This document shows positions 1 to 64,000 of a DNA stretch of 64,000 nucleotides, piece after piece (within the stretch, counting starts at the first letter, position 1; each line of letters starts with the position of its first letter). Source of the stretch: Minisyncoccota bacterium (GTDB taxonomy: Bacteria; Patescibacteriota; Minisyncoccia; Phycocordibacterales; GWA1-40-21); assembly GCA_041674925.1 (NCBI GenBank), contig JBAYUW010000003.1, positions 2,042 through 66,041 of the forward strand. The letters run 5' to 3'. A model generated the notes under the pieces. That model worked only from the letters and a program-made list of their open reading frames with translations, searched no databases and was not told the DNA's origin. A program made the translations under genes and the position numbers.

Positions 1-1323
1 GATTTCTTGAAAAATCCGAAAAAGTTTTTGGATATTGGTGCGCGTATTCCCAAAGGTATTTTGTTGATGGGAGCTCCAGGTACTGGTAAAACTTTGCTAG
101 CGCGAGCGGTGGCCGGTGAAGCCGGTGTCGCTTTCTTTTCTATTTCTGGTTCGGAATTTGTGGAAATGTTTGTCGGTGTCGGTGCTTCACGTGTCCGCGA
201 TCTATTTAAAATGGCCAAGCAAATGGCCCCAGCGATTATTTTCGTGGATGAGATTGATGCCGTCGGTCGCGTGCGCGGCGCTGGTATGGGTGGGGGAAAT
301 GATGAGCGCGAACAAACCTTAAACCAAATTTTAGTGGAGATGGATGGCTTCGAGCCAAATGAAAAAGTGATTGTCATGGCGGCGACCAACCGTCCCGATG
401 TCTTGGATCCCGCTTTACTGCGACCAGGGCGTTTTGATCGCCGAGTGGTGATTGATTTGCCAGATCGCGCCGATCGTGAGGCGATTTTGCAAGTGCATTC
501 AAAAGAGAAACCATTTGCGGAAGACGTGAATCTGAAAGTGATTGCTGAGAGAACACCTGGTTTTTCTGGTGCTGATCTTTATTCCTTAATGAACGAAGGG
601 GCGATTTTGGCGGCGCGTGAAAATCGCACTAAAGTTTCTCAATTCGATTTGATCCGCTCGATTGAAAAAGTCATGATGGGTCCGGAAAGAAAATCTCACT
701 TATTATCTAAAAAAGAAAAAGAATTGACTGCCTATCATGAGGCCGGCCATGCGATTGTTTCTTCGGTTTTGCCTTATGCTGATCCAGTTCATAAAATTTC
801 TATCATTTCTCGCGGTCGTGCCGCTGGTTATACTTTGAAACTTCCGTTAGAAGACAGGAAAATGCAAAGTAAAAAAGAATTTTTGGACGATATCACGGTC
901 GCGCTCGCTGGTTATGCCACCGAAAAACTAATTCTCGATGATGTGACAACTGGTCCATCAAATGATTTGCAAGTTTCGACCGCGCTCGCTCGTGAGATGG
1001 TCACTAAATATGGTATGTCCGACAAAATTGGGGCAATGGCCTTGGAAGGAACTGGCGGTAATACTTTATTTGGTTCCCGTGGAGTGGGTGAAAATGAGTA
1101 TTCAGAAAAAGTCAGTGCTTTGATTGATAGTGAAGTCTCAGAAATTATGACAGCTTCGATGACTAAAGCTAAAGAAATTATCAATGCTCATCGTAAGGCT
1201 CTGGATGCCGTCGCTAAAAGATTAGTCGAAGTTGAAACCATCGAACGCGAAGAATACGAAAAAATTATTATCGCTCATGGCATTATGCCAAAGCAGAAGA
1301 AGGACATTGAGCATCAGGGATAA
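1..1323 (+). CDS. ftsH: ATP-dependent zinc metalloprotease FtsH, C-terminal ~440 aa (5' end cut by window edge)
   Basis: AAA+ Walker [19 protein letters not shown] and Walker [16 protein letters not shown] zinc-binding HEXXH motif in the C-terminal protease domain. The ORF is open to position 1. Confidence 0.9.
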
Positions 1324-1326
1324 AAG

Positions 1327-1399
1327 TGCGTGTGCTAGGACTCGAACCTAGGACCACCGAGGTATAAGCTCGGCGCTCTACCAACTGAGCTACACACGC
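1327..1399 (-). tRNA. tRNA-Ile with anticodon UAU (TAT)
   Basis: 73-nt cloverleaf on the minus strand. Acceptor GCGTGTG/CACACGC, D-arm GCTC-AGTTGGTA-GAGC. Anticodon stem CCGAG/CTCGG with loop CTTATAC, giving anticodon TAT. T-arm CTAGG-TTCGAGT-CCTAG, discriminator A, no encoded CCA. Confidence 0.7.
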
Positions 1400-1486
1400 A
1401 TCCGTCTCCGAATCTTATCTCAAAAAACCACTTTTCGCAATTAAATTTAACCCCTCGATTTATCCACACCCAAGTCAAATTTTTCG

Positions 1487-1924
1487 GTGTTTTTGTGTGT
1501 TAGGATACAAGGCGTGAAAAAAGATTTTGATAAATGGAATGAATTAAAGAAAAGGACCGACAATCTAAATGTGATAACTAGGATTCGTGAGGGTGAAGTT
1601 CGTTGGTGTATATTTGGTATAAACATTGGCAACGAGATTATTGGAAAAGGAGAATTTTTTAGACGACCAGCGTTGATTCTAAAAAAGTATTCAGGGGACG
1701 TGTTTTTGGGGTTACCGCTAACGACTCGAGAACACTATGGAGATTGGTATTATGAAATCATAGACAGAGATCTTTCTAGATTTGTCATCCTTAACCAAGG
1801 TAGGATCTTGGACAGAAAGAGGCTTGCCCAAAAGATATTTGAGATATCAGAAATTGAGCTTGAGAATGTCAAAATAGCATATTGTTCATTAATAATGAAA
1901 CAACATACACAACCTATGGTATAA
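1487..1924 (+). CDS. MazF/PemK/EndoA-family endoribonuclease (toxin) homologue, no cognate antitoxin gene adjacent
   Basis: The translated ORF aligns to Bacillus EndoA/MazF: GEVRWCIFGINIGNEIIGKGEFFRRPALIL parallels [25 protein letters not shown], and the C-terminal ILNQGRILDRKRLAQKI parallels LLEQIRTIDKQRLTDKI. GTG start. A paralogue lies at 37572-37970. Confidence 0.6.
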   Translation: MFLCVRIQGVKKDFDKWNELKKRTDNLNVITRIREGEVRWCIFGINIGNEIIGKGEFFRRPALILKKYSGDVFLGLPLTTREHYGDWYYEIIDRDLSRFVILNQGRILDRKRLAQKIFEISEIELENVKIAYCSLIMKQHTQPMV

Positions 1925-1932
1925 ATCACAAA

Positions 1933-1952
1933 GACCGTCCTACGACGGTCCT
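1933..1952 (+). terminator. hairpin GACCGTC-CTAC-GACGGTC after the mazF-like gene, weak U-tract
   Basis: Perfect 7-bp stem with a 4-nt loop 9 nt after the stop codon, but only two T follow. A weak candidate. Confidence 0.3.
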
Positions 1953-2100
1953 TGAATGGGTAACCCCAACTTGTATTTAAAGTGTAGCAGATCATAGGTG
2001 ATAGTCAAGTCAATAAAAAGTGGATAAATCGCCTCCCTTTTCACCCCTTGCATTTTTACTGGAGGGGGTAAAATGAGGGTATTATTAATTAATTTTAAAT

Positions 2101-2553
2101 ATGAAAAATCCTGAAAATAAAAATGAAGAGATGGTAAGTATTGATACAAGGTTAGCTGATGGGGTAAAATTATTAACTCAAACGACTAAACCCTTGTGGG
2201 ATGAAGTTAATGGTGTAAATATGTCTGAACAGAAAAAACGGCTATACAAAAGAATTTTTGCAGAGGCTTCTTTAGGTTTGAGTGAGGTAACCATGCATTT
2301 TCCATTTCCTGTGGAAAAAATAGAAAAGTATACAATGGAACACGAGAATGATGTCTTGGTTCAAGATGAAAAAGATTTTACTTACAGGATTCAGATTGAT
2401 CAGAATCAGGAATTTTATGAAGGTTTACTTGAATTAAAAGAGCTGGGTCAATTTAAAGTAGAGTTCATCAGTAAGAAGGGAGAATCCTCCTCTTCGTCTG
2501 ACGGTTGGGCAGTAAAAGAATCAGAATATTTAGTCGCAAGAATTAGCTGGTAG
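2101..2553 (+). CDS. hypothetical protein
   Basis: 150-aa ORF with a coding-like composition and no recognisable motifs. Confidence 0.4.
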   Translation: MKNPENKNEEMVSIDTRLADGVKLLTQTTKPLWDEVNGVNMSEQKKRLYKRIFAEASLGLSEVTMHFPFPVEKIEKYTMEHENDVLVQDEKDFTYRIQIDQNQEFYEGLLELKELGQFKVEFISKKGESSSSSDGWAVKESEYLVARISW

Positions 2554-2566
2554 TTCTCAAGATCTT

Positions 2567-4732
2567 CTACTCCAAATGCAACTCATCTTGTTTACGCAAG
2601 GTGAGTTTGGTGTTTAGGAGGGGATATTTGGTGAGGGTTTCGTCTTGAGAAAGAAGATACTCGGCTTCGGCGCGGGCAGCTTCGACCATTTTAATATTTT
2701 TGAGAGCTTCCATGCCAATGTCGGAAATACCCCATTGTTTGTTACCAGATAATTCGCCGGGGCCGCGCAGTTTTAAATCAAATTCTGCTAATTCAAAACC
2801 ATTACTAGAATTTTTAAAAGCTTTCAGGCGCTCGACAGTTTTTTGGGTTTTAGAATCGGCAAAAACATAGCAGTAAGCTTGATCGTTACTTCGAATCACT
2901 CGTCCGCGAAGTTGGTGGAGTTGAGCTAAACCAAATCTTTCCGCTCCTTCAATAATAATCACAGTCGCGTTTGGCACATTTACACCGACCTCGACCACCG
3001 AGGTTGCCACTAAAATTTTAATGTTACCTTTTTTGAACTCTTCCATCACATATTCTTTGTCGTCAGGCGGCATCTTACTGTGCAAGATGCCAATCCGGTC
3101 TTTGTACTCCGGAAAAACATCTCGCTCTAATCTCTCGGCTTCTTCCATCACACTTTTAGCAATTACAGCCTGTTCTTTGGTTGGATCTGGCTCATCGATA
3201 CGTGGACAAATGACATATAATTGTCGCCCAGCTTTTAATTCTTGCTTAATTTTTTCATAAGTATTTTCCCTTTCACCCGGTAAAACTATTTCTGTAATAA
3301 TCGGTTTTCTTCCCGACGGCATTTGATCAAGTAAAGTTAAATCTAGATCGCCATAAATTGTCAGCGCCAGAGTTCGGGGAATAGGCGTGGCGGTCATGGA
3401 TAATAAATGAGGATTAAATTTTTCTTTTTTGGCGAGTTTTTGCCTTTGAGCCGTGCCGAAACGGTGCTGTTCATCAATGATCACATAAGCCAAATGTTTA
3501 AACTTCACATTTTTTTGGATCAAAGCATGAGTACCGATTAAAATCGGAATCTCACCATTTTCCACCCATTTTAAAAGTTGAGGTCGAGAAATATTGGTCC
3601 ATTCTTTGGGATTAGTTTTCGAGGGAAACTTGCGACACTCTTTTCCGGTAATCAAACCGATATTAATATTTAAATAAGTAAAATATTGGATAAAACTTTC
3701 AAAATGTTGTTTGGCTAAAATTTCAGTCGGGGCCATATAAGCGACTTGTAGATGGCCAAAATCTTGTCCTTTCGGTCGAGAAGTGATAACTGAATAAGCT
3801 GTGGTGGCGGCGACGGCGGTTTTACCAGAACCCACATCTCCTTCCAGTAATCGCGACATGGCTTGGCCTTTTTTAAAATCCGACATGATGCTGTTGATTG
3901 CTTTTTGCTGGGCTTCAGTTGCTTGAAAAGGAAATCTTTTTACGAATTGCTCAACTTCGTTGGGAGTCTTTTCAATTACAAAAGCTGGTTCTTTTTGCCA
4001 CACTATTCTGTCCCTTTTTTTCTGAAGTTGTATGAGAAAGACTTCTTCAAAAGCAAATCTTTTGCGGGCCGATAAAGCGTCATCTTGTTTTAATGGCGCG
4101 TGAATCCAGACTAGGGCAGTGGTGAGAGAGGGGAGATTGTATGTCTTCAAAATATAATCAGGAATTGCATCACTTAAATTATCTAAAATTCCACTCTTTA
4201 AAACTTTCTGAATGGCGTGATAAATCCAAAGTGAAGTGATACCGCGACTTTCGGGATAGACGGGATACAAAGAGTGTACCTCGCCATCTTCACCAAACAA
4301 AGAGTCACCGACGCCGATGGGTAATTTGCCGACGGTTTCGATTTTTGGATTCACTAATCCCAGAATATTTTTTCGCTCGGAAACTTTTCCTTCGACGCGT
4401 ACCAAAGCCCCCTCCTGAATCATTTTGGCAATATAGGGTTGATGAAACCAGACGGCTTTAATTTTTCCAGTTTCATCTTCGATATAACCCTCGGCAATCG
4501 GAGTTTTTTTGATAAAAGCTTTACCGGTTTTTAAACCAGAAACTCTTCCAAATATGACGGCGTTTTCACCCATGACCAGACTTCCGATATTTTTCATCTC
4601 CGCCGTGTCACCATAGCGAGTAGGGAAATGATACAGCAAATCCTCGATGGTTTTTAGGCCAATTTTTTTTAGAGCCTTTTTCTGAAGCTCCTGGAGTTTA
4701 AAATGCTGTTCTATTAGATCATGTCTTTGCAC
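2567..4732 (-). CDS. recG: ATP-dependent DNA helicase RecG
   Basis: 721 aa with an N-terminal wedge/OB region. Helicase motifs GDVGSGKTAVA, DEQHRFG, SMTATPIPRTL and QLHQLRGRVIRS. Confidence 0.9.
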   Translation of the reverse strand: MQRHDLIEQHFKLQELQKKALKKIGLKTIEDLLYHFPTRYGDTAEMKNIGSLVMGENAVIFGRVSGLKTGKAFIKKTPIAEGYIEDETGKIKAVWFHQPYIAKMIQEGALVRVEGKVSERKNILGLVNPKIETVGKLPIGVGDSLFGEDGEVHSLYPVYPESRGITSLWIYHAIQKVLKSGILDNLSDAIPDYILKTYNLPSLTTALVWIHAPLKQDDALSARKRFAFEEVFLIQLQKKRDRIVWQKEPAFVIEKTPNEVEQFVKRFPFQATEAQQKAINSIMSDFKKGQAMSRLLEGDVGSGKTAVAATTAYSVITSRPKGQDFGHLQVAYMAPTEILAKQHFESFIQYFTYLNINIGLITGKECRKFPSKTNPKEWTNISRPQLLKWVENGEIPILIGTHALIQKNVKFKHLAYVIIDEQHRFGTAQRQKLAKKEKFNPHLLSMTATPIPRTLALTIYGDLDLTLLDQMPSGRKPIITEIVLPGERENTYEKIKQELKAGRQLYVICPRIDEPDPTKEQAVIAKSVMEEAERLERDVFPEYKDRIGILHSKMPPDDKEYVMEEFKKGNIKILVATSVVEVGVNVPNATVIIIEGAERFGLAQLHQLRGRVIRSNDQAYCYVFADSKTQKTVERLKAFKNSSNGFELAEFDLKLRGPGELSGNKQWGISDIGMEALKNIKMVEAARAEAEYLLSQDETLTKYPLLNTKLTLRKQDELHLE

Positions 4733-4791
4733 TAGGGTATCTTAGCAAAAATATGTTACAATTAGAATGTTAATAAATAATTATAAATTAT

Positions 4792-5283
4792 ATGGAACTA
4801 GCTACTGTAGATATCTTGATTCGTTTGGTAGTCGCTTTATTACTCGGTGTTTTGGTGGGTGTAGAAAGAACTTTGGCGGGCAAAAATGCTGGCATGCGCA
4901 CTTATGCTTTGGTGGCCATGGGCTCGGCTTTGTTTGTTTTGGTGTCGCAAATTGTTTCCTTGCAGTTTATCAATCTGACCAATTTTGATCCTTTGCGCTT
5001 AGCTTCTCAAGTTTTGGTTGGTATCGGTTTTATCGGTGCTGGTTTAGTTTTTCATAACAATAAAGATATGAAGACTTCCGGTCTCACCTCGGCCGCTGGC
5101 CTCTGGGTGTCCGCGGGTATTGGTATGTCGGCGGGTTTTGGTTTGTTTTCACTCGCTATTATCGCCGCTCTGCTTACTTTGTTAATCTTTACTATCCTCT
5201 GGTATGTCGAAAAACTTTTCAAAAAGATTTCCTACAGTGATGAACAAGTCGAGAAAGAGAATTCGGAGAGGTTTCATGAGTAG
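4792..5283 (+). CDS. mgtC: MgtC/SapB-family membrane protein
   Basis: N-terminal LGVLVGVERTLAGKNAGMRTYALVAMGSALF is characteristic of MgtC. Four predicted TM segments. The last 36 nt are repeated downstream at 8650 and 9158. Confidence 0.8.
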   Translation: MELATVDILIRLVVALLLGVLVGVERTLAGKNAGMRTYALVAMGSALFVLVSQIVSLQFINLTNFDPLRLASQVLVGIGFIGAGLVFHNNKDMKTSGLTSAAGLWVSAGIGMSAGFGLFSLAIIAALLTLLIFTILWYVEKLFKKISYSDEQVEKENSERFHE

Positions 5284-5294
5284 GGACAATTGTT
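5248..5294 (+). repeat. direct repeat copy A: 3' end of mgtC (GTCGAGAAAGAGAATTCGGAGAGGTTTCATGAGTAG + GGACAATTG)
   Basis: The same ~36 nt, coding ...VEKENSERFHE-stop, recur at 8650-8697 and (more diverged) 9158-9196. All three are in the same orientation. Confidence 0.8.
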
Positions 5295-6711
5295 ATTTTT
5301 TGTAGATTCGATAGTGATAGCCATAGCAATCTCCTCTAGCGATTAATTTTAAATTGTCAGTTTTTATGAAGGTTTCTCCCCATTCTGATGGGCTAATGTT
5401 TAGAATATACTCATGGTCTTCTAATTGTGGGGTAAGATCGGTATTATAATCATTTACTAGTAAGGTGTCTGTACCAAGAATCTCCCTAAGTCTTTTATGA
5501 GCTCCGGTAATCGATCTGTGGTTTGGCACCCATTCATTTAACCATCGACTGGAGACCAAAATTGTATCAAGTTTTTGGTATTTTGAGATTACCGTTTTTA
5601 CGCTCTGTAAACACATTTGTTCTTTTATCTGATCGCTATTTTTTTTATTAATATCTGTAATATCTGACATACCAAGTAGTACTAATGTAGCGAAAACTAG
5701 TAATAGATATGCCGGGCGATATTGAGAGGAAATTCTTTCAAACATAAGACAAATGCATAAAATGAATATTGGATATACGATGAAAAAATATCGCCAAGCG
5801 AACAGGGGTGAAATTAAAGTGATGATTGAAGGTAGGACGAAACAGATAACTAAACCAATAATAATAATTTCTTCAACCATATACGTCTCACCCCCGCAAT
5901 TTTTTTGGCAAAAGTGATTGATGATAAAATATATAAAAAGAATTAAAAATGGGATCACGAGAATATCGTTAGATGACAGGGCGGCAAAGGTTGAGTAGAT
6001 GTCGCTAAGTTTTGTTGGGGGCATCCAATTACCATACGACGTACCATTCATTTTTCTCAAAATTTGTACACCAATAAACAACCAAACCGGCAAGGCCCCG
6101 ACCAGAATTATCAAATGATCTCGAATCGTATTTCTTAAATCGATTATCTTCTTTCTATATCTATATAAAATAACAACGTTAAAAAACAATAAAAAAACCC
6201 CAAAGATATGCGTGTAAAGAATACCCAAGTTTACAAAGATATATCCGAGGCGGGAGTATTTTTTCTTTTTAAATAGAAGACTAAATAGAAAATATAATGA
6301 TGCAGAAGCAAGAAGAAATAACAACGAGTACATCCTGGCGATTTGTGAGTAAGATACGTGAAAGATTGATAGGGAGGTGATCGCTGTACCAAGTATGGTA
6401 ATTCTCTTGTTAAAAAAAGTCATGCAGAATTTAGCGAAAATTATTATTCCCAAGAGTCCGAACAAGACGGAGAGAAGTCTAAGATTAATTTCTGACATTC
6501 CAAACAATAAGGTAAAAATTTTAGCAAGATAGAAATACAAAGGGACGTGTACATCGTTGTACATCTGAATGTTCATATCGACGAAGCCACGATTTACTAT
6601 ATCGTACGTATACCACTCATCATGGGAAAAGGGAAAATTTAAGGGATATATTCTAAGAAAAATCCCAAACGCTAAAATAATAATGATTGCGATATTGTAG
6701 ATCTTCTTCAT
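5293..6711 (-). CDS. GT-C fold membrane glycosyltransferase (ArnT/PMT, GT39/GT83-like)
   Basis: 472 aa with more than 10 TM segments. The N-terminal region (YPLNFPFSHDEWYTYDI ... PLYFYLAKIFTLLFG) is typical of dolichyl/undecaprenyl-phosphate-sugar-dependent transferases. Confidence 0.6.
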   Translation of the reverse strand: MKKIYNIAIIIILAFGIFLRIYPLNFPFSHDEWYTYDIVNRGFVDMNIQMYNDVHVPLYFYLAKIFTLLFGMSEINLRLLSVLFGLLGIIIFAKFCMTFFNKRITILGTAITSLSIFHVSYSQIARMYSLLFLLASASLYFLFSLLFKKKKYSRLGYIFVNLGILYTHIFGVFLLFFNVVILYRYRKKIIDLRNTIRDHLIILVGALPVWLFIGVQILRKMNGTSYGNWMPPTKLSDIYSTFAALSSNDILVIPFLILFIYFIINHFCQKNCGGETYMVEEIIIIGLVICFVLPSIITLISPLFAWRYFFIVYPIFILCICLMFERISSQYRPAYLLLVFATLVLLGMSDITDINKKNSDQIKEQMCLQSVKTVISKYQKLDTILVSSRWLNEWVPNHRSITGAHKRLREILGTDTLLVNDYNTDLTPQLEDHEYILNISPSEWGETFIKTDNLKLIARGDCYGYHYRIYKK

Positions 6712-7916
6712 TAATATTTATTTCTTAAAAAATTATACTGAATCAGAATAAAATCCCACAAAGTCAGCAAGGTGTCTCGTACGGGCCTAAGACTCGAGAT
6801 CCGATCATTTTTCCATCTAATTGGTACTTCTATTATTTTATAATCGTAGAATTGGGAAATTGCCAAAAACTCTAAGTCAAAACCAAATCTTTTAATTTGT
6901 TGCTTACTAAAAATCTCTTTGGCGACCTGGCTTTTTATGAGTTTGAAACCACACTGTGTGTCTTTTATGTCTCTAATTAAGGTTGAACTTAATATTGCGC
7001 CAACCTTGCTTATGATTTTACGATACAAAGGTTGTCTTAATTCTACTACACTACTTTTTAATTTTCTTGAGCCAATGACGACATCATATTCGTCGAAATA
7101 CTTATTAAGATTTATTAATTCCTCAATAGGGGTTGAACCATCGGCATCCATAAATAAAATATATTTGCCCGAGCTATTTTCTATTCCTATTTTGATAGCA
7201 CTACCCTTGCCCTGATTTTTTTTCAGATCTATTTTTTTAAAAGTTGCATAACTTAAAGTTATTTCGTCTATTATCTTTGAGGTATTGTCGTTCGAACCAT
7301 CATTGACGACAATAATCTCACACCTCGAATTGAAGTATCTTAAAAAATTATCAGTCAACCCTAAGGTCTTAGTAATTCGATTTTCCTCATTATAAGCTGG
7401 GATCACGATTGTATAATCAAAATCGTATCTGACTTCCGGAAACTCTTTTTTTGCAAAAACTTTGAAGGTCCAGTGTTTATTGCCCCAATAATTCCAATAT
7501 AAGACAAGTAGCGAGGTGATGATTTTGGCTAATATATACCAGAGGCCAAGTATCAAGTGCAGGAGAGACATCAACAGAAGCGTTATGTTCAATCCTATAA
7601 ATGAAATAATTAGGAATTTTAGGTATTGATGGTGATAGGCTTTATTTTTGTTGTTAAAGGTCCAAATCTTATTCCAGACAAAATTATTCGTCGCTGCTAA
7701 AATAAAGGATATCGTTGCCGCCAAAATAACTTGTAAATGAAAATATTCGACTAAAATGAATAAAAATGCTAAATCAATAAGGGTGCCTGTTACACCCACC
7801 AACCCATAACGAATCATTCTCTGAAATTCTCTCATATCCGTACAATAATACCATTTTTGTACGAAATTCGTCCAAGAAAATATAACCATTGTTTCATTAT
7901 TATTAGCATGATACAA
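6711..7916 (-). CDS. GtrA-like domain fused to a family-2 glycosyltransferase (polyprenol-phosphate glycosyltransferase)
   Basis: N-terminal 4-TM GtrA-like segment (LVGVTGTLIDLAFLFILVEYF). The GT2 catalytic core follows: IVIPAYNEE, the VNDGSNDNT D-x-D region and DADGS. Confidence 0.75.
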   Translation of the reverse strand: MYHANNNETMVIFSWTNFVQKWYYCTDMREFQRMIRYGLVGVTGTLIDLAFLFILVEYFHLQVILAATISFILAATNNFVWNKIWTFNNKNKAYHHQYLKFLIISFIGLNITLLLMSLLHLILGLWYILAKIITSLLVLYWNYWGNKHWTFKVFAKKEFPEVRYDFDYTIVIPAYNEENRITKTLGLTDNFLRYFNSRCEIIVVNDGSNDNTSKIIDEITLSYATFKKIDLKKNQGKGSAIKIGIENSSGKYILFMDADGSTPIEELINLNKYFDEYDVVIGSRKLKSSVVELRQPLYRKIISKVGAILSSTLIRDIKDTQCGFKLIKSQVAKEIFSKQQIKRFGFDLEFLAISQFYDYKIIEVPIRWKNDRISSLRPVRDTLLTLWDFILIQYNFLRNKY

Positions 7917-7947
7917 TATGTTTATTATTTATTAACAAAATCTAATA

Positions 7948-8577
7948 ATGACCAGAGCTCAAAAATATATTTTACCTACAGTTTTACTGATCACGATTGC
8001 AGTCGGCGTATCGCTTTCTATTATAAGAAGTGAAAATTTTAATGATGCTGTTGATAATTTGGGTGCGGCGGTTGTTTCAAGTATGGGTTCAAGTAGCAGT
8101 AGTAGTGGGCCATGTTCTGGTGGCCGACCCTGTTGCGGCGGTAGGCCGTACTCTGGTTTCGAACGTTGTTGCAATGGCGTAATATACGATAGTGAATCTT
8201 GGCAGGGTATTAATCCAGATGGCAGTATCAGTGACCATGACCGAGTTTGTTGTGGTGGTAGGGTTGTGGTAGTTGGGAATGATAGTCGCTGGGTAGGTAC
8301 TATATGTTGTCAAAATATCAATACTGTTAAGACTTATAATCGTCGTCATTGGGACTGTAGCTCCACGGGGATATGCCTACTAAATGAGACCAGGGCTTGT
8401 GGTGGTTGCGCAAATCAGCCTAATCCACTAGAGGCACCTTATTGTATTCAGTTGAGTAATGCAGCATATATGGTTCAGCGAACATGGAATAACCAGACCT
8501 GCGCTTATAATAACCCACAATGGACTTCTTGTGGTGGTGGTGCAAGGTGTAATAGTACTGGGACAGCTTGTCAGTAA
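7948..8577 (+). CDS. cysteine-rich secreted or membrane-anchored protein of unknown function
   Basis: An N-terminal hydrophobic anchor/signal, a Ser run, then about 18 Cys in about 150 aa including four CC doublets (PCCGG, RCCNG, VCCGG, ICCQN). Confidence 0.55.
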   Translation: MTRAQKYILPTVLLITIAVGVSLSIIRSENFNDAVDNLGAAVVSSMGSSSSSSGPCSGGRPCCGGRPYSGFERCCNGVIYDSESWQGINPDGSISDHDRVCCGGRVVVVGNDSRWVGTICCQNINTVKTYNRRHWDCSSTGICLLNETRACGGCANQPNPLEAPYCIQLSNAAYMVQRTWNNQTCAYNNPQWTSCGGGARCNSTGTACQ

Positions 8578-8649
8578 TAGTCGATAGTCATATTTACGAT
8601 TGTCGTTAATACTCATTAATTTCCAAATGATTTCTACAGCGATGGAAAA

Positions 8650-8697
8650 GTGGAGAAAGAAAATTCGGAGAGGTTTCATGAATAAGGTCTAATTGTT
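8650..8697 (+). repeat. direct repeat copy B of the mgtC 3' end
   Basis: GTGGAGAAAGAAAATTCGGAGAGGTTTCATGAATAA + GGTCTAATTG. The ENSERFHE-stop reading frame is kept. Confidence 0.8.
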
Positions 8698-8699
8698 TT

Positions 8700-9104
8700 A
8701 TGTTACTAATTAAAACTTTTCTTAAAACTGATTCTTATGGTGGAATTGGGTTGTTTGCCAATGAAAATATTCCGAAAGATAAGCTCGTCTGGGAATGGAA
8801 TGATTTGGTAGATAAAATGTTTACGCCAGAAGAGTTTGATAAATTTCCACCACCATTTCAAGACTTTATCAAAAGACACGGTTATTCTCCAGCGGAAGAA
8901 ATTTTTGGCAAAAAGATGATCTGCATTAATTTAGACGACGCAAGATTTTTTAATCATCCTGATGATCCGAATACAACAGAGATTAAAGATGGTGTGATTA
9001 TTGCCAATCGGGACATTAAAAAGGGTGAAGAAATAACTTGTGATTATCGTCTGATTGATAATGACAATGAATTTTGTGGGAATTTTTTAACTAAAAGTAT
9101 TTAG
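8700..9104 (+). CDS. SET-domain protein (putative protein lysine methyltransferase)
   Basis: GIGLFA (GxG SAM pocket), RFFNHPDDPN (NHxCxPN-like) and GEEITCDY (ELxxDY catalytic Tyr), in canonical SET order. Confidence 0.7.
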   Translation: MLLIKTFLKTDSYGGIGLFANENIPKDKLVWEWNDLVDKMFTPEEFDKFPPPFQDFIKRHGYSPAEEIFGKKMICINLDDARFFNHPDDPNTTEIKDGVIIANRDIKKGEEITCDYRLIDNDNEFCGNFLTKSI

Positions 9105-9157
9105 CCTTTTTATACTTGTGCTGGCTGGAATTCGTCTTTCGACTAAAATTTGTTTAT

Positions 9158-9196
9158 CAGAAAACTCGGAACGGTTTCATGAGTAGGGGATGATTG
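9158..9196 (+). repeat. direct repeat copy C of the mgtC 3' end (diverged)
   Basis: CAGAAAACTCGGAACGGTTTCATGAGTAG + GGGATGATTG. Still encodes ENSERFHE-stop. Confidence 0.65.
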
Positions 9197-9257
9197 ATAA
9201 CACCAGCTAAAGTTATAGTATAACTTTAGGCTTTGTTATTTGAGAAAGGAGCGTCCC

Positions 9258-9803
9258 ATGTTTGAAACGCTTAAGGTTGTAGTTGAAGATGCAATCTTGC
9301 CCCACGACAAAGATTTGATCTTGTCTGTGGTGGAAAGTATCGTGGAGTTAATAAACCAGAATCCATTCACTAGTCGAATCTGGTTTTTGCTTCTGAATCC
9401 GGAAATAGCTCAGAAGCCAGTAATAAATAAGAAGTCCGAACTTAAACCACCAAATTGTATCGGCACAGCACTCTTTGTCGCTGGGCTTGATCAGATTGGT
9501 TATCCTTACCATGCCTATGATGATGAACTTGGTGATCACACGGGGGAATTCGATCCAGAAAACTTGCAGGGGCGTTTGTTCTCGAGTTATCGTCGGTATC
9601 CAGAAAGGATGATCCCCGGGGCATTCTGCTTCTCGTACTCAGAGGACGCAGACTGTCACGCTGGTATATACCTCGGACAGGTAAAGGGCGAGCATATCTT
9701 ATTTGCTCAACATGGAGCTGGCGGAGTTTTTTGTGTTGAAACACTAAGTGGAAATTACACAAGTCCCGATTTCTACATTCCTGCAACGTTGCAAAATCGA
9801 TAA
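9258..9803 (+). CDS. hypothetical protein with conserved Cys...His spacing
   Basis: ATG at 9258 within the 9240 ORF. No motif I can name with confidence; a Cys/His hydrolase is only a possibility. Confidence 0.4.
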   Translation: MFETLKVVVEDAILPHDKDLILSVVESIVELINQNPFTSRIWFLLLNPEIAQKPVINKKSELKPPNCIGTALFVAGLDQIGYPYHAYDDELGDHTGEFDPENLQGRLFSSYRRYPERMIPGAFCFSYSEDADCHAGIYLGQVKGEHILFAQHGAGGVFCVETLSGNYTSPDFYIPATLQNR

Positions 9804-9897
9804 TCTGGTGTCGTCCAGACATTGGAAGAAAGGCATTACGCTTCGCGTTGTGCCTTTTTTGTTTGAAAGAAATGGAGGGCTGGCTGGAATTTCTTCT

Positions 9898-10158
9898 TTA
9901 AGCCAAATGTTTATTCAAAAACGCCCGACCGGATCCGGATTTTAAATATTTTTCAAAATTAAAGGCCTTGTATTTATTTGCAAATGCAGTATAAGAGACC
10001 AGTATCATTGGTCGACGATTAATCGTGGCTGGCACGTATCCTTTATTATGCCGATTTAGCCTCTCTCTTAAATCTTCGGTGCAACCCGTATAGGGTTTCC
10101 CATCTACACACTTTAATATATAAACATAATACATAACCGCCATTTTAGTGGCGATCAA
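9898..10158 (-). CDS. GIY-YIG nuclease superfamily protein (UPF0213/YhbQ-like)
   Basis: YYVYILKCVDGKPYTGCTEDLRERLNRHN matches the GIY-(x10)-YIG core plus the conserved Arg and Asn. TTG start. Confidence 0.75.
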   Translation of the reverse strand: MIATKMAVMYYVYILKCVDGKPYTGCTEDLRERLNRHNKGYVPATINRRPMILVSYTAFANKYKAFNFEKYLKSGSGRAFLNKHLA

Positions 10159-10276
10159 GTCTAGAAAAATATCGAGGGGATGTCAACTGTGGATAAGTTG
10201 ACCGGCAAGTCTCTCCTTCGCGACGATCTACTGGCGGACATTGTCCGCCGTAGCTCGTCGCTTCGGCGAGCGAAGG

Positions 10277-10363
10277 CGGAGCCGGCTGGATTCGAACCAG
10301 CGAGGGCGATTAAACCCTGCCTCTTTAGCAAAGAGGTACATTAGACCACTCTGACACGGCTCC
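10277..10363 (-). tRNA. tRNA-Ser (anticodon GCU)
   Basis: 87-nt type II tRNA on the minus strand. Acceptor GGAGCCG/CGGCTCC. Anticodon stem CCTCT/AGAGG with loop TTGCTAA (anticodon GCT). Long variable arm CAGGGTTTAATCGCCCTCG. T-arm CTGGTTCGAATCCAG, discriminator G. Confidence 0.8.
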
Positions 10364-10461
10364 ATGGGGATAATCTAACATAATTGTTCCAATAAATCTA
10401 TAACTATGCTATACTACTCTAAGTAGTATTTATTAATTTATTAGCTTAATTAAGTAAAAAT

Positions 10462-10716
10462 ATGGCAAAAAGTAATTCGGCGTTTATGCAACCAAAGAAT
10501 TTGAGTGCAGAATTGGAGGCGGTCGTTGGCAAGGGTCCAATGCCAAGATCAGAAATTGTTTCCAAGCTTTGGGTTTACATCAAGGGTAATAATCTCCAAG
10601 ATACCAAAGACAAGAGGATTGTCGTTTGCGATGAGAAATTGCAAAAAGTTTTCGGTGGTGAAAAGACCGTTCATATGATGAAAATGGCGGGACATATCTC
10701 CAAACACCTATCTTAA
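10462..10716 (+). CDS. SWIB/MDM2-domain protein
   Basis: LSAELEAVVGKGPMPRSEIVSKLWVYIKGNNLQDTKDKRIVVCDEKLQKVFG fits the SWIB consensus (LS.EL..ivG.....R.evvk.lW.YIK.n.LQdp.nKr.I..D..L..lFG). Confidence 0.75.
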   Translation: MAKSNSAFMQPKNLSAELEAVVGKGPMPRSEIVSKLWVYIKGNNLQDTKDKRIVVCDEKLQKVFGGEKTVHMMKMAGHISKHLS

Positions 10717-10741
10717 ATCTTAAATAAATTTTGATTAAAAA

Positions 10742-10768
10742 AGCCACCACGATGAAGGTGGCTTTTTT
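10742..10768 (+). terminator. rho-independent terminator AGCCACC-ACGATGAA-GGTGGCT + T6
   Basis: 7-bp GC-rich stem, an 8-nt loop and a T-run, 26 nt after the SWIB stop. Confidence 0.65.
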
Positions 10769-10846
10769 AATATTTAATTATATGAGATAATAGTAAGAGG
10801 TAGGCTAAGTAAATTAGCTTTTTATAAAACTAATAAAAATTTTATT

Positions 10847-12043
10847 ATGAAAAAAATATTATTAACAGCATTCTTTTTAACGATCGCTTTTTCGGCGGTT
10901 GAGGCTGGTGCCGCCACTAACTGTAATTTCACTCGAGATTTGGAAGTCGGCGTCGTCGGTGAAGACGTTCGTTGTTTGCAGAAATATTTAAACGGAGCGG
11001 GCTTCACGATTGCCGCTGCTGGTGTCGGATCACCTGGCAATGAGACTAGTATTTTTAAAGATCTGACCAAGGAGGCTGTCTATAAATGGCAACTAGCCAA
11101 CGCCGTGTCGCCAGCGACTGGCTATTTTGGTTCTCTGTCTCGCGCAAAATATAATCAGGTTGTCGGTGGTTCAACTGGTGTGACATCATCGAATGTGAAT
11201 GCTTCACCAAGTGCTATGATCACTGATTTAAATAGTCAGATTGTTTCTTTGAAGGCACAACTGGCGACCGCTCAAGCCGGAACAAAATCGACTTCTGCGG
11301 AGGAGAAAAAAGCTAGTGATCAAATCAAAAAAGCTCTAGATATGATCCAAGACGCTGAAGATCAGATTGATGATTCAGATGAAGATACAACCACGGCGGA
11401 AGATAATTTTGATGATGCTAAAGCCGATTTCTTTGATGCCGTTGAAGCTTATTTCGAAAATGATTTTGAACAAGCTTTTGATTCAGCCGAGGATGCATAT
11501 AAAAACGCTGAGGATGCCTTTGAAGATGCCGGTGGTGAATCATTAGAGGATGAAGCCGATCAGGCGATTGAAGATGCAGAAAATGCTATAGATGATGCTG
11601 AAATAGAAATCGAAAAAGCAGATGATAATGACGAAGACGTCGATGAATCTGAAGATTTGTTAGACCAAGCTAGAGACGTTCTGGACGAAGCGCAAGATGC
11701 CTTTGATGATGAAGATTATGACACCGCTCAAGATTTGGCCGATGATGCCGCTGATTTAGCAGAAGATGCTATTGATGCGATTGGTGAGAGTAGCGACAAA
11801 GATGATGCCAAGAGCGCAATAAATGATGCTGAGGATGCAATTGATGAGGCGCAGGATGACATCGATATTGCTGAAGAAGATGGCGAGAATGTGAGTGATG
11901 CCCTAGATTTTCTTGATGAGGCAAGGGAAAAATTAGATTCAGCCGAAGAGAATTACGATAATGGTGATTATGCTGATGCTGAAGATGATGCTAGTGATGC
12001 TCTGGATTTAGTTGATGATGCTTTGGGTGAGATTGAGAACTAG
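10847..12043 (+). CDS. secreted protein with a peptidoglycan-binding-like domain and a long polyacidic (D/E/A-rich) C-terminal region
   Basis: Signal peptide MKKILLTAFFLTIAFSAVEAGA. A PG_binding_1-like segment (CLQKYLNGAGF...GYFGSLSRAKYNQ). The C-terminal ~230 aa is almost entirely D/E/A with recurring DAEDAIDEAQDD-type motifs. Confidence 0.6.
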   Translation: MKKILLTAFFLTIAFSAVEAGAATNCNFTRDLEVGVVGEDVRCLQKYLNGAGFTIAAAGVGSPGNETSIFKDLTKEAVYKWQLANAVSPATGYFGSLSRAKYNQVVGGSTGVTSSNVNASPSAMITDLNSQIVSLKAQLATAQAGTKSTSAEEKKASDQIKKALDMIQDAEDQIDDSDEDTTTAEDNFDDAKADFFDAVEAYFENDFEQAFDSAEDAYKNAEDAFEDAGGESLEDEADQAIEDAENAIDDAEIEIEKADDNDEDVDESEDLLDQARDVLDEAQDAFDDEDYDTAQDLADDAADLAEDAIDAIGESSDKDDAKSAINDAEDAIDEAQDDIDIAEEDGENVSDALDFLDEAREKLDSAEENYDNGDYADAEDDASDALDLVDDALGEIEN

Positions 12044-12720
12044 TGAGCCAGGGCCAAGCATAGTATTTTTTGAGCACCGGCGGACTGTAGGGTCTTGATT
12101 GCTTCTGACATGGTCGCGCCGGTGGTGATCACATCGTCGATAATAAAGAAAGAATAATTTTCTATATCTTTGTATTTATTATTGACAGTGAAACAGTCTT
12201 TGAGATTCTCAATTCTCTTTTGACGGCTTTTGGTGCGGGCCTGATGAGCGGTTTCTTCTTTCTTAATTAATAAATCTTCGAGCAGGGTAAAATTTTTGGT
12301 CTGATGTTCGTTGTCGATTTTGATTAATTCTCGAGCAAGTAAAACACATTGATTAAAACCCCGTTCTTTTTGTCTTGATTTTGAAGAGGGAATAGGGATT
12401 AAAACAATGTTTTGAAAACCATGAAAGTCTTGTAGATCGCCCAGTTCGTCAATGATAAATTCGTAGAGTAGTAAAGCAAAATCACGGATTAATTTTTTAT
12501 TGCCCCGAAATTTTATTTCCCAAATCGCCTGGCGACAGAGTTGCTGACGGTAACTGAATAGAGCGCGCATTTGATTATCGAGCAGTTGAGCCGGTGTCAG
12601 TTGTTCAAATAATCCAGTTGGACCGAGAGACTCCAAAAGTTTTACTAATTTTTCTTTTGGTAAAAGAAAATCAGCCAGCTTGTCGAGTATTTTTTCCAGA
12701 TATGTTATAATATTGAGCAT
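12040..12720 (-). CDS. comFC: ComF-family protein (ComFC-like phosphoribosyltransferase, DNA-uptake associated)
   Basis: C-terminal PRTase motif IIDDVITTGATMSEAIKTLQSAGAQKILCLALA. Diverges from pilM. Confidence 0.75.
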   Translation of the reverse strand: MLNIITYLEKILDKLADFLLPKEKLVKLLESLGPTGLFEQLTPAQLLDNQMRALFSYRQQLCRQAIWEIKFRGNKKLIRDFALLLYEFIIDELGDLQDFHGFQNIVLIPIPSSKSRQKERGFNQCVLLARELIKIDNEHQTKNFTLLEDLLIKKEETAHQARTKSRQKRIENLKDCFTVNNKYKDIENYSFFIIDDVITTGATMSEAIKTLQSAGAQKILCLALAH

Positions 12721-12734
12721 AAGTAGTATAAACT

Positions 12735-13859
12735 ATGTCTAATCTTCTTGACTCATTAAAAAATATTTTTCAAAACGATAAGAACAAAAGTGTTTTGGGT
12801 ATTGATATTGGTCCATCATCAATCAAGGTGGTGCAACTAAAGAAAAGAAAGGGACGTGCCATTCTGGAAACTTACGGAGAGCTATCCCTGGGTCCTTATG
12901 CCGGTATCGAAATCGGTCGCTCGACCAGTTTGCCGACCGAAAAAATCGCCGAAGCGGTGATCGATGTTTTACGCGAGTCCAATACTACCACAAATCGTTG
13001 TGGCATTTCCATCCCTATGGGTTCGAGTCTGGTGTCTTTTATAAAATTGCCAAAAGTGGATGATAAACAGTTGGCTCAAATGATTCCTCTTGAGGCCCGT
13101 AAATATATTCCAGTGCCAATCTCCGAGGTCAGCTTGGACTATTTGGTTATTCCTCGCAATGAAAGCACCGCCTCCGAATATCAAAACAGTGAACAAAAAC
13201 CAGAAGAAAAAACCATCGACGTTTTATTGGTCGTGATTCACAATGATGCGATGGAGAAAAATCGCGAGATTACTCGCTTAGCCAAACTTGATACGGCTTT
13301 TTCTGAGATCGAAATCTTTGGTTCGATGCGTTCAGTGCTTGAGCCCGGAACAGCACCCCAGATGATTATCGATTTCGGCTCTAATTCTACTAAAATTTAT
13401 ATTATCGAACGGGGCATCTTGAGGACGTCTCACTTAATTAGTCGTGGTTCTCAAGATATTACTTTGGCGATTTCTAAATCGCTCGGTATTAGCGTTGATG
13501 AAGCAGAAAAAATGAAACGCGAACGCGGCCTTTTAAAGAAAAGTACGGATCAAATGGATATCAATGAAATTACATCTTTAACTCTCGATTATATTTTTTC
13601 AGAAATCGGCCGAGTCTTACTCAATTATCAAAAGAAAACCGAAAGAAATGTCAGCAAGGTCTTCTTGACCGGTGGGGGAGTTTTACTAAAAGGTTTGAAA
13701 GAAAAAGCTGAGTCCAGTTTTAATGTGCCGGTGGAAATGGCTGACCCCTTTTCTAAGGTTGAATTCCCAGCCTTTTTGGAGACTATCCTAAAGCAAGCGG
13801 GTCCGTCTTTCGCGGTGGCAATCGGTCTAGCCTTGCGCCGTCTGCAAGATGTGAATTAA
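12735..13859 (+). CDS. pilM: type IV pilus assembly protein PilM
   Basis: Actin-like ATPase fold. N-terminal VLGIDIGPSSIKVVQL and overall PilM architecture. First gene of the pilus operon. Confidence 0.8.
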   Translation: MSNLLDSLKNIFQNDKNKSVLGIDIGPSSIKVVQLKKRKGRAILETYGELSLGPYAGIEIGRSTSLPTEKIAEAVIDVLRESNTTTNRCGISIPMGSSLVSFIKLPKVDDKQLAQMIPLEARKYIPVPISEVSLDYLVIPRNESTASEYQNSEQKPEEKTIDVLLVVIHNDAMEKNREITRLAKLDTAFSEIEIFGSMRSVLEPGTAPQMIIDFGSNSTKIYIIERGILRTSHLISRGSQDITLAISKSLGISVDEAEKMKRERGLLKKSTDQMDINEITSLTLDYIFSEIGRVLLNYQKKTERNVSKVFLTGGGVLLKGLKEKAESSFNVPVEMADPFSKVEFPAFLETILKQAGPSFAVAIGLALRRLQDVN

Positions 13860-13913
13860 ACTTGCTTAAACTCTGGCTTTTATTTTGCTTTGATATTATA
13901 ATAATAGAAGAAT

Positions 13914-14507
13914 ATGGAAACTAAAATGCAGACATCTTTCATACCGAAAAAACCGATCGTCGAAAGTCGATCCGAAGGTTCTGGTATCAGTCTATTTTTA
14001 CTACTAGCGATTATTATTTTTATTGTCAGTGTCGCCCTGTGTGGTGGGGTGTGGATTTGGCAAAAATCTTTGGTCGGACAAATCGAAAAAGATAAAGCCG
14101 ATCTAGAAGCTGCTCGGGCGTCTTATGAAGAAGGGGCCATCAATGATTTGATTCGTCTCGACAGTCGCATCAATGTTTCAAATGATCTATTAGATCGACA
14201 CATTGCCATTTCGCCGATTTTTGTTTTACTCGAGCAAAATATTCTAAAAAATGTTCAGTTAAAAACAATGAAGTTTAGTCTAGGGGCCAACAATCAAATC
14301 AAACTCGACCTAGCTGGAAATGCCAGAAATTACGATGCTCTATTAAAACAGGCTGATGCTTTGGGTACCAACGACTTGAAAGAGTTTTTATATCAACCGG
14401 TCGTTTCAGATTTTAATCCGACAGAGAATGGTACAATCGCTTTCAATTTTACTGCCTTACTGACACCGAAACTGATTTCTTATCAAGAAAAACTTTCGCC
14501 ACAATAA
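13914..14507 (+). CDS. pilN: PilN-like bitopic membrane protein
   Basis: Single N-terminal TM followed by a coiled-coil/periplasmic domain. In the pilM-N-O position. Confidence 0.5.
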   Translation: METKMQTSFIPKKPIVESRSEGSGISLFLLLAIIIFIVSVALCGGVWIWQKSLVGQIEKDKADLEAARASYEEGAINDLIRLDSRINVSNDLLDRHIAISPIFVLLEQNILKNVQLKTMKFSLGANNQIKLDLAGNARNYDALLKQADALGTNDLKEFLYQPVVSDFNPTENGTIAFNFTALLTPKLISYQEKLSPQ

Positions 14508-14511
14508 AAAT

Positions 14512-15075
14512 ATGAATTTTATTACCCCAATTATTTTAATTATCATTTCGATCGCCGCTTTCTTTGGCTATGTCGATCCTACCTATCGTGGCTCAGATGC
14601 CAACCCAGAGAGGAGAAGTGTTCAGAGTTTACTGGCTGAGGATGCTGAGTATCAAAAAGCTCTGACCGATACTCAATCGATTCGAGAAAATCGTGATCGC
14701 TTACAAAATATTAGTAATAGTTTTGACCCAGTTCAGCTCGAAAAGCTAGAAAAATTATTGCCAAATAATATCGACAATATTAAATTAGTGATGGATATGA
14801 ATCAGATTGCCAATATCCACAACCTGATTTTAAAGAATATTAAATTAGATACCGCTACCAAGGCCGATTCCAGCAAACTTGGCACTGATAATAATCCATA
14901 TGGCACCGTCGGTTTATCTTTCTCAGTGACTGCGTCCTATGATAATTTTCAAAATTTCTTAACTGATTTAGAGAGAAGTTTGCGTTTGGTGGATATCGTC
15001 GATCTTTCGGTGAGTGCCAATGATACAGGCCTCTATGAATTTGCCGTCAGTCTGAAAACTTATTGGCTAAAATAA
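14512..15075 (+). CDS. pilO: PilO-like bitopic membrane protein
   Basis: Single TM plus periplasmic domain, in the operon context. Confidence 0.5.
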   Translation: MNFITPIILIIISIAAFFGYVDPTYRGSDANPERRSVQSLLAEDAEYQKALTDTQSIRENRDRLQNISNSFDPVQLEKLEKLLPNNIDNIKLVMDMNQIANIHNLILKNIKLDTATKADSSKLGTDNNPYGTVGLSFSVTASYDNFQNFLTDLERSLRLVDIVDLSVSANDTGLYEFAVSLKTYWLK

Positions 15076-15416
15076 ATTTTATGACCCAAAAAATTAAACA
15101 AATAATTATCGCCGTCATCGTGATTATCGTAGCTTTTGTCGGCTTCAAGATGTTTTTCGGTAATAGTTCTGATGAGGCGCTGGTGGAGGATAAAGCTTCT
15201 TCTGCCCAATTCGTCGATGGTCAAGCGATTTTGTTTTTGCTCGGTAAATTAAATCAAGTCACTCTAGATACTTCAATTTTTACCAGTAGTGTTTTTACTA
15301 GTCTAGAAAGTTTTGAACGACCAGTAGAAGATCAAGCCATCAGTCGAAACAATCCCTTTGCTCCAATTGGGGTTGAAAATCAGGTTGTCAAAACTGCAAC
15401 CAGCACCACGCGATAA
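15063..15416 (+). CDS. small membrane-anchored protein (PilP-like position)
   Basis: 117 aa with an N-terminal TM, overlapping the pilO stop. Assigned by position only. Confidence 0.35.
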   Translation: MAKINFMTQKIKQIIIAVIVIIVAFVGFKMFFGNSSDEALVEDKASSAQFVDGQAILFLLGKLNQVTLDTSIFTSSVFTSLESFERPVEDQAISRNNPFAPIGVENQVVKTATSTTR

Positions 15417-15424
15417 AATTTAAT

Positions 15425-17164
15425 ATGAGCATATTAGACATCTTAGCCCAAAAAGACATAATCAAGAAAGGCGATGTGGCAAGAATCAAAACCGAGGCTG
15501 AATCAGCCGGTGTGCCAGTCGAACAGATCTTGATGAAAAAAGGCATCAATGAGGATGCTGTTTTGGATGCCAAGGGTCAATATTATAATATTCCCACTAG
15601 AAATCTGGAGGGTATGGAAATTCCTTTTGCGGTTTTAAAAAATATTTCTGAAGACTCAGCTCGTCATTACAGTTTTGTGCCGATTGCTGTGAAAGATGGC
15701 TTGCTTGAAGTGGGAATAGTAGATCCAGAAAATATTGAAGCTCGTGATGCCTTAAACTTTATTTCCAGCAAAGTCGGCTTACCATTCAAGTTATATCTGA
15801 TTTCCATGTCAGATTTCGAAAAAGTTTTAGATGATTATAAAGGCCTTTCCGGTGAAGTCACCAAAGCCTTGTCGGAGTTGGAGACTGAATTATCTGAAGA
15901 TGTCGATGGGGTAGAGATGAGTACGGCGGCGTCTCAAGAGGATCCACTCGAAACTAAAATCGTTGAAGATGCGCCAGTGACAAAAATCGTGGCGACGATG
16001 TTGCGATATGCGACCGAGGGCAACGCTTCGGATATTCACGTCGAACACATGAAAGACAAAGTCCGGGTCCGTTTTCGCGTCGATGGAGTTTTAAATACTA
16101 GTTTGCTTTTGCCGGCGACGGTTCATTCGGCGGTGATTGCTCGAATCAAAATTTTGTCCAATATGAAATTGGATGAAAAGAGAAAGCCTCAAGACGGGCG
16201 TTTCTCGGCCAAAATTGATGGTCGCAAAATAGATTTTCGTGTTTCCACCTTCCCAGCTTATTACGGTGAAAAAATCGTGATGAGAATCTTGGATCAGGAA
16301 AAAGGCGTGCAGACACTCGACAAGATTGGCTTATCTGAAACAAACCTTGGTTATATTCGCGATGCTATCACTCGACCTTATGGTATGATTTTGATTTCCG
16401 GTCCGACTGGTTCGGGAAAAACTACGACGATGTATTCTATGCTCGGGGAGATTGATAAAGAGGGATTAAACGTTTTATCTTTGGAAGATCCGATTGAGTA
16501 CAATATTGACGGTGTCTCACAATCACAGATTTTTTCTGATATTGGTTACACTTTTGCCACCGGTTTGCGTACCACTCTTCGTCAAGATCCCGACGTGATC
16601 ATGGTGGGAGAGATTCGTGATAAAGAAACGGCTCAGCTTGCCGTGCAGGCGGCTTTGACTGGTCACTTGGTTTTGGCTACGATTCACACAAATAATTCCG
16701 TCGGTGTTATTCCACGTTTGATTGATATGGGCGTCGATCCATTCTTGATTGCGCCAACTTTGATTTTGACCATGGCTCAGCGTTTGGTCAGAACTTTATA
16801 TACTGGAACTGGTAAAGCTGTGCCGGTGGAAGGTAGCACCAAGGCGATGCTCGATCGACAGTTTGCTGATTTACCGGAAGAGTATAAAAGTAAACTACCA
16901 AAATTTGAAAATATTTATGAACCAGAATCAACCGCCGAGTGTCCAACTGGTACTAAAGGCCGAGTGGCGGTATTTGAGGCTTTTAAAATGAATAAAGAAA
17001 TTGAGAAACTAATTCTGACCAATCCAACCGCTACCGCAATCTTTGAGTCATTACGAAAGAAAGGAATGTTGACAATGAAAGAAGATGCCATTATTAAGGC
17101 CCTAAACAAGCAGATTCCTTTCAGCGAGGTGGACAGTTTGGGCTTGATGGAAGAGGAAGTTTAA
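15425..17164 (+). CDS. pilB: type IV pilus assembly ATPase PilB (GspE family)
   Basis: N-terminal GspII_E N domain. Walker A SGPTGSGKTTT, Asp box, Walker B VIMVGEIRD, His box HLVLATIHTN. Confidence 0.9.
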   Translation: MSILDILAQKDIIKKGDVARIKTEAESAGVPVEQILMKKGINEDAVLDAKGQYYNIPTRNLEGMEIPFAVLKNISEDSARHYSFVPIAVKDGLLEVGIVDPENIEARDALNFISSKVGLPFKLYLISMSDFEKVLDDYKGLSGEVTKALSELETELSEDVDGVEMSTAASQEDPLETKIVEDAPVTKIVATMLRYATEGNASDIHVEHMKDKVRVRFRVDGVLNTSLLLPATVHSAVIARIKILSNMKLDEKRKPQDGRFSAKIDGRKIDFRVSTFPAYYGEKIVMRILDQEKGVQTLDKIGLSETNLGYIRDAITRPYGMILISGPTGSGKTTTMYSMLGEIDKEGLNVLSLEDPIEYNIDGVSQSQIFSDIGYTFATGLRTTLRQDPDVIMVGEIRDKETAQLAVQAALTGHLVLATIHTNNSVGVIPRLIDMGVDPFLIAPTLILTMAQRLVRTLYTGTGKAVPVEGSTKAMLDRQFADLPEEYKSKLPKFENIYEPESTAECPTGTKGRVAVFEAFKMNKEIEKLILTNPTATAIFESLRKKGMLTMKEDAIIKALNKQIPFSEVDSLGLMEEEV

Positions 17165-17203
17165 GTGTGATATAATTAGGGAATATTAAATAAAATAAAA
17201 AAT

Positions 17204-17608
17204 ATGGAAACTAAATTACCAAAGGTTTTGATCGTTGACGATGACAAATTTTTGTTGAATATGTACTCGATAAAATTCAGCAAGAATGGTTTTGAGGTTG
17301 CTTCGGCTGCTTCTGGTGAGGAGGCGCTTGGTAAGATAAAAGGAGGCTATACACCAGACATTATATTACTCGATATTGTGATGCCGGGGATGGATGGTTT
17401 TGGTATTTTAGAGACCCTTCGTAAAGAAAATCTAGCTTCCACCGCTGCGGTGATCATGCTTACTAATCAAGGTCAATTGTCTGATATTGAAAAAGCCAAA
17501 AGTTTTGGAACGAGTGGTTATATTATCAAAGCCACCACGATTCCCTCAGAAGTCGTGGAAGAAGTAATTCGTATTTATAATTTACAAAAAAATACAATAA
17601 CCAAGTAA
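17204..17608 (+). CDS. REC-only response regulator (CheY-like), embedded between pilB and pilT
   Basis: KVLIVDDD, phospho-acceptor region LLDIVMPGMDG, a conserved Thr/Ser and Lys. No output domain. Confidence 0.8.
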   Translation: METKLPKVLIVDDDKFLLNMYSIKFSKNGFEVASAASGEEALGKIKGGYTPDIILLDIVMPGMDGFGILETLRKENLASTAAVIMLTNQGQLSDIEKAKSFGTSGYIIKATTIPSEVVEEVIRIYNLQKNTITK

Positions 17609-17609
17609 T

Positions 17610-18671
17610 ATGATAGATTACAAAGCTTATTTAATGGATTTAATTAAGACGGTGGTAGGCGAAGGGGCTTCTGACCTACACGTGTCTGAGGGCCGACACC
17701 CAACCATACGCGTTTCTGGTATGCTTTTACCTTTGGTCAAGCACGCAGTTTTAAGTAAAGAAGATACGGCTGGATTATTGTCTGAACTTTTATCACCGCA
17801 GAATAAAGAAATATTTTACTCGACCAAGGAAATCGATTTTTCTTACAGTGCGCTCGATGCTCGTTTTCGAGGTAATGCTTTTTTTCAACAAGGTGCGGTA
17901 TCGATTGCTCTACGTCTGGTTCCTAAAAAAATCAGAACTTTTGAGGAGTTGAATTTACCTGAAATTTTGAAAACTTTCGCCGAGAAACAGCAGGGATTCT
18001 TTTTGGTTGTCGGTCCCGTCGGTCATGGAAAAAGTACCACCTTGGCGGCCATGCTGGATTATGTCAATAACAGTCGGGCTGAACACATTTTGACCATCGA
18101 AGATCCAATCGAATATATTTATGAACAAAAAAGATCGGTTGTTGATCAAAGAGAAGTTCGTATTGATACTACCGATTTTGCCAACGCTTTGAAGAGTATG
18201 TTTCGTGAGGACGTGGATGTGGTCTTGATTGGAGAAATGCGCGGAACAGAAACTATTTCAACCGCCGTGACTGCGGCAGAGACCGGGCATTTGGTTTTTT
18301 CAACTTTACATACTAATAGCGCTAGCCAGACTATTGATCGAATTATCGACTCTTTCCCTGGTAGTCAACAAGATCAAATTCGCAGTCAATTATCTAGTAG
18401 CTTGAATGGTATTTTCTCTCAGCGTTTGGTACCGAGGATTTCTGGTGGACTTGTTCCGGCTTATGAATTATTGATAAACAATAGCGCCGTTTCAAACTTG
18501 ATTCGTGAAAAAAGAACACATGAAATAAATACCGTCATTGAGACCAGTTCACAAGAGGGAATGGTGGATATGAACCGCTGTTTAGCTGATTTGGTCGCCC
18601 GCGGTGAAATTACGATTGAAAATGCTTACTTATATTCCAATAATCCTAAAACTCTCGAAAGATTACTATGA
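17610..18671 (+). CDS. pilT: twitching motility / pilus retraction ATPase PilT
   Basis: Walker A GPVGHGKSTTLAAM, Walker B VVLIGEMRG, His box HLVFSTLHTN. About 350 aa, typical of PilT. Confidence 0.9.
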   Translation: MIDYKAYLMDLIKTVVGEGASDLHVSEGRHPTIRVSGMLLPLVKHAVLSKEDTAGLLSELLSPQNKEIFYSTKEIDFSYSALDARFRGNAFFQQGAVSIALRLVPKKIRTFEELNLPEILKTFAEKQQGFFLVVGPVGHGKSTTLAAMLDYVNNSRAEHILTIEDPIEYIYEQKRSVVDQREVRIDTTDFANALKSMFREDVDVVLIGEMRGTETISTAVTAAETGHLVFSTLHTNSASQTIDRIIDSFPGSQQDQIRSQLSSSLNGIFSQRLVPRISGGLVPAYELLINNSAVSNLIREKRTHEINTVIETSSQEGMVDMNRCLADLVARGEITIENAYLYSNNPKTLERLL

Positions 18672-19873
18672 TTTTCAAATATAAAGCCATTGATAATACT
18701 GGTCAGCCAAAAGAAGGCACAATCGAAGCCGTCAGTATGGAGGTGGCCATCAGTTCTCTGCAAAAAAGAGAATTAGTTTTGTCTAATATCAGTCCGGTTG
18801 ACGAAAAATCTTTTCTTGAAAAAAATATTTCTTTCTTTGATCGAGTATCCAATAAAGACATTGTGATCTTGTCTCGTCAGATGGCGACCTTGTTCGAGGC
18901 TCAAGTTTCAGCCTTACGAGTCTTCGAACTTCTATCCACTCAGTCCGAAAATCCCTCCCTGAGGAGAAAACTCGGTGAAGTGGCGAGCGATCTGCAAGCC
19001 GGTAATACCATTTCTGAGGCCCTAGCGAAACATCCGGATATTTTTTCCGAATTCTATGTCAACATGGTTAAATCAGGCGAAGAATCAGGAAAATTGGATC
19101 AAACTCTATTGTATTTGGCTGACTATCTGGATCGTACGCATGAAGTCACCTCCAAGGTAAAAAGCGCTTTGATTTATCCAGCCTTCATCGTTTTCACTTT
19201 TGTGGCTGTGATGGTTTTGATGCTCACCGTGGTGATTCCAAAAATCAGTGCGATTTTGACTGATTCCGGACAAGCCATACCGGTTTATACTCAAATTGTT
19301 CTCGGTATTTCAGGTTTCTTTGTGAATTACGGTGTTTTGATCTTGATTATTTTAGTCGTGGGCGGTTTCTTTTTCTGGCGCTATAGTCGCACCGAGGCAG
19401 GGCAGTATTCGATTGATCGATTTAAAATTTCCATGCCGGCTTTTCAGGTTTTGTATCGTAAATTATATTTGTCTAGGATTGCTGACAATATGAATGTGAT
19501 GCTTCTGTCGGGCATCCCAATCGTTCGCGGTTTGGATTTGACGTCCAAGATTGTGGATAATAAAGTGTTTGAAGATGTATTAAAAAAAGCTACAGAAGAT
19601 GTGAAAACTGGTAATTCGATTTCGGATGCGATGATGAAGTCTAGCGAAATTCCTGGTATTTTTATTCAAATGGTGAAAATTGGTGAGGAAACCGGACAGC
19701 TTGGAAATATTCTAAAAACTTTAGCCGCCTTTTATCGTCGAGAGGTGATCAATGCTATCGATGCCTTGGTGGGCCTCATCGAACCAGTCATGATTGTCTT
19801 TTTGGGCTTTGGCGTGGCTTTTCTTTTAGCCTCAGTTCTAATTCCAATTTACAATATTTCGTCAGCGATGTAG
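18668..19873 (+). CDS. pilC: type IV pilus platform protein PilC (GspF family)
   Basis: Two GspF repeats, three TM segments, about 400 aa. Confidence 0.85.
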   Translation: MIFKYKAIDNTGQPKEGTIEAVSMEVAISSLQKRELVLSNISPVDEKSFLEKNISFFDRVSNKDIVILSRQMATLFEAQVSALRVFELLSTQSENPSLRRKLGEVASDLQAGNTISEALAKHPDIFSEFYVNMVKSGEESGKLDQTLLYLADYLDRTHEVTSKVKSALIYPAFIVFTFVAVMVLMLTVVIPKISAILTDSGQAIPVYTQIVLGISGFFVNYGVLILIILVVGGFFFWRYSRTEAGQYSIDRFKISMPAFQVLYRKLYLSRIADNMNVMLLSGIPIVRGLDLTSKIVDNKVFEDVLKKATEDVKTGNSISDAMMKSSEIPGIFIQMVKIGEETGQLGNILKTLAAFYRREVINAIDALVGLIEPVMIVFLGFGVAFLLASVLIPIYNISSAM

Positions 19874-19895
19874 CGAGGGTTTTCCACACCTTAGA

Positions 19896-19923
19896 TTGTT
19901 GACTATTGTGGATATGATATAAT
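19896..19923 (+). promoter_or_regulatory. candidate sigma70-type promoter with extended -10 (TTGTTG-N16-TGaTATAAT) upstream of the major pilin
   Basis: -35-like TTGTTG at 19896-19901. TG at 19915-16. TATAAT at 19918-19923. 140 nt upstream of the pilin ATG. Confidence 0.4.
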
Positions 19924-20063
19924 AAACAGCATAAGCTAAGAATTTAAATTTAGCTAGCCAAAAGTTTTTGGTCGATCTGTTTTTATCACTCTTACGTAAA
20001 GTGAGAAAAATAGTCAAAAACTAAAGGAATTTATTAGTTTTTAAAAACAAAATTAATTTAATT

Positions 20064-20432
20064 ATGAAAATGTCAAAATCACGAGGTTTCACTCTTATCG
20101 AACTCCTCGTCGTTATCGCAATTATCGGTATCTTATCTTCGGTCGTCTTGGCTTCGTTGAATAGTGCAAGAGCAAAAGGTGCTTCTGCTGCTTTCAAGTC
20201 TGAAGTGAATAGTGCACGCGCAAATATTGCTCTTGGTTGTGATGGTGTATCCAGTGGCGGTACTTATTCTCTTCCTGCCGGCTCTACTTTTGCTTCTTCT
20301 ACTGTGACTTGTGATGGTAATGGAGGGGCTAATGCTGCTATTACTATTACTCCACTCACTGGAAAAGGAGGAACTTGTACTCAAGCCATTATCGCAACAT
20401 CTTCAGCTATTGCGTTTTCTGGTTGTAACTAA
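20064..20432 (+). CDS. pilA: type IV major pilin (prepilin with class III signal)
   Basis: MKMSKSRG|FTLIELLVVIAIIGIL: a Gly-Phe cleavage site with Glu+5. 122 aa, four Cys in the C-terminal half. Confidence 0.8.
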   Translation: MKMSKSRGFTLIELLVVIAIIGILSSVVLASLNSARAKGASAAFKSEVNSARANIALGCDGVSSGGTYSLPAGSTFASSTVTCDGNGGANAAITITPLTGKGGTCTQAIIATSSAIAFSGCN

Positions 20433-20455
20433 TCTTGGTGTAAAAAAACAAAAAA

Positions 20456-20480
20456 CCCATGCCGAAAGCGTGGGTTTTTT
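20456..20480 (+). terminator. rho-independent terminator CCCATGC-CGAAA-GCGTGGG + T6
   Basis: 7-bp stem (one G-U pair), a 5-nt loop and a T-run, 24 nt after the pilin stop. Confidence 0.7.
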
Positions 20481-20513
20481 GTTTTTGGGGTTTTAAGGTG
20501 GTATAATAGTCTG

Positions 20514-21029
20514 ATGAAAAGTAAAAGTGGTTTTACGATTATCGAGGTTTTGGTGGTCATCGGAATCATTGCGATTTTGACTGTTTTGATTTTTCCTTCG
20601 ATCACTCAAATCCGCGCCAAAAATCGCGATGCCGAAAAAGTCGCTGACATCGCCGCGATTCAACTAGCTTTATCACTTTTTTACAATAAAACAGGAGGGT
20701 ATCCCACTGATCTCAACGACACACTTTTAAACACAAATTATTTACCAGCTGATTCCTTGGTGAGCCCGGTTGAAAGCGACCCATATATGTATGTTCCATT
20801 GAAAAGAGGCGCCAATGCAACAAAATGCACCTATTATCATTTAGGAGTGAAGCTTGAGTTACAAAGCGCTCAGATTGACCCAAGGGATAAGACTGTTTCT
20901 CTATTGAATTCAACCCAGGTTGCAAATGCTACAAATGCTAGATTTTTATCTGATGAAGGTTATAGCTTATGTGGCACTGGTACAGGTATTGATGGTACAG
21001 CTATCGATATTTATGACGTCCATCCTTAA
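20514..21029 (+). CDS. second pilin-like protein (prepilin-type N-terminus)
   Basis: MKSKSG|FTIIEVLVVIGIIAIL. Confidence 0.7.
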   Translation: MKSKSGFTIIEVLVVIGIIAILTVLIFPSITQIRAKNRDAEKVADIAAIQLALSLFYNKTGGYPTDLNDTLLNTNYLPADSLVSPVESDPYMYVPLKRGANATKCTYYHLGVKLELQSAQIDPRDKTVSLLNSTQVANATNARFLSDEGYSLCGTGTGIDGTAIDIYDVHP

Positions 21030-21034
21030 ATAAT

Positions 21035-21868
21035 ATGCAGATAGAAACTTTCTTTTATATTTTCTTCTTTCTATTAGGCACAATCGTTGGTAGTTTTTTG
21101 AATGTTTTTATTTTGCGTTACAACACCGGGATCTCGGCGATGAAGGGAAGGTCTTTTTGTTTTGCTTGTGGAAAAAAACTTGGGCCTTTGGAATTGATTC
21201 CGATTTTAAGTTTTATCTTTCAGGGCGGAAAATGCGCTGGTTGTAAAAGTAAAATTTCCTGGCAATATCCGATTGTCGAACTTCTAACTGGCTTTTTATT
21301 TTTAGGGGTTTTTATGAATGCCGGAGGTCTGATTTCGATTTTCAGCGAGCCTTGGGTTTTGATTATTCCCCTAATCTTGATTGGGGTTTTGGTTTCAATC
21401 ACCGTTTATGACATCAAACACAAGATAATTCCCGATGGCCTGGTCATCACTTTCGGTATTTTATCTCTCACTCAAATCGCCCTAGACTTCTTTCTCATGG
21501 CCGGCACCAACGAAGAATTACTCAGTCATTTATTTTGGTATCTGGTTGCCGGTCCAATCCTCGCCTTACCTTTATTTTTAATCTGGCTTTTTTCGAGAGG
21601 GCAGTGGATGGGTTTGGGCGATCCCAAATTAGTGCTTTGTATTGGTTGGTTTCTCGGACCGATTCTTGGCCTGTCTGCTGTAATCCTAGCTTTTTGGACT
21701 GGGGCACTTTACGGTTTAATTTTAATGATCCTTTCTAAATTTCATTGGCACGGTCTCCGAATCGATCGTAAAAGTGAGCTACCTTTCGCGCCGTTTTTGA
21801 TCCTGGGTTTTTTGGTGGTTTTCTTTTGGAAAATTGATATTTTAGGCTTAGCGTTTTTGATTCCATAA
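21035..21868 (+). CDS. pilD: prepilin peptidase PilD (A24 family)
   Basis: N-terminal zinc-binding CFACG...CAGC tetracysteine region. Polytopic membrane domain carrying the catalytic Asp residues. Confidence 0.85.
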   Translation: MQIETFFYIFFFLLGTIVGSFLNVFILRYNTGISAMKGRSFCFACGKKLGPLELIPILSFIFQGGKCAGCKSKISWQYPIVELLTGFLFLGVFMNAGGLISIFSEPWVLIIPLILIGVLVSITVYDIKHKIIPDGLVITFGILSLTQIALDFFLMAGTNEELLSHLFWYLVAGPILALPLFLIWLFSRGQWMGLGDPKLVLCIGWFLGPILGLSAVILAFWTGALYGLILMILSKFHWHGLRIDRKSELPFAPFLILGFLVVFFWKIDILGLAFLIP

Positions 21869-21894
21869 AGGTCAAAATGTGTTATAATTAGCGC

Positions 21895-22563
21895 ATGTCT
21901 ATTTCTCGTCGAAATTTCAAGAATCACAAGAAAGGTTTTACATTGGTGGAATTACTAGTGACGATTACGATTTTTGTGATGCTCACTGCAGTGGTGCTCT
22001 GGAATCAAGAAAAATTTAACAGTACGATTTTACTTACCAATTTGGCTTACGATACCGCTCTCACCATTCGTCAAGCGCAGACTTATGGGATTAATATTAA
22101 GAAGTTTAATACTGGTACCGAGAAAGAATTTGTGCCATATGGTGTGCATTTTGATATGGAAGATACCAAATCATTTATTTTGTTTGCGGATGAAGATTGG
22201 GATGGTGAAGATAGCGATGGTCTTTTTTGGATAGATTCCCTGACTCCTCTTCCAACTAGTTGTAATGAGTCAGACGGTTGTGTGAGTCGCTATACTATTA
22301 AAAGAGGAAATCGCATTTCCGCTTTATGTGCTGAGGATGTTCTGGAAGAAAGAGATGTTTGTGGTCAAGATAAAGATTTGCAAGAATTAGATATCGTGTT
22401 TACACGCCCTAATCCAGATGCAATGATAAAGGGCATTAAAATTAATTCCACTACTGTCACAGTCATCGATAGCACAGTCACGATAATTTTGGCGGGAGTA
22501 GATGGGGGGAGCTTTAGAAAAATTAAAGTTGGACAAAATGGTTTAATTTCGATTGCGAAATAA
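21895..22563 (+). CDS. minor pilin / pseudopilin
   Basis: N-terminal KKG|FTLVELLVTITIF. Confidence 0.65.
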   Translation: MSISRRNFKNHKKGFTLVELLVTITIFVMLTAVVLWNQEKFNSTILLTNLAYDTALTIRQAQTYGINIKKFNTGTEKEFVPYGVHFDMEDTKSFILFADEDWDGEDSDGLFWIDSLTPLPTSCNESDGCVSRYTIKRGNRISALCAEDVLEERDVCGQDKDLQELDIVFTRPNPDAMIKGIKINSTTVTVIDSTVTIILAGVDGGSFRKIKVGQNGLISIAK

Positions 22564-22567
22564 TTAA

Positions 22568-23125
22568 ATGCGAAAGAGTTTTCACAAAAGAATAAAAAAT
22601 ACTGGTTTCACTCTCGTGGAAATGATGGTGGCGGTTGCAGTATTTTCACTCGTGATGGTGGTGGCGATGAGCGCCTTGATTAATGTGATTGACGCCAATT
22701 TGAAAGCTCAGGCCCTGAAAACCGCGATCAACAATGTCCATTTTGCGCTGGAAGGTATTTCAAAGGATATGAGGATGGGGTCAGGTTATGAATGTATAGG
22801 TATTGCAGACTGTAGTGATGGTGCTACAGGAATAAAATATAAATCTCCACGAGCTTTTCCTGGTGGTTACGCTTATTATGAGTTTAAAGCTGGTCAGATT
22901 TGGAGTTGTCTAGATAAGAGTGCTATCACATGTAATTCCAACACTATTGATTCCGCAATTACTTCTGAAGATGTGACAATTACTAATATGACCTTTTATG
23001 TTATAAACGGAACAGGATTACAACCCCGAGTAGTAATTACCTTAAGCGGTGAAGCAGGGAAGAAAGATAAAATTAAGACTGAATTTGATTTGCAAACTTC
23101 AGTGTCGCAGAGGGTGAGAGAATAA
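22568..23125 (+). CDS. minor pilin / pseudopilin
   Basis: N-terminal NTG|FTLVEMMVAVAVFSLV. Confidence 0.65.
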   Translation: MRKSFHKRIKNTGFTLVEMMVAVAVFSLVMVVAMSALINVIDANLKAQALKTAINNVHFALEGISKDMRMGSGYECIGIADCSDGATGIKYKSPRAFPGGYAYYEFKAGQIWSCLDKSAITCNSNTIDSAITSEDVTITNMTFYVINGTGLQPRVVITLSGEAGKKDKIKTEFDLQTSVSQRVRE

Positions 23126-23129
23126 AATT

Positions 23130-23690
23130 ATGAAGAAAAATAATTTAAAAAAAGGATTTACTTTGATTGAAGCTTTGGTTGCCGTTTCTATTTTAATGGT
23201 CGCCGTGGCGGCGCCGATTACGATTGCGCAAAAAGGTCTGTCCTCGGCCGTTTATTCCAAGGATCAAATGATTGCTTCCTATCTAGCCCAAGACGCACTG
23301 GAATATGTCATCAACCAACGCGACCAAGCCTCTATCAATAGTCCAACATCTGATTGGGGGGCATTTAGACAAGTATTAGGGGTGTGTGAAGGAGAATACG
23401 GTTGTGAGATTGATACTGTAAGAAGTAGTTTTGACAATACTCATGTTCAATCTGCTTCTGTTTCCGGTGAAAATATTAAAATACTTAAAGATAATGGGGG
23501 TAAATTTCAATTTTATGGATACGAAGATGGTGGCACAGAGACAAAATTTAAAAGAAATATTAAAATTGACTTGAGAGATGTAAATGGTACAGGTGGCGCG
23601 ACTAGAAATGAAGCCTTGGTAACAGTGGATGTCACTTGGCCGGGGGATAAAAATCATGTAACAATTCACAGCTTAATTTATAATCGATAA
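23130..23690 (+). CDS. minor pilin / pseudopilin
   Basis: N-terminal KKG|FTLIEALVAVSILMV. Confidence 0.65.
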   Translation: MKKNNLKKGFTLIEALVAVSILMVAVAAPITIAQKGLSSAVYSKDQMIASYLAQDALEYVINQRDQASINSPTSDWGAFRQVLGVCEGEYGCEIDTVRSSFDNTHVQSASVSGENIKILKDNGGKFQFYGYEDGGTETKFKRNIKIDLRDVNGTGGATRNEALVTVDVTWPGDKNHVTIHSLIYNR

Positions 23691-23691
23691 A

Positions 23692-24198
23692 ATGAGAAAG
23701 AAAAATTTAAAAAATAAAGGCTTCGCTCTACTTTTCTCGGTTTTGTTGTCGAGCTTACTCTTGACTATTGGTCTGTCTATTTTTAGTATTGCTTTGAAAG
23801 AGCTCTCCATTTCCACCGCCGTCCGCCAATCTGTCCACGCTTTTTACGCCGCCGATAGTGGTCGCGAATGTGCTATATATTGGGATGTGAAAGGGGGACA
23901 AATCCCCACGATAGTCAACGATCAGATCCAAGGAACAATCGCTTGTGGAAGTTTAACTAATGTGAGTGTTTCTTCTGATGATGGAGGAGCTACAAGTAGA
24001 ATCCCGGACACCACAACGAAGACGATTCGTATTATGAGCGATGTTGTGGGTGGAGATTATGCGAATTTTTATGTTGATATTCAAAAAGATTGGAATGATC
24101 CCATACTAGAGGATAGAATAAAAACTACAGTCACAGCTTATGGCTACGATTCAGCTAACGACGATCGGGTGGAAAGAGCGATTGAGCAGACTTACTAA
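23692..24198 (+). CDS. minor pilin-like protein (PilX-like: prepilin leader, no Glu+5)
   Basis: N-terminal NKG|FALLFSVLLSSLLLTIGLSIF. Confidence 0.55.
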   Translation: MRKKNLKNKGFALLFSVLLSSLLLTIGLSIFSIALKELSISTAVRQSVHAFYAADSGRECAIYWDVKGGQIPTIVNDQIQGTIACGSLTNVSVSSDDGGATSRIPDTTTKTIRIMSDVVGGDYANFYVDIQKDWNDPILEDRIKTTVTAYGYDSANDDRVERAIEQTY

Positions 24199-24199
24199 T

Positions 24200-26149
24200 A
24201 TGAACAAAGATCGTTACGACAAATTGATAAAACTGATCGAGCATCATCGATATCTTTATCACACCTTAGATCAACCCGAAATCAGCGACGAAGCCTATGA
24301 TTCTTTGATGCGTGAGCTCGAGCAGATCGAAAAAGAAAATCCCAAACTGATTTCTCCCCTCAGTCCCAGCCAGCGTGTGGGTGGTGAGCCACTGAAAGAA
24401 TTTAATAAGGTCAAACACGAAGTGCGACAATGGTCTTTCGGCGATGTCTTTGATTTTGATGAGTTGGTGAAGTGGGAGGAAAAAATTAAACGTCTGATTG
24501 AAAAAGAAGCAAATTTAAAGAATGAAAAGTTAGAATATTGCTGTGAATTAAAAATTGACGGCCTAAAGATTATTTTAACGTACAAGGATGGGGAATTCGT
24601 CCAAGGCGCGACACGAGGTGATGGAGAAATCGGGGAGAATGTGACGCAGAATTTGAAGACAATACAAACCATTCCTTTTATTTTAAACGAGAAGATTGAT
24701 CTGATTGCCGTTGGTGAGGCGTGGCTGAGCAAAAAAGAATTGATACGGATTAATAAAGAAAAGGAGAAAGCGGGTGAGGCGGTGTTTGCTAATACCCGAA
24801 ACGCTGGGGCGGGTTCGATTCGTCAGCTGGACCCAAAAATCACAGCGAAGAGAAAATTGAGTACTTTTATTTACGATATTGATAAAATCTCTGGTGCTAT
24901 CCCCCAAACGCAAGATGAAGAAATCAAATTATTAGAAAGTTTAGGTTTTAAAACCAATGAATATTTTCGAGTGTGTAAAAATATTGCTGAAATAGAAAAA
25001 TTTTATGAAGAATGGGGGAAGAAAAAAGATGAACTGGATTATATGCTCGATGGTATTGTCATCAAAATAAATTCTCGAAAAATTCAAGAAGCTTTGGGTT
25101 ATACCGGCAAGACTCCACGCTGGGGTGTGGCTTATAAATTCAAGGCCGAGCAGGTGACGACGGTGGTGGAGGATATTGTCCTGCAGGTTGGGCGTACGGG
25201 TGTACTGACTCCAGTGGCGCATTTAAAACCGGTGCGCGTGGCCGGTTCTTTGGTTTCGCGAGCGACCCTGCATAATGCTGATGAAATTAAAAGATTGGAT
25301 GTGCGAGTGGGCGATACGGTGATTTTGCAAAAAGCGGGGGATGTGATTCCAGATATTGTCTCAGTTTTGACCGATTTGCGAACGGGTAAAGAGAAGCCTT
25401 ATGTTTTCCCTAAAAGTGTTCCTAATCAATCTTTTGCTCAGAAACGTCGTCAGTTTTATCATTTTGTCTCAAAGAAAGCTTTTAATATGGATGGTTGTGG
25501 GCCGAAAATTATCGTTGTCTTACTTGATAACAATCTTATAAATTCCTATGAAGATCTTTTTACTTTAAAGAGAGGGGATTTACTGAGTCTGCCTAGGTTT
25601 GCTGAGAAATCGGTTGATAATTTGCTGGCGTCAATTGAAAAAGCACGAAAAGTCACCTTACCAAGATTTTTGGTTGGTCTCTCTATTTTACGAATTGGTG
25701 AAGAAATAGCGATTGATCTAGCTAAACACTTTGGCACGATTGAAGAGATTAAGAATGCTAGTTTTGATGAATTGCAGAGCTTGAATGGTGTCGGCCCAAT
25801 CGCCGGAAAAACTTTGACCGAGTGGTTTGCCAATAAAGATAATAAAAAAGTTTTGGCGAATTTACTTAAAGAAGTAAGTATTGAAAAAATTTCAGAAACT
25901 AAAAATAATTCTCAAAAATTAGCCGGCCAGAGTTTTGTGATTACTGGAACTCTATCTTCCATGTCCCGCGATGAAGCAAAAGATAAAATCCGCGCACTTG
26001 GTGGCGATGTTTCTGAATCTGTTTCAGCCAAGACCTCATATCTAATCGCTGGGGAAAATGCCGGATCGAAATTGGAGAAAGCCAAACAGTTGGGTGTGAA
26101 GGTTTTGAACGAGCAGGATTTTATGTTATTCTTTTCTTATGGAAATTAA
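24200..26149 (+). CDS. ligA: NAD-dependent DNA ligase LigA
   Basis: Adenylation domain with KIDGL (KxDG), OB fold, Zn finger, HhH and BRCT domains. I placed the start at the ATG at 24200, immediately after the upstream stop, not at the longer ORF-track start. Confidence 0.9.
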   Translation: MNKDRYDKLIKLIEHHRYLYHTLDQPEISDEAYDSLMRELEQIEKENPKLISPLSPSQRVGGEPLKEFNKVKHEVRQWSFGDVFDFDELVKWEEKIKRLIEKEANLKNEKLEYCCELKIDGLKIILTYKDGEFVQGATRGDGEIGENVTQNLKTIQTIPFILNEKIDLIAVGEAWLSKKELIRINKEKEKAGEAVFANTRNAGAGSIRQLDPKITAKRKLSTFIYDIDKISGAIPQTQDEEIKLLESLGFKTNEYFRVCKNIAEIEKFYEEWGKKKDELDYMLDGIVIKINSRKIQEALGYTGKTPRWGVAYKFKAEQVTTVVEDIVLQVGRTGVLTPVAHLKPVRVAGSLVSRATLHNADEIKRLDVRVGDTVILQKAGDVIPDIVSVLTDLRTGKEKPYVFPKSVPNQSFAQKRRQFYHFVSKKAFNMDGCGPKIIVVLLDNNLINSYEDLFTLKRGDLLSLPRFAEKSVDNLLASIEKARKVTLPRFLVGLSILRIGEEIAIDLAKHFGTIEEIKNASFDELQSLNGVGPIAGKTLTEWFANKDNKKVLANLLKEVSIEKISETKNNSQKLAGQSFVITGTLSSMSRDEAKDKIRALGGDVSESVSAKTSYLIAGENAGSKLEKAKQLGVKVLNEQDFMLFFSYGN

Positions 26150-26426
26150 AGATATCGAAAAACTGGCGAAATTAGCCAGAATTGACTTGACCGAGCAGCA
26201 AAAAACGGCTTATTTGAAAGAAATTGGAGCGATTTTGGGTTATGTTGATCAGATCAAGGATATAGTGTCTAAGACTGGAGATGAGCGAAAGATACCAGAT
26301 TTAAGAAACGTTTCTCGTGCGGACACAATTTCAGATCTCGATGCTGATAGGTCTGACCGAATTGTAAAAGAGTTTCCTCGTTCGGAAAAGAATTATTTGA
26401 AAGTTAAAAAAATCTTGGAGCAATAA
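26139..26426 (+). CDS. gatC: Asp/Glu-tRNA amidotransferase subunit C
   Basis: 95 aa. MEIKDIEKLAKLARIDLTEQQ is typical of GatC. Overlaps the ligA end. Confidence 0.8.
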   Translation: MEIKDIEKLAKLARIDLTEQQKTAYLKEIGAILGYVDQIKDIVSKTGDERKIPDLRNVSRADTISDLDADRSDRIVKEFPRSEKNYLKVKKILEQ

Positions 26427-26427
26427 A

Positions 26428-27852
26428 ATGACAATCGATATTAAAAATTTAACGATCAGAAAAGCCCACGCTTCTTTATTGGCGGGGGAATATACTTGTG
26501 TGGATTTAGCGCAAGCTTATTTGGATAATATTAAAAAGTTTGATCCAGGTATTCATGCTTACCTCGAGGTGTATAACGATGTTTTAGTTCAAGCAAAAAA
26601 GGCTGATGAAAGAATTAAAAATAAAGATAATGTGACTTTACTGACCGGCATACCTATTTCTATCAAGGATAATATTTTGATTAAAGATAGAATAGTCAGC
26701 TCGGCGTCAAAAATGCTCGAAAATTATCACGGGACTTATGACGCGACTGTGATTAAAAAATTAAAAGAAGCTGGAGTGGTCTTTTTGGGCCGAACCAATA
26801 TGGACGAATTTGCGATGGGTGGCTCAACAGAAAATTCGGCTTTTGGTCCAACTCATAATCCTCACGATTTGTCTCGCGTTCCAGGTGGTTCCTCTGGTGG
26901 GGCTGTGGCTTCGGTCGCTGGTGATATGGCTTTAGTGGCTCTAGGCTCCGACACTGGTGGCTCGATTCGTGAGCCAGCTTCTTTTTGTGGTTTGGTAGGC
27001 TTAAAGCCAACTTACGGTGCTGTTTCTCGGCATGGCTTAATGGCGATGGGTTCGTCTTTTGATCAAATTGGTCCGATTACTAAAAATATTGATGATGCCA
27101 AAATCGTCTTTGATTTTATTGCCGGTCAAGATTCTTTGGATAGTACCACAATCACTAAACCAGAACTTATCACAGAAAAAAAATCCTTTAAAATTGGTGT
27201 GCCCAAGCAGGTCACCGAAGTACAGGGGATTAATCTAGAAGTTTTAAGGGTTTTCACCGAATCGATTGAAAAATTTAAAAAGCTGGGTTATGAAATCAGA
27301 GAAATCAGTCTGCCCAATATCAATTATTCTCTCGCTGTTTATTACACTTTGATTCCCGCTGAAGTGTCTTCGAACCTAGCTCGTTTTGATGGAATGAGAT
27401 ATGGTTTACACACGGACGGAGCCAATATGGTTGATGATTATTTCAAAACCCGCCAGGTTGGTTTTGGTCAGGAAGTTATTCGCCGAATTATTTTAGGGAC
27501 TTACATTCTTTCTTCTGGTTATTATGATGCCTATTATAACAAAGCCAATATCGTGCGAGATTTGATTCGCGATGACTTTAAAAAAGCTTTTCAGGAAGTG
27601 GATTTGATTTTAACCCCGACCGCCCCCAGCCCTGCTTTCAAAATCGGTGAAAAAATCAGCGATCCCTTGACTCTGTATCTTGAAGATATTTTTACCGTAC
27701 CCGCAAATCTCGTCGGTGTCCCAGCTATTTCTCTACCAGCCGGCTCGACTGAAATTGACGGTAAGAAATTGCCTTTGGGAATACAACTAATGTCGGCTCA
27801 TTCCAATGAGGCAATCTTGTTTCAGGCTGGATCGGACTTTGAGAATCAATAA
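26428..27852 (+). CDS. gatA: Asp/Glu-tRNA amidotransferase subunit A (amidase)
   Basis: Amidase signature GGSSGGAVASVA with the Ser-cisSer-Lys triad context. 474 aa. Confidence 0.9.
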   Translation: MTIDIKNLTIRKAHASLLAGEYTCVDLAQAYLDNIKKFDPGIHAYLEVYNDVLVQAKKADERIKNKDNVTLLTGIPISIKDNILIKDRIVSSASKMLENYHGTYDATVIKKLKEAGVVFLGRTNMDEFAMGGSTENSAFGPTHNPHDLSRVPGGSSGGAVASVAGDMALVALGSDTGGSIREPASFCGLVGLKPTYGAVSRHGLMAMGSSFDQIGPITKNIDDAKIVFDFIAGQDSLDSTTITKPELITEKKSFKIGVPKQVTEVQGINLEVLRVFTESIEKFKKLGYEIREISLPNINYSLAVYYTLIPAEVSSNLARFDGMRYGLHTDGANMVDDYFKTRQVGFGQEVIRRIILGTYILSSGYYDAYYNKANIVRDLIRDDFKKAFQEVDLILTPTAPSPAFKIGEKISDPLTLYLEDIFTVPANLVGVPAISLPAGSTEIDGKKLPLGIQLMSAHSNEAILFQAGSDFENQ

Positions 27853-27873
27853 TTATCTGGTAAAATATTAGAT

Positions 27874-28542
27874 ATGGCAGGTTCTAAACCAAAACCAAGC
27901 GCTCCTCCCCCAAATACATTATTGGGACTGACTTTCTGGGCTTTTGTCTTGGTCTTTGCTTTGATATTTATGGTGATAATGAGATTTTTTCCTAAAATTC
28001 TCCAGCAAGATTTGAGTGAAACCGCCAAGAATATATACCTACTTTTGCCAGACTATGCCGTCTTGGTGATGATGCGCCTGTTTTCTTTCTCTCTTGTTCT
28101 CTCAATCATTTTAATTATCATTGTGATCTGGACGTCAAACCAAATCATCAGACACAAAAAGAAAATGCTTGATGCCTTGGTCTTGCCTGGTACCGAAGCG
28201 CCAAAAGGTGGCGTGCCAAAAATGTTTGTCAATGAAAAGTGGGAGAGTGTGGTCAAGCATATCAATTCTTCCAACCCATCCGATTGGAAATTGGCGATTC
28301 TAGAATGCGATATTATGCTGGGAGAAATTTTGGAAAAGATGGGCTATATCCAACCTAGTATCGGCGAGAAATTGAAATCAATCGAACCGAGTGATTTCAC
28401 AAATATCGAGGCGGCTTGGGAAGCTCATAAAATTAGGAATTCGATTGCTCATGAGGGTTCAGAATTTGCTATCAATGAACGTGAGGCCAAGAGGGTGATT
28501 GGCTTATATGAACTAGTTTTTCAAGAGTTTGAATATATTTAG
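27874..28542 (+). CDS. membrane protein with C-terminal HEPN-like Rx4H motif
   Basis: Two N-terminal TM helices. The C-terminal soluble domain ends in AWEAHKIRNSIAHEGSE, an R-x4-H HEPN-type motif. Confidence 0.4.
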   Translation: MAGSKPKPSAPPPNTLLGLTFWAFVLVFALIFMVIMRFFPKILQQDLSETAKNIYLLLPDYAVLVMMRLFSFSLVLSIILIIIVIWTSNQIIRHKKKMLDALVLPGTEAPKGGVPKMFVNEKWESVVKHINSSNPSDWKLAILECDIMLGEILEKMGYIQPSIGEKLKSIEPSDFTNIEAAWEAHKIRNSIAHEGSEFAINEREAKRVIGLYELVFQEFEYI

Positions 28543-28583
28543 CCGGCCTTGTTTTTTAAGGCAAAGTGTGAAATAATATATGG

Positions 28584-28654
28584 AGCGGGGTAGAGTAACA
28601 GTAATTCGCGAGGCTCATAACCTTGAGATGGCCGTGCGAATCGGCCCCCCGCAA
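28584..28654 (+). tRNA. initiator-like tRNA (anticodon CAU) with non-canonical D and T loops
   Basis: Acceptor AGCGGGG/CCCCGCA-A: bases 2-7 and the 3' strand are identical to E. coli tRNA-fMet, with a 1:72 mismatch. A11:U24 in the D-stem. Anticodon loop CTCATAA. The D-loop lacks G18G19 and the T-loop is TGCGAAT. Confidence 0.5.
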
Positions 28655-28688
28655 CAAGGAAAGATTGGCGCCAAGGTGGCGCTTTTCT

Positions 28689-28759
28689 GCCGATGTAGTT
28701 CAATGGTAGAACGGGGGACTCATAAGCCTCAAAAAATGGTTCAATTCCATTCATCGGCA
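28689..28759 (+). tRNA. tRNA-Met elongator (or Ile2) with anticodon CAU
   Basis: Acceptor GCCGATG/CATCGGC, D-arm GTTC-AATGGTA-GAAC, anticodon loop CTCATAA, T-arm AATGG-TTCAATT-CCATT, discriminator A. Confidence 0.75.
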
Positions 28760-28800
28760 CAGTTTAGACTTCTTAATTCTTATTTGGTATACTTCTAATT

Positions 28801-29748
28801 ATGTTAACAAAAAGACAAGAAGCAGAGTTAGTCACGGCTATACAGGGACGGGGAGAGGTGCCTCTAAAATTTGCTTATTTAGGAGAAGGAGCAAAAAATT
28901 GGGACTCAATTGCCAAGGAAAGAGTATCCACTTCCGGAGGAATTAACTCGATTGAAGCTAATCTACTAAAAAAGAGAATGGATGATTTTATTTCAACTTT
29001 AGATAAAGGTAAAAGTGTTAATCTTGTTGATATTGGTTGTGGTAATGGTTTGCCAGTAGTGCCAATCTTACAAAGACTCCAAGAGAAGAATATCCCCTTT
29101 ACTTACGTACCAATGGACATAAGTGGGGAGATGATTGATCTTGCCCTAAATACCGTAAGATCTAAATTTTCTGATGTCGTTTGCAAACCATTTCAGATGG
29201 ATTTTGAATTGGGGCAATTTTCAGATCTTATGTATGAGATCAAAAAAGACGGCTCGGTGAATTTAATGGTGTTTTTGGGTAGTACATTGGGTAATCATTC
29301 AGATTTAAGTAGGGTTTTAACAAATTTTAGAGACTCGATGACGTCGAAGGATTATCTAATTGTTGGTGTAGAGCTTACAAATATTGCAAAGGTAAATAAA
29401 ATTATTCCTCATTATGAAAACTCTGCTGCGAAGGCTCTTGTAAGTCATACTTTATCATATTTAAATATTTCAGATAAATCTTTTGGATATGAGGTGTTAT
29501 GGAATGATAAAAATTCTCAAATCGAGATGAGGGCAGTTTTCAATAAAGATGTAAAAGCTGAAATTGCTGGTTATAGTTTTGTTATCGAAAAAGACGAAAG
29601 TATCCTATTAGCAAAATCAATTAAATTTACTGAGTATGCGATAACTAAATTATTCTCTGATGTTGGTTTAAGGACCGAATTACTCACTACTTCTGAAGAC
29701 CGTGGTTATGTTCTTACTATGGTCCAGCCAACAAGATATAGTATATAA
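28801..29748 (+). CDS. class I SAM-dependent methyltransferase (EgtD/Methyltransf_33-like)
   Basis: VDIGCGNGLPVVPIL is a motif I Gly-rich loop. TYVPMDISGEMIDLAL resembles the Y.P.DIS block of histidine-specific methyltransferases. Confidence 0.5.
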   Translation: MLTKRQEAELVTAIQGRGEVPLKFAYLGEGAKNWDSIAKERVSTSGGINSIEANLLKKRMDDFISTLDKGKSVNLVDIGCGNGLPVVPILQRLQEKNIPFTYVPMDISGEMIDLALNTVRSKFSDVVCKPFQMDFELGQFSDLMYEIKKDGSVNLMVFLGSTLGNHSDLSRVLTNFRDSMTSKDYLIVGVELTNIAKVNKIIPHYENSAAKALVSHTLSYLNISDKSFGYEVLWNDKNSQIEMRAVFNKDVKAEIAGYSFVIEKDESILLAKSIKFTEYAITKLFSDVGLRTELLTTSEDRGYVLTMVQPTRYSI

Positions 29749-29931
29749 AGATGGCTACATAATACTTTATGATAATTTACCTAGTGTAATTACCTGATTT
29801 AATTGCCGTCTATCATTTAGCACTAAAAACACTTTGAAATTATTTAATTTTATGTATAATGGTATAGATCTCAAAAAGGATGGTCTATTCCTGAAGAGGA
29901 AGGTGGCTGTCTTCGAGAGATTTGAAAAAAT

Positions 29932-30206
29932 GCGGGCGTAGCTCAACGGTAGAGCACTCCCCTGTAGACGTGCAGCTTTCGGTCGAGAGACTGATTGAAA
30001 CTCTCTGGGATAACGGTGAAGGCTAAGTTTCATTTAGAAATATGCGAACACCGTGGGAACCCCTAGATTCGCTAGGGGGCGCCGTAGAGACTAGATACCG
30101 GAGTATCCTCATCCGAAAGGGAAGGATAAAGATATAGTCCATGCCATTACGAAAGTAATGAATTAGTGCACGGGAGAGGCCGTGGGGTCAGCACCCATCG
30201 CCCGCG
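29932..30206 (+). tRNA. tRNA-Asp(GUC)-like gene interrupted by a 203-nt group I intron (exons 29932-29965 and 30169-30206)
   Basis: 5' exon GCGGGCG-TA-GCTC-AACGGTA-GAGC-A-CTCCC-CTGT. 3' exon CAC-GGGAG-AGGCC-GTGGG-GTCAGCA-CCCAT-CGCCCGC-G. Joined, the anticodon loop is CTGTCAC, the same as the E. coli tRNA-Asp anticodon loop (E. coli 5'-flanking stem differs: CCTGC vs CTCCC here); discriminator G. The T-loop GTCAGCA is non-canonical. Confidence 0.55.
29966..30168 (+). ncRNA. group I intron (small, IC3-like) in the tRNA-Asp anticodon loop
   Basis: P7 GACTA...TAGTC, with the S-element AAGATATAGTCC and an R-like AGAGACTAGA. P9 hairpin CCATTAC-GAAA-GTAATG (GNRA loop) lies 8 nt before the terminal G. 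The internal guide GTGCAG can pair with the 5' exon CTGT (P1, U-G) and with the 3' exon CAC (P10). Confidence 0.6.
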
Positions 30207-30214
30207 CAAGAAAA

Positions 30215-30236
30215 AGTCGCTTTCGAGCGACTTTTT
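30215..30236 (+). terminator. rho-independent terminator AGTCGCT-TTCG-AGCGACT + T5 after the tRNA
   Basis: 7-bp stem, a UUCG tetraloop and a T-run, 9 nt after the tRNA 3' end. Confidence 0.6.
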
Positions 30237-30361
30237 GCGTGGGTGAGGAAGTGATGTTATCACTTCCGTATGGGTGTTGACGCCGGAGCGGGACCCAAGT
30301 CAGCAGACTTGGGAGCGAGGCGTGCCCAGCAAAAATTTTGTGACGACAAAATTTTATGCGA

Positions 30362-30410
30362 GGGAGAGTCCATCGCCCGCGCAAAATAAAGCCCTGAAAA
30401 GGGCTTTTTT
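30362..30410 (+). repeat. partial duplicate of the tRNA-Asp 3'-exon end (GGGAGAG...CCATCGCCCGCGCAA, T-arm deleted) plus a second terminator (AAGCCC-TGAAAA-GGGCTT + T6)
   Basis: Nucleotides 30362-30384 repeat the ends of 30172-30208 with an internal deletion of GCCGTGGGGTCAGCACC. Terminator at 30389-30410. Confidence 0.55.
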
Positions 30411-30439
30411 GCTGGGCGAAAAAGTGGTATATTGGTGGT

Positions 30440-31006
30440 ATGAAAAAAGCATTAATCATACATGGTTGGGATGGAAATCCAGACGAACCATTGCATCAAT
30501 ATTTACGAGGTGAACTAGAAGCAGTTGGTTATAAAGTCGAGATTCCAAACATGCCAAATCCCGCTGCCCCCATCATTAAAGATTGGGTAAATAAAATGGC
30601 GAGTGTTTTTGATGAGAAAACCGATTTAATTATCGGACACAGTATTGGTTGTCAGGCGGTTTTAAGATTTATCGAAACTCTCGATTCTAGCATTTCAATT
30701 CCAAAAGTTATCTTAATCGCGCCGTGGATGAAATTAGATATGAATACAATTGAGGAAGAAGGGGAAGAGGTAATTGAGATCGCTCGACCATGGATGGAAA
30801 CGCCGATTAATTTTGAAAAGATAAAGAAAACAGTGAAAAGTGTAATCGCTATATTTTCTGACAATGATAGCTATGTGCCATTAGACCAAGAAGAGTATTT
30901 TAAAACGAAGCTGGATGCGATGACTTTCATTGAACACAATCAAGGTCATTTTACTATTTCGGATAATTTTAAAGGATTACAGACAGATTTTAAAAAACTT
31001 TTATAG
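30440..31006 (+). CDS. serine hydrolase, YdeN/RBBP9 (Ser_hydrolase) family
   Basis: IIHGWDGNPDEP start. GHSIGC nucleophile elbow (GxSxG). Alignable to B. subtilis YdeN over the N-terminal about 80 aa. Confidence 0.6.
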   Translation: MKKALIIHGWDGNPDEPLHQYLRGELEAVGYKVEIPNMPNPAAPIIKDWVNKMASVFDEKTDLIIGHSIGCQAVLRFIETLDSSISIPKVILIAPWMKLDMNTIEEEGEEVIEIARPWMETPINFEKIKKTVKSVIAIFSDNDSYVPLDQEEYFKTKLDAMTFIEHNQGHFTISDNFKGLQTDFKKLL

Positions 31007-31008
31007 AT

Positions 31009-31707
31009 ATGAAAACAATCTTAATCACCGGTGGTTCAAGTGGAATTGGAAAGGCAACAGCTTTGTTGTTTGCTAAAAATGGTGCCAATGTAGCTTTTAC
31101 ATATAAAAGTAATAAAGAGGGAGCTGAGGAAGTCGTAAAAGAGATAGAAAAATTTGGTCAGAAAGCTCTCGCTATTCAAGCTGATTTAATAAATGAAGCT
31201 GAAGCCAAGAAGGTTGTGGACGAAACTATTGAAAATTTTGGAAAGATAGATGTTCTCGTAAATAATGCTGGGCGATATATTGATGGTGATGAATGGAACG
31301 GTTTATCTGATATTTGGTTAAAATCATTACAACAAAATTTAGTTTCAGTAATGAATGTTTCTAAATATATGATCGAAGTATTTCAAAAACAAAAAAGTGG
31401 GGTGATTGTCAGTATATCGTCTAGACATGGCATTTCTGGTATGTCTGACGGATTATCTTATTCTGCAGCAAAAGCTGGAATAATTAATATTACTGAGATA
31501 TATTCAAAATTATTAAAACCTTTTGGTCGGGCAAACACCGTGTCTCCTGGTGCCGTCAGGGCAGGGTATTGGCTCACCGCGCCTAAGGAAGAGGTTGAAG
31601 CTCAGGGTAAGCTGATTGAACCAGAGATGGTTGCAGAAAAGGTGTTCTTTCTGGCTTCTGATGAGGCGAAAGATATAACTAGACAGAATTTTCAGATAAC
31701 AGCGTAA
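31009..31707 (+). CDS. SDR-family oxidoreductase
   Basis: TGGSSGIGKATA Rossmann motif, NNAG, and a catalytic S...YSAAK. Confidence 0.85.
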   Translation: MKTILITGGSSGIGKATALLFAKNGANVAFTYKSNKEGAEEVVKEIEKFGQKALAIQADLINEAEAKKVVDETIENFGKIDVLVNNAGRYIDGDEWNGLSDIWLKSLQQNLVSVMNVSKYMIEVFQKQKSGVIVSISSRHGISGMSDGLSYSAAKAGIINITEIYSKLLKPFGRANTVSPGAVRAGYWLTAPKEEVEAQGKLIEPEMVAEKVFFLASDEAKDITRQNFQITA

Positions 31708-31716
31708 GAAAAAAAC

Positions 31717-32769
31717 ATGGATAAATTTCCCAATATAAATAATGTCAGCGGTTCCGTTCCTTTACCCAAGGTCGAAGAACGATTAGAAATCAGTAGGAAT
31801 GCCGCTCGAGAAGATTTTAAAGATTCTGAAATTCCACCGACAGCTGAAGAGACACAAGTCATCGACGAAGTCTCTCATGGCTTGAAAATTATGCTCGAGT
31901 ATATCTATAAAATTCCTTGTAAGGAAATTTTGAAAGAAAAAATTCATATTGTCAGAGAGGGGACTCTGAGTGATAAATATGGTCGTGGACTGTACCAATC
32001 TCCATCGGGTGATATTTATTTGGAACCAATGATTAGTTGTCAGTCAAAAATTGTCTTCGCCAAAGTCCTAGCTCACGAGCTCGTTCACTATTTGTCATTC
32101 AGTTCGGTTAAAGCTAAAGAGCAAGGGGGGAGAGTTAGGACAGCTCCACATATTGATGGATTGGGAATTCTAAAATTTGAAGAGACAGGAGTCAAAGAAT
32201 ATTTTGGTATTTTGGATGAAGCAGCCACTTCATATATTAGTAATAAGTTTTTAAATTTAGAGTTGAACAGAGTGCGAAACCATCCTGAGGAAAAGGCAGT
32301 ATATACCGATGAGTGTTTGGCGGTAGATGCTGTCAGAGGGTGGCTTCACAGCTTACCTGATTCCGTCGGTTTGGATAAGACCGAATGGGACAAATACTAC
32401 ATTATTTCTATACCATTCGCCGAAGAAATCGCCGGGGTTATTCGAAGTGATATTTCTACTGAAGAGAAAATTGAATTTTATCGAAAGAAGATTGGCAGTC
32501 TTTCGCCTAAGGACAAATGGAATTATTATCTTGAGCGTACCAGAGAAATTGAAGTCGTTAATAGGGAAATACGTGAGATGTTTGCTAAAGAAGACCCCAA
32601 CCCATCTATAATCGGACAAAAAACTATGGAATTTATTGAAAAAGTAGCCATGTTGAAACTTACCGGCAGCGGTTTCTTAGATATAGTTAGATTTATTGAA
32701 CGAAGATTGGGTCGGGGTGCTTTTAAAAATTTAGCCGAAAAATTCGGCCGATTTGAGCCCAAAAAATAG
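31717..32769 (+). CDS. hypothetical protein with an HExxH motif (possible zincin-like metalloprotease)
   Basis: VLAHELVHYLSF. No other recognisable family features. Confidence 0.4.
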   Translation: MDKFPNINNVSGSVPLPKVEERLEISRNAAREDFKDSEIPPTAEETQVIDEVSHGLKIMLEYIYKIPCKEILKEKIHIVREGTLSDKYGRGLYQSPSGDIYLEPMISCQSKIVFAKVLAHELVHYLSFSSVKAKEQGGRVRTAPHIDGLGILKFEETGVKEYFGILDEAATSYISNKFLNLELNRVRNHPEEKAVYTDECLAVDAVRGWLHSLPDSVGLDKTEWDKYYIISIPFAEEIAGVIRSDISTEEKIEFYRKKIGSLSPKDKWNYYLERTREIEVVNREIREMFAKEDPNPSIIGQKTMEFIEKVAMLKLTGSGFLDIVRFIERRLGRGAFKNLAEKFGRFEPKK

Positions 32770-32814
32770 TAGTAAAGGCATAAAAATACCCCATTACCCG
32801 AGGGCTTTGTCTAC

Positions 32815-32843
32815 TTGTAAGAATATAGCACATATGCTATACT
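32815..32843 (+). promoter_or_regulatory. candidate sigma70-type promoter TTGTAA-N17-TATACT in a 495-nt non-coding stretch
   Basis: Hexamers at 32815-32820 and 32838-32843, followed by about 150 nt with hairpins before a small hydrophobic ORF at 32999. Confidence 0.35.
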
Positions 32844-33264
32844 GCCTGTGTAAGAGAAACAGTTGTTTGAAAAGTGAATAAAGAACAGCCCTCCCGCTGA
32901 GGTTCTAAGTCCTTGGGATTTTAGCGAGGGGGAGTGCGTGATTTATCGCGCGTACGTGGTTGTCGAACCACCAATTCTCGCCCTAAACTTCATTTACCAT
33001 GGGAATATTTAAAGTCTTAGGACTAGTCTTAGCGATTATCATGATTCGTTACCTCTTGCCTGATATCTTTCGGGCGTTCGAGGACACTCTTCTTCTGTTC
33101 TTTGATACTCTCCAGACTCTTCTCGTCCGAGGACAGTCTGGACCAAACAGTGCCAGTGTGATCCAACTGCTCCCACACTAGGATCACCTCACAGAACCGC
33201 CCGCCATCCCAAGCGCGCGGTTTTTGTAATTAAAGACCTTATTATTTATGTTATACTTTATAAT

Positions 33265-33534
33265 ATGAAAAATTTAACAAAAGGATTCCTGGTATTTTTA
33301 TCACAAGCAATTTTTGTGTATCTTGTCTGGGGTGTTTTTTACAATATAAACAAAGATAGTCTAATTGTTTTTGTACCAATTACTTTGGTGTGGATATTAC
33401 TATCGCTTTTATATGGTTATTTTGGCTATAAGGCATCGGTCTTGGAAAATTCAAAAATTAGTGGAGGGATTTTAGTTTTAACTAGTTTTATTACTACCGT
33501 GTTCATGATTTATGCTTGGCTATTGCAGACCTAA
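33265..33534 (+). CDS. small membrane protein (3 TM), hypothetical
   Basis: 89 aa, strongly hydrophobic. Confidence 0.35.
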   Translation: MKNLTKGFLVFLSQAIFVYLVWGVFYNINKDSLIVFVPITLVWILLSLLYGYFGYKASVLENSKISGGILVLTSFITTVFMIYAWLLQT

Positions 33535-33601
33535 TTATAGATTATTGTAATGATTGAAAAATTATAGAAAATAAGCTATTCTAGTAAAAGGCAAAAAGTT
33601 T

Positions 33602-33855
33602 GCCATTGTAGCTCAGTTGGTAGAGCACGTCATTGGTGGGTCGTAACCCCTGCCCATTTAGGTGGTAACGCTTAGATGAATCCCGAATAACGGTTAATAT
33701 CCTAATCTGGACAAGACCGTGGCGAATCATGTTTTGTGATTTAGCCCGAACGACTGACAAGGGTTTCCAATTTGGAAAAAGATACAGTCTAGTCCTCCCG
33801 CAAGGAGAGGTGTAAACGAATGACGAGGTCATCGGTTCAATCCCGATCAATGGCT
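33602..33855 (+). tRNA. tRNA-Thr(GGU) interrupted by a 181-nt group I intron (exons 33602-33637 and 33819-33855; CCA encoded at 33856-33858)
   Basis: 5' exon GCCATTG-TA-GCTC-AGTTGGTA-GAGC-A-CGTCA-TTGGT. 3' exon AA-TGACG-AGGTC-ATCGG-TTCAATC-CCGAT-CAATGGC-T. Joined, the loop is TTGGTAA, as in E. coli tRNA-Thr(GGU). The splice position is inferred from the terminal G and the loop length. Confidence 0.6.
33638..33818 (+). ncRNA. group I intron in the tRNA-Thr(GGU) anticodon loop (between positions 36 and 37)
   Basis: P7 GACTG...CAGTC, with AAAAAGATACAGTCTAGTCC (S-like) and CGAACGACTGACAAGGG (R-like). P9 hairpin CTCCC-GCAA-GGAGAG (GNRA loop). Terminal G at 33818. P1 pairing is not obvious by eye. 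Confidence 0.55.
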
Positions 33856-33857
33856 CC

Positions 33858-34901
33858 ATGTACAAACGCTTGTTAAAGCCGATTTTATTTAGGTTTAATC
33901 CAGAAAAAATTCACAATCTTTTTGTCTATGTCGGCCGATTTATGGGATCTTTTGGTCTCGGACGTTTTTTACTTTCACTATTATACGGCTATCGTGGTAA
34001 AGATATTTCCAAAACGGTGGATGGAGTTTATTACAAAACCCCCATTCTTTTATCAGCCGGCTTTGATTATGACGGACATTTGACGCAAGTGTTGCCTTCA
34101 CTTTCTTTTGGTGGGGTGGAGGTGGGTTCAGTGACGGCCAAACCTTGCGCTGGTAATCCCAAACCACGTCTGACTAGATTGCCTTTTAGTAAAAGTATTT
34201 TGGTTAATAAAGGCTTGAAAAATGATGGCGTGGACATTATTTTAACCCGCTTACAAAAAAAGAAAAAAATTAAAGATTTTGTAATTGGAATCAGTTTTGC
34301 CCGAACCAATGAAAAAGCAGCTTCGACGGTCGAGGCGGGGATTGCTGATTATGTTTACAGTTTAAAGAAAATTGTGGAAAGTAATCTTGGTGATTACTAT
34401 ACTATTAATATTTCTTGTCCTAATACTTTCAATGGCGAACCGTTTACGACGCCAGATTTATTAGAAAAACTTTTTATTGAAGTTGATAAAATACCGCGTA
34501 CGAAACCTTTATATGTAAAAATGCCCCTCAACGTGACAGATAATGTGTTTGTACAACTGCTCGGAGTTTTAAATCGCCACAACGCCCAAGGAGTGATTCT
34601 CGGCAACTTGCAAAAAGATTATACAACGATTGATAAGCGCGATTATATTCCGCAAAAATATGAAGGCGGTTTATCTGGTAAACCATGTGAAAATCGCTCC
34701 AATGAACTTATCACCTTAACCAAAAAAGAGTATGCTGATCGATTTACGGTGATTGGCTGTGGCGGAGTCTTTTCTTATGAAGACGCCAAGAAGAAATTTG
34801 ATCTCGGCGCGGATTTAATCCACATGATTACCGGGATGATTTACGAAGGCCCGGGTCTGATTAAAAGCATTTGCCAAGGTCTGGAAAGTGAAATAAGATA
34901 A
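33858..34901 (+). CDS. pyrD: dihydroorotate dehydrogenase (class 2, quinone-dependent-like)
   Basis: N-terminal MYKRLLKPILFRFNPEKIHNL resembles E. coli PyrD. GGVEVGSVTAKPCAGNPKPRL and the active-site ISCPNT. The start codon overlaps the tRNA CCA. Confidence 0.8.
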   Translation: MYKRLLKPILFRFNPEKIHNLFVYVGRFMGSFGLGRFLLSLLYGYRGKDISKTVDGVYYKTPILLSAGFDYDGHLTQVLPSLSFGGVEVGSVTAKPCAGNPKPRLTRLPFSKSILVNKGLKNDGVDIILTRLQKKKKIKDFVIGISFARTNEKAASTVEAGIADYVYSLKKIVESNLGDYYTINISCPNTFNGEPFTTPDLLEKLFIEVDKIPRTKPLYVKMPLNVTDNVFVQLLGVLNRHNAQGVILGNLQKDYTTIDKRDYIPQKYEGGLSGKPCENRSNELITLTKKEYADRFTVIGCGGVFSYEDAKKKFDLGADLIHMITGMIYEGPGLIKSICQGLESEIR

Positions 34902-34907
34902 GGGAGT

Positions 34908-34980
34908 GCCATCTTAGCTCAGTTGGTAGAGCGCATCTTTCGTAAAGATGAGGCCCGCAGTTCGATCCTGCGAGATGGCT
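34908..34980 (+). tRNA. tRNA-Thr (anticodon CGU)
   Basis: Acceptor GCCATCT/AGATGGC, D-arm GCTC-AGTTGGTA-GAGC. Anticodon stem CATCT/AGATG with loop TTCGTAA. T-arm CGCAG-TTCGATC-CTGCG, discriminator U. Confidence 0.85.
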
Positions 34981-34981
34981 C

Positions 34982-35866
34982 ATGTTGGAGCAAAACGACA
35001 AAAAGAAAAAGTTGACGGAATTGGAAATGGAGATGAATACCGTGGATTTTTGGAGTGATAAAAATCATGCTCAAGCAGTGATCAAAGAGATTGCTGATTT
35101 GAAAGCGGAAATCGCTGGGGTGGGGAAATATGACAGTGGTGATGCGATTTTGACGATCATGGCTGGCGCGGGTGGTATTGACGCTGAGGATTTTGCGCGG
35201 ATGCTCCTTCAAATGTATTTAAAATATTTTGATAAAAAAGGTTGGGCTTATCGGACCATTCATCAAAATGAAAATGATCATGGTGGTTTTCGAAACGTGA
35301 CCGTGGAAATTTCTGGTAAGGGATCTTACGGTGCTCTTAAAAAAGAATCTGGTGTGCATCGTTTAGTGCGAACATCGCCATTTAATGCCAAAGGCTTGCG
35401 TCACACTTCTTTTGCTTTAGTGGAGTTTATTCCAAAATTTGAAAAAGCCAGCGCCTCCGATTTTATAATTCCCGAAGATGAGTTGCGTTTGGAATTTTCT
35501 CGCTCTAGTGGTCCGGGCGGGCAAAACGTGAATAAAAAAGAAACGGCAGTGCGAGTGGTCCATATTCCGACCAACTTGGCCGTTCATGCGGATGGTGAGA
35601 GGTCGCAAGCGCAAAACAAAGAGAAAGCTTTGCAGATTTTACGCGCCAAACTTTACACAAAATATGAGGAAGATCGTCGAAAAAAAGAACAAGGCCTCTA
35701 TGTCGCAAAAACTATGGAGATTGAGTGGGGGAATCAGATTCGTTCATATGTCCTTCATCCTTATAAAATGGTCAAAGATCATCGGACTGATTTTGAAACT
35801 GCTCAAGTGGATAAAGTTTTGGAGGGAGAAATTGACGAGCTATTGGATGCCGAGCGCGATCTGTAG
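34982..35866 (+). CDS. prfB: peptide chain release factor 2 (short form, lacks N-terminal ~45 aa)
   Basis: The SPF tripeptide motif (RTSPFNAKG) marks RF2. GGQ motif SGPGGQNVNK. 294 aa. The ATG is one nucleotide after the tRNA-Thr 3' end. No in-frame UGA frameshift site. Confidence 0.8.
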   Translation: MLEQNDKKKKLTELEMEMNTVDFWSDKNHAQAVIKEIADLKAEIAGVGKYDSGDAILTIMAGAGGIDAEDFARMLLQMYLKYFDKKGWAYRTIHQNENDHGGFRNVTVEISGKGSYGALKKESGVHRLVRTSPFNAKGLRHTSFALVEFIPKFEKASASDFIIPEDELRLEFSRSSGPGGQNVNKKETAVRVVHIPTNLAVHADGERSQAQNKEKALQILRAKLYTKYEEDRRKKEQGLYVAKTMEIEWGNQIRSYVLHPYKMVKDHRTDFETAQVDKVLEGEIDELLDAERDL

Positions 35867-35881
35867 TATAATGATTGAGTA

Positions 35882-36562
35882 ATGATTTATTTTGATAAAG
35901 TATCTAAAGTATACTCTGATGATTCAGTGGCTTTGTCCGATGTTAGTTTGACTATCAAGCCTAATGAATTCGTCTCCATTGTCGGTCATTCAGGCGCCGG
36001 TAAGACGACCTTGATTAAGATGATTTTAGCCGAAGAAAAACCAACTGACGGTGAGGTCTTTTACGAGTCGGTAAATGTTCACAAATTGAAAGGAAAAGAG
36101 ATGACTGAACTGCGCCGCAAGATTGGAACGGTGTTTCAGGATTTTAGACTTTTGCCAAATAAGACAGTTTATGAAAATATTGCTTTTGCGATGGAAGCGG
36201 CGGGACGAACTGATGAAGAAATTGAAGCTGATGTGCCACACGTTTTAGAATTAGTGGATATCAGTCAAAAAATTTATAGTTTTCCGAGTGAGCTGTCGGG
36301 TGGAGAAAAACAACGAGTGGCGATTGCTAGGGCGATTGTGAATCAGCCAGAAGTAATTATTGCCGATGAGCCGACGGGAAATTTGGATCCAGCTAATGCG
36401 CATGAAATCATTCAGATTCTTAAAAAAATAAACGATTTGGGCACAACGGTGATTTTGACGACGCATAATCGTGGGGTGGTGGACAATTTAGGTAAGCGCG
36501 TGATCAGTATGCAAAATGGCAAGATTATTAGAGATGATAAAAGCGGAGGTTATGTCTTATAA
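35882..36562 (+). CDS. ftsE: cell-division ABC ATPase FtsE
   Basis: Walker A GHSGAGKTTLIKMI, ABC signature LSGGEKQRVAIARA, Walker B VIIADEPTGNLD. Confidence 0.85.
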   Translation: MIYFDKVSKVYSDDSVALSDVSLTIKPNEFVSIVGHSGAGKTTLIKMILAEEKPTDGEVFYESVNVHKLKGKEMTELRRKIGTVFQDFRLLPNKTVYENIAFAMEAAGRTDEEIEADVPHVLELVDISQKIYSFPSELSGGEKQRVAIARAIVNQPEVIIADEPTGNLDPANAHEIIQILKKINDLGTTVILTTHNRGVVDNLGKRVISMQNGKIIRDDKSGGYVL

Positions 36563-36571
36563 ATAAAAATT

Positions 36572-37495
36572 ATGTTTATTACAAAAATAAAAAGAGTTTT
36601 CCGCGCTGGTCTGACAAACTTTTGGCGTAATGGTTTTGTTTCACTTTCTTCACTTGTGGTGATGTTTATCACCTTGTTTATGATCTCTTCTTTGATTTTT
36701 ATGAGTGCGATTTTACAATTTTCTTTGAAAGAAATAAAAGATAAAGTTGATATCAACGTCTATTTCACTAGTCGCGCCAGTGAAGCCGACATCTTTAGTT
36801 TGAAAAAATCTATTGAAACGATTTCGGAAGTGGACAACGTGACTTATGTTTCCAAAGAAGAGGCGCTAGCAAATTTCAAAGAGCGTCATCAAGACGATGC
36901 CCTGACCCTCGAGGCCCTTGATGAGCTTGGTGAAAATCCTTTGACGGCGTCTTTAAGTATTAAAGCGAAAGAGCCTTCGCAATATGAATCAATTGCTAAA
37001 TTTCTAGGTGGCGCCGATGGCAGTGCTAGTACCAATCCGATTATCGAAAAGGTGAATTATTATCAAAATAAAGTGGTGATTGACAAGCTGACCAAGATTA
37101 CCAGCGCGGCCAATACTGTCGGCTTTTGGGTTGCCATTCTCTTCCTGATTATTTCTATCGTCATTACTTTCAATACTATTCGCCTCGCCATTTTTATTTC
37201 CAAAGACGAGATTTCCGTCATGCGTCTGGTTGGAGCTTCTGGTCGCTATGTCAAAGGTCCCTTCGTCGTCTCCGGTATTCTTTATGGTATTGTCTCGGCG
37301 ATTCTGGTGATCGTGGTTTTCTTTGGCCTGACTTTCTGGGTCGGCAATTTATCCAAAAACTTTTTCATCGGTCTCGACCTCTTTGATTTCTACCTCAAAA
37401 ACTTTGGTCAAATTTTCCTCATCGTCTTTGGCTCAGGTATCGCCCTCGGTGCAATCTCGAGTTATCTCGCGGTGCATAGGTATTTGAAGATATAG
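36572..37495 (+). CDS. ftsX: cell-division permease-like protein FtsX
   Basis: Four TM segments with a large extracytoplasmic loop. Immediately downstream of ftsE. Confidence 0.8.
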   Translation: MFITKIKRVFRAGLTNFWRNGFVSLSSLVVMFITLFMISSLIFMSAILQFSLKEIKDKVDINVYFTSRASEADIFSLKKSIETISEVDNVTYVSKEEALANFKERHQDDALTLEALDELGENPLTASLSIKAKEPSQYESIAKFLGGADGSASTNPIIEKVNYYQNKVVIDKLTKITSAANTVGFWVAILFLIISIVITFNTIRLAIFISKDEISVMRLVGASGRYVKGPFVVSGILYGIVSAILVIVVFFGLTFWVGNLSKNFFIGLDLFDFYLKNFGQIFLIVFGSGIALGAISSYLAVHRYLKI

Positions 37496-37571
37496 ACGGG
37501 AACCTCGGCTCAGTTATCCACAACTGAAGAGTCGCAATATTTTTGGGGTAAATGCTAGAATACTCGGCGTT

Positions 37572-37970
37572 ATGGAGAAGGATTTTGATCTCTGGAATAT
37601 TAAGAAAAAAGAAACTCAACGAATTGATGACATTGTTCTCTTTTATGAAAGGGAAGTCTGGTGGTGTATTATTGGTACAAATATTGGGGTAGAGATAGAC
37701 GGTAAGCATGAATTATTTTTACGCCCAGTGGTGGTGGTTCGAAAATTTAATAAATATATGACCCTGGTCATTCCGACCACCACTCAGGATAGAGATAATA
37801 AGTACTATTTTGCTGTCACTGGTGAGGATAATAAAGTTTATAATACTTGTCTATCCCAGATAAAATCAATTAGTTCAAAAAGACTATTTAGAAAAATTGG
37901 GACTATTAAGTACGGAGATTATCAAGCTTTATTGGAAAAGACTGCTTATATGGTCAGAGGTATATTGTAA
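37572..37970 (+). CDS. MazF/PemK-family endoribonuclease homologue, paralogue of the 1487-1924 ORF, no adjacent antitoxin
   Basis: EKDFDLWNIKKK...REVWWCIIGTNIGVEIDGKHELFLRPVVVV parallels KKDFDKWNELKK...GEVRWCIFGINIGNEIIGKGEFFRRPALIL in the first copy (about 40% identity by eye). Confidence 0.55.
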   Translation: MEKDFDLWNIKKKETQRIDDIVLFYEREVWWCIIGTNIGVEIDGKHELFLRPVVVVRKFNKYMTLVIPTTTQDRDNKYYFAVTGEDNKVYNTCLSQIKSISSKRLFRKIGTIKYGDYQALLEKTAYMVRGIL

Positions 37971-37975
37971 ACAAC

Positions 37976-37997
37976 GAAATCCCCTTGCGGGGATTTC
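37976..37997 (+). terminator. hairpin GAAATCCCC-TTGC-GGGGATTTC after the mazF-like gene
   Basis: Perfect 9-bp stem 6 nt after the stop. The U-tract is inside the 3' arm and is not downstream of the stem, so the terminator assignment is moderate. Confidence 0.5.
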
Positions 37998-38101
37998 TCA
38001 GAGGCCGAAGCCCATAATCACTCTAAGTATAGCAAGTTGATTTCAGTTGTCAAACCACAAGCCCTTGAAAAAGTCTCATTTTTAACGTATCCTTGCTGTA
38101 T

Positions 38102-38172
38102 TGCCAGATCGTCTAATGGTAGGACACATCCCTCTGGAGGATGTTATCTTGGTTCGAATCCAGGTCTGGCAG
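38102..38172 (+). tRNA. tRNA-Gln (anticodon CUG)
   Basis: U1-A72 pair (TGCCAGA/TCTGGCA), D-arm GTCT-AATGGTA-GGAC. Anticodon stem CATCC/GGATG with loop CTCTGGA. T-arm CTTGG-TTCGAAT-CCAGG, discriminator G. Confidence 0.8.
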
Positions 38173-38176
38173 CTAT

Positions 38177-38204
38177 TGACAAAAAGTATCAAGTATGCTA
38201 GACT
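38177..38204 (+). promoter_or_regulatory. weak candidate promoter TTGACA-N16-TAGACT immediately after tRNA-Gln
   Basis: A perfect -35 hexamer 5 nt after the tRNA. The -10 is poor. Confidence 0.3.
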
Positions 38205-38267
38205 TGATAATGAACTAGTTTGGTTGGTCTTGTAGATCAACCTTTTAACACAAGAGGAGAAGTAGAA

Positions 38268-38738
38268 ATGAATATCAATGGACTGAGCAAGGCCGCAGTA
38301 CTCGCAGCGCTTTACAACGCTTCCAAACCCCAAGGCATGGGGTTCATGCACTACGATCCGACACCGATGACGGTGGAAGAAGCGCAGGCAGAACTCGACG
38401 GCAATCCGCGTAAACGCTTCGATTACCTCAAGGGCCGTGTCATGAAAATCACGCTCATCGAGGACGAAGTGGATACGTGGGGTTACAACCGCGACAATGG
38501 CGAAGGTGCGGCGGAACGGGCGATTGATATCCTTCGTTCCGAGGGCGATCCCAATGCGCAACCCATTCGTGATACACACAATGCGAACACGCATGCGGCG
38601 GCCGTGGATGTCGAGCGTCATCTCGGTGATCATACCACGGTTAAGACCGAAGGTGGAATCGTCTACATGCATCTCGGCCTGGCAGATGTTCGGGAACACC
38701 TCGCACCTCAGGTCGCCAAGGTCACACGGCGGAACTGA
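38268..38738 (+). CDS. hypothetical protein encoded in a G+C-rich island (likely horizontally acquired)
   Basis: ATG at 38268 preceded by GAGGAGAAG (an SD-like sequence). The protein starts MNINGLSKAAVLAALYNASKPQGMGF and has no family I recognise. The composition is roughly 55-60% G+C by inspection, against the high 30s for flanking DNA. Confidence 0.5.
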   Translation: MNINGLSKAAVLAALYNASKPQGMGFMHYDPTPMTVEEAQAELDGNPRKRFDYLKGRVMKITLIEDEVDTWGYNRDNGEGAAERAIDILRSEGDPNAQPIRDTHNANTHAAAVDVERHLGDHTTVKTEGGIVYMHLGLADVREHLAPQVAKVTRRN

Positions 38739-38781
38739 TCCTCAACAAGAGTCGCTAACCAGATAACAGCGCAGAATCTGG

Positions 38782-38810
38782 AGCCTCGCATTCGTGCGGG
38801 GCTTTCATTT
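38782..38810 (+). terminator. rho-independent terminator AGCCTCGCA-TTCG-TGCGGGGCT + U-rich tail
   Basis: 9-bp stem, a UUCG tetraloop, then TTCATTTG. Confidence 0.6.
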
Positions 38811-38841
38811 GTCTAAATTTCTTTATTTTGTGTTAAAATAG

Positions 38842-38870
38842 TTCCAACTTCGTACTAGACGGCCAGCTAA
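38842..38870 (+). repeat. intergenic direct repeat, copy 1 (TTCCAACTTCGTACTAGACGGCCAGCTAA)
   Basis: One of five copies of a ~29-nt element, consensus TTCCAACTTC(A/G)TACCACACGAC(C/T)AGC(C/T)AA. It is preceded at 38824-38843 by TATTTTGTGTTAAAATAGTT, a near-copy of the aroE 3' end. Confidence 0.75.
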
Positions 38871-38887
38871 TAAGTTATAATAAGTAT

Positions 38888-39556
38888 ATGGAAGATGATC
38901 TAAAAACATATATCGAAAAATTAGATATAAGAATAAGAGAAATGTTCAACTCTGAAAGTAGTGGACATGATATCTATCACTTACACAGAGTATTTAACTT
39001 AGCCTTACATCTACAAGAAAAAGAAGGTGGCAATAGACTGATTATTGGAGTCTCGGCATTACTACACGATCTTCATCGTTTAATGGAGAAAGAATCGGGC
39101 GTATTTTGTCCACCAACAAATTCTTTACCAGCAGTTAAAAAGCTACTAAAAGAAATTGATTTTCCAAATGTTATTATTTCTAGGGTTTTGCACTCAATCG
39201 AACATCACGAGGAGTATAGTTTTTCAAAAGATGGTAAAACTGTAAATGATTTAGAAACTCTTATCTTACAAGATGCTGATAATTTAGACGCCATCGGAGC
39301 AATTGGAGTTGGAAGAACTTTTGCTTTTGGTGGAGCACATGGAGTGCCCATGTGGATCCCCGAAAAACCTTTCGATAGAGATCACTTTGATGAATCCGAG
39401 AAAGATCCTTCTACTATTCACCATTTTTATTCAAAACTATTAAAATTAGAAAAAAACATGAATACAGAAACTGCAAAAAATATGGCTAAGGGAAGGACTG
39501 ATTTCATGAATAAATTTATCGAACAATTTATTAGTGAGTGGAAAGGTGAAAAATAG
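38888..39556 (+). CDS. HD-domain metal-dependent phosphohydrolase
   Basis: HLHRVF, LLHDLHR (the HD dyad) and QDADNLDAIGAIGV are characteristic of the HD superfamily. Confidence 0.7.
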   Translation: MEDDLKTYIEKLDIRIREMFNSESSGHDIYHLHRVFNLALHLQEKEGGNRLIIGVSALLHDLHRLMEKESGVFCPPTNSLPAVKKLLKEIDFPNVIISRVLHSIEHHEEYSFSKDGKTVNDLETLILQDADNLDAIGAIGVGRTFAFGGAHGVPMWIPEKPFDRDHFDESEKDPSTIHHFYSKLLKLEKNMNTETAKNMAKGRTDFMNKFIEQFISEWKGEK

Positions 39557-39587
39557 CAGGTTTAATCATTATTCTCTGGTAAAGAGT

Positions 39588-39616
39588 TTCCAACTTCAAA
39601 CCATACAGTCAGCCAA
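39588..39616 (+). repeat. intergenic direct repeat, copy 2 (TTCCAACTTCAAACCATACAGTCAGCCAA)
   Basis: See copy 1. Lies 32 nt after the HD-gene stop. Confidence 0.7.
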
Positions 39617-39639
39617 CGTTTTTGTCTAAATTTAAAACA

Positions 39640-40311
39640 ATGAAAACAAAAAAGCATATCATAATATTTTCACACGGTTTTGGAGTCCGTAAAGACGACA
39701 ATGGCCTTTTGACCGAGATAGCCAAAGCTATTCCTGAAGCTGAATCAATACTCTTTGATTATTATCAATTTAATGAGAGAAATAATACTTTAACCATTTG
39801 CCCATTTAGTAAACAAGTGGAAATGTTACTGACTGTAATCAATCAAGCTAAAAAAGATCATCCCGAAGCGACGATAGACCTGATCTGTCATTCTCAGGGG
39901 ACCATCGTTGCTGGTTTAGCCGCACCTATTGGTATTAGAAAGACTATTCTACTTTCGCCACCTTTTGATATGAGTCTTGAGCGTAGTTTAAAAAGGTATA
40001 CCTCAAAGCCCGACGCGGTTGTGAATATCAATGGTATCTCTGTCGTTCCATCTTCAAGTGGTCTTGTAAGAATTATTCCGCCTGAATATTGGGTTGAACG
40101 CAAAGAGGTAAGAGCATTTGAGGCTTACAATAATCTAGCCGAAAAGACGGAACTTATTATCATAGAAGCAAATCAAGACATGTTGATAGAAAAGGTTGAT
40201 TTAAAAGAACTTAGTCCAAAGATAAAATTGGCGCCGCTTGATGGTGACCATGGTTTTTCTGGTAAGGATAGGGGGCCGTTATTGGCTGCCTTGAGAGGCT
40301 ACATCATTTAG
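39640..40311 (+). CDS. alpha/beta hydrolase
   Basis: MKTKKHIIIFSHGFG start (the ORF track begins at an upstream TTG at 39622). Nucleophile elbow CHSQGT (GxSxG-type). A C-terminal Asp/His. Confidence 0.6.
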   Translation: MKTKKHIIIFSHGFGVRKDDNGLLTEIAKAIPEAESILFDYYQFNERNNTLTICPFSKQVEMLLTVINQAKKDHPEATIDLICHSQGTIVAGLAAPIGIRKTILLSPPFDMSLERSLKRYTSKPDAVVNINGISVVPSSSGLVRIIPPEYWVERKEVRAFEAYNNLAEKTELIIIEANQDMLIEKVDLKELSPKIKLAPLDGDHGFSGKDRGPLLAALRGYII

Positions 40312-40320
40312 ACAGAATAG

Positions 40321-40350
40321 CCTTAACTTCGTACCACACGACCAGCTCGC
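40321..40350 (+). repeat. intergenic direct repeat, copy 3 (CCTTAACTTCGTACCACACGACCAGCTCG)
   Basis: See copy 1. Begins 10 nt after the stop. Confidence 0.75.
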
Positions 40351-40422
40351 GATTTATCCTCGTTTCTCAACATCAAAAAATCGACCTGTTTTGTGTGTTG
40401 GAATTTTGTTATAATTATTATT

Positions 40423-40848
40423 ATGAAAATAGAACGTCCTAAAGTCGGTGTAAACGTTTTTGTTATTAAGGATAACAAATTACTTCTGGGTAAAGGAAAG
40501 AATGTCTTTGGCGATGGCTATTGGGGATTACCGGGCGGTCATTTGGAGGGTGGGGAATCGATGACTGGTGGAGCAAAAAGAGAGTTAAAAGAAGAGACAG
40601 GGCTTACCGCTGACAAGTTAACATTTCTGAATGTTATAAATGATCCACCGATAGATGAAGGTGGGCATTATGTTCACGTCGGTTTTTTAGCGGAAGATGT
40701 TCAGGGTGAGCCAAGACTTACCGAACCAGATAAATGTTCTGAACTGAAATGGTTTGATCTAAATGACTTACCGCAAGAGGAAGAGATATTTATTGGACAT
40801 CGCAAACAAATAGCTGCATTTTTAAACAAAATCGTGTTTGTTGATTAA
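40423..40848 (+). CDS. NUDIX hydrolase
   Basis: Nudix box GGHLEGGESMTGGAKRELKEETGL (Gx5Ex7REUxEExGU). The ATG at 40423 is inside the longer ORF. Confidence 0.8.
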   Translation: MKIERPKVGVNVFVIKDNKLLLGKGKNVFGDGYWGLPGGHLEGGESMTGGAKRELKEETGLTADKLTFLNVINDPPIDEGGHYVHVGFLAEDVQGEPRLTEPDKCSELKWFDLNDLPQEEEIFIGHRKQIAAFLNKIVFVD

Positions 40849-40852
40849 GGGC

Positions 40853-40881
40853 TTCCAACTTCATACCACACGACTAGCCAA
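40853..40881 (+). repeat. intergenic direct repeat, copy 4 (TTCCAACTTCATACCACACGACTAGCCAA)
   Basis: See copy 1. Begins 5 nt after the NUDIX stop. Confidence 0.75.
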
Positions 40882-40983
40882 GTGCTTGATGGAGAAATTA
40901 TCGACCCTTTATTTACTGAGTTGAGTTGGTGAGGTTCTTGTGTTAATATTATTCATGAAAAAGCTATATATCGAAATATTTTA

Positions 40984-42474
40984 ATGAAAAAAGAACAAGA
41001 AAAAAATACTTTTGTTGATCAAATAACACCAAGAAGCCAGGATTTTTCTCAATGGTATCTTGATATTATCAGGGTGGCAGATTTGGCTGAAAATTCACCA
41101 GTCAGAGGTTGTATGGTCATAAAACCTTACGGCTATGCGATTTGGGAGAATATTCAAAAAGTTTTAGATGCCGAGTTTAAAAAACTTGGAACTCAAAATG
41201 CCTATTTTCCACTTCTAATTCCCAAGAGTTTTTTAGAAAAAGAAGCGGAACACGTTGAAGGATTTGCAAAAGAATGTGCCGTCGTGACGCATCATAGACT
41301 TGAAGAAAAAGACGGCAAGCTGATCCCGGCTGGAGAACTCGAAGAGCCGCTTGTGATCCGTCCCACCTCCGAAACGATAATCTACGATACTTTTTCAAAA
41401 TGGATACATTCATATCGTGACTTACCTTTATTGGTAAATCAATGGTGCAACGTGTTTAGATGGGAAATGAGGACAAAGCCTTTTTTAAGAACGTCGGAAT
41501 TTCTATGGCAAGAAGGCCATACCGCTCATGCCACAAAAGAGGAGGCAGACCGAAAGACCCTGGAAATGCTTGAAGTATATAAAAAATTCGTGGAGGATTA
41601 TCTGGGAATATCGCCAGTTCTTGGTAGAAAAACCGAAAGTGAAAAATTTGCTGGCGCAGATTACACGACATCAATCGAAGCTTTGATGCAGGATGGTAAG
41701 GCTTTGCAATCCGCAACCTCGCATATGCTCGGTCAAAATTTCTCGAAGTCGTTTGAAGTTTCGTTCCTAAATGAAAAACAGGAAAAGGAGTATGTTTGGC
41801 AAACAAGTTGGGGCTTGTCCACCAGAATAATTGGGGCTTTGATCATGTCACATTCAGATGATAAAGGGTTAGTTTTGCCACCAAAAATTGCTCAGTTTCA
41901 AACAGTAATAATTCCAATTCACGGAAGCGAAGACGAAAAGGCGATTGTACTTGAGAAAGTCGAGAAAGTGAAAAAGGAGTTGGTTGCCGCTGGCATAACT
42001 TTTAAGTTGGATGATAGAGAGGGTCGTACCGGTTTCAAATATTTTGAATGGGAAAGGAAGGGTATTCCTCTCAGACTGGAGATTGGTCCAAAAGATGTCG
42101 CAAAGAATTCTGTGGTTGTCGTTGAAAGATTGCAAGGCAAGAAAGAATTTGTGGCTGATGAAAATTTGGTTTCTTTTATTAAATCTAATCTAGAAAGTAT
42201 TCAAAATACTTTATTAGATAATTCGAAAAAATTTAGATTAGAAAACACAAGAGAAGTATCAGATTACGAAGAGTTTAAGAAGGTGATTGAAAATAAACCA
42301 GGTTTTATTTCTACTCATTTATGTACTGATAAAAATTGCGAAGAAAAGATTAAAGAGGAAACAAACTCCACCAGCCGATGTATTCCTTTTGGCAATGGAA
42401 TTGGCAACTCTGGAAGGTGCATTTATTGTAAACAGGACGCTCCCAATAAGGTTTTGTTTGCGAAGGCTTATTAA
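40984..42474 (+). CDS. proS: prolyl-tRNA synthetase (archaeal/eukaryotic-type class II ProS)
   Basis: Class II motifs (RPTSETIIY motif 2 region). Anticodon-binding domain and a C-terminal Zn-binding domain with Cys. 496 aa. Confidence 0.85.
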   Translation: MKKEQEKNTFVDQITPRSQDFSQWYLDIIRVADLAENSPVRGCMVIKPYGYAIWENIQKVLDAEFKKLGTQNAYFPLLIPKSFLEKEAEHVEGFAKECAVVTHHRLEEKDGKLIPAGELEEPLVIRPTSETIIYDTFSKWIHSYRDLPLLVNQWCNVFRWEMRTKPFLRTSEFLWQEGHTAHATKEEADRKTLEMLEVYKKFVEDYLGISPVLGRKTESEKFAGADYTTSIEALMQDGKALQSATSHMLGQNFSKSFEVSFLNEKQEKEYVWQTSWGLSTRIIGALIMSHSDDKGLVLPPKIAQFQTVIIPIHGSEDEKAIVLEKVEKVKKELVAAGITFKLDDREGRTGFKYFEWERKGIPLRLEIGPKDVAKNSVVVVERLQGKKEFVADENLVSFIKSNLESIQNTLLDNSKKFRLENTREVSDYEEFKKVIENKPGFISTHLCTDKNCEEKIKEETNSTSRCIPFGNGIGNSGRCIYCKQDAPNKVLFAKAY

Positions 42475-42496
42475 TTTAGACGGACAAACCTTTTTT

Positions 42497-43272
42497 ATGA
42501 AATCATTTGGAGTTATAGGCCATCCAGTTTCTCATTCTTTGTCTCCTAAAATATTCAACACTGCTTTTTCTGCCTCAAAAATAGATGCGGTTTATGAAGC
42601 TGTGGATATTCCACCCGAGAAACTCGAATCATTTATCCAAGAAGAAAAAAACTTAATGAATTTTCTGGCTTGAGTGTAACCGTGCCACACAAAGAAAAAA
42701 TTATTCAGTTTCTCGATGAAATTTCAGAGAGGACGCAAAAGATTGGCGCGGTCAATACAATTATAAAAGCTCAGAATAAATTGATTGGCGAGAATACGGA
42801 TTGCATCGGTGTTCAATATGCAATGAAAAATATTAGAGACATTAAGAATAAATCTTTTTTGCTAATTGGCGCTGGTGGTGTAGCTAGGGCAACAATTTTT
42901 GCGTTAAAGGAGATGGGGGTAAGTAAAATTACTATTTGGAATAGGACAATAGAAAAAGGTTTAAGACTTTCTCAAGACTTTGATGTTCATTTTTCTGAAA
43001 AAATTCCAGATGAATCTGAGGTCATAATTAATTGCACTACAATTGGATTGAAGGACGGGGAAGTATTACCAATATCAGACGAAATTTTAAAAAATGCAAA
43101 GATAGTATTTGATATGGTGTATGGAGAGACGGATTTAATTAAAAGAGCGAAAAAATTTGGGCTTGTGACAATAGAAGGAAAAGAGATGCTATTAGGTCAA
43201 GCCTTTGAACAATTTAAGCTTTTTACGGGTATAGATGCACCGAAAGCGACGATGATTGAGGTGTTAAAATAG
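42497..43272 (+). pseudogene. aroE: shikimate dehydrogenase aroE with a -1 frameshift in a T4 run at 42661-42664 (or a homopolymer sequencing error)
   Basis: The N-terminal MKSFGVIGHPVSHSLSPKIFN...NLMNF is in one frame, and FSGLSVTVPHKEK...GAVNT... in the -1 frame. Adding one T to the TTTT run restores the conserved NF-SGLSVTVPHKE junction. Confidence 0.65.
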
Positions 43273-43300
43273 TTCCAACTTCATACCATACAGCTGTTAA
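43273..43300 (+). repeat. intergenic direct repeat, copy 5 (TTCCAACTTCATACCATACAGCTGTTAA)
   Basis: Begins 1 nt after the aroE stop. It is the 5' boundary of the second G+C-rich module. Confidence 0.7.
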
Positions 43301-43328
43301 ATACTTTAACAGTGAAATATATAAATTG

Positions 43329-43356
43329 TTGACACCCAGCAAAATTAGAGTAATAT
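43329..43356 (+). promoter_or_regulatory. sigma70-type promoter TTGACA-N16-TAATAT driving the G+C-rich ORF
   Basis: Consensus -35, a 16-nt spacer and a near-consensus -10, 54 nt upstream of the ATG at 43410. Confidence 0.5.
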
Positions 43357-43409
43357 CTTATTTGGACCCCGAGTGACCGTTCATGCTCTAGAGAGAAAGG
43401 CAACTCCGA

Positions 43410-43730
43410 ATGAAGACGAAGAATAAACCCTCGCCCACCCTCAGTGTTCTGAACTTGAAACAGCTGAAGAAACAGCTCACAAATCCGGCCGGTGTGCCAA
43501 TGTGGCAGTTGCACCCATCGGTGCAACATTGTCTGCGGCTTTTTCAGGACCTTCGTCCTGGTACGGTCGAAAGGAAGTGCGCTGATGACTCCGACTGGGT
43601 CGTCAATCACGGCCGTTCATCGGCGATGTTTCTGGTGCCTTACCGACTTAAGAATGGCGCTTTTAATTTGCGCTTTCTTGAGGACAATTCCGCATATGGT
43701 TGGTTCAAAGACATTAGGGTAAAGCCCTAG
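43410..43730 (+). CDS. hypothetical protein in the second G+C-rich module (frame assignment uncertain)
   Basis: 106-aa ORF beginning MKTKNKPSPTLSV, in a visibly G+C-rich segment. Overlapping ORFs exist on both strands. No family I recognise. Confidence 0.4.
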   Translation: MKTKNKPSPTLSVLNLKQLKKQLTNPAGVPMWQLHPSVQHCLRLFQDLRPGTVERKCADDSDWVVNHGRSSAMFLVPYRLKNGAFNLRFLEDNSAYGWFKDIRVKP

Positions 43731-43748
43731 ACGGGTTAAGGTCAATAG

Positions 43749-43781
43749 CCCACAGGAAAGCTCCTGCGGGCTTTCTTGTTT
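43749..43781 (+). terminator. rho-independent terminator CCCACAGGA-AAGC-TCCTGCGGG + CTTTCTTGTTT
   Basis: 9-bp stem with one mismatch and a T-rich tail. It is followed at 43794-43813 by TATTTTGTGCTAAAATAGTT, an aroE-3'-end-like duplicate. Confidence 0.55.
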
Positions 43782-43820
43782 CCGAAAATTCAATATTTTG
43801 TGCTAAAATAGTTTACAAGT

Positions 43821-44594
43821 ATGTATAAAAGAATCATTGTAAAAATAGGAACAAAGGTATTAACCACTGAGGCTGGGACGCTCGATGTTTCTTTCCTTGG
43901 TCACATTGTCGATCAATTAGTGAGGTTGCGCGAAAAAGGATTACAGGTGGTGCTTGTAACTTCTGGGGCTGGAGCGGCAGGACGGGAACTTATCTCACTT
44001 AATGAATCAAAATCAGAGACGGTCAGAAAACAAGTCTTCACTGCCGTTGGTCAGGTTAAGCTGATGAACGTGTATGCGCAGTTATTTGAAAAATATAAAT
44101 ATCATTGTGCTCAAGTCTTGGCGACTAAAGAAGATTTTCGTGATAAAGAACATTATGAAAATATGCAAAATTGCTTTGAGGCCCTGCTTCTCGACAAGGT
44201 CATTCCGATTGTCAATGAAAACGATGTTGTCGCTACGACGGAATTGATGTTTACGGATAATGATGAGTTAGCGGGTCTCGTCGCCAAACAACTTAAAGCT
44301 GATGCTTTGATAATTCTCACGAGCACTGACGGTATTTTGAATGATCAAGGAGAGACTGTTTCTGAGGTAAATGTATCTAATCTCGATTTGGTCGCTGATT
44401 GGATTAATCCAAGTAAGTCAAATAGTGGGCGAGGGGGGATGATTTCAAAGTTTGCCGTTGCCAAGGAATTGTCTGAAAAAGGAATAATTGTTCATATTGT
44501 AAAAGGTAAGAGTGAAAATATAATAGAGCGAATAGTCGCCAGTGAAAAGACGGGGACGGTTTTTCTGTTACACGGTCGACAAATCAGCGCTTAA
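43821..44594 (+). CDS. amino-acid kinase family protein, glutamate 5-kinase (ProB)-like without a PUA domain
   Basis: KRIIVKIGTKVLT and VVLVTSGAGAAG are typical of the aspartate/glutamate/uridylate kinase fold. 257 aa. Confidence 0.55.
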   Translation: MYKRIIVKIGTKVLTTEAGTLDVSFLGHIVDQLVRLREKGLQVVLVTSGAGAAGRELISLNESKSETVRKQVFTAVGQVKLMNVYAQLFEKYKYHCAQVLATKEDFRDKEHYENMQNCFEALLLDKVIPIVNENDVVATTELMFTDNDELAGLVAKQLKADALIILTSTDGILNDQGETVSEVNVSNLDLVADWINPSKSNSGRGGMISKFAVAKELSEKGIIVHIVKGKSENIIERIVASEKTGTVFLLHGRQISA

Positions 44595-44625
44595 CTTATT
44601 TCTAGAGAGATGATATGTTTATTAT

Positions 44626-45036
44626 ATGAAAATATTTATCATTTGCAGTAAAAATTTTTACGATCGAATTCCAGAAATCAAAGAGACGCTCGAAAAAATG
44701 GGTCATATTATAACTCTTCCTAATTGTTATAACGATCCAGGAACCGAGGCGCGGTATAGAGATATGAGTAAGGAGGAACATTCAAAATGGAAAGCTGAGA
44801 AACTACTCCATAGCACTGATGTTATTAATAACAACGATTCAGTCTTGGTTCTTAATTTTGAAAAAAATGATATTCAGAATTACATTGGCGGTGCGACCTT
44901 CTTAGAAATGTATGATGCCTTTCGTCTTGGTAAAAAGATTTTTATGTTTAATGATATTCCAGAGGGGATATTGAAAGATGAAATTAATGGTTTCGGTCCG
45001 ATAATTATTAATGGTGATTTAAGTAAAGTAAATTAA
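44626..45036 (+). CDS. nucleoside 2-deoxyribosyltransferase-like (Rcl/DNPH1/NDT fold) protein
   Basis: MKIFIICS start, and a C-terminal GGATFLEMYDAFRLGKKIF resembling the NDT/Rcl GT.fE.G.A...gKp block. Tentative. Confidence 0.4.
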   Translation: MKIFIICSKNFYDRIPEIKETLEKMGHIITLPNCYNDPGTEARYRDMSKEEHSKWKAEKLLHSTDVINNNDSVLVLNFEKNDIQNYIGGATFLEMYDAFRLGKKIFMFNDIPEGILKDEINGFGPIIINGDLSKVN

Positions 45037-45052
45037 ATTAAACGAACCAATT

Positions 45053-45559
45053 ATGCGCACTATCAAAGTAAACGACAAAATGCAGACGGGGTATTTATAC
45101 GAGTGTACCGAGCCGGTGGGGAAGAATTTTGATGCGCAATTTAAGCCGGATTTGAAGCCGAAAGAAATGTTGGCATTAGGAGTGTTTGGCGGGCGATATA
45201 TTAGAGACTGCCAAAAAGAATTTCCCAAAGATTGGTTCACCAAAGCCAAACTTTTTCCTCTCGGTTTACCTGGGCACGATAAAAATTTAAATTTTTTTGG
45301 TGTCGATGCCTCACAGCCTTTATCAGTTTGGAGAAAGAAGGGCTGGATTCACAAAGACGATCCGCGCGGTTGGTTTCAGTGGTATTGTCGCTATTATCTT
45401 GGCCGTCGACGACCAGAAGAAGATGCAATTCAAATCAAACGTTGGCGGGCGATGACTCGTCATTTGGCCCAGGTTCAGAAAAATTGCCGCGCTGGCGATC
45501 GTTTTTGCCGCCCCAAACAGCGTCAGGCTTTATTGCACTGGGCGTATGATACTCGTTGA
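45053..45559 (+). CDS. hypothetical Trp/Arg-rich protein (moderately G+C-enriched)
   Basis: 168 aa carrying KGWIHKDDPRGWFQWYCRYYLGRR. No family I recognise. Confidence 0.4.
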   Translation: MRTIKVNDKMQTGYLYECTEPVGKNFDAQFKPDLKPKEMLALGVFGGRYIRDCQKEFPKDWFTKAKLFPLGLPGHDKNLNFFGVDASQPLSVWRKKGWIHKDDPRGWFQWYCRYYLGRRRPEEDAIQIKRWRAMTRHLAQVQKNCRAGDRFCRPKQRQALLHWAYDTR

Positions 45560-45613
45560 TAGTGAGTTTTTAGCTTTATTGCTTTAAAAAGCGACTTGCG
45601 GTAAAATGAACTT

Positions 45614-46015
45614 ATGATAAATGAATCATTTACTTCGGGGACTAAAATTGTGATCGTCGAGGATGATAAATTCCTCGGTGGTTTGGTATCGAAAAAATTG
45701 ATTGATGAGGGCTGTGCGGTGCGTCATATTGAAAATGGTGAATTGGCTGGCTCAGCGATCGAGTCGGAAATCCCGGATCTAATATTTTTGGATTTGCTTT
45801 TGCCAGGTATGAGTGGTTTTGATGTTTTGGCTGGTTTAAAGAAAAATGATAAGACTAAAGACATTCCAGTTGTTATTTTATCCAACTTGGGTGAGCGAGA
45901 CGATATTAGACGAGGTTTGGATTTGGGCGCCACTAGTTTTTTGATCAAAGCTTCGATGACCGTGGACAGTATTATTGCTGAAGCCGCGAGAATCTTGCGG
46001 GCCCGAAAGAAATAA
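45614..46015 (+). CDS. REC-only response regulator (CheY-like)
   Basis: KIVIVEDD, LDLLLPGMSGFD (phospho-acceptor Asp), and a conserved S/T and K. No output domain. Confidence 0.8.
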   Translation: MINESFTSGTKIVIVEDDKFLGGLVSKKLIDEGCAVRHIENGELAGSAIESEIPDLIFLDLLLPGMSGFDVLAGLKKNDKTKDIPVVILSNLGERDDIRRGLDLGATSFLIKASMTVDSIIAEAARILRARKK

Positions 46016-46025
46016 ATCTTTCTAT

Positions 46026-48341
46026 TTAAACAGTGAAGTTTCTATTGATTATGCCGTTGTCGGCTAGAATCACTGGGGAAGTATAGACGAGTGAATAGCT
46101 CTCATCGTCATTTTTCTTTTCGACTTTGACAAAATATTTTCCTTTATTGACCAAGCAGTAATAACGTCCGATTTTATCGGCAACTTTATTGGTAATCTCC
46201 ACATTTAAATCAGCGGAAAAGATTCGCACGATAGCAAAAGAAAGAGGATTGCCGTTTTTGTCGAGCAGGGCACCAGTCGCTTTTTGTTTTAAACCAAATT
46301 TTCTCAGAACAGCGAGAAGAAGATACAAGCAGAAGATGACAATGTTGTATGGAGCGCTGACTAGGAATAGAGAAATAAGCGAGACGAGAAAACCAATTCG
46401 GAAAATCCAGTCGGTGAGGATTCTGACGATTTTTTCTCGTTTGGAATAGAACTTCATTAATTTTTTCTGACCTTTGACGAATTCATTCCAGTCAAATTTA
46501 ACTGGGTCAAGAGGAATATTTTTACTGATCACTGCGCCGGTAACTGGCACATTTATTTCGCCACCCAAATATAGGTTATTATACAAAGCGTCTTCAGTTT
46601 TACCCGCCATTTTTTTAGAAGGGAAAATATAATTTGTTTTATTTGCAGTCAGAAGATATTGACCTGGGCTGACCAAGAAGCCATAGCGACCATCAAGGTC
46701 GGTGATCGAAGTCATATCATCTTTGCTATTAATTTTTGTGAGAGTGACATAGGCTGGATCGATAGGCTGTTTGGTCACACTATCATACACGGTACCCCAA
46801 GGGCGATTTCTTTTCTTTAAACCTAAGACGCTCAAAAGTAATCCCCAGACTTTAAATGGTAAAAAGGCGAGATCGGCGATGGCCATACCATTGATCGCTA
46901 GGACTGAAGTGGCGGCCAAACCCCCACCAATCACTCCGGCGGTCGTGATAGTTTTTGTTACGGCAGAACCTGTCGGATTATCAATAATTTTTTTGGCGCC
47001 TAAGATAATTTCTTGGGTGGTGGTGCCGAGGACTTCCAAATTCTCGATCGGAAGTAAAGTCTCTGTCTTTTCAGTAGATTTTCCAGGATGATTATTTTCG
47101 ACAGGGTCCGGTGTCTCAATTGGAACTATTTCACCCTCGTCGTTTATTTGGCAGGCTCGACTTATGTCTGGTCCTACGCCACCTTCGCAGTTTGCTGGTA
47201 GTCTAATCAAGACATTGCGAGTCTGGTTGCCGTTTACACAATCTGACCAAGAAGAATATGTATATTCAGAACAAAATGGAATAACTACTGGTGGCGGCGG
47301 AATGATTCTTCTGACAGTAATTGAAATTGTATCAGTCTTGGTTTGATCGGATTGTAGTCTGGCTTGAATGGTGATGGTGAGAAATTGTAGAAGGGGAGCG
47401 TCGGCAAAAGATGGGGCGATATAAAGCCCGCTATCGTTTATTGTGCCGTAATAATTTCCATAAACTATTGGCATATTGGTAATGTTCCAAACGAGATTAG
47501 TAGAAGTTGTGCCTGTGACGGTCGCGGTTAGTTGTAATTGTTGATTGGCAAAAATAGTTGTTTGGGTTGGGGTGTTAATTGAAACATTTATTGATGGGGT
47601 CGTTGTTGAAGTTATGACAGTACAAGATTCAGTGGTTGTCGCTGTTACTCCACCGCTACAGTTTGATGGGTATTCTCGGGAAATACTTCTGGTTCTTTGG
47701 CCGTTTGTACATGGTCCCCAGTCACTATAATCAAAAGATCTACAATCAGGTGAACCGCCACCGCCCGGATCCTCTGGTGGTGGGGCTGGTGTTGGATTAG
47801 TCCAAGCTGTCTCTACTCCTTGATTATTTGGTGTATCAGAAAAAGAAATCCAGCCAATATTTTCTCCCCAAGCGTGGCCAGAAAAGACACCGGTGTCTCG
47901 GTTGATCGTTACTCCACCCCCATCTGGATTAAATTTTATCCAACCAATATTTTCTCCCCAGGCCTCACCGGAAAGATTTCCAATACTGTCATTTGATACG
48001 CCGTATTCAAAATCATCACATGAACCATCAATATTTTCACAAGTCATTGAAATCCAGCCAATATTTTCTCCCCAAGCATAGCCATATAGTTTTGTATCAG
48101 AAACATACACCCGGCCTTCGACATGGCTAGTATCTGTTCCGAAGTTTATCCAACCAACTGTATCACTCCAAGCGTAACCGGAAGTTGTGGTGGCGCTACT
48201 GTCGGCCTCGACAAGATCAATTACCGCGGCTGATTGTTTGCCGATATCGAGATTACTAATTTGGCTTAAATTTGTGCCAATAAATATAACCAAAGCAAAA
48301 ATTGCCAAACTTGCTAAATATTTTTTTAGAACAGCTCTCAT
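46026..48341 (-). CDS. large surface protein: signal peptide, four tandem G(Y/E/H)AWxxxIGWI repeats, duplicated Cys module, carboxypeptidase-regulatory-like domains, C-terminal TM segments
   Basis: Repeats GYAWSDTVGWINF, GYAWGENIGWISM, GEAWGENIGWIKF and GHAWGENIGWISF. Two ~40-aa modules (CRSFDYSDWGPCTNGQRTRS...C and CSEYTYSSWSDCVNGNQTRN...C). A Thr-rich linker. C-terminal hydrophobic helices. Confidence 0.55.
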   Translation of the reverse strand: MRAVLKKYLASLAIFALVIFIGTNLSQISNLDIGKQSAAVIDLVEADSSATTTSGYAWSDTVGWINFGTDTSHVEGRVYVSDTKLYGYAWGENIGWISMTCENIDGSCDDFEYGVSNDSIGNLSGEAWGENIGWIKFNPDGGGVTINRDTGVFSGHAWGENIGWISFSDTPNNQGVETAWTNPTPAPPPEDPGGGGSPDCRSFDYSDWGPCTNGQRTRSISREYPSNCSGGVTATTTESCTVITSTTTPSINVSINTPTQTTIFANQQLQLTATVTGTTSTNLVWNITNMPIVYGNYYGTINDSGLYIAPSFADAPLLQFLTITIQARLQSDQTKTDTISITVRRIIPPPPVVIPFCSEYTYSSWSDCVNGNQTRNVLIRLPANCEGGVGPDISRACQINDEGEIVPIETPDPVENNHPGKSTEKTETLLPIENLEVLGTTTQEIILGAKKIIDNPTGSAVTKTITTAGVIGGGLAATSVLAINGMAIADLAFLPFKVWGLLLSVLGLKKRNRPWGTVYDSVTKQPIDPAYVTLTKINSKDDMTSITDLDGRYGFLVSPGQYLLTANKTNYIFPSKKMAGKTEDALYNNLYLGGEINVPVTGAVISKNIPLDPVKFDWNEFVKGQKKLMKFYSKREKIVRILTDWIFRIGFLVSLISLFLVSAPYNIVIFCLYLLLAVLRKFGLKQKATGALLDKNGNPLSFAIVRIFSADLNVEITNKVADKIGRYYCLVNKGKYFVKVEKKNDDESYSLVYTSPVILADNGIINRNFTV

Positions 48342-48367
48342 TTATCTTATAATTATATCACTGTGAC

Positions 48368-49090
48368 CTAGTTTTGTAAAAGAATAAAATACTCTTTATT
48401 ACCAGAACCACCGAGAATTGGGGAATCAATGATTCCCATTATTTTAAGCCCTATTTTTTCACTAAAATCACCAATCTTTTTGAGCACTGATTCTCGACTT
48501 TCTTTTGTCTTCACAATTCCACTTTTATTTTTTTCCTCCTTCTTTGTTTCAAATTGCGGTTTGATTAAAGCAATAATTAATCCATTTTGTTTTACCAAGT
48601 TTTTGACCGATTCCAAGACCAATTCTAAAGAAATAAAAGACACATCAATCACTGCTAAATCAATCTCTTCTGGTAATTTCTCTACTTTTCTAATGTCTGT
48701 CTTTTCCATCAATATTATTTTAGGGTCTTTCTTTAAATCAGCATCAAATTGATCCGTTCCGACGTCCACAGCGTAAACTTTTTTGGCCCCCTGACGTAGC
48801 AGACATTCCGTAAAACCACCAGTTGAAGATCCGACGTCCAACGCAATCAATTTACTTGGATCAATTTTAAACTCTAAAAGAGCCTTTTCGAGTTTTAGAC
48901 CACCACGGCCGACATATTGCTTTTCTGTCCCGATAATCTCTATTTTTGAATCAAGGTCAACTTGCTCAGAATTTTTCTGAATAATTTTACCATCGACAGT
49001 TATTCTCTGAGCTTTAATCAATTCACTTCCAGCATGACGGCTTTTGGCTAGGCCTTTCTCAAAAAGCAAGATATCAATTCGTTTTTTCAT
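48368..49090 (-). CDS. tlyA: TlyA-family rRNA 2'-O-methyltransferase (hemolysin A-like)
   Basis: N-terminal S4 domain followed by an FtsJ-like methyltransferase domain (LDVGSSTGGFTECLLRQGAKKVYAVDVG). Confidence 0.8.
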   Translation of the reverse strand: MKKRIDILLFEKGLAKSRHAGSELIKAQRITVDGKIIQKNSEQVDLDSKIEIIGTEKQYVGRGGLKLEKALLEFKIDPSKLIALDVGSSTGGFTECLLRQGAKKVYAVDVGTDQFDADLKKDPKIILMEKTDIRKVEKLPEEIDLAVIDVSFISLELVLESVKNLVKQNGLIIALIKPQFETKKEEKNKSGIVKTKESRESVLKKIGDFSEKIGLKIMGIIDSPILGGSGNKEYFILLQN

Positions 49091-49141
49091 CCTTTGATTC
49101 TAGCAGAAATTAGTCTTTAGTGCTGTGGATAACTTTTACCT

Positions 49142-49169
49142 TTGCACTTTTCAACTCAACTGTTATAAT
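49142..49169 (+). promoter_or_regulatory. sigma70-type promoter TTGCAC-N16-TATAAT (TGn extended) upstream of the second pilus cluster
   Basis: Hexamers at 49142-49147 and 49164-49169, with TG at 49161-62. 41 nt upstream of the pilin ATG. Confidence 0.5.
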
Positions 49170-49209
49170 AGAAGGAGCTTAATAGCTTTTAATAATTTAA
49201 CAATAAAAT

Positions 49210-49707
49210 ATGTCTCTTATGAAAAGAACACAGTCTCGCGCAAAAGGTTTTACCCTTTTGGAAATCTTACTGGTTGTCGGTATCATCTCTATTTTGGCCG
49301 GTATCGTTATCTTGGCGATCAACCCCACCCGCCAGCTCGGTGACACCCGCAACGCCCAACGCCGTTCTGATGTTTTAACTATCTTAAACGCCATCTATCA
49401 GTATTCAATTGATAATCCAGGAGGTATAGATACAATTGTTAGTCTTACGGATCCTATTTACGCTAGTTCAGATTGTGGTGCTGCCAATGCAACTGACGCT
49501 TTATTACTAGAAGACGCCCTTGTTGGTGCTGGAGCAACCTATTTAACAGCAATTCCAACTGATCCAACAGCGACAGATCCTACGACTGAAGCCGAATACT
49601 ACCTTAGTCAGGATGCCACAACTCATCGTATAACTGTTTGTGCCCCAAATTCTGTCGGTGAAGGAAATATACCAAGTGGTGGTGATCAAATCGAGGTCAC
49701 TCGATAG
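49210..49707 (+). CDS. type IV pilin (second cluster)
   Basis: MSLMKRTQSRAKG|FTLLEILLVVGIISILAGIV. Confidence 0.75.
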   Translation: MSLMKRTQSRAKGFTLLEILLVVGIISILAGIVILAINPTRQLGDTRNAQRRSDVLTILNAIYQYSIDNPGGIDTIVSLTDPIYASSDCGAANATDALLLEDALVGAGATYLTAIPTDPTATDPTTEAEYYLSQDATTHRITVCAPNSVGEGNIPSGGDQIEVTR

Positions 49708-49745
49708 TTTTTCTCTCTCTCGTCATCTGTCTATTTAAACAATAC

Positions 49746-51440
49746 ATGGTTTTAACCCTTGAAAAATTAAAAGAAATACTGGTGACTGGCGGTTATGTCG
49801 GTGAATCTAGTTTTGATAAAGTGATGTCTTCGGCTACCCGAAAAGGGGAATCCTTGGAAATTGATCTAGTCAAAGCCGATATTATCAAAGACGAAAAATT
49901 GGGAGAAGCGTTGTCAAAATACTACAAAGTCCCTTTTGTTGATTTGAAAGAAGAAAATATTCAGAACGATCTATTGGAAATGTTACCAGAAGCCGTGGCC
50001 CGAGCGCAAAAAGCGGTAATCTTCGGTAAAACTTTGGAAGGTTATAATCTTGCTACTTCAAATCCAGAAAATTACGAATTCATCAAGCATGTCGATCAGG
50101 CTAGTGAAGGAAGAGTGACGGTCTATTATGCGACTCCTTTAGGCATGGAAGAAGCTTTCAAAGCCTATAAAAACAACATCTTCAAAAATGTTGTTGATTT
50201 GATCGAAGATTATAAACTTCATAATAATGAAAATAATATTGCCCTTTTGTTGAACCAGTTTCTGGAATATGCTTATGACAACAACGCTTCGGATGTGCAT
50301 ATTGAGCCTTTGTCTGACGATACAGTCTCTGTCCGTTTTCGAATTGACGGTATTTTAAATGAGGTGGTCAGATATCCGATTGAAATGCATGACAAAATCG
50401 TTTTTCGTGTCAAAATTATGTCACATTTGCGCACCGACGAGCGTGACGCTACTCAAGACGGTCGTTTTGAATATACGACCGAAAACATGTCCTTCGATGT
50501 TCGTGTATCTTTGTTGCCAGTCACAAACGGCGAAAATATTGTCTTCCGTATTTTATCGGAACGCACCAAGAAAATTGTCTTGGAAGATTTGGGTCTAAAT
50601 GAGAATGATATTGTGAGAGTAAAGAAGGCGATTGCTCAACCATACGGAATGATTCTGTCTGTTGGTCCGACTGGTGCTGGTAAAACCACGACTCTTTATT
50701 CTTTAGTTCAGATTCTGGCGAGTTTGCCAATAAATATTGTGACGATTGAGGATCCGGTGGAATACAGTATTGATCGAGTTCAGCAGATTCAGGTGAATCT
50801 CAAGAAAAACATCACTTTTGCCAATGGTCTGCGTTCGATTGTCCGTCAAGACCCCGACATTATCATGGTCGGAGAAATTCGCGACAATGAAACAGCCAGT
50901 ATTGCAGTGAATGCCGCGATGACTGGACACCTACTCCTTTCGACTTTGCATGCCAATGATGCTGCGACGATTTTTCCTCGTTTACTCGAAATGGGCATCG
51001 AGCCGTTCTTGGTCGCTTCTTCAGTCAATATCGTTTTGGCTCAAAGATTGGTTCGAAAAGTTTGTCCTCATTGTAAGATGAATCATCCTAAAACCGCGGC
51101 CGATGTGCCCGGTCTCGTGGCAATGGAAGAAGAACCAAGATTTCAAAATATTCTCAAGAAATTCTTTCCAGGTAAAAAATTAAAAGACATTAAATTATAT
51201 AAAGGGACTGGTTGTAAAGTTTGTAAACACACTGGATATTTGGGTCGAATCGCCGTCTTTGAAGTGATGGAGGTAGATGACGATATTCGAGCCTTGATCA
51301 GCGTCAAATCTTCTTCTTCAATCATTCAGAACAAAGCTGAAGAGAATGGAATGATTCCAATGTACTATAACGGTCTTGTCCACTTATTTAACGGCACAAC
51401 GACTTTCGATGAATTGGATAGCTTGTCTAATCTCGATTAA
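49746..51440 (+). CDS. pilB: type IV pilus assembly ATPase (PilB/GspE paralogue)
   Basis: Walker A VGPTGAGKTTTLYS, Walker B IIMVGEIRD, His box HLLLSTLHAN, and a C-terminal CxxC...CxxC zinc-binding tetracysteine. Confidence 0.9.
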   Translation: MVLTLEKLKEILVTGGYVGESSFDKVMSSATRKGESLEIDLVKADIIKDEKLGEALSKYYKVPFVDLKEENIQNDLLEMLPEAVARAQKAVIFGKTLEGYNLATSNPENYEFIKHVDQASEGRVTVYYATPLGMEEAFKAYKNNIFKNVVDLIEDYKLHNNENNIALLLNQFLEYAYDNNASDVHIEPLSDDTVSVRFRIDGILNEVVRYPIEMHDKIVFRVKIMSHLRTDERDATQDGRFEYTTENMSFDVRVSLLPVTNGENIVFRILSERTKKIVLEDLGLNENDIVRVKKAIAQPYGMILSVGPTGAGKTTTLYSLVQILASLPINIVTIEDPVEYSIDRVQQIQVNLKKNITFANGLRSIVRQDPDIIMVGEIRDNETASIAVNAAMTGHLLLSTLHANDAATIFPRLLEMGIEPFLVASSVNIVLAQRLVRKVCPHCKMNHPKTAADVPGLVAMEEEPRFQNILKKFFPGKKLKDIKLYKGTGCKVCKHTGYLGRIAVFEVMEVDDDIRALISVKSSSSIIQNKAEENGMIPMYYNGLVHLFNGTTTFDELDSLSNLD

Positions 51441-51442
51441 AA

Positions 51443-52519
51443 ATGAAATTAAAAATTAATTTTAATAAATTTTTTAATAAAGTTCCAATCGAAGAGCAGA
51501 TTAACTTTGCAAAAAATCTAGCCGTCTTGCTCCGTGGTGGCGTGACGCTTAATGAAGCGATAAATTCTCTCGCCGATCAGGCTCGCCCTGGCCCGATGAA
51601 GAAAATTTTGTATCGTCTGAAAGGCCGAATCGAAAACGGTGTGTCTTTGAATTCCGCTATCGCTGAAGAAGAAGGCTCTTTTGGTAAGATTTTTATCAGC
51701 TTGGTCAAAGCCGGTGAGTTGTCTGGATCATTAGCTGATAACTTGGAATTCTTGTCGGTCTGGCTCGAGCGTGATAGTCATCTACGTAAAGAAATAAATG
51801 GCGTGATGCTGTATCCAAAAATTGTGCTAACGGCCGTGATTTTACTTGGTGGTGGTTTGACGATTTTCATCTTACCCCGACTGATCCCCATGTTTACCAG
51901 TCTTCATGTCGAATTACCTTTGATTACTAAAGTTGTTTTGAGCATTTCCTTATTTATTCAGCAATATTGGTTGTTTGTTATTGCTGGAGCTTTTTTGATC
52001 TGGTTGTTTATCTTTCTCTTATTTAGGATTAGATATATGAAATATCTTTATCACAAGACTCTTGTCTTCTTGCCCTACATTAAAGAATTCGTGGTTGGTT
52101 ATCAGTTAGCTCTTTTTGCCCAGCTGATGGGGACTTTGTTAAAATCTGGTATCACTATTGATGAAGCTTTGGAAATTGCTTATGTCGGTACTTCTAATTT
52201 GTACTATAAAAAAGTCTTGAGAGAAATTATTGATCGCATTAAAAACGGTATTTCTTTAGTGGCGACTATGGAAAATTATAGTGAATTATATCCGACCAAT
52301 TCGATGAGCGTCCTTTTGGTGGGAGAGAATAGCGGAACCTTGGAAGATTCTTTCTTTAAAATTTCTGATTTTTGGACCAAAGAAATAATTGATCGCACAA
52401 AAATATTACCAACTATTATCGAGCCGGTTTTGCTGGTCGTCATTGCTTTGGCGGTCGGTCTGATCGCGATGTCTATTATCTTACCAATCTACAAACTGAC
52501 TGGAAACTTAGGAATTTAA
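51443..52519 (+). CDS. pilC: type IV pilus platform protein (PilC/GspF paralogue)
   Basis: Two GspF repeats, three TM segments. Confidence 0.8.
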   Translation: MKLKINFNKFFNKVPIEEQINFAKNLAVLLRGGVTLNEAINSLADQARPGPMKKILYRLKGRIENGVSLNSAIAEEEGSFGKIFISLVKAGELSGSLADNLEFLSVWLERDSHLRKEINGVMLYPKIVLTAVILLGGGLTIFILPRLIPMFTSLHVELPLITKVVLSISLFIQQYWLFVIAGAFLIWLFIFLLFRIRYMKYLYHKTLVFLPYIKEFVVGYQLALFAQLMGTLLKSGITIDEALEIAYVGTSNLYYKKVLREIIDRIKNGISLVATMENYSELYPTNSMSVLLVGENSGTLEDSFFKISDFWTKEIIDRTKILPTIIEPVLLVVIALAVGLIAMSIILPIYKLTGNLGI

Positions 52520-52524
52520 AATTT

Positions 52525-53922
52525 ATGTTTAAAAGAGGCTTTACACTGATCGAAATTCTCTTGGTGGTCGGTATTGCGGCCGGTATTTTTTTACTTTCGG
52601 CGCCGTATAGTTTGAAGTTTTATCAAACCCAGCTTGTCGAGGAAGCACGAAATAATTTAGCTGACACTATTCAGCGAGCTCGACATAATGCCATATTGCA
52701 AAAAGGCGACACCGATTTAGGAGTAAGCTTGGCTGATGCGAATGGGTACACACTATTTCGTGGTTCGGCGTATAATAATCCAAGTGATTCAGATGAAGTT
52801 TATACTTGGACAAACGGCATAACTATTGATACTTCAAATTTCGGCGATTCTGATGAAATTGTTTTTTCAAAATTGACAGGTCAACCAAGCGCCACGGGTA
52901 CGATAACCATAAATTTTGGAGACATCTCTCGCCATATTTTTTTAGCTGATAGTGGTAGTGTCGTAAAAACGGCGACATCGACTGCTGAAAATCAATCCGA
53001 TACAGTTCCTGGTGTGCCAACCAGCGTTTCTGCCGTTGCTGGTAATGCAAGCGCGACAATAACCTTTAGTGCCCCTGCTGATGATGGTGGTTCCGCCATT
53101 ACCAGCTATACTGTCACCTCATCTCCGGGTAATTTTTTTAGTACTGGAGCATCCTCGCCAATTGTTGTCTCTGGTCTGACTAATACCACCAGTTATACAT
53201 TTACTGTTACCGCCACAAATGCAATTGGTACAAGTGATTCTTCTAGCGCTTCAAATTCCATAACACCGACATCTATTCCTTCCAGCGGACTTATCGCTTA
53301 TTGGTCATTCAACGGTAATGCGAATGAATCTATTGCTAGTAAAAATGGAACAGTTGTAGGTGGTGCATCATTAACAACCGGTGTAAAAGGTTTGTCCAAT
53401 ACTGCTTATAGTTTTGGAACTGGCAAATATATAAATATAAGCCAGACTATTGGTACAATTAAAACAATATCAGTTTGGTTTTATAATAGCCAAATTTTAA
53501 CTGCAAGCTCTGGCGGAAAAGGTATAATCGAAACTAATTATTCTATTGGTGGTGGTGGTTATTCTGGTATAACCGCCGGAGACGTCACTGGTTATTTAAC
53601 CAATGAAATTATTTCGATTGCTATGCCGTCAAGCAATATAAAATACGGCTGGTGCGACGCTGCCGGTAGCGTTGCGGTTGGTTGGCATCACTTGGTTGTT
53701 AATTTTAACGTCGCTTCGCATGATATATATCTGGATAATGTACAGATAAATAATTGTAGTAATGACGCCGCCACTTCAAACTTTGGAACATTTATGACCA
53801 CCATTGGTTTTATGGATTCCGGTACTTATTATTGGGGTGGCTCACTTGATGAGGTTCGTGTTTATAACCGAGCCTTAACTACTGATGAAATTAGCAATAT
53901 ATATAATGAAGAAAAACCATAA
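52525..53922 (+). CDS. large pilin-like protein with fibronectin type III and LamG (concanavalin A-like lectin) domains, a putative tip adhesin
   Basis: Prepilin N-terminus MFKRG|FTLIEILLVVGIAAG. An FN3-like segment (PGVPTSVSAVAGNASATITFSAPADDGGSAITSYTV...TNTTSYTFTVTATNAIGTSD). LamG_3 signature ...GGSLDEVRVYNRALTTDEISNIY. Confidence 0.7.
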   Translation: MFKRGFTLIEILLVVGIAAGIFLLSAPYSLKFYQTQLVEEARNNLADTIQRARHNAILQKGDTDLGVSLADANGYTLFRGSAYNNPSDSDEVYTWTNGITIDTSNFGDSDEIVFSKLTGQPSATGTITINFGDISRHIFLADSGSVVKTATSTAENQSDTVPGVPTSVSAVAGNASATITFSAPADDGGSAITSYTVTSSPGNFFSTGASSPIVVSGLTNTTSYTFTVTATNAIGTSDSSSASNSITPTSIPSSGLIAYWSFNGNANESIASKNGTVVGGASLTTGVKGLSNTAYSFGTGKYINISQTIGTIKTISVWFYNSQILTASSGGKGIIETNYSIGGGGYSGITAGDVTGYLTNEIISIAMPSSNIKYGWCDAAGSVAVGWHHLVVNFNVASHDIYLDNVQINNCSNDAATSNFGTFMTTIGFMDSGTYYWGGSLDEVRVYNRALTTDEISNIYNEEKP

Positions 53923-53924
53923 TT

Positions 53925-54377
53925 TTGAAGATAGAAAACACAATGTCAAAAAATACGCATAAAAATTTAGGCTTTAGTTTACTCGAATTAGTTTTGGCGA
54001 TCGCGATTTTTTCTTTGGGCAGTATTGCCATGGCGACCTTGATTATTGATTCAAACTTGAGTACTAAAACAGCGATTGAGAGAACAGAAGCTTTGTTTTA
54101 TGCCAAAGAGGGTCTCGAAGCAACGCGATCAATCCGTGACAATGATTGGGCAGATTTGGAAACAGGAAATAAGGGTCTTAATTTTGAGGCAGAAGGGTCG
54201 TGGAGGTTCAATGGGGCTGCTTATGATTTAATTAGTGATGATAAATATACCAGAGTCATTGCTATTAGTGATTTATCAGCTGATACAAAACAAATTATTT
54301 CAACAATTACTTGGGATGTGACACCCTCCAGAGAAGCCAGTGTAAGTCTGACTACGATACTTGGTAATTGGAGATAA
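53925..54377 (+). CDS. minor pilin / pseudopilin
   Basis: N-terminal KNLG|FSLLELVLAIAIFSLGS. Confidence 0.6.
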   Translation: MKIENTMSKNTHKNLGFSLLELVLAIAIFSLGSIAMATLIIDSNLSTKTAIERTEALFYAKEGLEATRSIRDNDWADLETGNKGLNFEAEGSWRFNGAAYDLISDDKYTRVIAISDLSADTKQIISTITWDVTPSREASVSLTTILGNWR

Positions 54378-54622
54378 TCAGTTTTTTTTGTGATATAATT
54401 TATAAAATGAAAAAAGGCTTTACATTAATTGAAGCAGTTTTATATCTGGCGATTGCTGGTACGGTTTTGTATTTCATCAGCGGTTTTGCTTTTAATGTGA
54501 TCTTTGGTCGGGCGAAAATCGAGACAATCCAAGATGTCAACCAAAACAGTCGCTCGGTTTTGGATGAGATTAGTAATTCGGTTAGTGAGGCAATTGAAAT
54601 CAATGGTGTGGTCACCCAATAA
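54368..54622 (+). CDS. small pilin-like protein
   Basis: N-terminal KKG|FTLIEAVLYLAIAGTVL. 84 aa. Confidence 0.5.
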   Translation: MEIISFFCDIIYKMKKGFTLIEAVLYLAIAGTVLYFISGFAFNVIFGRAKIETIQDVNQNSRSVLDEISNSVSEAIEINGVVTQ

Positions 54623-55040
54623 AAAAAATAACCGAGGATTTTTAGTTTTAACTATGGTACTTTTGGTTAGTGCTGTGGTCTTAGCTGTGGGGGCGGGAAT
54701 TATGCTTCGTTCAATCGGCGAAGTCACTGAAACTTCAGATTCTGAAATGGCACTCAAGGCTTGGAGTACGGTCAACGCTTGTGGCGAAATTGCTGTACTC
54801 GAGCTTTCCACCACCACTAATAGTCGTGAAGGTTGGTCATATGGTGGTGACGTAGAAATCGATGTTGGAAATGATAATAATCCATGTTATATTTACCCTA
54901 TAGAAACTAGTGGATCAGCCAAAATTATCAAGGCTTCGTCAACGGTTTCTGATTTTACCAGAAAATTACTGATTGAAGTGGCGACAAATACCCCGTCTGT
55001 AATTATTAATTCTTGGGAGCTGGTAGCTGATTTTGAATAA
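54603..55040 (+). CDS. pilin-like protein (prepilin leader, no Glu+5)
   Basis: The ATG at 54603 gives MVWSPNKKNNRG|FLVLTMVLLVSAVVLAV. It overlaps the previous gene by 20 nt. The start is uncertain: an alternative ATG lies at about 54654. Confidence 0.45.
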   Translation: MVWSPNKKNNRGFLVLTMVLLVSAVVLAVGAGIMLRSIGEVTETSDSEMALKAWSTVNACGEIAVLELSTTTNSREGWSYGGDVEIDVGNDNNPCYIYPIETSGSAKIIKASSTVSDFTRKLLIEVATNTPSVIINSWELVADFE

Positions 55041-55045
55041 AACAT

Positions 55046-56338
55046 ATGAGTATAAAAAAGATTTTAAAAGATGCTTTGACGATTAAATTTGACCAAGCTT
55101 TTGGACTGGATATTTCCGATCGTTCGGTGGAAATCGTCGAGCTCGAGAAAGTCTTTCGTTTTTCAGTCAAGACTTACGGCCGAACAGAATTAGCCGAAGG
55201 AATAGTCTCGAACGGCCAAATTCTTGATGCTAATGCCTTAGCAGAAAAAATCAAAAGATTATTGAAAGATGTGAAACCAAAGAGGGTTTCAACGAATAAG
55301 GTGATTGTTTCTTTGCCAGAGTCTCAAGTCTTTATTCAGTGTTTTGTTTTGGATGCTAATTTGAAATCAAATGTCTTAAAGCAGGCTATTATTGATAAAG
55401 TTTCTTTATTGATGCCGATCGGCGTTGATAAGACTTATTGGGATTACGATGTCAAACCATTGCCCGATAAAAATAAAAAATTAATTATTTTTATTAGCGT
55501 GCCAAAAGATATTGCGACTGGTTATGTCAAATTCTGTAACTCGATTGGTCTCGAGGTAGTGTCTTTATGTGTTGAGTCCCTCAGTTTAGCGCGAGCTATT
55601 TTGAAGAAGTCAGACAAGCAAAGTTTGATTATGGATATAGGCGCGCACTCGACCAATCTCAGTTTTTTTGATAGTAATGACAAAATTAATATGTCTGTAA
55701 CTGTGCCAGTGGCTGGAGCGGATTTTACCGAGACGATCAAGGCTCGTTTGAAAATTGAAAATAACGAAGCTGAGTCACTCAAGGCTAAGTTTGGTATTAA
55801 AGATGTTAAGGAAAACAATATCCGCGAGATAATCATGCCGATGATTGAGGATATTCTAAAAGAAACCGAAGGGGCAATTAAATATTACGAAGAAACTTTT
55901 AAGCAAAAACTAGATGATATTTATTTGCTCGGGGGATCGGCTTTATTGCCTGGTCTTGTTGAATTAATTAAGGGCCGTTTGAAAAAAGAAGTTCAGGTAG
56001 TGAAAAATGGTAATAATATTAACTTAAACTCGTTTGGTGGAAAAGACAAAGATTTCTCTATTTTTGCCAACGTTATTGGTCTTGGTATGCTCGGTGCTAG
56101 CGGGGAATTCAAGGATTTAAACTTACTAAGGCAGATGCCGTCATCGGCGACAAACGCCGTCAATAAACTAAGCTTGTTTAATATGGGCTATCTAAGTCGG
56201 GTAAATACTATCAGAACTATTATCAATAACAAGTATATTTTGATCATCCTTGTCATCTTAATCGGTTTGATCTTTGCTATTCTGATTCAACAGGCTGAAA
56301 ACTATGGTTTCGCTTCAGTTTACAGTACTAGTCTATAA
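55046..56338 (+). CDS. pilM: PilM-like actin-fold ATPase with a C-terminal TM segment (PilM/PilN fusion)
   Basis: N-terminal FGLDISDRSVEIVELEK, PilM-like throughout, and a C-terminal hydrophobic helix YILIILVILIGLIFAILI. Confidence 0.65.
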   Translation: MSIKKILKDALTIKFDQAFGLDISDRSVEIVELEKVFRFSVKTYGRTELAEGIVSNGQILDANALAEKIKRLLKDVKPKRVSTNKVIVSLPESQVFIQCFVLDANLKSNVLKQAIIDKVSLLMPIGVDKTYWDYDVKPLPDKNKKLIIFISVPKDIATGYVKFCNSIGLEVVSLCVESLSLARAILKKSDKQSLIMDIGAHSTNLSFFDSNDKINMSVTVPVAGADFTETIKARLKIENNEAESLKAKFGIKDVKENNIREIIMPMIEDILKETEGAIKYYEETFKQKLDDIYLLGGSALLPGLVELIKGRLKKEVQVVKNGNNINLNSFGGKDKDFSIFANVIGLGMLGASGEFKDLNLLRQMPSSATNAVNKLSLFNMGYLSRVNTIRTIINNKYILIILVILIGLIFAILIQQAENYGFASVYSTSL

Positions 56339-56341
56339 TTT

Positions 56342-57520
56342 ATGGTTTATCAGCCAATCAAAACTTTCAAATATTTGCCAATGTTTTCGTTGTATTTCTT
56401 GGCAGTTTTATTGGCTTTTCATGTGGCTATTCCGGCCTATGTGAATTCCAGCTTTTTGGAAACTTTTGTCTCATCAGAATATGTCGGCCCAGTTTATGCT
56501 TTAGGTTCGATTCTTACCATTTTAGGTCTTTGGACTTTGCCCTTTATTCTAAGGCGCTTTGGTAACTATCACACAACCAATGTTTTAATTTTACTTGAAA
56601 TTATTGCTTTTGCCGGATTGACTCTGGCTAGTCGTGATTACGCTCTCACTGCTTTCTTTTTATTGGCGATCATGATCGGCTCGTTTATTTATTTTTCTTT
56701 CGACATTTTTATGGAGGGTTATTCTAAAGACTCTCAGACTGGCAAGATTAGAGGTACTTTTTTGACCTTAACAAATCTCGCCTGGGTTTTTGCTCCTATG
56801 ACCGCTGCTTTTCTTTTGCAGACAGAAAATTACCGTTTAATTTATCTTTGCCCTTTAATTCTCTTGTTCCCAATTCTCTTTATTACTCAACGCTTGCGTC
56901 GTTTTCATGATTCGCAGTATGTGGCTGTTCCGTTTCTTGTGACCGCTAAAGAAATTTTACACAATCGAAATATTCGGAATATTTTTTGGGTTGGTTTATT
57001 ACTTAGATTTTTTTATTCCTGGATGGTGATTTATACCCCAATCTATCTACATAAATATCTTGGTATTGCTTGGTCAGAGATTGGAGTCATTTTTGGTATT
57101 ATGCTGATTCCATTCATTCTTACCCCTTATCCCTTAGGTAAACTAGCTGATAAAAAGTATGGTGAAAAAGAGATGCTCATAATTGGTTTTATCGTCATGG
57201 CGATCTCAACTGCACTAGTCTCGTTTATTGATTCAACCAATATGATTGTCTGGGCGGGAATTTTGTTTGTCACCAGAATTGGTGCGAGCGTGATAGAAAT
57301 AATGTCAGAAACCTATTTTTTCAAAAAAGTTGGAAATGTTAATGCTAATATGATTGGTTTTTTTCGTACCGCCGGACCAATGGCTTATATTTTAGGACCG
57401 CTGTCAGCTACGGTTGTGTTGGTCTACACTAATCTTGATATGAAATACCTCTTCCTGATTTTAGGAATAATTATGCTTTTTGGTATTATTTTTAGCCTCA
57501 GAATAAAAGACACTAAATAA
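56342..57520 (+). CDS. MFS transporter
   Basis: About 12 TM segments with MFS-type short loops. 392 aa. Confidence 0.65.
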   Translation: MVYQPIKTFKYLPMFSLYFLAVLLAFHVAIPAYVNSSFLETFVSSEYVGPVYALGSILTILGLWTLPFILRRFGNYHTTNVLILLEIIAFAGLTLASRDYALTAFFLLAIMIGSFIYFSFDIFMEGYSKDSQTGKIRGTFLTLTNLAWVFAPMTAAFLLQTENYRLIYLCPLILLFPILFITQRLRRFHDSQYVAVPFLVTAKEILHNRNIRNIFWVGLLLRFFYSWMVIYTPIYLHKYLGIAWSEIGVIFGIMLIPFILTPYPLGKLADKKYGEKEMLIIGFIVMAISTALVSFIDSTNMIVWAGILFVTRIGASVIEIMSETYFFKKVGNVNANMIGFFRTAGPMAYILGPLSATVVLVYTNLDMKYLFLILGIIMLFGIIFSLRIKDTK

Positions 57521-57522
57521 TC

Positions 57523-59418
57523 TTATACTCCAATAATAACCGGGATGACCATCGGTCTTTTGGCGGTTTTTTGAAAGAGATATTTACTAATCGCATCAGC
57601 GACATTGTTTTTAACATAATCAAAGTCAATTGGCTTCATACCCGCGGCACTCGTTTCAATTGTCTTTTTAATTATATTTCTAGTTTCATTGAGTAGCTCT
57701 TGTGATTCACGAAGATAGACGAAGCCACGAGAAATAATATCGGGAGATTTCTTTAAACGACAGGTGGTGGTATTGATGCTTGCAATAATAACAAACATTC
57801 CGTCTTGAGCCAGCATTTGACGATCGCGAATAACCACATCTTGAACATCACCGATTGAAAAACCATCCACCATCACCAAGCCCGATGGCGCTTTTTCCTT
57901 TAAAACGTGAATTTTTAAGCCTTTTTCACCCTCACTGATTTCGACAATATTACCATTATCCGGCACGATCACATTTTCTCTGGGTTTGCCAAGCGAAACA
58001 GACAATTCGGCATTCATTTTCAGCATAAAGTGCTGACCATGAACGGGCATAAAAAACTGATGAGGAATTTGTTTTTGAATCCAAGCTAATTCTTCACGCT
58101 TACCGTGTCCGCCGGCATGCACGTCGGTTTCGTAATAAGTAATGATTTTAGCATCATGTCGGTAAAGATTGTCTTTTAATCCAGCAATCGCTCTTTCATT
58201 GCCAGGAATGACTGATGAAGAAAGGATAACCGTATCAGTTTTATTTAGTTTAATCTGCTTGTGTGAATTGTTGGCAATACGCATCAAAGCCGCGAATTCT
58301 TCACCTTGAGCTCCGGTCGCCAGGAACATTAATTTATGTGGGGGATAGTCGGCGATATCTTCGACGGGAATAATGTGTTCGACATCAGCCAGTTTCAGGA
58401 ATTTAATAATTTCGACATTGTTCTTCATACTGCGTCCTTCGATCACTAATTTCTTGCCATACTTTTTGGCCATATTGATGAAGTGAATAATACGTTCGAC
58501 TTGTGAGGCAAAAGTCGCGATGATAATTCTACCAGACACTTCACTCACAATCTTATCAATTGTCTTTACCACCTGATTTTCAGAAATCGTCCAACCTGGC
58601 TTTTCTACTCCAGTCGAATCCATGGTGAGTAAGATCACATTACGCTCTTTAAAGAATTTATATTGCTCGTATTCTTCCTCTGATACTATTCCTCCCTCAT
58701 TTTCCACCCGCACGTCACCAGTGTTCACAATATCACCAAGTGGGGTGTTGATAATCACTCCTGTTGAATCAGGAATTGAGTGAGTAATGCCAAAGAACTT
58801 TAATTTTAAATCTGGTGTCAAAGGAATAAAACCATCATCTTTACCGCAAATCTTGATATTTAATTCTGGCAAGTGCGGAAATTCTGTTTGTCTTTTTTTA
58901 ATGAGTAAAGCTCCGAATTCACGAGTATAAATTGGTGGGTTACCAAGTTTTTCTATCAAATAGGGAATACCGCCGATATGGTCCAAGTGTCCGTGAGTGA
59001 TCACCAAAGCGCGGATCTTACCCTTTCTCTCTTCTAAATATTTAGTATTTGGCAAGATATAATCAATACCAGGAGTCTCCTCTGTCTTAAACTGGATACC
59101 AGCGTCAATGACGATAATATCATTTTTATATTCTACCGCCATCATATTTTTTCCGATTTCCTCGACTCCACCAAGGGGAATAATCCGAACAGTTTTTTCT
59201 TTTAGGGTTGGGACAACATCTTCGAATTTTTTGTGAGTGCTCGGCCCGTGTTTTTTGGCCGGAGCCATTCGACGATTATTTTTTAGGCTTCTTTTGGCAT
59301 TATGCTGAAGGCCGGGCATGGTTGAATTATGCGCTGGTCTAGCGGTTTGTCGTAATATTGTGCTATCAGCGTGAAAAGGAGCTGAACGTCGTCTCTCGTT
59401 GTTATTAGGGGTTATCAT
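57523..59418 (-). CDS. rnj: ribonuclease J (beta-CASP metallo-beta-lactamase RNase) with a basic N-terminal extension
   Basis: Zn-binding VITHGHLDHIGG (HxHxDH). Beta-CASP and RNase J C-terminal domains. The N-terminal about 70 aa are Arg/Lys-rich. Confidence 0.85.
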   Translation of the reverse strand: MITPNNNERRRSAPFHADSTILRQTARPAHNSTMPGLQHNAKRSLKNNRRMAPAKKHGPSTHKKFEDVVPTLKEKTVRIIPLGGVEEIGKNMMAVEYKNDIIVIDAGIQFKTEETPGIDYILPNTKYLEERKGKIRALVITHGHLDHIGGIPYLIEKLGNPPIYTREFGALLIKKRQTEFPHLPELNIKICGKDDGFIPLTPDLKLKFFGITHSIPDSTGVIINTPLGDIVNTGDVRVENEGGIVSEEEYEQYKFFKERNVILLTMDSTGVEKPGWTISENQVVKTIDKIVSEVSGRIIIATFASQVERIIHFINMAKKYGKKLVIEGRSMKNNVEIIKFLKLADVEHIIPVEDIADYPPHKLMFLATGAQGEEFAALMRIANNSHKQIKLNKTDTVILSSSVIPGNERAIAGLKDNLYRHDAKIITYYETDVHAGGHGKREELAWIQKQIPHQFFMPVHGQHFMLKMNAELSVSLGKPRENVIVPDNGNIVEISEGEKGLKIHVLKEKAPSGLVMVDGFSIGDVQDVVIRDRQMLAQDGMFVIIASINTTTCRLKKSPDIISRGFVYLRESQELLNETRNIIKKTIETSAAGMKPIDFDYVKNNVADAISKYLFQKTAKRPMVIPVIIGV

Positions 59419-59419
59419 C

Positions 59420-61153
59420 TTAAATTATAAAGTTCCAAACTCTATCAGTCTCAATATACCATTGATGAACCGATTCGAATCTTTCACTTCGATTATTAAT
59501 AAAACCAGATTCAAAACCTTGAATCTTTGTTGGTAAAACATAAACAAATTCTGGTGAGTAAATAAAAACGGCTGGTAAGTCATTTTTTATTTCCGACACC
59601 ACTTGAGCATACTTTTTTAGTCGTTCATCTTTATTAGAAATTTGTCGAGCACTTTCCAAGAGGGTGTCTACCTTGCTATTGGTATACATCGCCACATTGT
59701 AGCCGGTGTTTCTTTGTGAAGAGTGCCAAAAAGCAAATAAATCTAGACTACGATTAATTATCTCACCAAAAAGTAGAGCGTCGTACTTCCTTTGGGCGAT
59801 AACTGTTTGGTTTAGATCAGTCGGATCAAAAGTCTGGACTTCGACTGGCACACCCAATCGTCCCCAATCTTCTTTCAGAATCTCGGCTGTTTTTTTCAAA
59901 TCATTAGTATTGGCCGTGGCAATTGAAAAAGCTAATTTTTCGGTTTCAGTTTTGGCTTTTTTCTTTTCCCAAACCTGTCCTTCTTCGTTATATTTCCAAC
60001 CCGCCTTAACTAGAATACTTTTTGCTTGCTCTATAGCTTCATCACGGTTATAGGTCGTGGTTGCAATATTTTCAGACAAGATACCGTTTGGTAATGGGCC
60101 GGTAATTTTTTGACCATAATCACCGAGAACTTCGCTGACAATTCGGTCACGATCGACGGTTAAATCCAAGGCCTGGCGCACTTCTTTATTTAGAAAAACT
60201 TTTGCTTGATTTTGATTAAAGAAAACTCCAAAGACGCGGGGAAGAGAAATTTGTTCTTGCTCCAGCTCTACTTTTTTGTCCAAAGCATCAAGACTTTGTG
60301 GTGAGAGGACACTGGTACTCTCGATTTTGCCAGCTGTAAAAGCCTCCGTTAAACTTTTTTCGTTGGGATAAAAATTGAATTTAATATTATCAATATAGGC
60401 TTTTCCCAGGGTGTAATCGTCAAAAGCTTTTAGTTCGTAGTAATTAGGAATACCAGAACTGTTTCGATTTATTTTTTCTACTTCATATGACCCTGAGCCG
60501 ATTGGTTCGGTATTGTAAGGACTAAAAGGGAACTCTTCAGTGTTGGCACTAGACCAGATATGCTTTGGTAAGATACCCAAGGTCGTGTTTTCCAAAAAAG
60601 GTGAATAGGGTTGCTTGAGCTCGAAAGAGACTTCCATATCGCTCACCTTGTGAACAGTCACATCAATCCAGTTGTTCTTCTTGGGACTGCGCAAGGTATT
60701 ATCCTGCACCATATTAATAGTATAAACAATATCATCGGCGGTAATCTTGGCTCCGTCGTGAAAAACAGCATCGCTCTTAATTTTAAAATTATAAGTTAAA
60801 CCGTCCTCAGAAATCGTATAGCTTTCAGCTAAATCAGGGACAAGGTCACCAGTTGGGGTGGCCCGCATCAGACCGGAATAAATTAAATAAGTTAGATCGC
60901 GATCAGCATCCGACAACTCTAAAAGGGGATTAATAAAACGAGGTGAACCAATTATACCCTCAGTCAATGAACCACCGCGTGCTGGGACTTTGGTTGTGAA
61001 TTGGCTATTTACTCTGCCAAATAAATTAAAACTCGCCCAGATCAAGATTAAAGCCAGAATGGTAAAGATAATCTTTTCTGTAAGATTGAAAGATCGAAAT
61101 ATTTTATTGAAATTGACAACTTGTCGCGTATAGAGATTTTTAATTTTTGACAT
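59420..61153 (-). CDS. ABC transporter substrate-binding protein, family 5 (oligopeptide/nickel type)
   Basis: N-terminal TM/signal, 577 aa, SBP_bac_5-like organisation. No transporter partners adjacent. Confidence 0.7.
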   Translation of the reverse strand: MSKIKNLYTRQVVNFNKIFRSFNLTEKIIFTILALILIWASFNLFGRVNSQFTTKVPARGGSLTEGIIGSPRFINPLLELSDADRDLTYLIYSGLMRATPTGDLVPDLAESYTISEDGLTYNFKIKSDAVFHDGAKITADDIVYTINMVQDNTLRSPKKNNWIDVTVHKVSDMEVSFELKQPYSPFLENTTLGILPKHIWSSANTEEFPFSPYNTEPIGSGSYEVEKINRNSSGIPNYYELKAFDDYTLGKAYIDNIKFNFYPNEKSLTEAFTAGKIESTSVLSPQSLDALDKKVELEQEQISLPRVFGVFFNQNQAKVFLNKEVRQALDLTVDRDRIVSEVLGDYGQKITGPLPNGILSENIATTTYNRDEAIEQAKSILVKAGWKYNEEGQVWEKKKAKTETEKLAFSIATANTNDLKKTAEILKEDWGRLGVPVEVQTFDPTDLNQTVIAQRKYDALLFGEIINRSLDLFAFWHSSQRNTGYNVAMYTNSKVDTLLESARQISNKDERLKKYAQVVSEIKNDLPAVFIYSPEFVYVLPTKIQGFESGFINNRSERFESVHQWYIETDRVWNFII

Positions 61154-61189
61154 AAACTAAATGACGAAATAGAAAATGATAGATTGCGA

Positions 61190-61444
61190 TTATTTTAGAA
61201 CCAGAACAGCAATGGAGGACAGTGCAAAGAGGATTGCAATTGCGATTGTAAAGATGAAAAGCTTTTGTTCAAAACCACGACGAGTATGAAAGCCGGAGGC
61301 GAAATTGTCGTTACCACCAAAAGAACCACCGACACCAGCTTCGGATTTCTGCATCAAGATAGCGGCGATCAAAATCACAGATAAAACTATCTGAATATAG
61401 GGTAATATACCAATCAAACTTGTCATTAAGATAGAGTATAGCAC
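61190..61444 (-). CDS. secG: preprotein translocase subunit SecG
   Basis: 84 aa with two TM segments and the Gly-rich loop GVGGSFGG. Confidence 0.75.
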   Translation of the reverse strand: MLYSILMTSLIGILPYIQIVLSVILIAAILMQKSEAGVGGSFGGNDNFASGFHTRRGFEQKLFIFTIAIAILFALSSIAVLVLK

Positions 61445-61523
61445 AGTGTCATTTTATTGCAACTTGTGGTATACTGTTACCCAGTCGGAAAAGACGCCTT
61501 TAATATTATTTAATTTAAAATTT

Positions 61524-62078
61524 ATGAGCTTAATTTACATTTTGATTGGTATTATAGTCTTGTTGGTCTTGTGGATAGTTTTTGCCTATAACCGCTTTAT
61601 TGTCTTGATCAACCGCGCCAAAGAAGCTTGGTCTGATATTGATGTACAGCTTAAAAGACGCTATGACCTTATTCCTAATTTAGTTAATACCGTGAAGGGT
61701 TATGCCACCCATGAAAGCAGTACCTTTGATAAAGTTACTCAAGCTAGAACCGCCGCGATGGGCGCCTCGAATGTCGCTGACAAAGGGCAAGCCGAAAACA
61801 TGCTGACTGGTGCTTTGAAATCCGTCTTCGCTCTCGCCGAAGCTTATCCAGACCTAAAAGCCAATCAGAACTTCCTTTCATTACAGACAGAATTATCAGA
61901 TACTGAAAATAAAATTCAAGCCTCCCGTCGATTCTACAATGGTAATGTTCGAGACTTGAATATTGCGATTGAAGCTTTTCCAGGTAACCTTATCGCCGGC
62001 ATCTTCCACTTTGCGAAAATGGAATTGTTTGCTCTCGAAGAAGAAGCGGCCAAGAAACCAGTCGAAGTTAAGTTTTAA
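61524..62078 (+). CDS. lemA: LemA-family protein
   Basis: ATG at 61524. An N-terminal TM, then WSDIDVQLKRRYDLIPNLVNTVKGYATHE, typical of LemA. Confidence 0.8.
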   Translation: MSLIYILIGIIVLLVLWIVFAYNRFIVLINRAKEAWSDIDVQLKRRYDLIPNLVNTVKGYATHESSTFDKVTQARTAAMGASNVADKGQAENMLTGALKSVFALAEAYPDLKANQNFLSLQTELSDTENKIQASRRFYNGNVRDLNIAIEAFPGNLIAGIFHFAKMELFALEEEAAKKPVEVKF

Positions 62079-62084
62079 CCCTTA

Positions 62085-62966
62085 ATGTCAACCGTTTATA
62101 CCGAACAAGACAAAAATGTTCGACGCACTTGGTTTTTAATGACCATCTTTTTGGTCGTGATAATCGCTTTGGGCTATTTCATCAGTTATTATTATGCTGA
62201 TCCAAGCATTCTCTATATTGCCATTATTTTCAGTTTACTCATGAACGTCTTTAGCTATTGGTTTTCTGATAAAATAGTTTTGTCTCTGTCGCACGCCAAA
62301 GAGGCTAAACGCGAAGAATATACTGACCTGTATAATATAGTCGAAAATCTTTCCATCACCGCTGGTCTGCCAATGCCGAGAGTCTATGTTGTTCAAGATT
62401 CCGCTCCGAATGCTTTTGCGACGGGGAGGAATAAAGATCATGCCGTCGTCGCGGTCACGACCGGACTTCTAACGATTTTAAATAAAACAGAATTAGAAGG
62501 AGTGATTGCGCACGAATTGTCTCATATCGGCAATCGAGATATTTTACTTTCGACGGTCGTTGTTGTTCTTGTCGGTTTTGTATCAATTTTAGCTGATATT
62601 TTCTTACGGGGTAGTTCTGGTCGGGGGAGAAATAGTGACAGTAAGGCTGGAAATATTTTGATGATTGTCGGCGTGGTGCTAATAATCCTTTCACCGATTA
62701 TTGCTAAATTAATTCAACTGGCCATTTCTCGCAAAAGGGAATTCCTCGCCGATGCCTCCGGTGTCTTATTGACCCGTTATCCCGAGGGCCTCGCTTCAGC
62801 GTTACAAAAAATTTCCGGCGCCAATATTCCCATGCAAAACGCTCACACCGCCACGGCTCATCTTTTTATATCCAACCCCTTTGGTAACGCCGGCAAAAAA
62901 CTAACCACTCTTTTCAGCACCCATCCCGCGACGGAGGATAGGGTGAGGGCGCTGTTGGGGAAGTAA
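62085..62966 (+). CDS. htpX: M48-family zinc metalloprotease HtpX
   Basis: Two N-terminal TM segments, HELSHIGNRD (HEXXH), and a downstream E for the third ligand. Confidence 0.85.
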   Translation: MSTVYTEQDKNVRRTWFLMTIFLVVIIALGYFISYYYADPSILYIAIIFSLLMNVFSYWFSDKIVLSLSHAKEAKREEYTDLYNIVENLSITAGLPMPRVYVVQDSAPNAFATGRNKDHAVVAVTTGLLTILNKTELEGVIAHELSHIGNRDILLSTVVVVLVGFVSILADIFLRGSSGRGRNSDSKAGNILMIVGVVLIILSPIIAKLIQLAISRKREFLADASGVLLTRYPEGLASALQKISGANIPMQNAHTATAHLFISNPFGNAGKKLTTLFSTHPATEDRVRALLGK

Positions 62967-63017
62967 TTGGTATTGATAACTAGCTTGATATTTTTCTGAG
63001 TTGCTCAACGAGGTATT

Positions 63018-63770
63018 TTATTTGGTTTTTATTCCTAAAGTAGTAATTACTTCTCGATGTATGGTCAATTTACCGCCAGTTGAATATCTTTTGTAGAGAT
63101 CATAGAGTTCTTTCAGCATGTTTGGTCTTTTAGGTTTTGGAACCATGTGCCAAAAACTGAGAGACTGTATCAAAACCAAAGCTTCTTTGATTGAGTATTT
63201 TTCATCCAAATAAAAAGTGTTTTCTTTTATTTTCTTAAATCTATATTTCGTCAGTGAATCTCTCGGTTCATAATTTCTGGCACTGTTGAAATACTTACCA
63301 GCATACTTTCTCAATATTGATTTATAATTTTCATAAAAATCATCCCGATTCATACTTTGGCGGGTTTGTTTTAGGGCGGCAAAAAATATTCCTCCTGGTT
63401 TTAAAACTCTTTTAATTTCTTCAATAGATTTTTTATCTTCAAACCAATGAAAAGAAGTAAAGGCAGTAACTAAATCAAAATACTCTGAGGGAAAAGGGAG
63501 TTCATTGGCTGGGGCGGCGATATAAGTTATACCTTTGCTAGATGTTTTTGCCGTCTCAATCATTGCTTTATCTTTATCAGCTCCAGAAGTCTGAAATCCG
63601 TGTTTTTTCAGTTCCCGAGTCGATATTCCTGTCCCGCACCCAATATCCAAGGTGAGTGGTTTTTTGATTTTTGTGAAAGAATGAAGATAATCAAATAACT
63701 CTTTCGGATATCCTCTACGTCCTTTTACATATGCTTTACTTAATTTGCCGAAATTATTTGGAACATTCAT
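63018..63770 (-). CDS. class I SAM-dependent methyltransferase
   Basis: Motif I LDIGCGTGISTREL, followed by motif II/III acidic residues. Confidence 0.75.
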   Translation of the reverse strand: MNVPNNFGKLSKAYVKGRRGYPKELFDYLHSFTKIKKPLTLDIGCGTGISTRELKKHGFQTSGADKDKAMIETAKTSSKGITYIAAPANELPFPSEYFDLVTAFTSFHWFEDKKSIEEIKRVLKPGGIFFAALKQTRQSMNRDDFYENYKSILRKYAGKYFNSARNYEPRDSLTKYRFKKIKENTFYLDEKYSIKEALVLIQSLSFWHMVPKPKRPNMLKELYDLYKRYSTGGKLTIHREVITTLGIKTK

Positions 63771-63919
63771 CTTGTCTTTAAATTTAATTTAATCTTCTTA
63801 ATAAATTAAAACTTAGTCTCTTGAGTTGATTCATTGTGTCGAGCGCTCGGTTACAATGGCTATTATAGCATGCTTATTTAATATTTTATTTGAAGTGATA
63901 GTGTGTTATTATTTGGATT

Positions 63920-64000
63920 ATGGAGGAATTCAGCAAAAGAACCCTAGAAGACGGTGATGCTTTGTTAAAATGTACCTGTCCAACCTGTAAATGGAACGGC
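63920..64000 (+). CDS. 5' fragment of an ORF (CxC..C...C, possible zinc ribbon), cut by the window end
   Basis: MEEFSKRTLEDGDALLKCTCPTCKWNG, open to the window edge. Confidence 0.25.
   Translation, partial: MEEFSKRTLEDGDALLKCTCPTCKWNG

Follow-up and report, generated by a model that had tools for sequence, protein, structure and literature searches.

Patescibacteria are ultra-small, streamlined bacteria with few classical mobile elements, and how they come by surface and accessory functions that differ between strains is little understood. A 64,000-nucleotide stretch of DNA from a Minisyncoccota bacterium, referred to as the window in the following, raises the question in a concrete form: the 3′ end of its mgtC gene recurs twice downstream, and accessory genes lie between the copies. 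An initial annotation had attributed this arrangement to integrative elements or gene cassettes inserting successively at a specific 3′ site.

An accessory island at the mgtC stop codon

The mgtC gene (4792..5283, + strand) encodes a 163-aa protein with an MgtC domain (Pfam PF02308, E 4e-34; residues 12-141), followed by the hydrophilic tail KKISYSDEQVEKENSERFHE. Between its stop codon and a tRNA-Ser(GCT) gene (10275-10363, - strand), whose 3′ end points toward the island, lie 4,991 bp (5284-10274) with six genes, i.e. ~5 kb of accessory DNA. In seven relatives (L002-L006, L026 and L034), by comparison, tRNA-Ser(GCT) follows mgtC within 3-300 bp, and therefore all 4,991 bp are lineage-specific. 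These are empty sites. In four of the relatives (L002, L003, L005, L026), the tRNA gene lies 3-185 bp downstream of mgtC; in the other three (L004, L006, L034), it adjoins mgtC at ~35-300 bp, but is inverted. None of the island's six genes is found at the mgtC/tRNA-Ser site in the relatives examined.

In L025, a sister lineage and the closest relative (RecG 97% aa identity), synteny with the window breaks precisely at the mgtC stop codon, after which at least 10 kb of unrelated DNA follow, and in L003, MscL, a P-type ATPase and DinB are encoded beside tRNA-Ser. The cargo at this site thus differs between related strains (L025 and L003 versus the window). Repeated insertion at the mgtC 3′ end with displacement of the tail, as initially proposed, is borne out by the empty sites in the seven relatives and by the different DNA in L025, while the region involved is larger than the one originally bracketed, since cassette 3, a GIY-YIG gene and tRNA-Ser belong to it as well. 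Composite in structure and confined to this lineage, the island between mgtC and tRNA-Ser occupies a hypervariable hot spot. The locus exemplifies an insertion hot spot cleanly, its sole oddity being that no recombinase gene accompanies it. A contig made by another assembler (Logan, SRR6484325) repeats the order from the first mgtC tail to the GIY-YIG gene with 0 mismatches.

Cargo genes

Cassette 1 begins with two genes on the - strand, a 472-aa glycosyltransferase of the GT-C fold (PMT_2 in Pfam; 5293..6711) and a GtrA-like flippase domain fused to a GT2 glycosyltransferase (Pfam PF04138 and PF00535; 6711..7916). The stop codon of the former lies 9 nt from that of mgtC, and conservation at the C-terminus of this enzyme reaches to the last 2 codons. 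Transcribed divergently from this pair is the gene for a secreted, Cys-rich protein of 209 aa with 18 Cys (7948..8577, +). The GT-C enzyme has a 69% identical orthologue at another locus in a related metagenome-assembled genome (GCA_964567825.1), the GtrA-GT2 fusion a 75% identical one in L078, where an orthologue of the Cys-rich protein (77% aa, 85% nt identity) also stands beside the GT pair. Cassette 1 is an ordinary chromosomal module that occupies another, non-mobile locus in a relative; its identities (69-77% aa) and GC content are typical of the backbone.

Cassette 2 encodes a 134-aa SET-domain protein (Pfam PF00856; 8700..9104, +), the closest homologue found being merely 45% identical. 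The annotations of these two cassettes, the 18 Cys included, agree with those made initially. Cassette 3 (9197-9877, +) holds a conserved gene unit (9197-9862) of a 5′ hairpin (9197-9239), a protein of 181 or 187 aa (from 9258 or 9240 to 9803) and a terminator (~9832-9861). The protein has an invariant Cys and His, and its structural model weakly matches MepS (NlpC/P60). No viral relatives of the GT2 and 187-aa proteins were found. Homologues of the 187-aa protein occur in L075, within an array punctuated by short tRNA-3′-like repeats that bracket this gene family, and in L072 and L073, two other CPR contigs, where a perfect 48-nt repeat of the 5′ end of a peptidase S51 gene borders a segment with that gene, the homologue and a NUDIX gene. 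The last gene of the island (9898..10158, -) encodes a small GIY-YIG nuclease-family protein of 81-86 aa (Pfam PF01541) and is absent from the loci of all relatives compared. With its Gtr-like glycosylation module and secreted Cys-rich protein, its SET methyltransferase and a possible NlpC/P60-like hydrolase, the cargo could affect interactions with hosts or phages.

The three mgtC tails

Repeat alignment places all three copies on the + strand: copy A (5217-5295, or 5217-5297 as aligned to B) is the functional mgtC tail with its stop codon and ~12 nt beyond, copy B (8617-8697) a displaced tail of ~81 nt and now a non-coding relic, and copy C (9159-9199) a displaced tail of 27 coding nt plus ~10 nt. 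Each retains ENSERFHE-stop in frame, as noted initially. The repeat length of 36 nt given then has to be revised, since A and B correspond over ~81 nt, with a 1-nt deletion in B, and C is mgtC-like only across 9159-9199; the post-stop motif GG(G/T)(A/C)(C/T)AATTG holds for A and B, whereas C reads GGGGATGATTG. In a self-BLAST of the window, the A/B pair is the sole intergenic dispersed repeat, and the 20-mer AATTCGGAGAGGTTTCATGA occurs, at up to 3 mismatches, only at 5260, 8662 and 9163 (shuffle expectation 0.02); the repeat is nowhere else in the window and is not of the generic, scattered kind.

A and B are 86% identical over 57 nt, A and C 85% over 27 nt. The latter stretch includes an exact 16-mer, GGTTTCATGAGTAGGG, which spans the stop codon and is missing from B. 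Over the 27 nt common to all copies, A and B differ at 3 positions, A and C at 4, and B and C at 5. The view that A and B are nearly identical and C is older does not hold against these counts, and the age order derived from progressive divergence fails with it.

All 4 differences between A and C (P ~6e-4) and 5 of the 7 between A and B (P ~0.003) are silent, both being small counts, which gives 9 of 11. Copy B has suffered just one replacement and one frameshift, the 1-nt deletion, which breaks the frame upstream of YSD; it reads YSDGKVEKENSERFHE-stop and has no in-frame start codon. Polarised against L025, the three private changes of copy C are all silent. Compared pairwise, A, B and the L025 tail differ at 6-7 of 51 nt; the distances are equal and match the divergence of the whole mgtC gene (13%). 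The tail is kept as protein in 7 relatives, reading RLH[ED] there and RFHE in the window; the derived Phe codon is present in A, B and C and absent from the relatives. Because the differences are almost all silent and the divergence is about that between mgtC and its counterpart in the sister lineage, the sequences identify B and C as tails that once served different mgtC alleles, and not as duplicates that decayed in situ.

Copy C and a second repeat family

Copy C is chimeric: it joins a tRNA-Ser-like fragment and a GIY-YIG 3′ end to an mgtC tail. Its first part (9120-9174, +), recognized by homology to 9879-9932, consists of a fragment resembling the 3′ end of tRNA-Ser (9120-9136) and a truncated copy of the GIY-YIG 3′ end. 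This tract overlaps the tail tract (9159-9199) by 16 nt, AGAAAACTCGGAACGG, and the overlap marks the junction; at the left edge of B, no comparable overlap or evident microhomology was seen. The tRNA-like fragments form a family of their own, termed X, with copies at 9120 and 9879 in the island, the second one (9879..9896, +) just 3′ of the GIY-YIG stop codon. The X family, the chimeric copy C and the adjoining tRNA-Ser gene had not been recorded in the initial annotation.

Partial tRNA-Ser 3′ copies are also present in L003, L005, L006 and L026; the one in L005 matches the tRNA 3′ end at 14/15 positions. The SET gene and the 187-aa gene each lie between an mgtC tail and an X fragment. Since X directly follows the mgtC stop codon in L003, L005 and L026, both genes share the tail-to-X interval, and by this positional resemblance the two units look like a tandem stack of two alleles from a single hot spot.

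Search for mobile-element machinery

Pfam searches found no integrase, transposase or recombinase family among the island genes, the L001 gene calls and, outside the L001 span, 31 further window ORFs of ≥150 aa, nor any integrase family in the flanks examined in relatives; for the ORFs scanned, the earlier statement that the window lacks a recombinase stands. As all intergenic gaps in the island measure ≤135 nt, there is no room for a decayed integrase. Likewise, the island contains no phage or conjugation genes and no integrase-bearing elements or remnants, and the repeat 20-mer has no match in 2.9 million viral contigs. Folded as single-stranded DNA, neither strand of A, B or C does better than shuffled sequence (z-scores +0.2 to +0.7), and attC-like hairpins are absent. 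Integron-type cassettes were rejected on these grounds, namely the lack of intI or another integrase and of attC-like folding. These results and the chromosomal location of cassette 1 in a relative give no positive support to the original reading as integrative elements. The window holds two type IV pilus gene sets; comEC, dprA and recA are not in its 64 kb. Natural competence is reported for cultivated CPR bacteria (PMC10633639).

Origin of the island

We consider it very probable that the island arose by serial stacking of allelic mgtC tails. It would then be a tandem stack of alternative hot-spot alleles, each of whose units once immediately followed a functional mgtC in a separate genome of a close relative: a tail with the GT module, a tail with the SET gene and X, and a tail with the 187-aa gene, X and the GIY-YIG gene. 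Each step would bring in DNA with the arrangement 'mgtC ... tail - cargo', which would recombine with the resident locus. With the left crossover in or upstream of mgtC and the right end joined inside the resident tail, the incoming tail would become functional, and the distal part of the resident tail, 81 nt long in B and ~40 nt in C, would be displaced downstream. The gene-end duplications that flank cargo in L072 and L073 appear similar and would support such stacking.

As to the mechanism, we lean slightly toward homologous plus illegitimate recombination, independent of a recombinase. The cell's general recombination machinery would make the joins, through a homologous anchor on one side and an illegitimate or short-homology join on the other or, equivalently, through Campbell-type insertion of circular DNA that includes part of a tail; the donors would be relatives, probably by natural transformation. 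In homology-facilitated illegitimate recombination (HFIR), too, one end is anchored by homology and the other is joined illegitimately (PMC3240628). Such a process, or its Campbell-type equivalent, would explain why the junction at C is chimeric, why the displaced tails vary in length and why no recombinase is present, and the duplicated segments are, as it would have it, alleles that evolved as coding sequence. Unlike the process that would have built the island, experimental HFIR usually replaces resident DNA and does not as a rule build tandem stacks. Several points weigh against the recombination model: the single-cargo donor alleles it needs (mgtC-SET-X and mgtC-187aa-X) remain hypothetical, none having turned up in the public data covered; an unexplained primary event must have placed 3-4 cargoes 10-15 nt past the mgtC stop in different lineages; this recurrence at one point resembles site-specificity; and X, a copy of a tRNA 3′ end, is the usual footprint of an integrase.

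Site-specific integration is the less probable competitor. The cassettes would be small integrative or trans-mobilised elements whose attP mimics the mgtC tail, in the manner of e14 and phage 21 at icd, with an integrase encoded elsewhere in the genome or lost, and newer elements would push older ones away from mgtC. Incoming DNA of e14 and phage 21 is said, in work by Hill et al. in 1989 and Campbell et al. in 1992, to supply a substitute icd 3′ end by which the protein stays intact. The island shares with icd/e14 the insertion inside the 3′ end of a protein gene, the substitute end with mainly silent differences and the displaced old end, and it shows flanking direct repeats of the target 3′ end and an unoccupied site in relatives; its geometry is exactly that of serial att-site regeneration. 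The exact 16-mer of A and C across the stop codon and the three or four different cargoes that begin within ~15 nt of it fit as well. However, the elements at the E. coli icd 3′ end (e14, phage 21 and NC-SV; PMC12803456) are prophages with their own integrase, excisionase and fixed core, whereas here we find units of 0.4-3.3 kb, three tails in series and tail homologies of different lengths (81 nt versus ~40 nt), the arms beside the copies share no sequence, and neither a recombinase in or beside the element nor the same element elsewhere (in viral contigs or at the L078 locus) was found.

The tRNA gene points the same way. At additive islands and tycheposons, sequential insertions beside tRNA genes are separated by partial target copies, cargo varies from strain to strain, older elements are pushed inward and degenerate, and integrase-less remnants are known (PMC3698932; bioRxiv 10.1101/2020.12.28.424599). 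Similarly, our island adjoins a tRNA gene that is inverted in some relatives, has X copies between its cassettes, as L075 has its tRNA-3′-like repeats, and carries strain-specific cargo. The separator here, though, is mainly a protein-gene end, one unit is a relocated chromosomal module, and the side of the tail on which copy C has its X fragment does not suit a joint tail-plus-tRNA att site. The resemblance to integron arrays, with compact small units, short repeats between them and the newest expected next to the fixed site, is offset by genes on both strands of cassette 1 and by repeats that are gene-end copies. Finally, the gtrABC serotype-conversion modules of Shigella and Salmonella phages always adjoin attP (PMC3636060), and cassette 1 likewise sets a GtrA-type flippase, a GT2 and a polytopic GT-C enzyme against a junction; in contrast to gtrABC, GtrA and GT2 are fused, and no int-xis follows.

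Duplicative capture in situ, in which a break or template switch near the mgtC stop copied distant segments and duplicated 30-80 nt of flank, the copies then diverging in place, seems to us improbable. An intragenomic move would suit the other chromosomal locus of cassette 1 in a relative, a GIY-YIG nuclease gene sits at the distal end of the array, and the lineage-specific Phe codon is common to all copies; yet neutral decay would be expected, and the mostly silent differences, including all those private to C, do not look like it. The copies are as divergent as species, yet B carries only its two lesions, and the X/GIY-YIG fragment fused to C is left unexplained. An assembler joining strain variants of one locus, or plain coincidence, can be practically dismissed: although the source is a metagenome-assembled genome and both assemblies may stem from the same reads, two assemblers with different k gave an identical 5,098-nt path, identical runs between copies, at only 16-20 nt, could not collapse an assembly graph of k=31 or k=141, and chance predicts 0.02 matches.

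Implications for accessory gene arrays

On the favoured reading of stacked alleles, the locus is a dated, readable record, with three former tails, cargo from at least three related lineages and no visible recombinase. If general recombination after DNA uptake built it, pangenomes in Patescibacteria would have a simple route of growth. Recombination between any two tails would delete the intervening cargo and leave mgtC intact, and the junctions are concrete enough to be searched for in reads and long-read metagenomes.

A doubtful, more far-reaching idea is that CPR bacteria may build and reshuffle accessory arrays from recombinase-free cassettes, using the gene-end copy as a portable 'att' for homologous loop-out, uptake and Campbell-type re-insertion; cargo could then be gained or lost without damage to the anchor gene. 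In a variant, the adjacent small GIY-YIG nuclease may make the break that seeds capture. The S51 repeat of L072 and L073 and the short repeats of L075 would lend this idea partial support.

The mgtC repeat and the island behind it

The stretch between mgtC and the nearest tRNA-Ser gene is a composite island at an mgtC/tRNA-Ser hot spot. It was stacked up in a minimum of two, probably three, steps, each preserving mgtC. The mgtC gene itself (4792-5283; Pfam MgtC, E 4e-34) ends in ...YSDEQVEKENSERFHE-TAG. A repeat finder placed a three-copy family at 5256, 8658 and 9159, corresponding to the functional copy A (5217-5295) and the displaced copies B (8617-8697) and C (9159-9199), as well as a longer two-copy family at 5229-5285 and 8631-8687 with 86% identity. 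All three copies encode ENSERFHE-stop, and the 20-mer AATTCGGAGAGGTTTCATGA, searched with up to three mismatches, is found three times in 64 kb against an expectation of 0.02. The triplication described in the initial annotation is therefore real, but the repeat is longer than it had assumed, as the similarity of A and B, allowing for one 1-nt indel, reaches over about 5217-5297 and 8617-8697. In a self-BLAST, this pair is the sole dispersed intergenic repeat of the window.

The window belongs to a MAG that NCBI names Candidatus Paceibacterota. A scan for MgtC in GTDB genomes and JGI metagenomes yielded eight close relatives, whose MgtC and RecG proteins are 64-96% and 78-97% identical to those of the window. 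In the window, the tRNA-Ser(GCT) gene lies on the minus strand (10275-10363), with its 3' end towards mgtC. In one relative (L002), the tRNA-Ser 3' end follows the mgtC stop codon after 3 nt; in three others (L003, L005, L026), the tRNA-Ser lies 140-185 nt away, and in a further three (L004, L006, L034), it is adjacent (about 35-300 nt) and inverted. The closest relative (L025, 89-91% nucleotide identity) is collinear up to the mgtC stop (window 5284, L025 5677) and then continues with at least 10 kb of unrelated DNA; neither the window nor any compared locus holds a homologue of the genes on it (a TrmB-like regulator, a uridine kinase-CYTH fusion and others). None of the six genes of 5284-10274 is present at any of the eight relatives' loci, and tblastn detected no GIY-YIG remnants in the relatives or elsewhere in the window. 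As related genomes thus lack the same gene content at this site, insertion, which had been proposed from the sequence, is favoured; the insert, however, comprises the whole 4,991 bp from 5284 to 10274 rather than just 5293-9104. One site has been occupied serially.

The inverted tRNA-Ser(GCT) genes (L004 6077-6164, L006 2950-3037, L034 4561-4650) and extra partial tRNA-Ser 3' copies of opposite orientation (L003 8330-8345, L006 3075-3125) suggest repeated recombination at the tRNA. In L002, an element of ~115 nt in the recG-mgtC spacer (8861-8975) recurs 10 kb downstream (18817-18930; 63 nt at 98% identity), so that the pair brackets mgtC, tRNA-Ser and pilus genes; it is absent from the 60-nt recG-mgtC spacer of the window. 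Upstream, between tRNA-Ile(TAT) and recG, the window has a 1.1-kb block (1444-2567) that carries a PemK-like toxin gene and an ORF of 150 aa. The block is missing in L025, where its flanks abut, and a search for direct repeats on either side of this indel gave none. The string 'TTTTTTGTA', common to the flanks of A and of L025, was considered as ancestral sequence and rejected as a coincidence, the window copy being GT-C coding sequence conserved with L078, the GT-module locus of GCA_964567825.1.

Element X and the chimeric copy C

The element GGCTGGAATT(C/T), here called X, occurs in the window solely at 9123 and 9882. It resembles the 3' end of tRNA-Ser: in L005, X matches the genome's own tRNA at 14/15 positions, and in L003, L005 and L026, it stands immediately behind the mgtC stop. 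Of the two window copies, X(D) (9879-9896) precedes the GIY-YIG gene's 3' end and X(C) (9120-9136) a truncated copy of that end. Local alignment reveals copy C to be a chimera, of which 9120-9174 matches the X(D)/GIY-YIG tract and 9159-9199 the mgtC tail; the two tracts overlap by 16 nt, AGAAAACTCGGAACGG, within which the one chimeric junction lies. From this follows the order of the array: tail A, GT module, tail B, SET, X, GIY-YIG 3' end fused to tail C, 187-aa gene, X, GIY-YIG, tRNA-Ser. The interval from tail to X is filled twice, by the SET gene (cassette 2) and by the 187-aa gene (cassette 3), and the two units resemble a pair of alleles of the same hot spot, placed head to tail via a single illegitimate junction. 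A combined att site of tail and tRNA, suggested by the 3-nt spacing in L002, was rejected; it predicted adjacency of tail and X and a tail beside the intact tRNA, neither of which is seen.

The spacer that separates the GIY-YIG start codon from the 3' end of tRNA-Ser (10159-10274) is GC-rich and contains two or more hairpins (GGCGGACATTGTCCGCC; GCTCGTCGCTTCGGCGAGC). It matches no Rfam family at the gathering threshold, at which a scan of the window returned six tRNAs and nothing else. A 46-nt element (CTCCCTCG.ATAAAATTTTGTCGTCACAAAA...GCTGGGCAC) is shared, at 87% identity, by the window (30322-30367, minus strand) and L003 (8247-8292); in L003 it adjoins X, and in the window it is intergenic, together with two units of CCATCGCCCGCGCAA and a terminator hairpin. 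This could be a small dispersed element or else an RNA motif that Rfam lacks.

Substitution pattern of the copies

A and C differ at four of 27 nt, all silent (GAG/GAA, AAT/AAC, GAG/GAA, AGG/CGG; P about 6e-4 under random substitution), and A and B at seven of 51 in-frame nt, five of them silent or stop-to-stop (P about 0.003). In B there is just a single replacement and a single frameshift; C has neither. Since these changes, unlike those of displaced non-coding fragments, are not random with respect to codon position, they indicate that the displaced tails were once functional alleles; most simply, each of A, B and C would long have served as the working end of an mgtC gene. The tails of A, B and L025 are mutually equidistant (6-7 differences in 51 nt), and the complete mgtC genes of the window and L025 have diverged to the same degree (13%, with 53 of 63 differences silent). 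The Phe codon of RFHE is found in all three window copies; every relative has Leu or Met. Long service as working ends implies different genomes, and most simply, the three tails would have been united recently from different genomes of one species-level cluster. An age order in which A and B are about equal and C is older, as initially assumed, finds no support.

Origin of the cargo

Cassette 1 encodes a PMT_2-type GT-C transferase, a GtrA-GT2 fusion and an 18-Cys secreted protein. Their orthologues (69, 75 and 77% amino acid identity) form the same module in the MAG GCA_964567825.1, which is also the source of the empty site L004; in that genome, hypothetical genes flank the module, which is located near rpsT and G6PD/6PGD. 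Given this orthologous module, the end of the homology at gene boundaries and an AT-richness of the GT genes in L078 equal to that in the window, cassette 1 is a relocated or exchanged chromosomal module, not mobile-element cargo. Because of this equal AT-richness, low GC content is uninformative as a mark of foreign DNA. Beside the GT module, L078 has two Cys-rich secreted paralogues, whose 5' ends and upstream sequences are identical over 174 nt (7134-7307 and 8591-8764), suggesting recent gene conversion.

The SET protein of cassette 2 has only distant homologues (at most 45% identical). A phage origin was considered and rejected: an exact search of IMG/VR viral contigs with the repeat 20-mer gave no hit, no viral relatives of the GtrA-GT2 and 187-aa proteins were found, and those of SET reach only 30-36% identity.

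The 187-aa protein, a member of a rare family (12 database matches), has an invariant Cys (PNCIGT) and an invariant His (WHAGIYLG); its predicted structure (pLDDT 80) only weakly matches the NlpC/P60 peptidase MepS. A 5' hairpin and a 3' terminator are conserved with homologues, and the cassette 3 unit therefore spans about 9197-9862. The 5' hairpin/leader is found at 9197-9239 in the window and at 95-143 and 1-30 in the homologue-bearing contigs L082 and L083, and the 3' UTR (..TGTCGTCC.GACA.. plus terminator) at 9805-9862, 695-760 and 590-645, respectively; both are conserved between genomes at a mere 60-64% protein identity. Promoter-like sites are not above shuffles and terminator-like sites number 9 versus 4.0 ± 2.0 in shuffles; neither has a bearing on the repeat.

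Recombinases and the mode of stacking

The absence of a recombinase from the window, already stated in the initial annotation, holds across the 64 kb: Pfam searches of the island genes and 31 further ORFs of at least 150 aa, together with precomputed contig annotations, revealed no integrase, transposase or phage families. The intergenic gaps of the island (at most 135 nt) leave no room for a hidden decayed integrase, and none was found in the relatives' variable flanks. Hairpin folding is absent in A, B and C, and integron attC sites were rejected on their ssDNA folds (both strands, z-scores +0.2 to +0.7).

We propose that, in each step, 'mgtC-tail-cargo' DNA of a close relative would have been joined to the resident locus, one crossover being homologous, while the other end was joined within the resident tail illegitimately or through short homology. 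This would be homology-facilitated illegitimate recombination in the sense of PMC3240628. Equivalently, a circle carrying a tail fragment could have entered by Campbell insertion. Such joins would account for the unequal lengths of B and C, for the lack of shared arms beside the copies and for the X/GIY fragment fused to C. This stacking predicts natural mgtC genes that end exactly as B or C and are followed by SET-X or 187-aa gene-X, for which GARAAYTCNGARMGNTTYCAYGARTAR and B- and C-specific 27-mers may serve as probes. It gives no reason for the first arrival of several different cargoes 10-15 nt past the mgtC stop. In view of this recurrence, of the tRNA-derived X copies and of the inversion of tRNA-Ser in three relatives, an integrase acting in trans is still a serious rival, if a rather unlikely one. 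Duplicative capture, in which the copies would have been generated in situ, is disfavoured by the silent-site pattern and appears improbable. An artefact is very unlikely, as a contig from a different assembler matches the 5.1-kb path with 0 mismatches.

The window also encodes two type IV pilus systems, with pilus/pseudopilin gene sets at 12735-26149 and 49210-56338 (PilM, PilO, two T2SSE ATPases and a PilT-like ATPase, two T2SSF, a prepilin peptidase and several N_methyl proteins). Cultivated CPR bacteria have been shown to be naturally competent (PMC10633639).

Comparison with known systems

The geometry of the mgtC island matches that of e14 and phage 21 at icd. There, the incoming DNA brings a substitute 3' end for icd. 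The geometry likewise matches that of additive tRNA-linked islands and tycheposon islands, in which later arrivals shift earlier ones inward and partial tRNAs stand at the joints (PMC3698932; bioRxiv 10.1101/2020.12.28.424599); the icd integration site of e14 and phage 21 is cited in PMC12803456. Unlike integrase-borne families, the mgtC island has no recombinase, and unlike an integron, it has neither intI nor attC. The GT module of cassette 1 is reminiscent of phage gtrABC, which always adjoins attP (PMC3636060), but here the module is chromosomal in a relative. What is new, compared with known additive islands, is that the joints here consist of copies of a protein-gene end and that no recombinase goes with them.

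Gene-end joints in other CPR contigs

Similar joints are seen in other CPR contigs that carry homologues of the 187-aa gene. In the short spans of L082 (2.7 kb) and L083 (0.9 kb), neither mgtC nor tRNA-Ser stands beside the homologue, and in the contigs L072, L073 and L075, the homologues adjoin neither of the two and no mobility genes were found. In L072 and L073, a block of peptidase S51, 187-aa homologue and NUDIX genes is followed by a perfect 48-nt copy of the S51 5' end (L072 1954-2001 and 3937-3984; L073 2182 and 4165; bracketed span 1,983 nt). This duplication of a gene end, on a CPR contig unrelated to the window, is of the same kind as the one at mgtC. The homologue in L075 lies between 24-nt, tRNA-3'-end-like repeats (..GGTTCGAACCCCTCCC..CCTTTGGAGC), of which four copies lie between ubiA and yceG and enclose three small units, including the homologue (1143-3080). 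These repeats have no adjacent tRNA gene, and two of the copies are interrupted after CCCTCCC.

Follow-up and report, generated by a model that had tools for sequence, protein, structure and literature searches.

The tRNA-Asp locus

In the window, by which we mean the whole stretch of 64,000 nucleotides analysed here, the two halves of a tRNA-Asp(GUC) gene are separated by 203 nt. The remnant of a LAGLIDADG reading frame lies at the 5′ end of this gene, a terminator-like hairpin follows directly 3′ of it, and a second intron-bearing tRNA gene is found further downstream. The features are as follows.

29807–29938, + strand: C-terminal remnant of a LAGLIDADG homing-endonuclease ORF, 44 codons (translation; tblastn with the L065 ORF)
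29932–29965, + strand: 5′ exon of tRNA-Asp(GUC), 34 nt (GCGGGCG-TA-GCTC-AACGGTA-GAGC-A-CTCCC-CTGT)
29966–30168, + strand: group I intron, 203 nt, no ORF (RF00028, covariation, intron-less alleles, homology to a published intron)
30169–30206, + strand: 3′ exon of tRNA-Asp, 38 nt (CAC-GGGAG-AGGCC-GTGGG-GTCAGCA-CCCAT-CGCCCGC-G)
30211–30236, + strand: terminator-like hairpin AAAAAGTCGCT-TTCG-AGCGACTTTTT, an inverted repeat with 11-nt arms that are 100% complementary
33602–33877, + strand: tRNA-Thr(GGU), split at position 36/37 by a divergent group I intron of 181 nt, 33638–33818 (ARAGORN -i: Thr(ggt) i(37,181))

The 5′ exon contains the 5′ strand of the acceptor stem, a D arm with a short AACGGTA loop, the 5′ strand of the anticodon stem and loop nucleotides 32–35 (CUGU). 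The 3′ exon supplies loop nucleotides 36–38 (CAC), the 3′ strand of the anticodon stem, the variable loop, the T arm, the 3′ strand of the acceptor stem and the discriminator G; CCA is not encoded. When joined, the exons fold into a cloverleaf of 72 nt, for which ARAGORN gives the call tRNA-Asp(gtc). An earlier note on this DNA had listed the sequence elements of the gene, and all of them were found where it had placed them.

The boundaries of the intron are provided by alleles that lack it. At five metagenomic loci (L051, L054, L056, L062 and L067), which amount to four distinct sequences because L051 and L054 count as one, the two exons are present uninterrupted as a single 72-nt gene. Synteny with the window is seen for L062, whose coding DNA is ~75% identical and whose intron-less allele (8971–9006) is 100% identical to the 5′ exon. 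The alignment of L062 with the window breaks exactly at 29965|30169, with flanks that are 100% and 97% identical. Because the intron-less alleles carry exactly this junction, the intron extends from 29966 to 30168 and lies between nucleotides 35 and 36. The junction CTGT|CAC places the insertion within a G-U-N anticodon, between the two positions that the earlier note had named.

G73, C38 and G10 are identity elements of E. coli and yeast tRNA-Asp, and a G3:U70 pair is the determinant for alanine. The window gene possesses the discriminator G73, C38 and G10, and its 3:70 pair is G-C in place of G3:U70, a combination that fits aspartate and not alanine. Other parts of the tRNA body are unusual. 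The T loop, GUCAGCA, carries G54 and G58 instead of the U54 and A58 of the canonical U54-U55-C56-R57-A58 pattern, and had already been described as non-canonical from the letters; the D loop is short (7 nt) and also non-canonical. The same odd 3′ exon is found in the intron-bearing loci L015, L019, L020 and L040, and identical exons are found in the five intron-less loci, so that related loci with this exon number at least 9, counting both kinds. Other relatives have a canonical GGTTCGAGTCC T loop. Conservation on this scale marks the odd T loop as a trait of the lineage rather than a sign of decay.

Standard annotation overlooks this gene. It is absent from the Rfam scan of the window at gathering threshold, which reports six plain tRNAs only, and from the output of ARAGORN in both its default mode and its intron search (-i). 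ARAGORN calls the uninterrupted genes of L051, L062 and L065 Asp(gtc), and ARAGORN -i detects the same intron in relatives with a canonical T loop; its failure on the window gene is therefore due to the unusual T and D loops.

The second case, which had been placed 3.4 kb away from the letters alone, is the tRNA-Thr(GGU) gene, identified by ARAGORN -i and by intron-less genes with identical exons in L062 and L020. Its intron scores only 22.2 bits against RF00028, in agreement with the published description of tRNA-Thr(GGU) 36/37 introns as ‘divergent’ and undetected by RF00028 (PMC13011429). The earlier note had taken the pair as an unusual density of tRNA introns for a bacterium. This does not hold for Patescibacteria, in which group I introns are present in about 40% of genomes and two introns within 3.4 kb are not unusual (PMC13011429).

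Intron fold, splice sites and competing readings

A sensitive Rfam scan of 29700–30600 (901 nt) matched the group I intron model RF00028 at 29941–30161 with 49.3 bits (E = 2.2e-11). The gathering score of this model is 50, and the default Rfam scan does not report the intron because it falls 0.7 bit below that score; homologous introns score 31.6–52 bits. Of the two kinds of scan that the earlier note had suggested, the covariance model matched the intron just below its gathering score and ARAGORN with intron search did not recover the gene. The core elements AGAGACTAGA and AAGATATAGTCC are located at 30086–30095 and 30129–30140, and the complete fold, on the + strand, is as follows.

P1, 29962–29966/29971–29975: exon CUGU + A with U + GCAG; U-G wobble 29965/29972
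P2, 29979–29984/29989–29994: GAGA loop
P3, 30003–30008/30098–30103: drawn fold, pairs counted on the alignment
P4, 30013–30018/30049–30054: drawn fold, pairs counted on the alignment
P5, 30022–30023/30044–30045: drawn fold, invariant in the alignment
P5a, 30027–30031/30037–30041: drawn fold, pairs counted on the alignment
P6, 30055–30056/30082–30083: drawn fold, invariant in the alignment
P6a, 30060–30066/30072–30078: drawn fold, pairs counted on the alignment
P7, 30087 and 30089–30093/30135–30140: GACTA (30089–30093) with TAGTC (30135–30139)
P8, 30104–30109/30123–30128: drawn fold, pairs counted on the alignment
P9, 30145–30150/30155–30160: CATTAC-GAAA-GTAATG (30145–30160), GAAA loop
Omega-G, 30168: last base of the intron

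Relatives of the intron are widespread. A 19-mer across the 5′ splice site, CCTGTAGACGTGCAGCTTT, is present as an exact match in 48 species-representative genomes, all of them Patescibacteria MAGs according to their record titles (Paceibacterota, Kaiserbacteria, Yonathbacteria, Nomurabacteria and others). The assignment of the window itself to this phylum is based on its synteny with these loci. In all 48 the tRNA-Asp gene is split alike, with introns of 194–269 nt, and the 3′ junction is G|CACG at every locus of sufficient length to judge.

The fold was evaluated by drawing P1–P9 on the window sequence (57 pairs in 11 helices) and counting these pairs on an alignment of 45 Patescibacteria sequences. 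In the 45 homologues, 94.1% of cells are paired, compared to 38–46% when the partners are slid by 1–3 columns, and the observed pairing values were reached by none of 500 column shuffles. Two-sided (compensatory) changes occur in 29 of the 57 pairs, in P2, P3, P4, P5a, P6a, P8 and P9; the closing pair of P4, for example, switches between A-U and U-A in 17 of 45 sequences. P1, P5, P6 and P7 are invariant and speak neither for nor against the fold, with P1 being fixed by the search pattern itself. Every catalytic-core position that is invariant in the 45 homologues is intact in the window intron. The earlier reading of a U-G wobble in P1, P7, a GAAA-capped P9 and a terminal G is borne out by the letters, and both the U 29965/G 29972 pair and G 30168 are invariant in the homologues. 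The guide sequence had also been proposed to pair with both exon ends. The P1 side of this proposal stands, with a helix of only 4–5 bp. The P10 side (CAC/GUG) fails as G 29972 is already the wobble partner of U−1; P10 is essentially absent, and at most 2 bp could coexist with P1.

The RF00028 match, the covariation in 45 homologues, the junction seen in the intron-less alleles and the homology to published introns together support the central claim of the earlier note, a tRNA-Asp gene split by a 203-nt group I intron. Other readings of the same locus were weighed. That the 203 nt belong to another RNA class (tmRNA, RNase P fragment or riboswitch) lying between tRNA-like halves is a suggestion that comes solely from the earlier note's own caveat, and we give it almost no weight. 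Rfam at E up to 10 returns RF00028 only (29941–30161), the remaining matches being terminator-like noise, and at this cut-off the tmRNA and RNase P RNA models have no match in 29700–30600. ARAGORN reports no tmRNA in the window, and the covariation agrees with a group I fold. A more instructive alternative moves the splice sites 2 nt upstream, so that the intron begins after U33 and ends with G 30166, which would turn the gene into tRNA-Ala(UGC) with a 33/34 intron. This placement also has a U at −1 and a G at omega, and ARAGORN calls its product tRNA-Ala(tgc); annotation tools give exactly that call for related genes (PMC13011429). However, the in vitro product of a related gene was sequenced as 35/36 (PMC13011429). 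The intron-less alleles, moreover, read CTGTCAC and not CTTGCAC, the discriminator is G, the 3:70 pair is G-C and not the alanine-defining G-U, and no intron segment pairs with CCCCU as P1, whereas GCAG does pair with CUGU. The alanine call, a known mis-annotation trap, was rejected on the grounds of the intron-less alleles, G73, the lack of G3:U70 and the lack of a P1 partner, and the chance that it is correct is vanishingly small.

It is also improbable that the gene is a decaying pseudogene, in which splicing has been lost or a tRNA whose T and D loops are aberrant no longer functions, while another tRNA-Asp serves the cell. The non-canonical GUCAGCA loop, the failure of ARAGORN to detect the gene, the Rfam score slightly under threshold and the already degraded LAGLIDADG gene alongside would all be compatible with decay, and our view of the genome comprises 64 kb, so that a second, uninterrupted tRNA-Asp is possible elsewhere. 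Against this, the unusual exons are identical at ≥9 independent loci with and without the intron, which indicates purifying selection, and the invariant core positions are intact. In addition, intron-bearing and intron-less copies of one anticodon are rarely found together in a genome (PMC13011429).

We conclude, with a probability of roughly 93%, that this bacterium, a Paceibacteria-like member of the Patescibacteria, has at this locus a functional tRNA-Asp(GUC) gene with a 203-nt ORF-less group I ribozyme inserted between U35 and C36. The sequence anatomy, the conservation of the fold, the exact boundaries and the homology to an intron class proven to self-splice are matters of observation, and by analogy with that class we infer that the window copy splices. 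Following the standard chemistry of the group I family, transcription would yield a 275-nt precursor in which the intron folds into P1–P9, and the guide GCAG (29972–29975) would form P1 with the exon end CUGU, so that a U-G wobble marks the 5′ splice site. A free guanosine, bound by P7, would attack after U 29965. The terminal G 30168 would then occupy the guanosine site of P7, and the freed 5′ exon would attack after G 30168. Ligation of ...CCCCUGU to CACGGGAG... would restore the anticodon loop CUGUCAC. Throughout, the exons are probably held together by the anticodon stem and not by a real P10. In the tRNA introns of the Anabaena and Azoarcus systems, the exons are aligned by the anticodon stem.

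The flanking endonuclease gene and the tRNA-3′ element

The 130 nt 5′ of tRNA-Asp translate to ...NCRLSFSTKNTLKLFNFMYNGIDLKKDGLFLKRKVAVFERFEKMRA followed by a stop codon, TAG, that coincides with tRNA nucleotides 8–10. By tblastn this remnant is 54.5% identical (E 6e-8) to an intact 231-aa ORF in L065, which matches Pfam LAGLIDADG_3 (PF14528) at 1.3e-15. The LAGLIDADG gene thus overlaps the first 10 nt of tRNA-Asp, and in the window 28 nt separate the end of the ORF from the point of intron insertion. Among the 48 intron-bearing genome loci, tblastn places a LAGLIDADG gene on the same strand at 36, and at these 36 loci the gene ends 28–130 nt before the intron, with two exceptions; 23 of the 48 loci have full-length copies without stop codons. 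An intact ORF is present, for example, at L040 6365–7042, whereas the L062 allele (about 8900–9050) has neither the endonuclease gene nor the intron. At E ≤ 1e-10, 1562 proteins belong to the family. At each of seven loci sampled from the protein side, the LAGLIDADG gene is followed by tRNA-Asp(gtc), which has the 35/36 intron in four cases and none in three.

Since the endonuclease gene also stands beside intron-less tRNA-Asp, what it accompanies is the 5′ end of tRNA-Asp, and its link with the intron is not strict. Its putative target may be the 5′ flank of the tRNA rather than the intron site, and co-conversion could carry along the intron 34 nt away, by comparison with trans homing (PMC2790892). 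The flanking endonuclease may have a role in the spread of the intron. The window copy itself has no endonuclease gene of its own and the adjoining gene is a stump, so it is probably immobile now and vertically inherited. The 35/36 introns of Patescibacteria have been inferred to be largely immobile based on their lack of internal endonuclease genes, and flanking endonuclease genes are not mentioned in that study (PMC13011429). If the LAGLIDADG gene does drive their spread, this published inference needs revision.

Just 3′ of tRNA-Asp lies a structured element of ~150 nt (30233–30386). Its 5′ strand is complementary to the 3′ strand of the tRNA acceptor and is followed by a 9-bp hairpin. A segment, ATGGGTGTTGAC, is antisense to the T arm (GTCAGCACCCAT), and two further hairpins follow. 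The 3′ part, CGAGGGAGAGTCCATCGCCCGCG, equals the 3′ half of the tRNA minus 16 nt of the T arm, after which comes a second terminator. The element folds more stably than its shuffled versions (z = −7.3). L019 and L040 lack the element and have a single trailer, which is similar to the trailer and terminator after the second tRNA-3′ copy in the window. This identifies the element as an insertion with a direct repeat of ~20 nt on its flanks. Because no second distant tRNA fragment was found within 8 kb, it is not a large island. The ORFs beside it encode a methyltransferase and a serine hydrolase, and no integrase or transposase adjoins it. A search with the downstream 188-aa protein returned only a contig of 2.5 kb that lacks the tRNA; an identical neighbouring gene is present in the Logan run SRR6484325.

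Comparative data indicate that the structure is maintained. In eight close variants 85.7% of cells are paired, compared to ~40% in slid controls, with two-sided changes in 18 pairs. Variation in the closing helix is confined to G-U pairs, an indication of RNA from the + strand. In L012, whose tRNA-Asp differs, both antisense segments match L012's own tRNA perfectly, and the rest of the element resembles the window copy. Across the collected loci, an exact antisense match of ≥11 nt to the gene's own T-arm region lies no more than 170 nt downstream for 18 of 155 tRNA genes, compared to 0 of 914 non-cognate pairings. The host tRNAs of the element include Asp, Met, initiator Met, Thr(CGU), Thr(GGU) and Gln. 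For the 11 better-conserved copies, RNAalifold predicts five helices in which 30 of 40 pairs are compensated, including the antisense ‘guide’ paired with the direct repeat that comes after an invariant GUGACC. A covariance model built from these 11 copies found 33 copies in 464 kb. The window copy aligns with this model end to end but weakly (14.1 bits, E 6.5e-4 locally). Counting the window copy, 27 of 34 copies start ≤120 nt from a tRNA on the same strand; another four form the second unit in a tandem array.

The element has no match in Rfam (E up to 10 for the window, up to 0.5 for nine related loci), and its two conserved core patterns have none in viral contigs. Inspection by eye found no hammerhead core, group II domain V, tmRNA-like or SRP-like motif, and a literature search on tRNA-3′ elements of this type returned nothing matching. 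A classical integrase attL/attR remnant would fit the direct repeat; this explanation was rejected as it leaves unexplained the compensatory changes, the G-U pairs that suit the + strand only and the host-matched antisense. We also rejected the downstream pseudo 3′ half as an alternative 3′ exon of the intron, given that intron-less alleles carry the same element. The element may be integrative but non-autonomous, bringing a new 3′ end for the tRNA; it may serve some recombinase as a target-matched guide RNA; or it may be a tRNA-like RNA processed via the acceptor-like helix.

Taken together, it is tempting, though decidedly speculative, to propose that the ORF-less 35/36 intron hitch-hikes on the free-standing LAGLIDADG gene and that 30233–30386 belongs to an undescribed family of structured, RNA-like insertions. 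Members of this family would sit after Patescibacteria tRNA genes, bear segments antisense to the T arm and the 3′ acceptor strand of their own host tRNA, and terminate in a direct repeat of its 3′ part; they could be target-matched (guide-bearing) mobile or processing elements. Neither the hitch-hiking of the intron nor the tRNA-3′ element was found described in the literature searched. Such elements could constitute a new class, a small mobile or regulatory RNA in reduced genomes, and the flanking endonuclease gene and the tRNA-3′ element family are probably of more interest than the intron itself.

Relation to known group I introns and homing systems

The window intron belongs to a described and experimentally validated class, so that its identification is correct but not new. 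The types of tRNA group I intron have been expanded from 4 to 21 (Williams 2020 preprint, bioRxiv 10.1101/2020.01.27.920355), and tRNA-Asp(GUC) 35/36 introns in Patescibacteria were reported by Nakagawa et al. (mSystems 2026, PMC13011429; bioRxiv 10.1101/2025.07.03.662931). According to that study, the 35/36 site is enriched in Patescibacteria, and tools mis-call these introns as Thr or as Ala 33/34. The tRNA-Asp intron of GCA_001029755.1 self-splices precisely in vitro; the ligated tRNA was sequenced, and an omega-G-to-C mutant served as control (PMC13011429). In Patescibacteria, self-splicing introns persist within essential tRNA genes, and the 35/36 site is one that standard annotation misses or mis-calls; genomes with missed 35/36 introns appear to be without tRNA-Asp. 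The present example is useful in two respects: intron and non-canonical T loop together defeat ARAGORN entirely, and the boundaries can be read without experiment from intron-less alleles that have the same exons.

With the published tRNA-Asp(GUC) and tRNA-Asn(GUU) 35/36 introns of Patescibacteria, the window intron shares the tRNA-Asp host, the U35|C36 site, the U at −1, the omega-G, the lack of an ORF and the phylum. Its 203 nt fall within the same size range (184–256 nt), and like them it is missed or mis-called by standard tools. Compared to introns in the published supplement, it is 81% identical to that of GCA_023898525.1 tRNA-Asp, with which it shares an identical start (AGACGTGCAGCTTT), 76% to one from tRNA-Asn and 74% to one from tRNA-Tyr, and only 62% to the GCA_001029755.1 intron assayed in vitro. 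The window copy is not among the three tRNA-Asp introns given in PMC13011429, and its host tRNA differs from the published 35/36 hosts in its non-canonical T loop and short D loop. The combination of Asp 35/36 and Thr 36/37 introns seen in the window is present in 0 of the 95 complete genomes of that study.

The classical bacterial tRNA group I introns (subgroup IC3), in Anabaena/Nostoc tRNA-Leu(UAA) at 34/35, Azoarcus tRNA-Ile and Agrobacterium tRNA-Arg, are, like the window intron, small ORF-less ribozymes (~200–250 nt) in the anticodon loop. They resemble it in that a U-G pair closes P1 and GNRA loops cap P2 and P9, and in the conserved AGAGACUA...GAUAUAGUC core, but differ in insertion position and host tRNA. 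The structural subgroup and the phylogenetic clade also differ between classical (IC3) and Patescibacteria introns, with the latter being placed in subgroup IA by the authors (PMC13011429).

Trans or collaborative homing by free-standing endonucleases has been described for T4 mobE with the I-TevIII intron (PMC2790892) and for cyanophage F-CphI next to psbA (PMC6083498); free-standing homing endonucleases are reviewed in PMC3984707. As in these systems, the window combines an ORF-less group I intron with an endonuclease gene immediately beside the interrupted gene. It differs from them in that the endonuclease is known here as a remnant and from its sequence, and in that the LAGLIDADG gene also adjoins intron-less tRNA-Asp (3 of 7 sampled loci).

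An insertion 3′ of tRNA-Asp

30207-30420, core 30233-30386: structured insertion of about 150-200 nt, directly 3′ of tRNA-Asp

Further copies of this insertion are present in the related genome and metagenomic loci L015, L012, L062, L051, L052, L056, L065 and L067, as well as in about 25 others (within L001-L078). Together, these define a family of 3′ insertions in Patescibacteria whose host genes are tRNA-Asp, Thr, Met, initiator Met and Gln, and the copy in the window is a diverged member of this tRNA-trailing family. The insertion folds into three covarying hairpins and contains segments antisense to the acceptor 3′ strand and to the T arm of tRNA-Asp. The 3′ half of the tRNA also recurs in it as a direct repeat, in truncated form. 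No match to it was found in Rfam, viral contigs, or the literature searched.

The DNA between tRNA-Met and tRNA-Asp

28801-29748, plus strand: gene for a SAM-dependent histidine-specific methyltransferase-like protein, 315 aa (Pfam Methyltransf_33, 6.5e-37)
29807-29938, plus strand: C-terminal remnant (44 codons) of a LAGLIDADG homing-endonuclease gene, the parent gene being free-standing

Most related loci carry an intact LAGLIDADG ORF of about 225 aa at the position of the remnant, with or without the tRNA-Asp group I intron; intact ORFs lie at 823-1518 of L065, at 6365-7042 of L040, and elsewhere. This gene may have driven spread of the intron via co-conversion. The stop codon of the remnant coincides with tRNA-Asp nucleotides 8-10. 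In the window, tRNA-Met and tRNA-Asp flank the methyltransferase-like gene, which is an apparent insertion, as the two tRNA genes are neighbours in L062 (the locus syntenic with the window), L056 and L067. It looks to have been inserted where relatives have the LAGLIDADG gene.

The tRNA-Thr intron and a 425-nt stretch

33602-33877, plus strand: tRNA-Thr(GGU) gene with a divergent 181-nt group I intron (33638-33818) at position 36/37
32803-33227: stretch of 425 nt
32999-33181: hydrophobic ORF of 60 aa

The tRNA-Thr intron scores only 22 bits against the Rfam group I intron model RF00028, and L062 and L020 have identical tRNA-Thr exons without an intron. The 425-nt stretch is 94.6% identical to L062, compared with only about 75% for the surrounding coding DNA, and is without a Pfam family or a convincing Rfam match. 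Within it lie a promoter-like site, the hydrophobic ORF and a leader rich in hairpins, about 150 nt long.

Unusual tRNA bodies

28584-28655, plus strand: initiator-type tRNA-Met
30183-30199 and 29941-29955: tRNA-Asp non-canonical T loop GUCAGCA (G54, G58) and short 7-nt D loop

The initiator-type tRNA-Met scores low against the tRNA model (46.6 bits), and its unusual T loop reads UGCGAAU, placing G at position 55. For tRNA-Asp, the odd T loop and short D loop are kept in at least nine related loci, while other Paceibacteria-like relatives retain the canonical UUCGAGU T loop, and the altered elbow looks like a lineage-specific change.

Follow-up and report, generated by a model that had tools for sequence, protein, structure and literature searches.

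Does the tRNA-Thr(GGU) gene at this locus, broken inside its anticodon loop, still give a working tRNA, and if so, what interrupts it and how did the interruption come about? Within the window, the whole stretch of 64,000 nucleotides that was analysed, a 181-nt insert separates U36 of the gene from A37 (Table 1). We hold with high confidence that the gene is functional and is split by an endonuclease-less group I intron of the 'divergent' 36/37 family of Patescibacteria, most likely recently acquired. The host appears to be a Patescibacteria bacterium of the Paceibacteria/Parcubacteria type, judging from its sequence, with closest pyrD homologues named Patescibacteria, Parcubacteria, Paceibacterota or Minisyncoccia.

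The boundaries of the insert agree to the base across several readings. The initial annotation had proposed a tRNA-Thr(GGU) with a 181-nt insert at 36/37 ending in G, with the splice site given as tentative because no convincing P1 helix had been seen. ARAGORN with its intron option returns exactly this arrangement (tRNA-Thr(ggt), 33602–33858, i(37,181), intron of 181 nt at 36/37), and joining the exons in silico yields a canonical 76-nt tRNA-Thr(GGU) with an encoded CCA. [quoted passage not shown] Read directly from the sequence, this is also the sole junction with a 7-nt loop, a U at −1 and a G as the last intron base. The window shares identical exons with L001, L002 and L220, all three of which are intron-less. 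Downstream, the ATG of pyrD shares its A with the CCA of the tRNA, as had been noted; pyrD is context and lies outside the intron. The intact tRNA-Thr(CGU) described about 1 kb further on is recovered by both ARAGORN and Rfam, and its D-arm is indeed identical to that of tRNA-Thr(GGU), but the acceptor stems match at only 5 of 7 positions (GCCATCT versus GCCATTG) and are not the near-identical pair that had been claimed.

Table 1. Features of the interrupted tRNA-Thr(GGU) locus, in window coordinates.
Feature	Coordinates	Strand	Evidence
Promoter-like TTGAAA-17 nt-TATTCT, ~20 nt 5′ of the tRNA start	33554–33582	+	Consensus scan only; weak
5′ exon, tRNA positions 1–36, ends in anticodon G34 G35 U36	33602–33637	+	ARAGORN -i; intron-less orthologues L001, L002, L220
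Group I intron, 181 nt, without ORF or homing endonuclease	33638–33818	+	blastn gap versus L001; nhmmer; RF00028 alignment
P1: G34 G35 U36 + intron G1–G3 (33635–33640) / internal guide CCUGCC (33649–33654)	33635–33654	+	Pair counts; RNAalifold
P2, 10-bp hairpin, GNRA loop GUAA (33665–33668)	33655–33678	+	Compensatory changes in 9/10 pairs; RNAalifold; MFE fold
P3 5′ strand CCC, pairs with GGG 33761–33763, pseudoknot with P7	33682–33684	+	CG 70/70, 70/70, 68/70; RF00028 placement
P4 ACGGU 33690–33694 / ACCGU 33716–33720, enclosing P5 AUCC 33699–33702 / GGAC 33709–33712	33690–33720	+	Pair counts; RNAalifold
P6 (GGC/GCC) and P6a extension hairpin	33721–33746	+	First pair GC:61 AU:9; RNAalifold extends with covarying pairs
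P7 5′ strand GACUG in R-like block CGAACGACUGACAAGGG, pairs with CAGUC 33785–33789	33752–33756	+	Invariant 70/70; RF00028; RNAalifold; MFE
P3 3′ strand GGG	33761–33763	+	Pair counts
P8 hairpin UUUCC-AAUUU-GGAAA	33764–33778	+	Compensatory changes in 5/5 pairs
S-like block: J8/7 AAGAUA 33779–33784 and P7 3′ strand CAGUC 33785–33789	33779–33789	+	Near-invariant in family
P9.0 5′ strand GU, pairs with A33816–C33817 just before the terminal G	33792–33793	+	Both pairs covary
P9 CCUCCC-GCAA-GG(A)GAGG, GNRA loop 33800–33803, bulged A	33794–33810	+	Compensatory changes in 4/6 pairs
Terminal guanosine (omega-G)	33818	+	G in all 71 + 88 inserts
3′ exon, tRNA positions 37–73 and encoded CCA (33856–33858)	33819–33858	+	ARAGORN; intron-less orthologues
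pyrD, class 2 dihydroorotate dehydrogenase	33858–34901	+	Pfam PF01180, E = 1.3e-52; homologues cover from residue 1
tRNA-Thr(CGU) paralogue, intron-less	34908–34981 (also given as 34908–34980)	+	ARAGORN; Rfam 64.9 bits

What interrupts the gene is a compact group I intron, with a P1 carrying a U·G wobble, helices P2–P9, a P3/P7 pseudoknot, a P9.0 pairing and a terminal G. The family evidence consists of an nhmmer profile and pair counts. When the hand-drawn group I structure is laid over an alignment of 70 homologues, 93.4% of the cells are paired, versus 32–42% once the 3′ partners are shifted by 1–3 columns, and compensatory changes occur in 27 of the 49 proposed pairs. The covariation score is 0.404, versus 0.146 for shuffled alignments, and none of 500 shuffles reaches the observed value. 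RNAalifold independently returns the anticodon stem of the exons together with P1, P2 and P4–P9, and the single-sequence fold of the intron has z = −3.95.

Starting from the 5′ end, P1, the helix that the initial annotation could not place, is now located. At the splice site U36 forms a wobble pair with G33652, UG in 70 of 70 homologues, and the other two exon pairs are GC in 70 of 70 each; U36 was fixed by the search pattern, and the guide G was free of it. The intron half of the helix covaries (GU in 42, UA in 22 and GC in 6 homologues at one pair; GC in 40 and AU in 28 at another). P1 is short, with three exon and three intron pairs, and certain relatives are in better register with one or two bulged bases. 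In the window, bulging U33651 gives an alternative register of equal quality; the continuous register was kept, as it agrees with the alignment columns in all subfamilies. At the other end of the intron, P9.0 is paired in 98.6% of cells and both of its pairs covary (GC:52, AU:15, GU:2; CG:35, UA:33), which fixes the 3′ splice site. A search for P10, the pairing of the 3′ exon with the guide, gave nothing conserved: A37–U33651 could form in the window, and not in the other subfamily.

Between these ends lies the conserved core. The P4/P5 region supplies the P-like and Q-like blocks, preceded by a J3/4 of AAU (33687–33689); P4 is invariant in 70 of 70 homologues, P5 has compensatory changes in three of its four pairs, and RNAalifold recovers both. 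P3, P4 and P7 never vary and are thus supported by conservation and by analogy with the Rfam alignment, not by covariation. The GACTG/CAGTC strands of P7 and the R-like and S-like blocks had been picked out by eye, and all of them align to the matching parts of RF00028, the S-like block to the consensus gAAGAUAUAGUC. The GCAA-capped P9 is likewise present and aligned, although its pairing requires a bulged A that had been passed over. The G33752–C33789 pair of P7 is the presumed guanosine-binding site, by analogy with group I introns in general. In 158 members, the type of the L2 loop co-varies with the P8 motif: 35 members combine a GAAA L2 with a P8 resembling the 11-nt receptor, and none of the 64 members with a GYRA L2 has that motif. 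P8 is probably the receptor helix for the L2 tetraloop.

An intron in an anticodon loop need not be group I, as the same loop also houses protein-spliced introns, and an archaeal/eukaryal bulge-helix-bulge or a group II element would be the other kinds to consider. The insert, however, lies at 36/37 and not at the canonical 37/38 of bulge-helix-bulge introns, it folds as a group I core that covaries, and it contains P, Q, R and S blocks, the P3/P7 pseudoknot and the terminal G. A group II intron would be far larger than 181 nt, and the literature found none in Patescibacteria. These other kinds, to which we give next to no probability, are effectively refuted by the RF00028 alignment and the covariation.

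A group I intron so well formed might be expected to surface in routine annotation, and the covariance-model search on which the initial annotation relied does align RF00028 over the full length of the insert, but weakly: 17.3 bits and E = 0.035 in a search of 351 nt, where the gathering threshold is 50 bits. At about 17 bits against a cut-off of 50, standard annotation overlooks the intron. The whole-window Rfam search at the gathering threshold gave no intron match, and default ARAGORN missed both the tRNA-Thr(GGU) gene and the intron; detection needed the intron option of ARAGORN and an E-value search on a small region. The relatives behave alike, with 1 of 11 found by RF00028 at E ≤ 1 (L006 scores 23.9 bits). 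Published work describes the same behaviour: at normal thresholds RF00028 is blind to the tRNA-Thr(GGU) 36/37 introns of Patescibacteria, and tFind detects them (PMC13011429). The RF00028 score alone is therefore insufficient, and what settles the group I call made at first sight is the homology with more than 180 relatives, together with the covariation from P1 to P9.0 and the intron-less orthologues.

The same low score, far under the curated cut-off, could be read as the mark of decay, with the gene a dead tRNA-Thr(GGU) pseudogene, its group I remnant degenerate or unable to splice, and ACY codons read by another gene. The window covers 64 kb of the genome, and a second, intact tRNA-Thr(GGU) could lie elsewhere. 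Yet the exons are 100% identical to those of intact orthologues, the core elements, the U·G wobble, P9.0 and the terminal G are all intact and match a structurally selected family, and the same arrangement is preserved at more than 180 loci. Codon usage also speaks against decay: ACU and ACC make up 501 of 743 threonine codons in the long ORFs of the window, and with two thirds of its threonine codons of this type the host needs tRNA-Thr(GGU). In the literature, moreover, a genome with an intron-bearing copy seldom also has an intron-less copy of the same anticodon. We regard a pseudogene as very improbable, and the reading of a functional, split gene stands.

The window intron belongs to a large family. 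An exon-only search pattern recovered inserts of 169–266 nt at the same site in 71 species genomes, almost all of them labelled Patescibacteria; one further match, L012 (Halioglobus), was rejected as a chance hit of the exon pattern, with a non-homologous 104-nt insert that ends in C. A pattern built on the intron core recovered at least 119 metagenome loci, of which tRNA-Thr(GGU) genes account for at least 110, and the family has more than 180 members. Members are 169–214 nt long in all but three of those measured. With ends set by tRNA geometry alone, the last base is G in 71 of 71 genome-derived and 88 of 88 metagenome-derived inserts. An nhmmer profile built on 69 tRNA-Thr introns, with the window intron left out, matches the latter over its full length (171.7 bits, E = 3.9e-52). 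Within the collections searched, no sampled intron comes closer than about 80–87% identity, and the best pyrD match is 93% identical.

Naming the host tRNA of each relative required some care. ARAGORN with the intron option called 42 of the 119 metagenome loci tRNA-Arg(GCG), six tRNA-His and five tRNA-Pro, with others besides. These calls were rejected as evidence for other host tRNAs; they are boundary miscalls of tRNA-Thr(GGU), matching Table 1 of PMC13011429, in which Arg(GCG) 34/35 miscalls of Thr introns are visible. Enumerating all U/G splice-junction pairs and passing each to ARAGORN was dropped as too permissive, with many isotypes per locus, and boundaries of the relatives were set by profile alignment and anticodon-stem geometry.

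Two family members sit in protein-coding genes, where the 5′ exons likewise end in GGU. In one of them, L176, removing the 191-nt intron in silico restores a 344-aa ORF, an indirect sign that splicing is real within the family.

Introns of this kind have been described before. Williams (2020, bioRxiv 10.1101/2020.01.27.920355) reports 'divergent' tRNA-Thr(GGU) 36/37 introns in Patescibacteria, found by the tFind gpI_bact_tRNA model, and Nakagawa et al. (2026, mSystems, PMC13011429) list Thr introns in GCA_001029635.1, GCA_016700375.1 and GCA_030583745.1, crediting them to Castelle et al. 2018. The window intron shares with the published Thr introns the phylum, the tRNA, the anticodon, the site, the behaviour towards search tools, a similar size and the lack of a homing endonuclease, and it belongs to that family: the kind is known, the instance new. 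The match to the three listed introns is drawn from site, host and tool behaviour. At 181 nt, the window intron falls just under the 184–894 nt reported for bacterial tRNA introns (PMC13011429). The extent of the family (more than 180 members), its two members in protein-coding genes and the intron-less state of all seven syntenic relatives of the locus go beyond the published description.

Comparison with better-known introns shows a mixed relationship. The classical bacterial self-splicers comprise the introns of Azoarcus tRNA-Ile(CAU), of Agrobacterium and cyanobacterial tRNA-Arg(CCU) at 36/37, and of cyanobacterial tRNA-Leu(UAA) and tRNA-fMet (Reinhold-Hurek & Shub 1992 and Zaug et al. 1993, as cited in PMC13011429). 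Similar to these, the window intron lies in the anticodon loop, draws anticodon bases into P1 and relies on the anticodon stem of the exons; it also has a minimal P1–P9 without P5abc, GNRA loops on P2 and P9, and the 36/37 site of the tRNA-Arg introns. Unlike them, it resides in a tRNA-Thr and in another phylum, and the classical introns are of class IC(3) and detectable with RF00028. The self-splicing tRNA introns of Patescibacteria are closer by host, being of the same phylum, in the anticodon loop and mostly endonuclease-less, but they lie at 35/36, one position earlier, and are RF00028-detectable (Nakagawa 2026). They are reported to group with the Thr introns at high bootstrap support (PMC13011429).

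The subgroup is less straightforward. The architecture of the window intron resembles IC3, with GNRA loops on P2 and P9 and no P5abc. Subgroup IA is the assignment reported for the tRNA introns of Patescibacteria. In the 1990 scheme of Michel and Westhof, this subgroup is said to carry extra helices, P7.1/P7.2, between P7 and P3′/P8. The window intron lacks them: J7/3 is just ACAA (33757–33760) and P3′ directly adjoins P8, which leaves no space for P7.1/P7.2, the feature that would mark IA. Nakagawa et al. place no Patescibacteria tRNA intron in IC, and their Thr introns fall inside an IA clade, on a long branch (PMC13011429).

How would such an intron leave the precursor? The observed boundaries, helices, conserved core blocks and family-wide U(−1) and terminal G frame the scheme, within which we infer catalysis, tertiary contacts and protein-free splicing. 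G34-G35-U36 and the first three intron bases would pair with the guide CCUGCC to form P1, placing the U36·G wobble at the cleavage site. The core would then assemble from a P4-P5-P6 stack and a P3-P8-P7 stack, linked via the P3/P7 pseudoknot and probably braced by docking of the GNRA loops L2 (GUAA) and L9 (GCAA) on P8 and P5, respectively. These L2–P8 and L9–P5 contacts presumably resemble those of the Azoarcus intron, a likeness that serves as a lead. A free guanosine or GTP bound in P7 would attack the U36|G+1 bond, after which the terminal G33818, positioned by P9.0, would take the place of that guanosine. The anticodon stem of the exons (C27–A31 / U39–G43) may hold the 3′ exon, substituting for a long P10. 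In the last step, the 3′-OH of U36 would attack the G33818|A37 bond and ligate the exons, giving the loop UUGGUAA; the predicted ligated exon sequence is exactly that carried by intron-less orthologues.

At 181 nt, with a P3 of 3 bp, a short P1 and no P10 found, this is a very small ribozyme, and a genuine intron of such size might splice only with a host protein or chaperone, or under regulation (by the GTP pool, for example), which would place the supply of tRNA-Thr under control at the RNA level. Nakagawa et al. suggest, as a speculation, that such introns may have a regulatory role in regulator-poor genomes (PMC13011429). We consider assisted or regulated splicing quite unlikely. Self-splicing is known from other small bacterial tRNA introns and, in vitro, from the Asn and Asp introns of Patescibacteria, the only ones that Nakagawa et al. 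assayed (PMC13011429). Nor does a conserved intron-associated protein gene lie beside the locus, where the neighbours are pyrD and prfB. Unassisted splicing is the course that we propose for the functional gene.

The comparison of orthologous loci, which the initial annotation saw as the way to judge mobility, gives a uniform picture: all seven syntenic orthologues are intron-less. In a pyrD tree, built by simple neighbour joining and lacking support values, the window falls within the intron-less orthologues as the sister of L001. With seven of seven syntenic relatives intron-less, a recent gain without a homing endonuclease is favoured, and the window lineage most likely took up the intron in recent times from another Patescibacterium. 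The source is not visible among the sampled introns, the closest being the relatives at only about 80–87% identity mentioned above.

That missing fresh donor is one of several points that fit the opposite history, in which the intron was ancestral to the clade and was lost precisely and independently in the sampled relatives, with no recent mobility. The family is very widespread in Patescibacteria, distant relatives such as L075 and L088 have an intron-bearing tRNA-Thr(GGU) followed by a tRNA and prfB, in that order, and the identity of the host prfB is weakly and positively related to that of the intron (rho = 0.21). This last correlation was set aside as an arbiter between vertical and horizontal spread, being too weak. 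On the pyrD tree, however, a history of loss alone requires at least five independent base-perfect deletions, versus one gain, and Nakagawa et al. argue that clean loss from an anticodon loop is difficult (PMC13011429). We consider an ancestral intron unlikely and prefer recent acquisition.

Whether recent acquisition extends to a family that is actively mobile today, at about 180 nt and without an endonuclease, is doubtful. Entry after the split from L001, with its 96% identical flanks, taken together with the GGU-ended sites in protein-coding genes, would suggest one of two routes: reverse splicing directed by a guide of just 3 nt (GCC), or capture by recombination within tRNA exons, which are very short and universally conserved. 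Were the family indeed mobile, its members would rank with the smallest mobile ribozymes in nature and offer a tractable minimal model of group I introns.

For the organism, the practical consequence is immediate: default tRNA finders and Rfam miss tRNA-Thr(GGU), and by their count the genome would be without the tRNA for two thirds of its threonine codons. Missed intron-bearing tRNAs skew estimates of genome completeness in Patescibacteria, a point also made in PMC13011429. For the family, more than 180 members offer rich covariation and a tetraloop/receptor switch, in ribozymes that are among the smallest of their kind and useful for minimal-ribozyme work. The locus reveals no new kind of element; it provides matched alleles with and without the intron, unusually clean in that their exons are identical and their flanks 96% identical, and is useful for studying the gain and loss of endonuclease-less group I introns.

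With introns allowed, ARAGORN calls a tRNA-Thr(ggt) at 33602–33858 carrying a 181-nt intron at position 36/37; in default mode, ARAGORN and Rfam at the gathering threshold detect six tRNAs across the window and none at 33602. The sequence there reads as the initial annotation gave it, and its tRNA-Thr(GGU) call is upheld. In-silico joining of 33602–33637 to 33819–33858 produces a canonical 76-nt tRNA-Thr(GGU) that has UUGGUAA as its anticodon loop and ends in an encoded CCA; on direct reading, no second junction combines a 7-nt anticodon loop with U just ahead of the 5′ splice site and G as the final base of the insert. In a blastn comparison with 33540–33900, the intron-less orthologue L001 aligns in two blocks (96.5% and 96.3% identity) that abut in L001 and break exactly at 33637|33819; the window shares its mature tRNA sequence, base for base, with L001 and two more intron-less orthologues, L002 and L220. 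The insert is therefore exactly 33638–33818 with undamaged exons, and the 5′ splice site, tentative in the initial annotation, is fixed by the intron-less orthologue. The intact downstream tRNA-Thr(CGU) that it described is likewise recovered.

Features of the split tRNA-Thr(GGU) locus and its neighbour (window coordinates; helix comments from the 70-member alignment)
Feature	Position	Comment
P1	33635–33640 (exon G34-G35-U36 + intron G1–G3) with CCUGCC 33649–33654	U36·G wobble invariant; intron half covaries
P2	33655–33678, loop GUAA	9/10 pairs covary
P3	33682–84 with 33761–63	invariant
P4	33690–94 with 33716–20	invariant
P7	33752–56 with 33785–89	invariant
P9.0	GU 33792–93 with AC 33816–17	GC/AU and CG/UA exchanges; 98.6% of cells paired
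tRNA-Thr(CGU)	34908–34981	default ARAGORN, Rfam

A group I structure was drawn by hand and its pairs were counted on a MAFFT alignment of 70 family members that had not been fitted to the structure. Standard pairs occupy 93.4% of cells, as opposed to 32–42% when the 3′ partners are slid by 1–3 columns, compensatory changes occur in 27 of 49 pairs, and the covariation score is 0.404 versus 0.146 in shuffles, with 0 of 500 reaching the observed value. P5, P6, P8 and P9 also covary. The P7 pairing GACTG/CAGTC, first picked out by eye, falls into place in this structure and in register with RF00028, the Rfam group I intron model. The 3′ strand of P9.0 is formed by the two bases preceding terminal G33818, so the 3′ splice site is fixed by an intron-internal criterion. 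Unguided, RNAalifold recovers the exon anticodon stem, P1, P2 and P4–P9; the single-sequence minimum free energy fold (z = −3.95) contains the exon anticodon stem, P2 and P4–P9, with P1 not in that register. The architecture leaves no room for P7.1/P7.2, a layout that we take to resemble the minimal Azoarcus type. Across 158 members, a GAAA P2 loop and a P8 motif similar to the 11-nt receptor (CUAAG...UAUG) occur together in 35, and the motif is found in none of the 64 members with a GUAA, GCAA or GCGA loop, which, the window included, have a plain P8 helix. As read from sequence, this joint switch is a signature of an L2–P8 tertiary contact.

Searching 33550–33900 alone with RF00028, a check suggested by the initial annotation, bears the group I call out in part: the alignment is full length (model 1–253) with the R-like block, S-like block and P7 all in register, but its 17.3 bits (E = 0.035) lie far under the gathering score of 50. 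The model reaches E ≤ 1 in just 1 of 11 relatives. Independently of RF00028, we scanned one genome per species with an exon-only pattern, GCTCARYYGGTAGAGCNNNNNNTTGGTB, that is, the 5′ half of tRNA-Thr(GGU) followed by anything but A37. This gave 96 loci, 71 of them with a 169–266-nt insert at 36/37, nearly all labelled Saccharibacteria, Paceibacteria, Parcubacteria, Kaiser-, Nomura-, Taylor-, Vogel- or Moranbacteria. All 71 inserts have a final G followed by A37, matching the terminal G originally assigned to the window intron. The inserts are homologous, sharing the long invariant blocks TGCCCA, GAATCCCGAAT, ACGGTTAA, AAGACCGTGGC, CGAACGACTGACAAGGG and AAGATACAGTCTA, and a profile made without the window matches 33628–33828 over its full length (171.7 bits, E = 3.9e-52), with no second copy in the 64-kb window. 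One 266-nt member (L033, 4295–4580, minus strand) owes its length to ~80 additional nt between P9 and the terminal GGUGUAAACG, directly after P9; an endonuclease gene would not fit in them. The tRNA-Thr intron region of L028, on a contig labelled Bdellovibrionales, is identical to that of L043, labelled Saccharibacteria, probably because one of the MAGs was mislabelled or wrongly binned.

Scanned against metagenomes, a pattern for the intron core (AAGACCGTRGC, an 8–38-nt gap, then CGAACGACTGACAAGGG) returned at least 119 loci, at least 110 of which are tRNA-Thr(GGU) genes split at 36/37. Most metagenome members listed have A32 (loop AUGGU|AA), not U32, and some introns start with A; the exon pattern would miss both, so the genome scan understates the size of the family. 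With ARAGORN -i, 42 of the 119 metagenome members listed (L101–L219) come out wrongly as tRNA-Arg(GCG) with an intron at 34/35, and others as His, Pro or Gln; the same tRNA-Arg(GCG) 34/35 miscalling has been reported (PMC13011429). Among the metagenome matches listed, two loci have this intron core elsewhere than in a tRNA gene. One is L176 (Ga0070749_10027978, minus strand; oriented 1344–1534): its frame stops at once when unspliced, but taking out a 191-nt intron that follows a 5′ exon ending in ...CAGGU reopens a 344-aa ORF (VPAPSVTYTFSNSTTADATQV|NQNFTDLVNG...) that is rich in glycine and tail-fibre-like. L158 (Ga0315293_10008326, from ~325) looks similar: here the core follows ...TGCGGT and breaks a small ORF. 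As in the Thr anticodon, the last three bases of each 5′ exon are GGU, in keeping with use of the same 3-nt guide, GCC.

The anatomy of the intron, in its boundaries, helices and conservation, supports standard group I splicing, with the chemistry inferred. P1 would present the U36·G wobble, and an exogenous guanosine bound in P7, presumably at the G33752–C33789 pair by analogy with other group I introns, would attack after U36. Terminal G33818, held by P9.0, would then enter the guanosine site, and U36 would attack the G33818|A37 bond, ligating the exons. A conserved P10 helix was looked for in the family and not found; the 3′ exon is probably held by the exon anticodon stem instead. In the window's long ORFs, ACU and ACC account for 501 of 743 threonine codons. 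Under standard decoding rules, a tRNA-Thr with anticodon CGU, such as the neighbouring one, cannot read these codons, so tRNA-Thr(GGU) is needed.

The ORF at 33858–34901 encodes a class 2 dihydroorotate dehydrogenase, pyrD (Pfam PF01180, E = 1.3e-52), with its closest homologues in Patescibacteria, Parcubacteria and Paceibacterota genomes (best 93% identical). Through these homologues we fetched seven orthologous loci (L001, L002, L004, L220–L223; pyrD 68–93% identical), which share the order tRNA-Thr(GGU), pyrD, tRNA-Thr(CGU). The presence/absence comparison that the initial annotation called for finds tRNA-Thr(GGU) uninterrupted in all seven. In a pyrD neighbour-joining tree, the window is sister to L001 and nested among intron-less relatives, so one gain on its own branch explains the pattern. 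Retention in the window with repeated loss in its relatives would, as a loss-only history, require at least five base-perfect deletions, although it gains from the nearest sampled intron being just ~80–87% identical, depending on gap counting, with no donor among the sampled introns. Host and intron divergence are weakly correlated (rho = 0.21). We judge a recent gain to be rather probable and favour it over retention with multiple losses, and these observations are evidence for such an event without a homing endonuclease.

Both tRNA-Thr genes abut protein starts (33856–33860 and 34981–34984). The last base of the encoded CCA of tRNA-Thr(GGU) is also the A of the pyrD ATG (33858), as was first noticed by eye; the same overlap occurs in L001 and L220, and the pyrD N terminus is conserved from residue 1 among orthologues. 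tRNA 3′-end processing and pyrD translation are therefore in competition for the shared bases, with no Shine–Dalgarno sequence visible. Immediately 3′ of tRNA-Thr(CGU), from 34982, lies an ORF for a release factor (PCRF/RF-1 domains). A prfB-like release-factor gene adjoins the intron-bearing tRNA-Thr(GGU) in 80 fetched loci (for example, L075 2538–3762 and L088 5768–6920), in the order tRNA-Thr(GGU), second tRNA, prfB in L075; in the window's clade, pyrD appears to have been inserted between the two tRNAs. Elsewhere in the window, 1326–1399 (minus strand) holds a tRNA-Ile with anticodon UAU (ARAGORN; Rfam 75.7 bits), unusual in bacteria, where AUA is normally read by a lysidine-modified CAU tRNA.

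Introns at 36/37 of tRNA-Thr(GGU) are known from three complete Patescibacteria genomes (Nakagawa et al. 2026, PMC13011429), and the window intron agrees with them in host, tRNA, insertion site and the way the tools respond to it; the class is already described, and this is a fresh instance. The Thr introns form a long branch beside other Patescibacteria tRNA introns in an IA clade, self-splicing having been assayed for Asn and Asp introns only (PMC13011429), and, as ‘divergent group I introns’, they are missed by RF00028 but found by the tFind bacterial tRNA-intron model (Williams 2020; PMC13011429). Apart from the Rfam score, all the group I hallmarks that are open to in-silico checking are present; the observation is confirmed and the group I interpretation supported. 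The value of the locus lies in a clean intron-plus/intron-minus allele pair, in evidence for a gain that was recent and involved no homing endonuclease, and in the size and covariation of a family with members in protein-coding genes.
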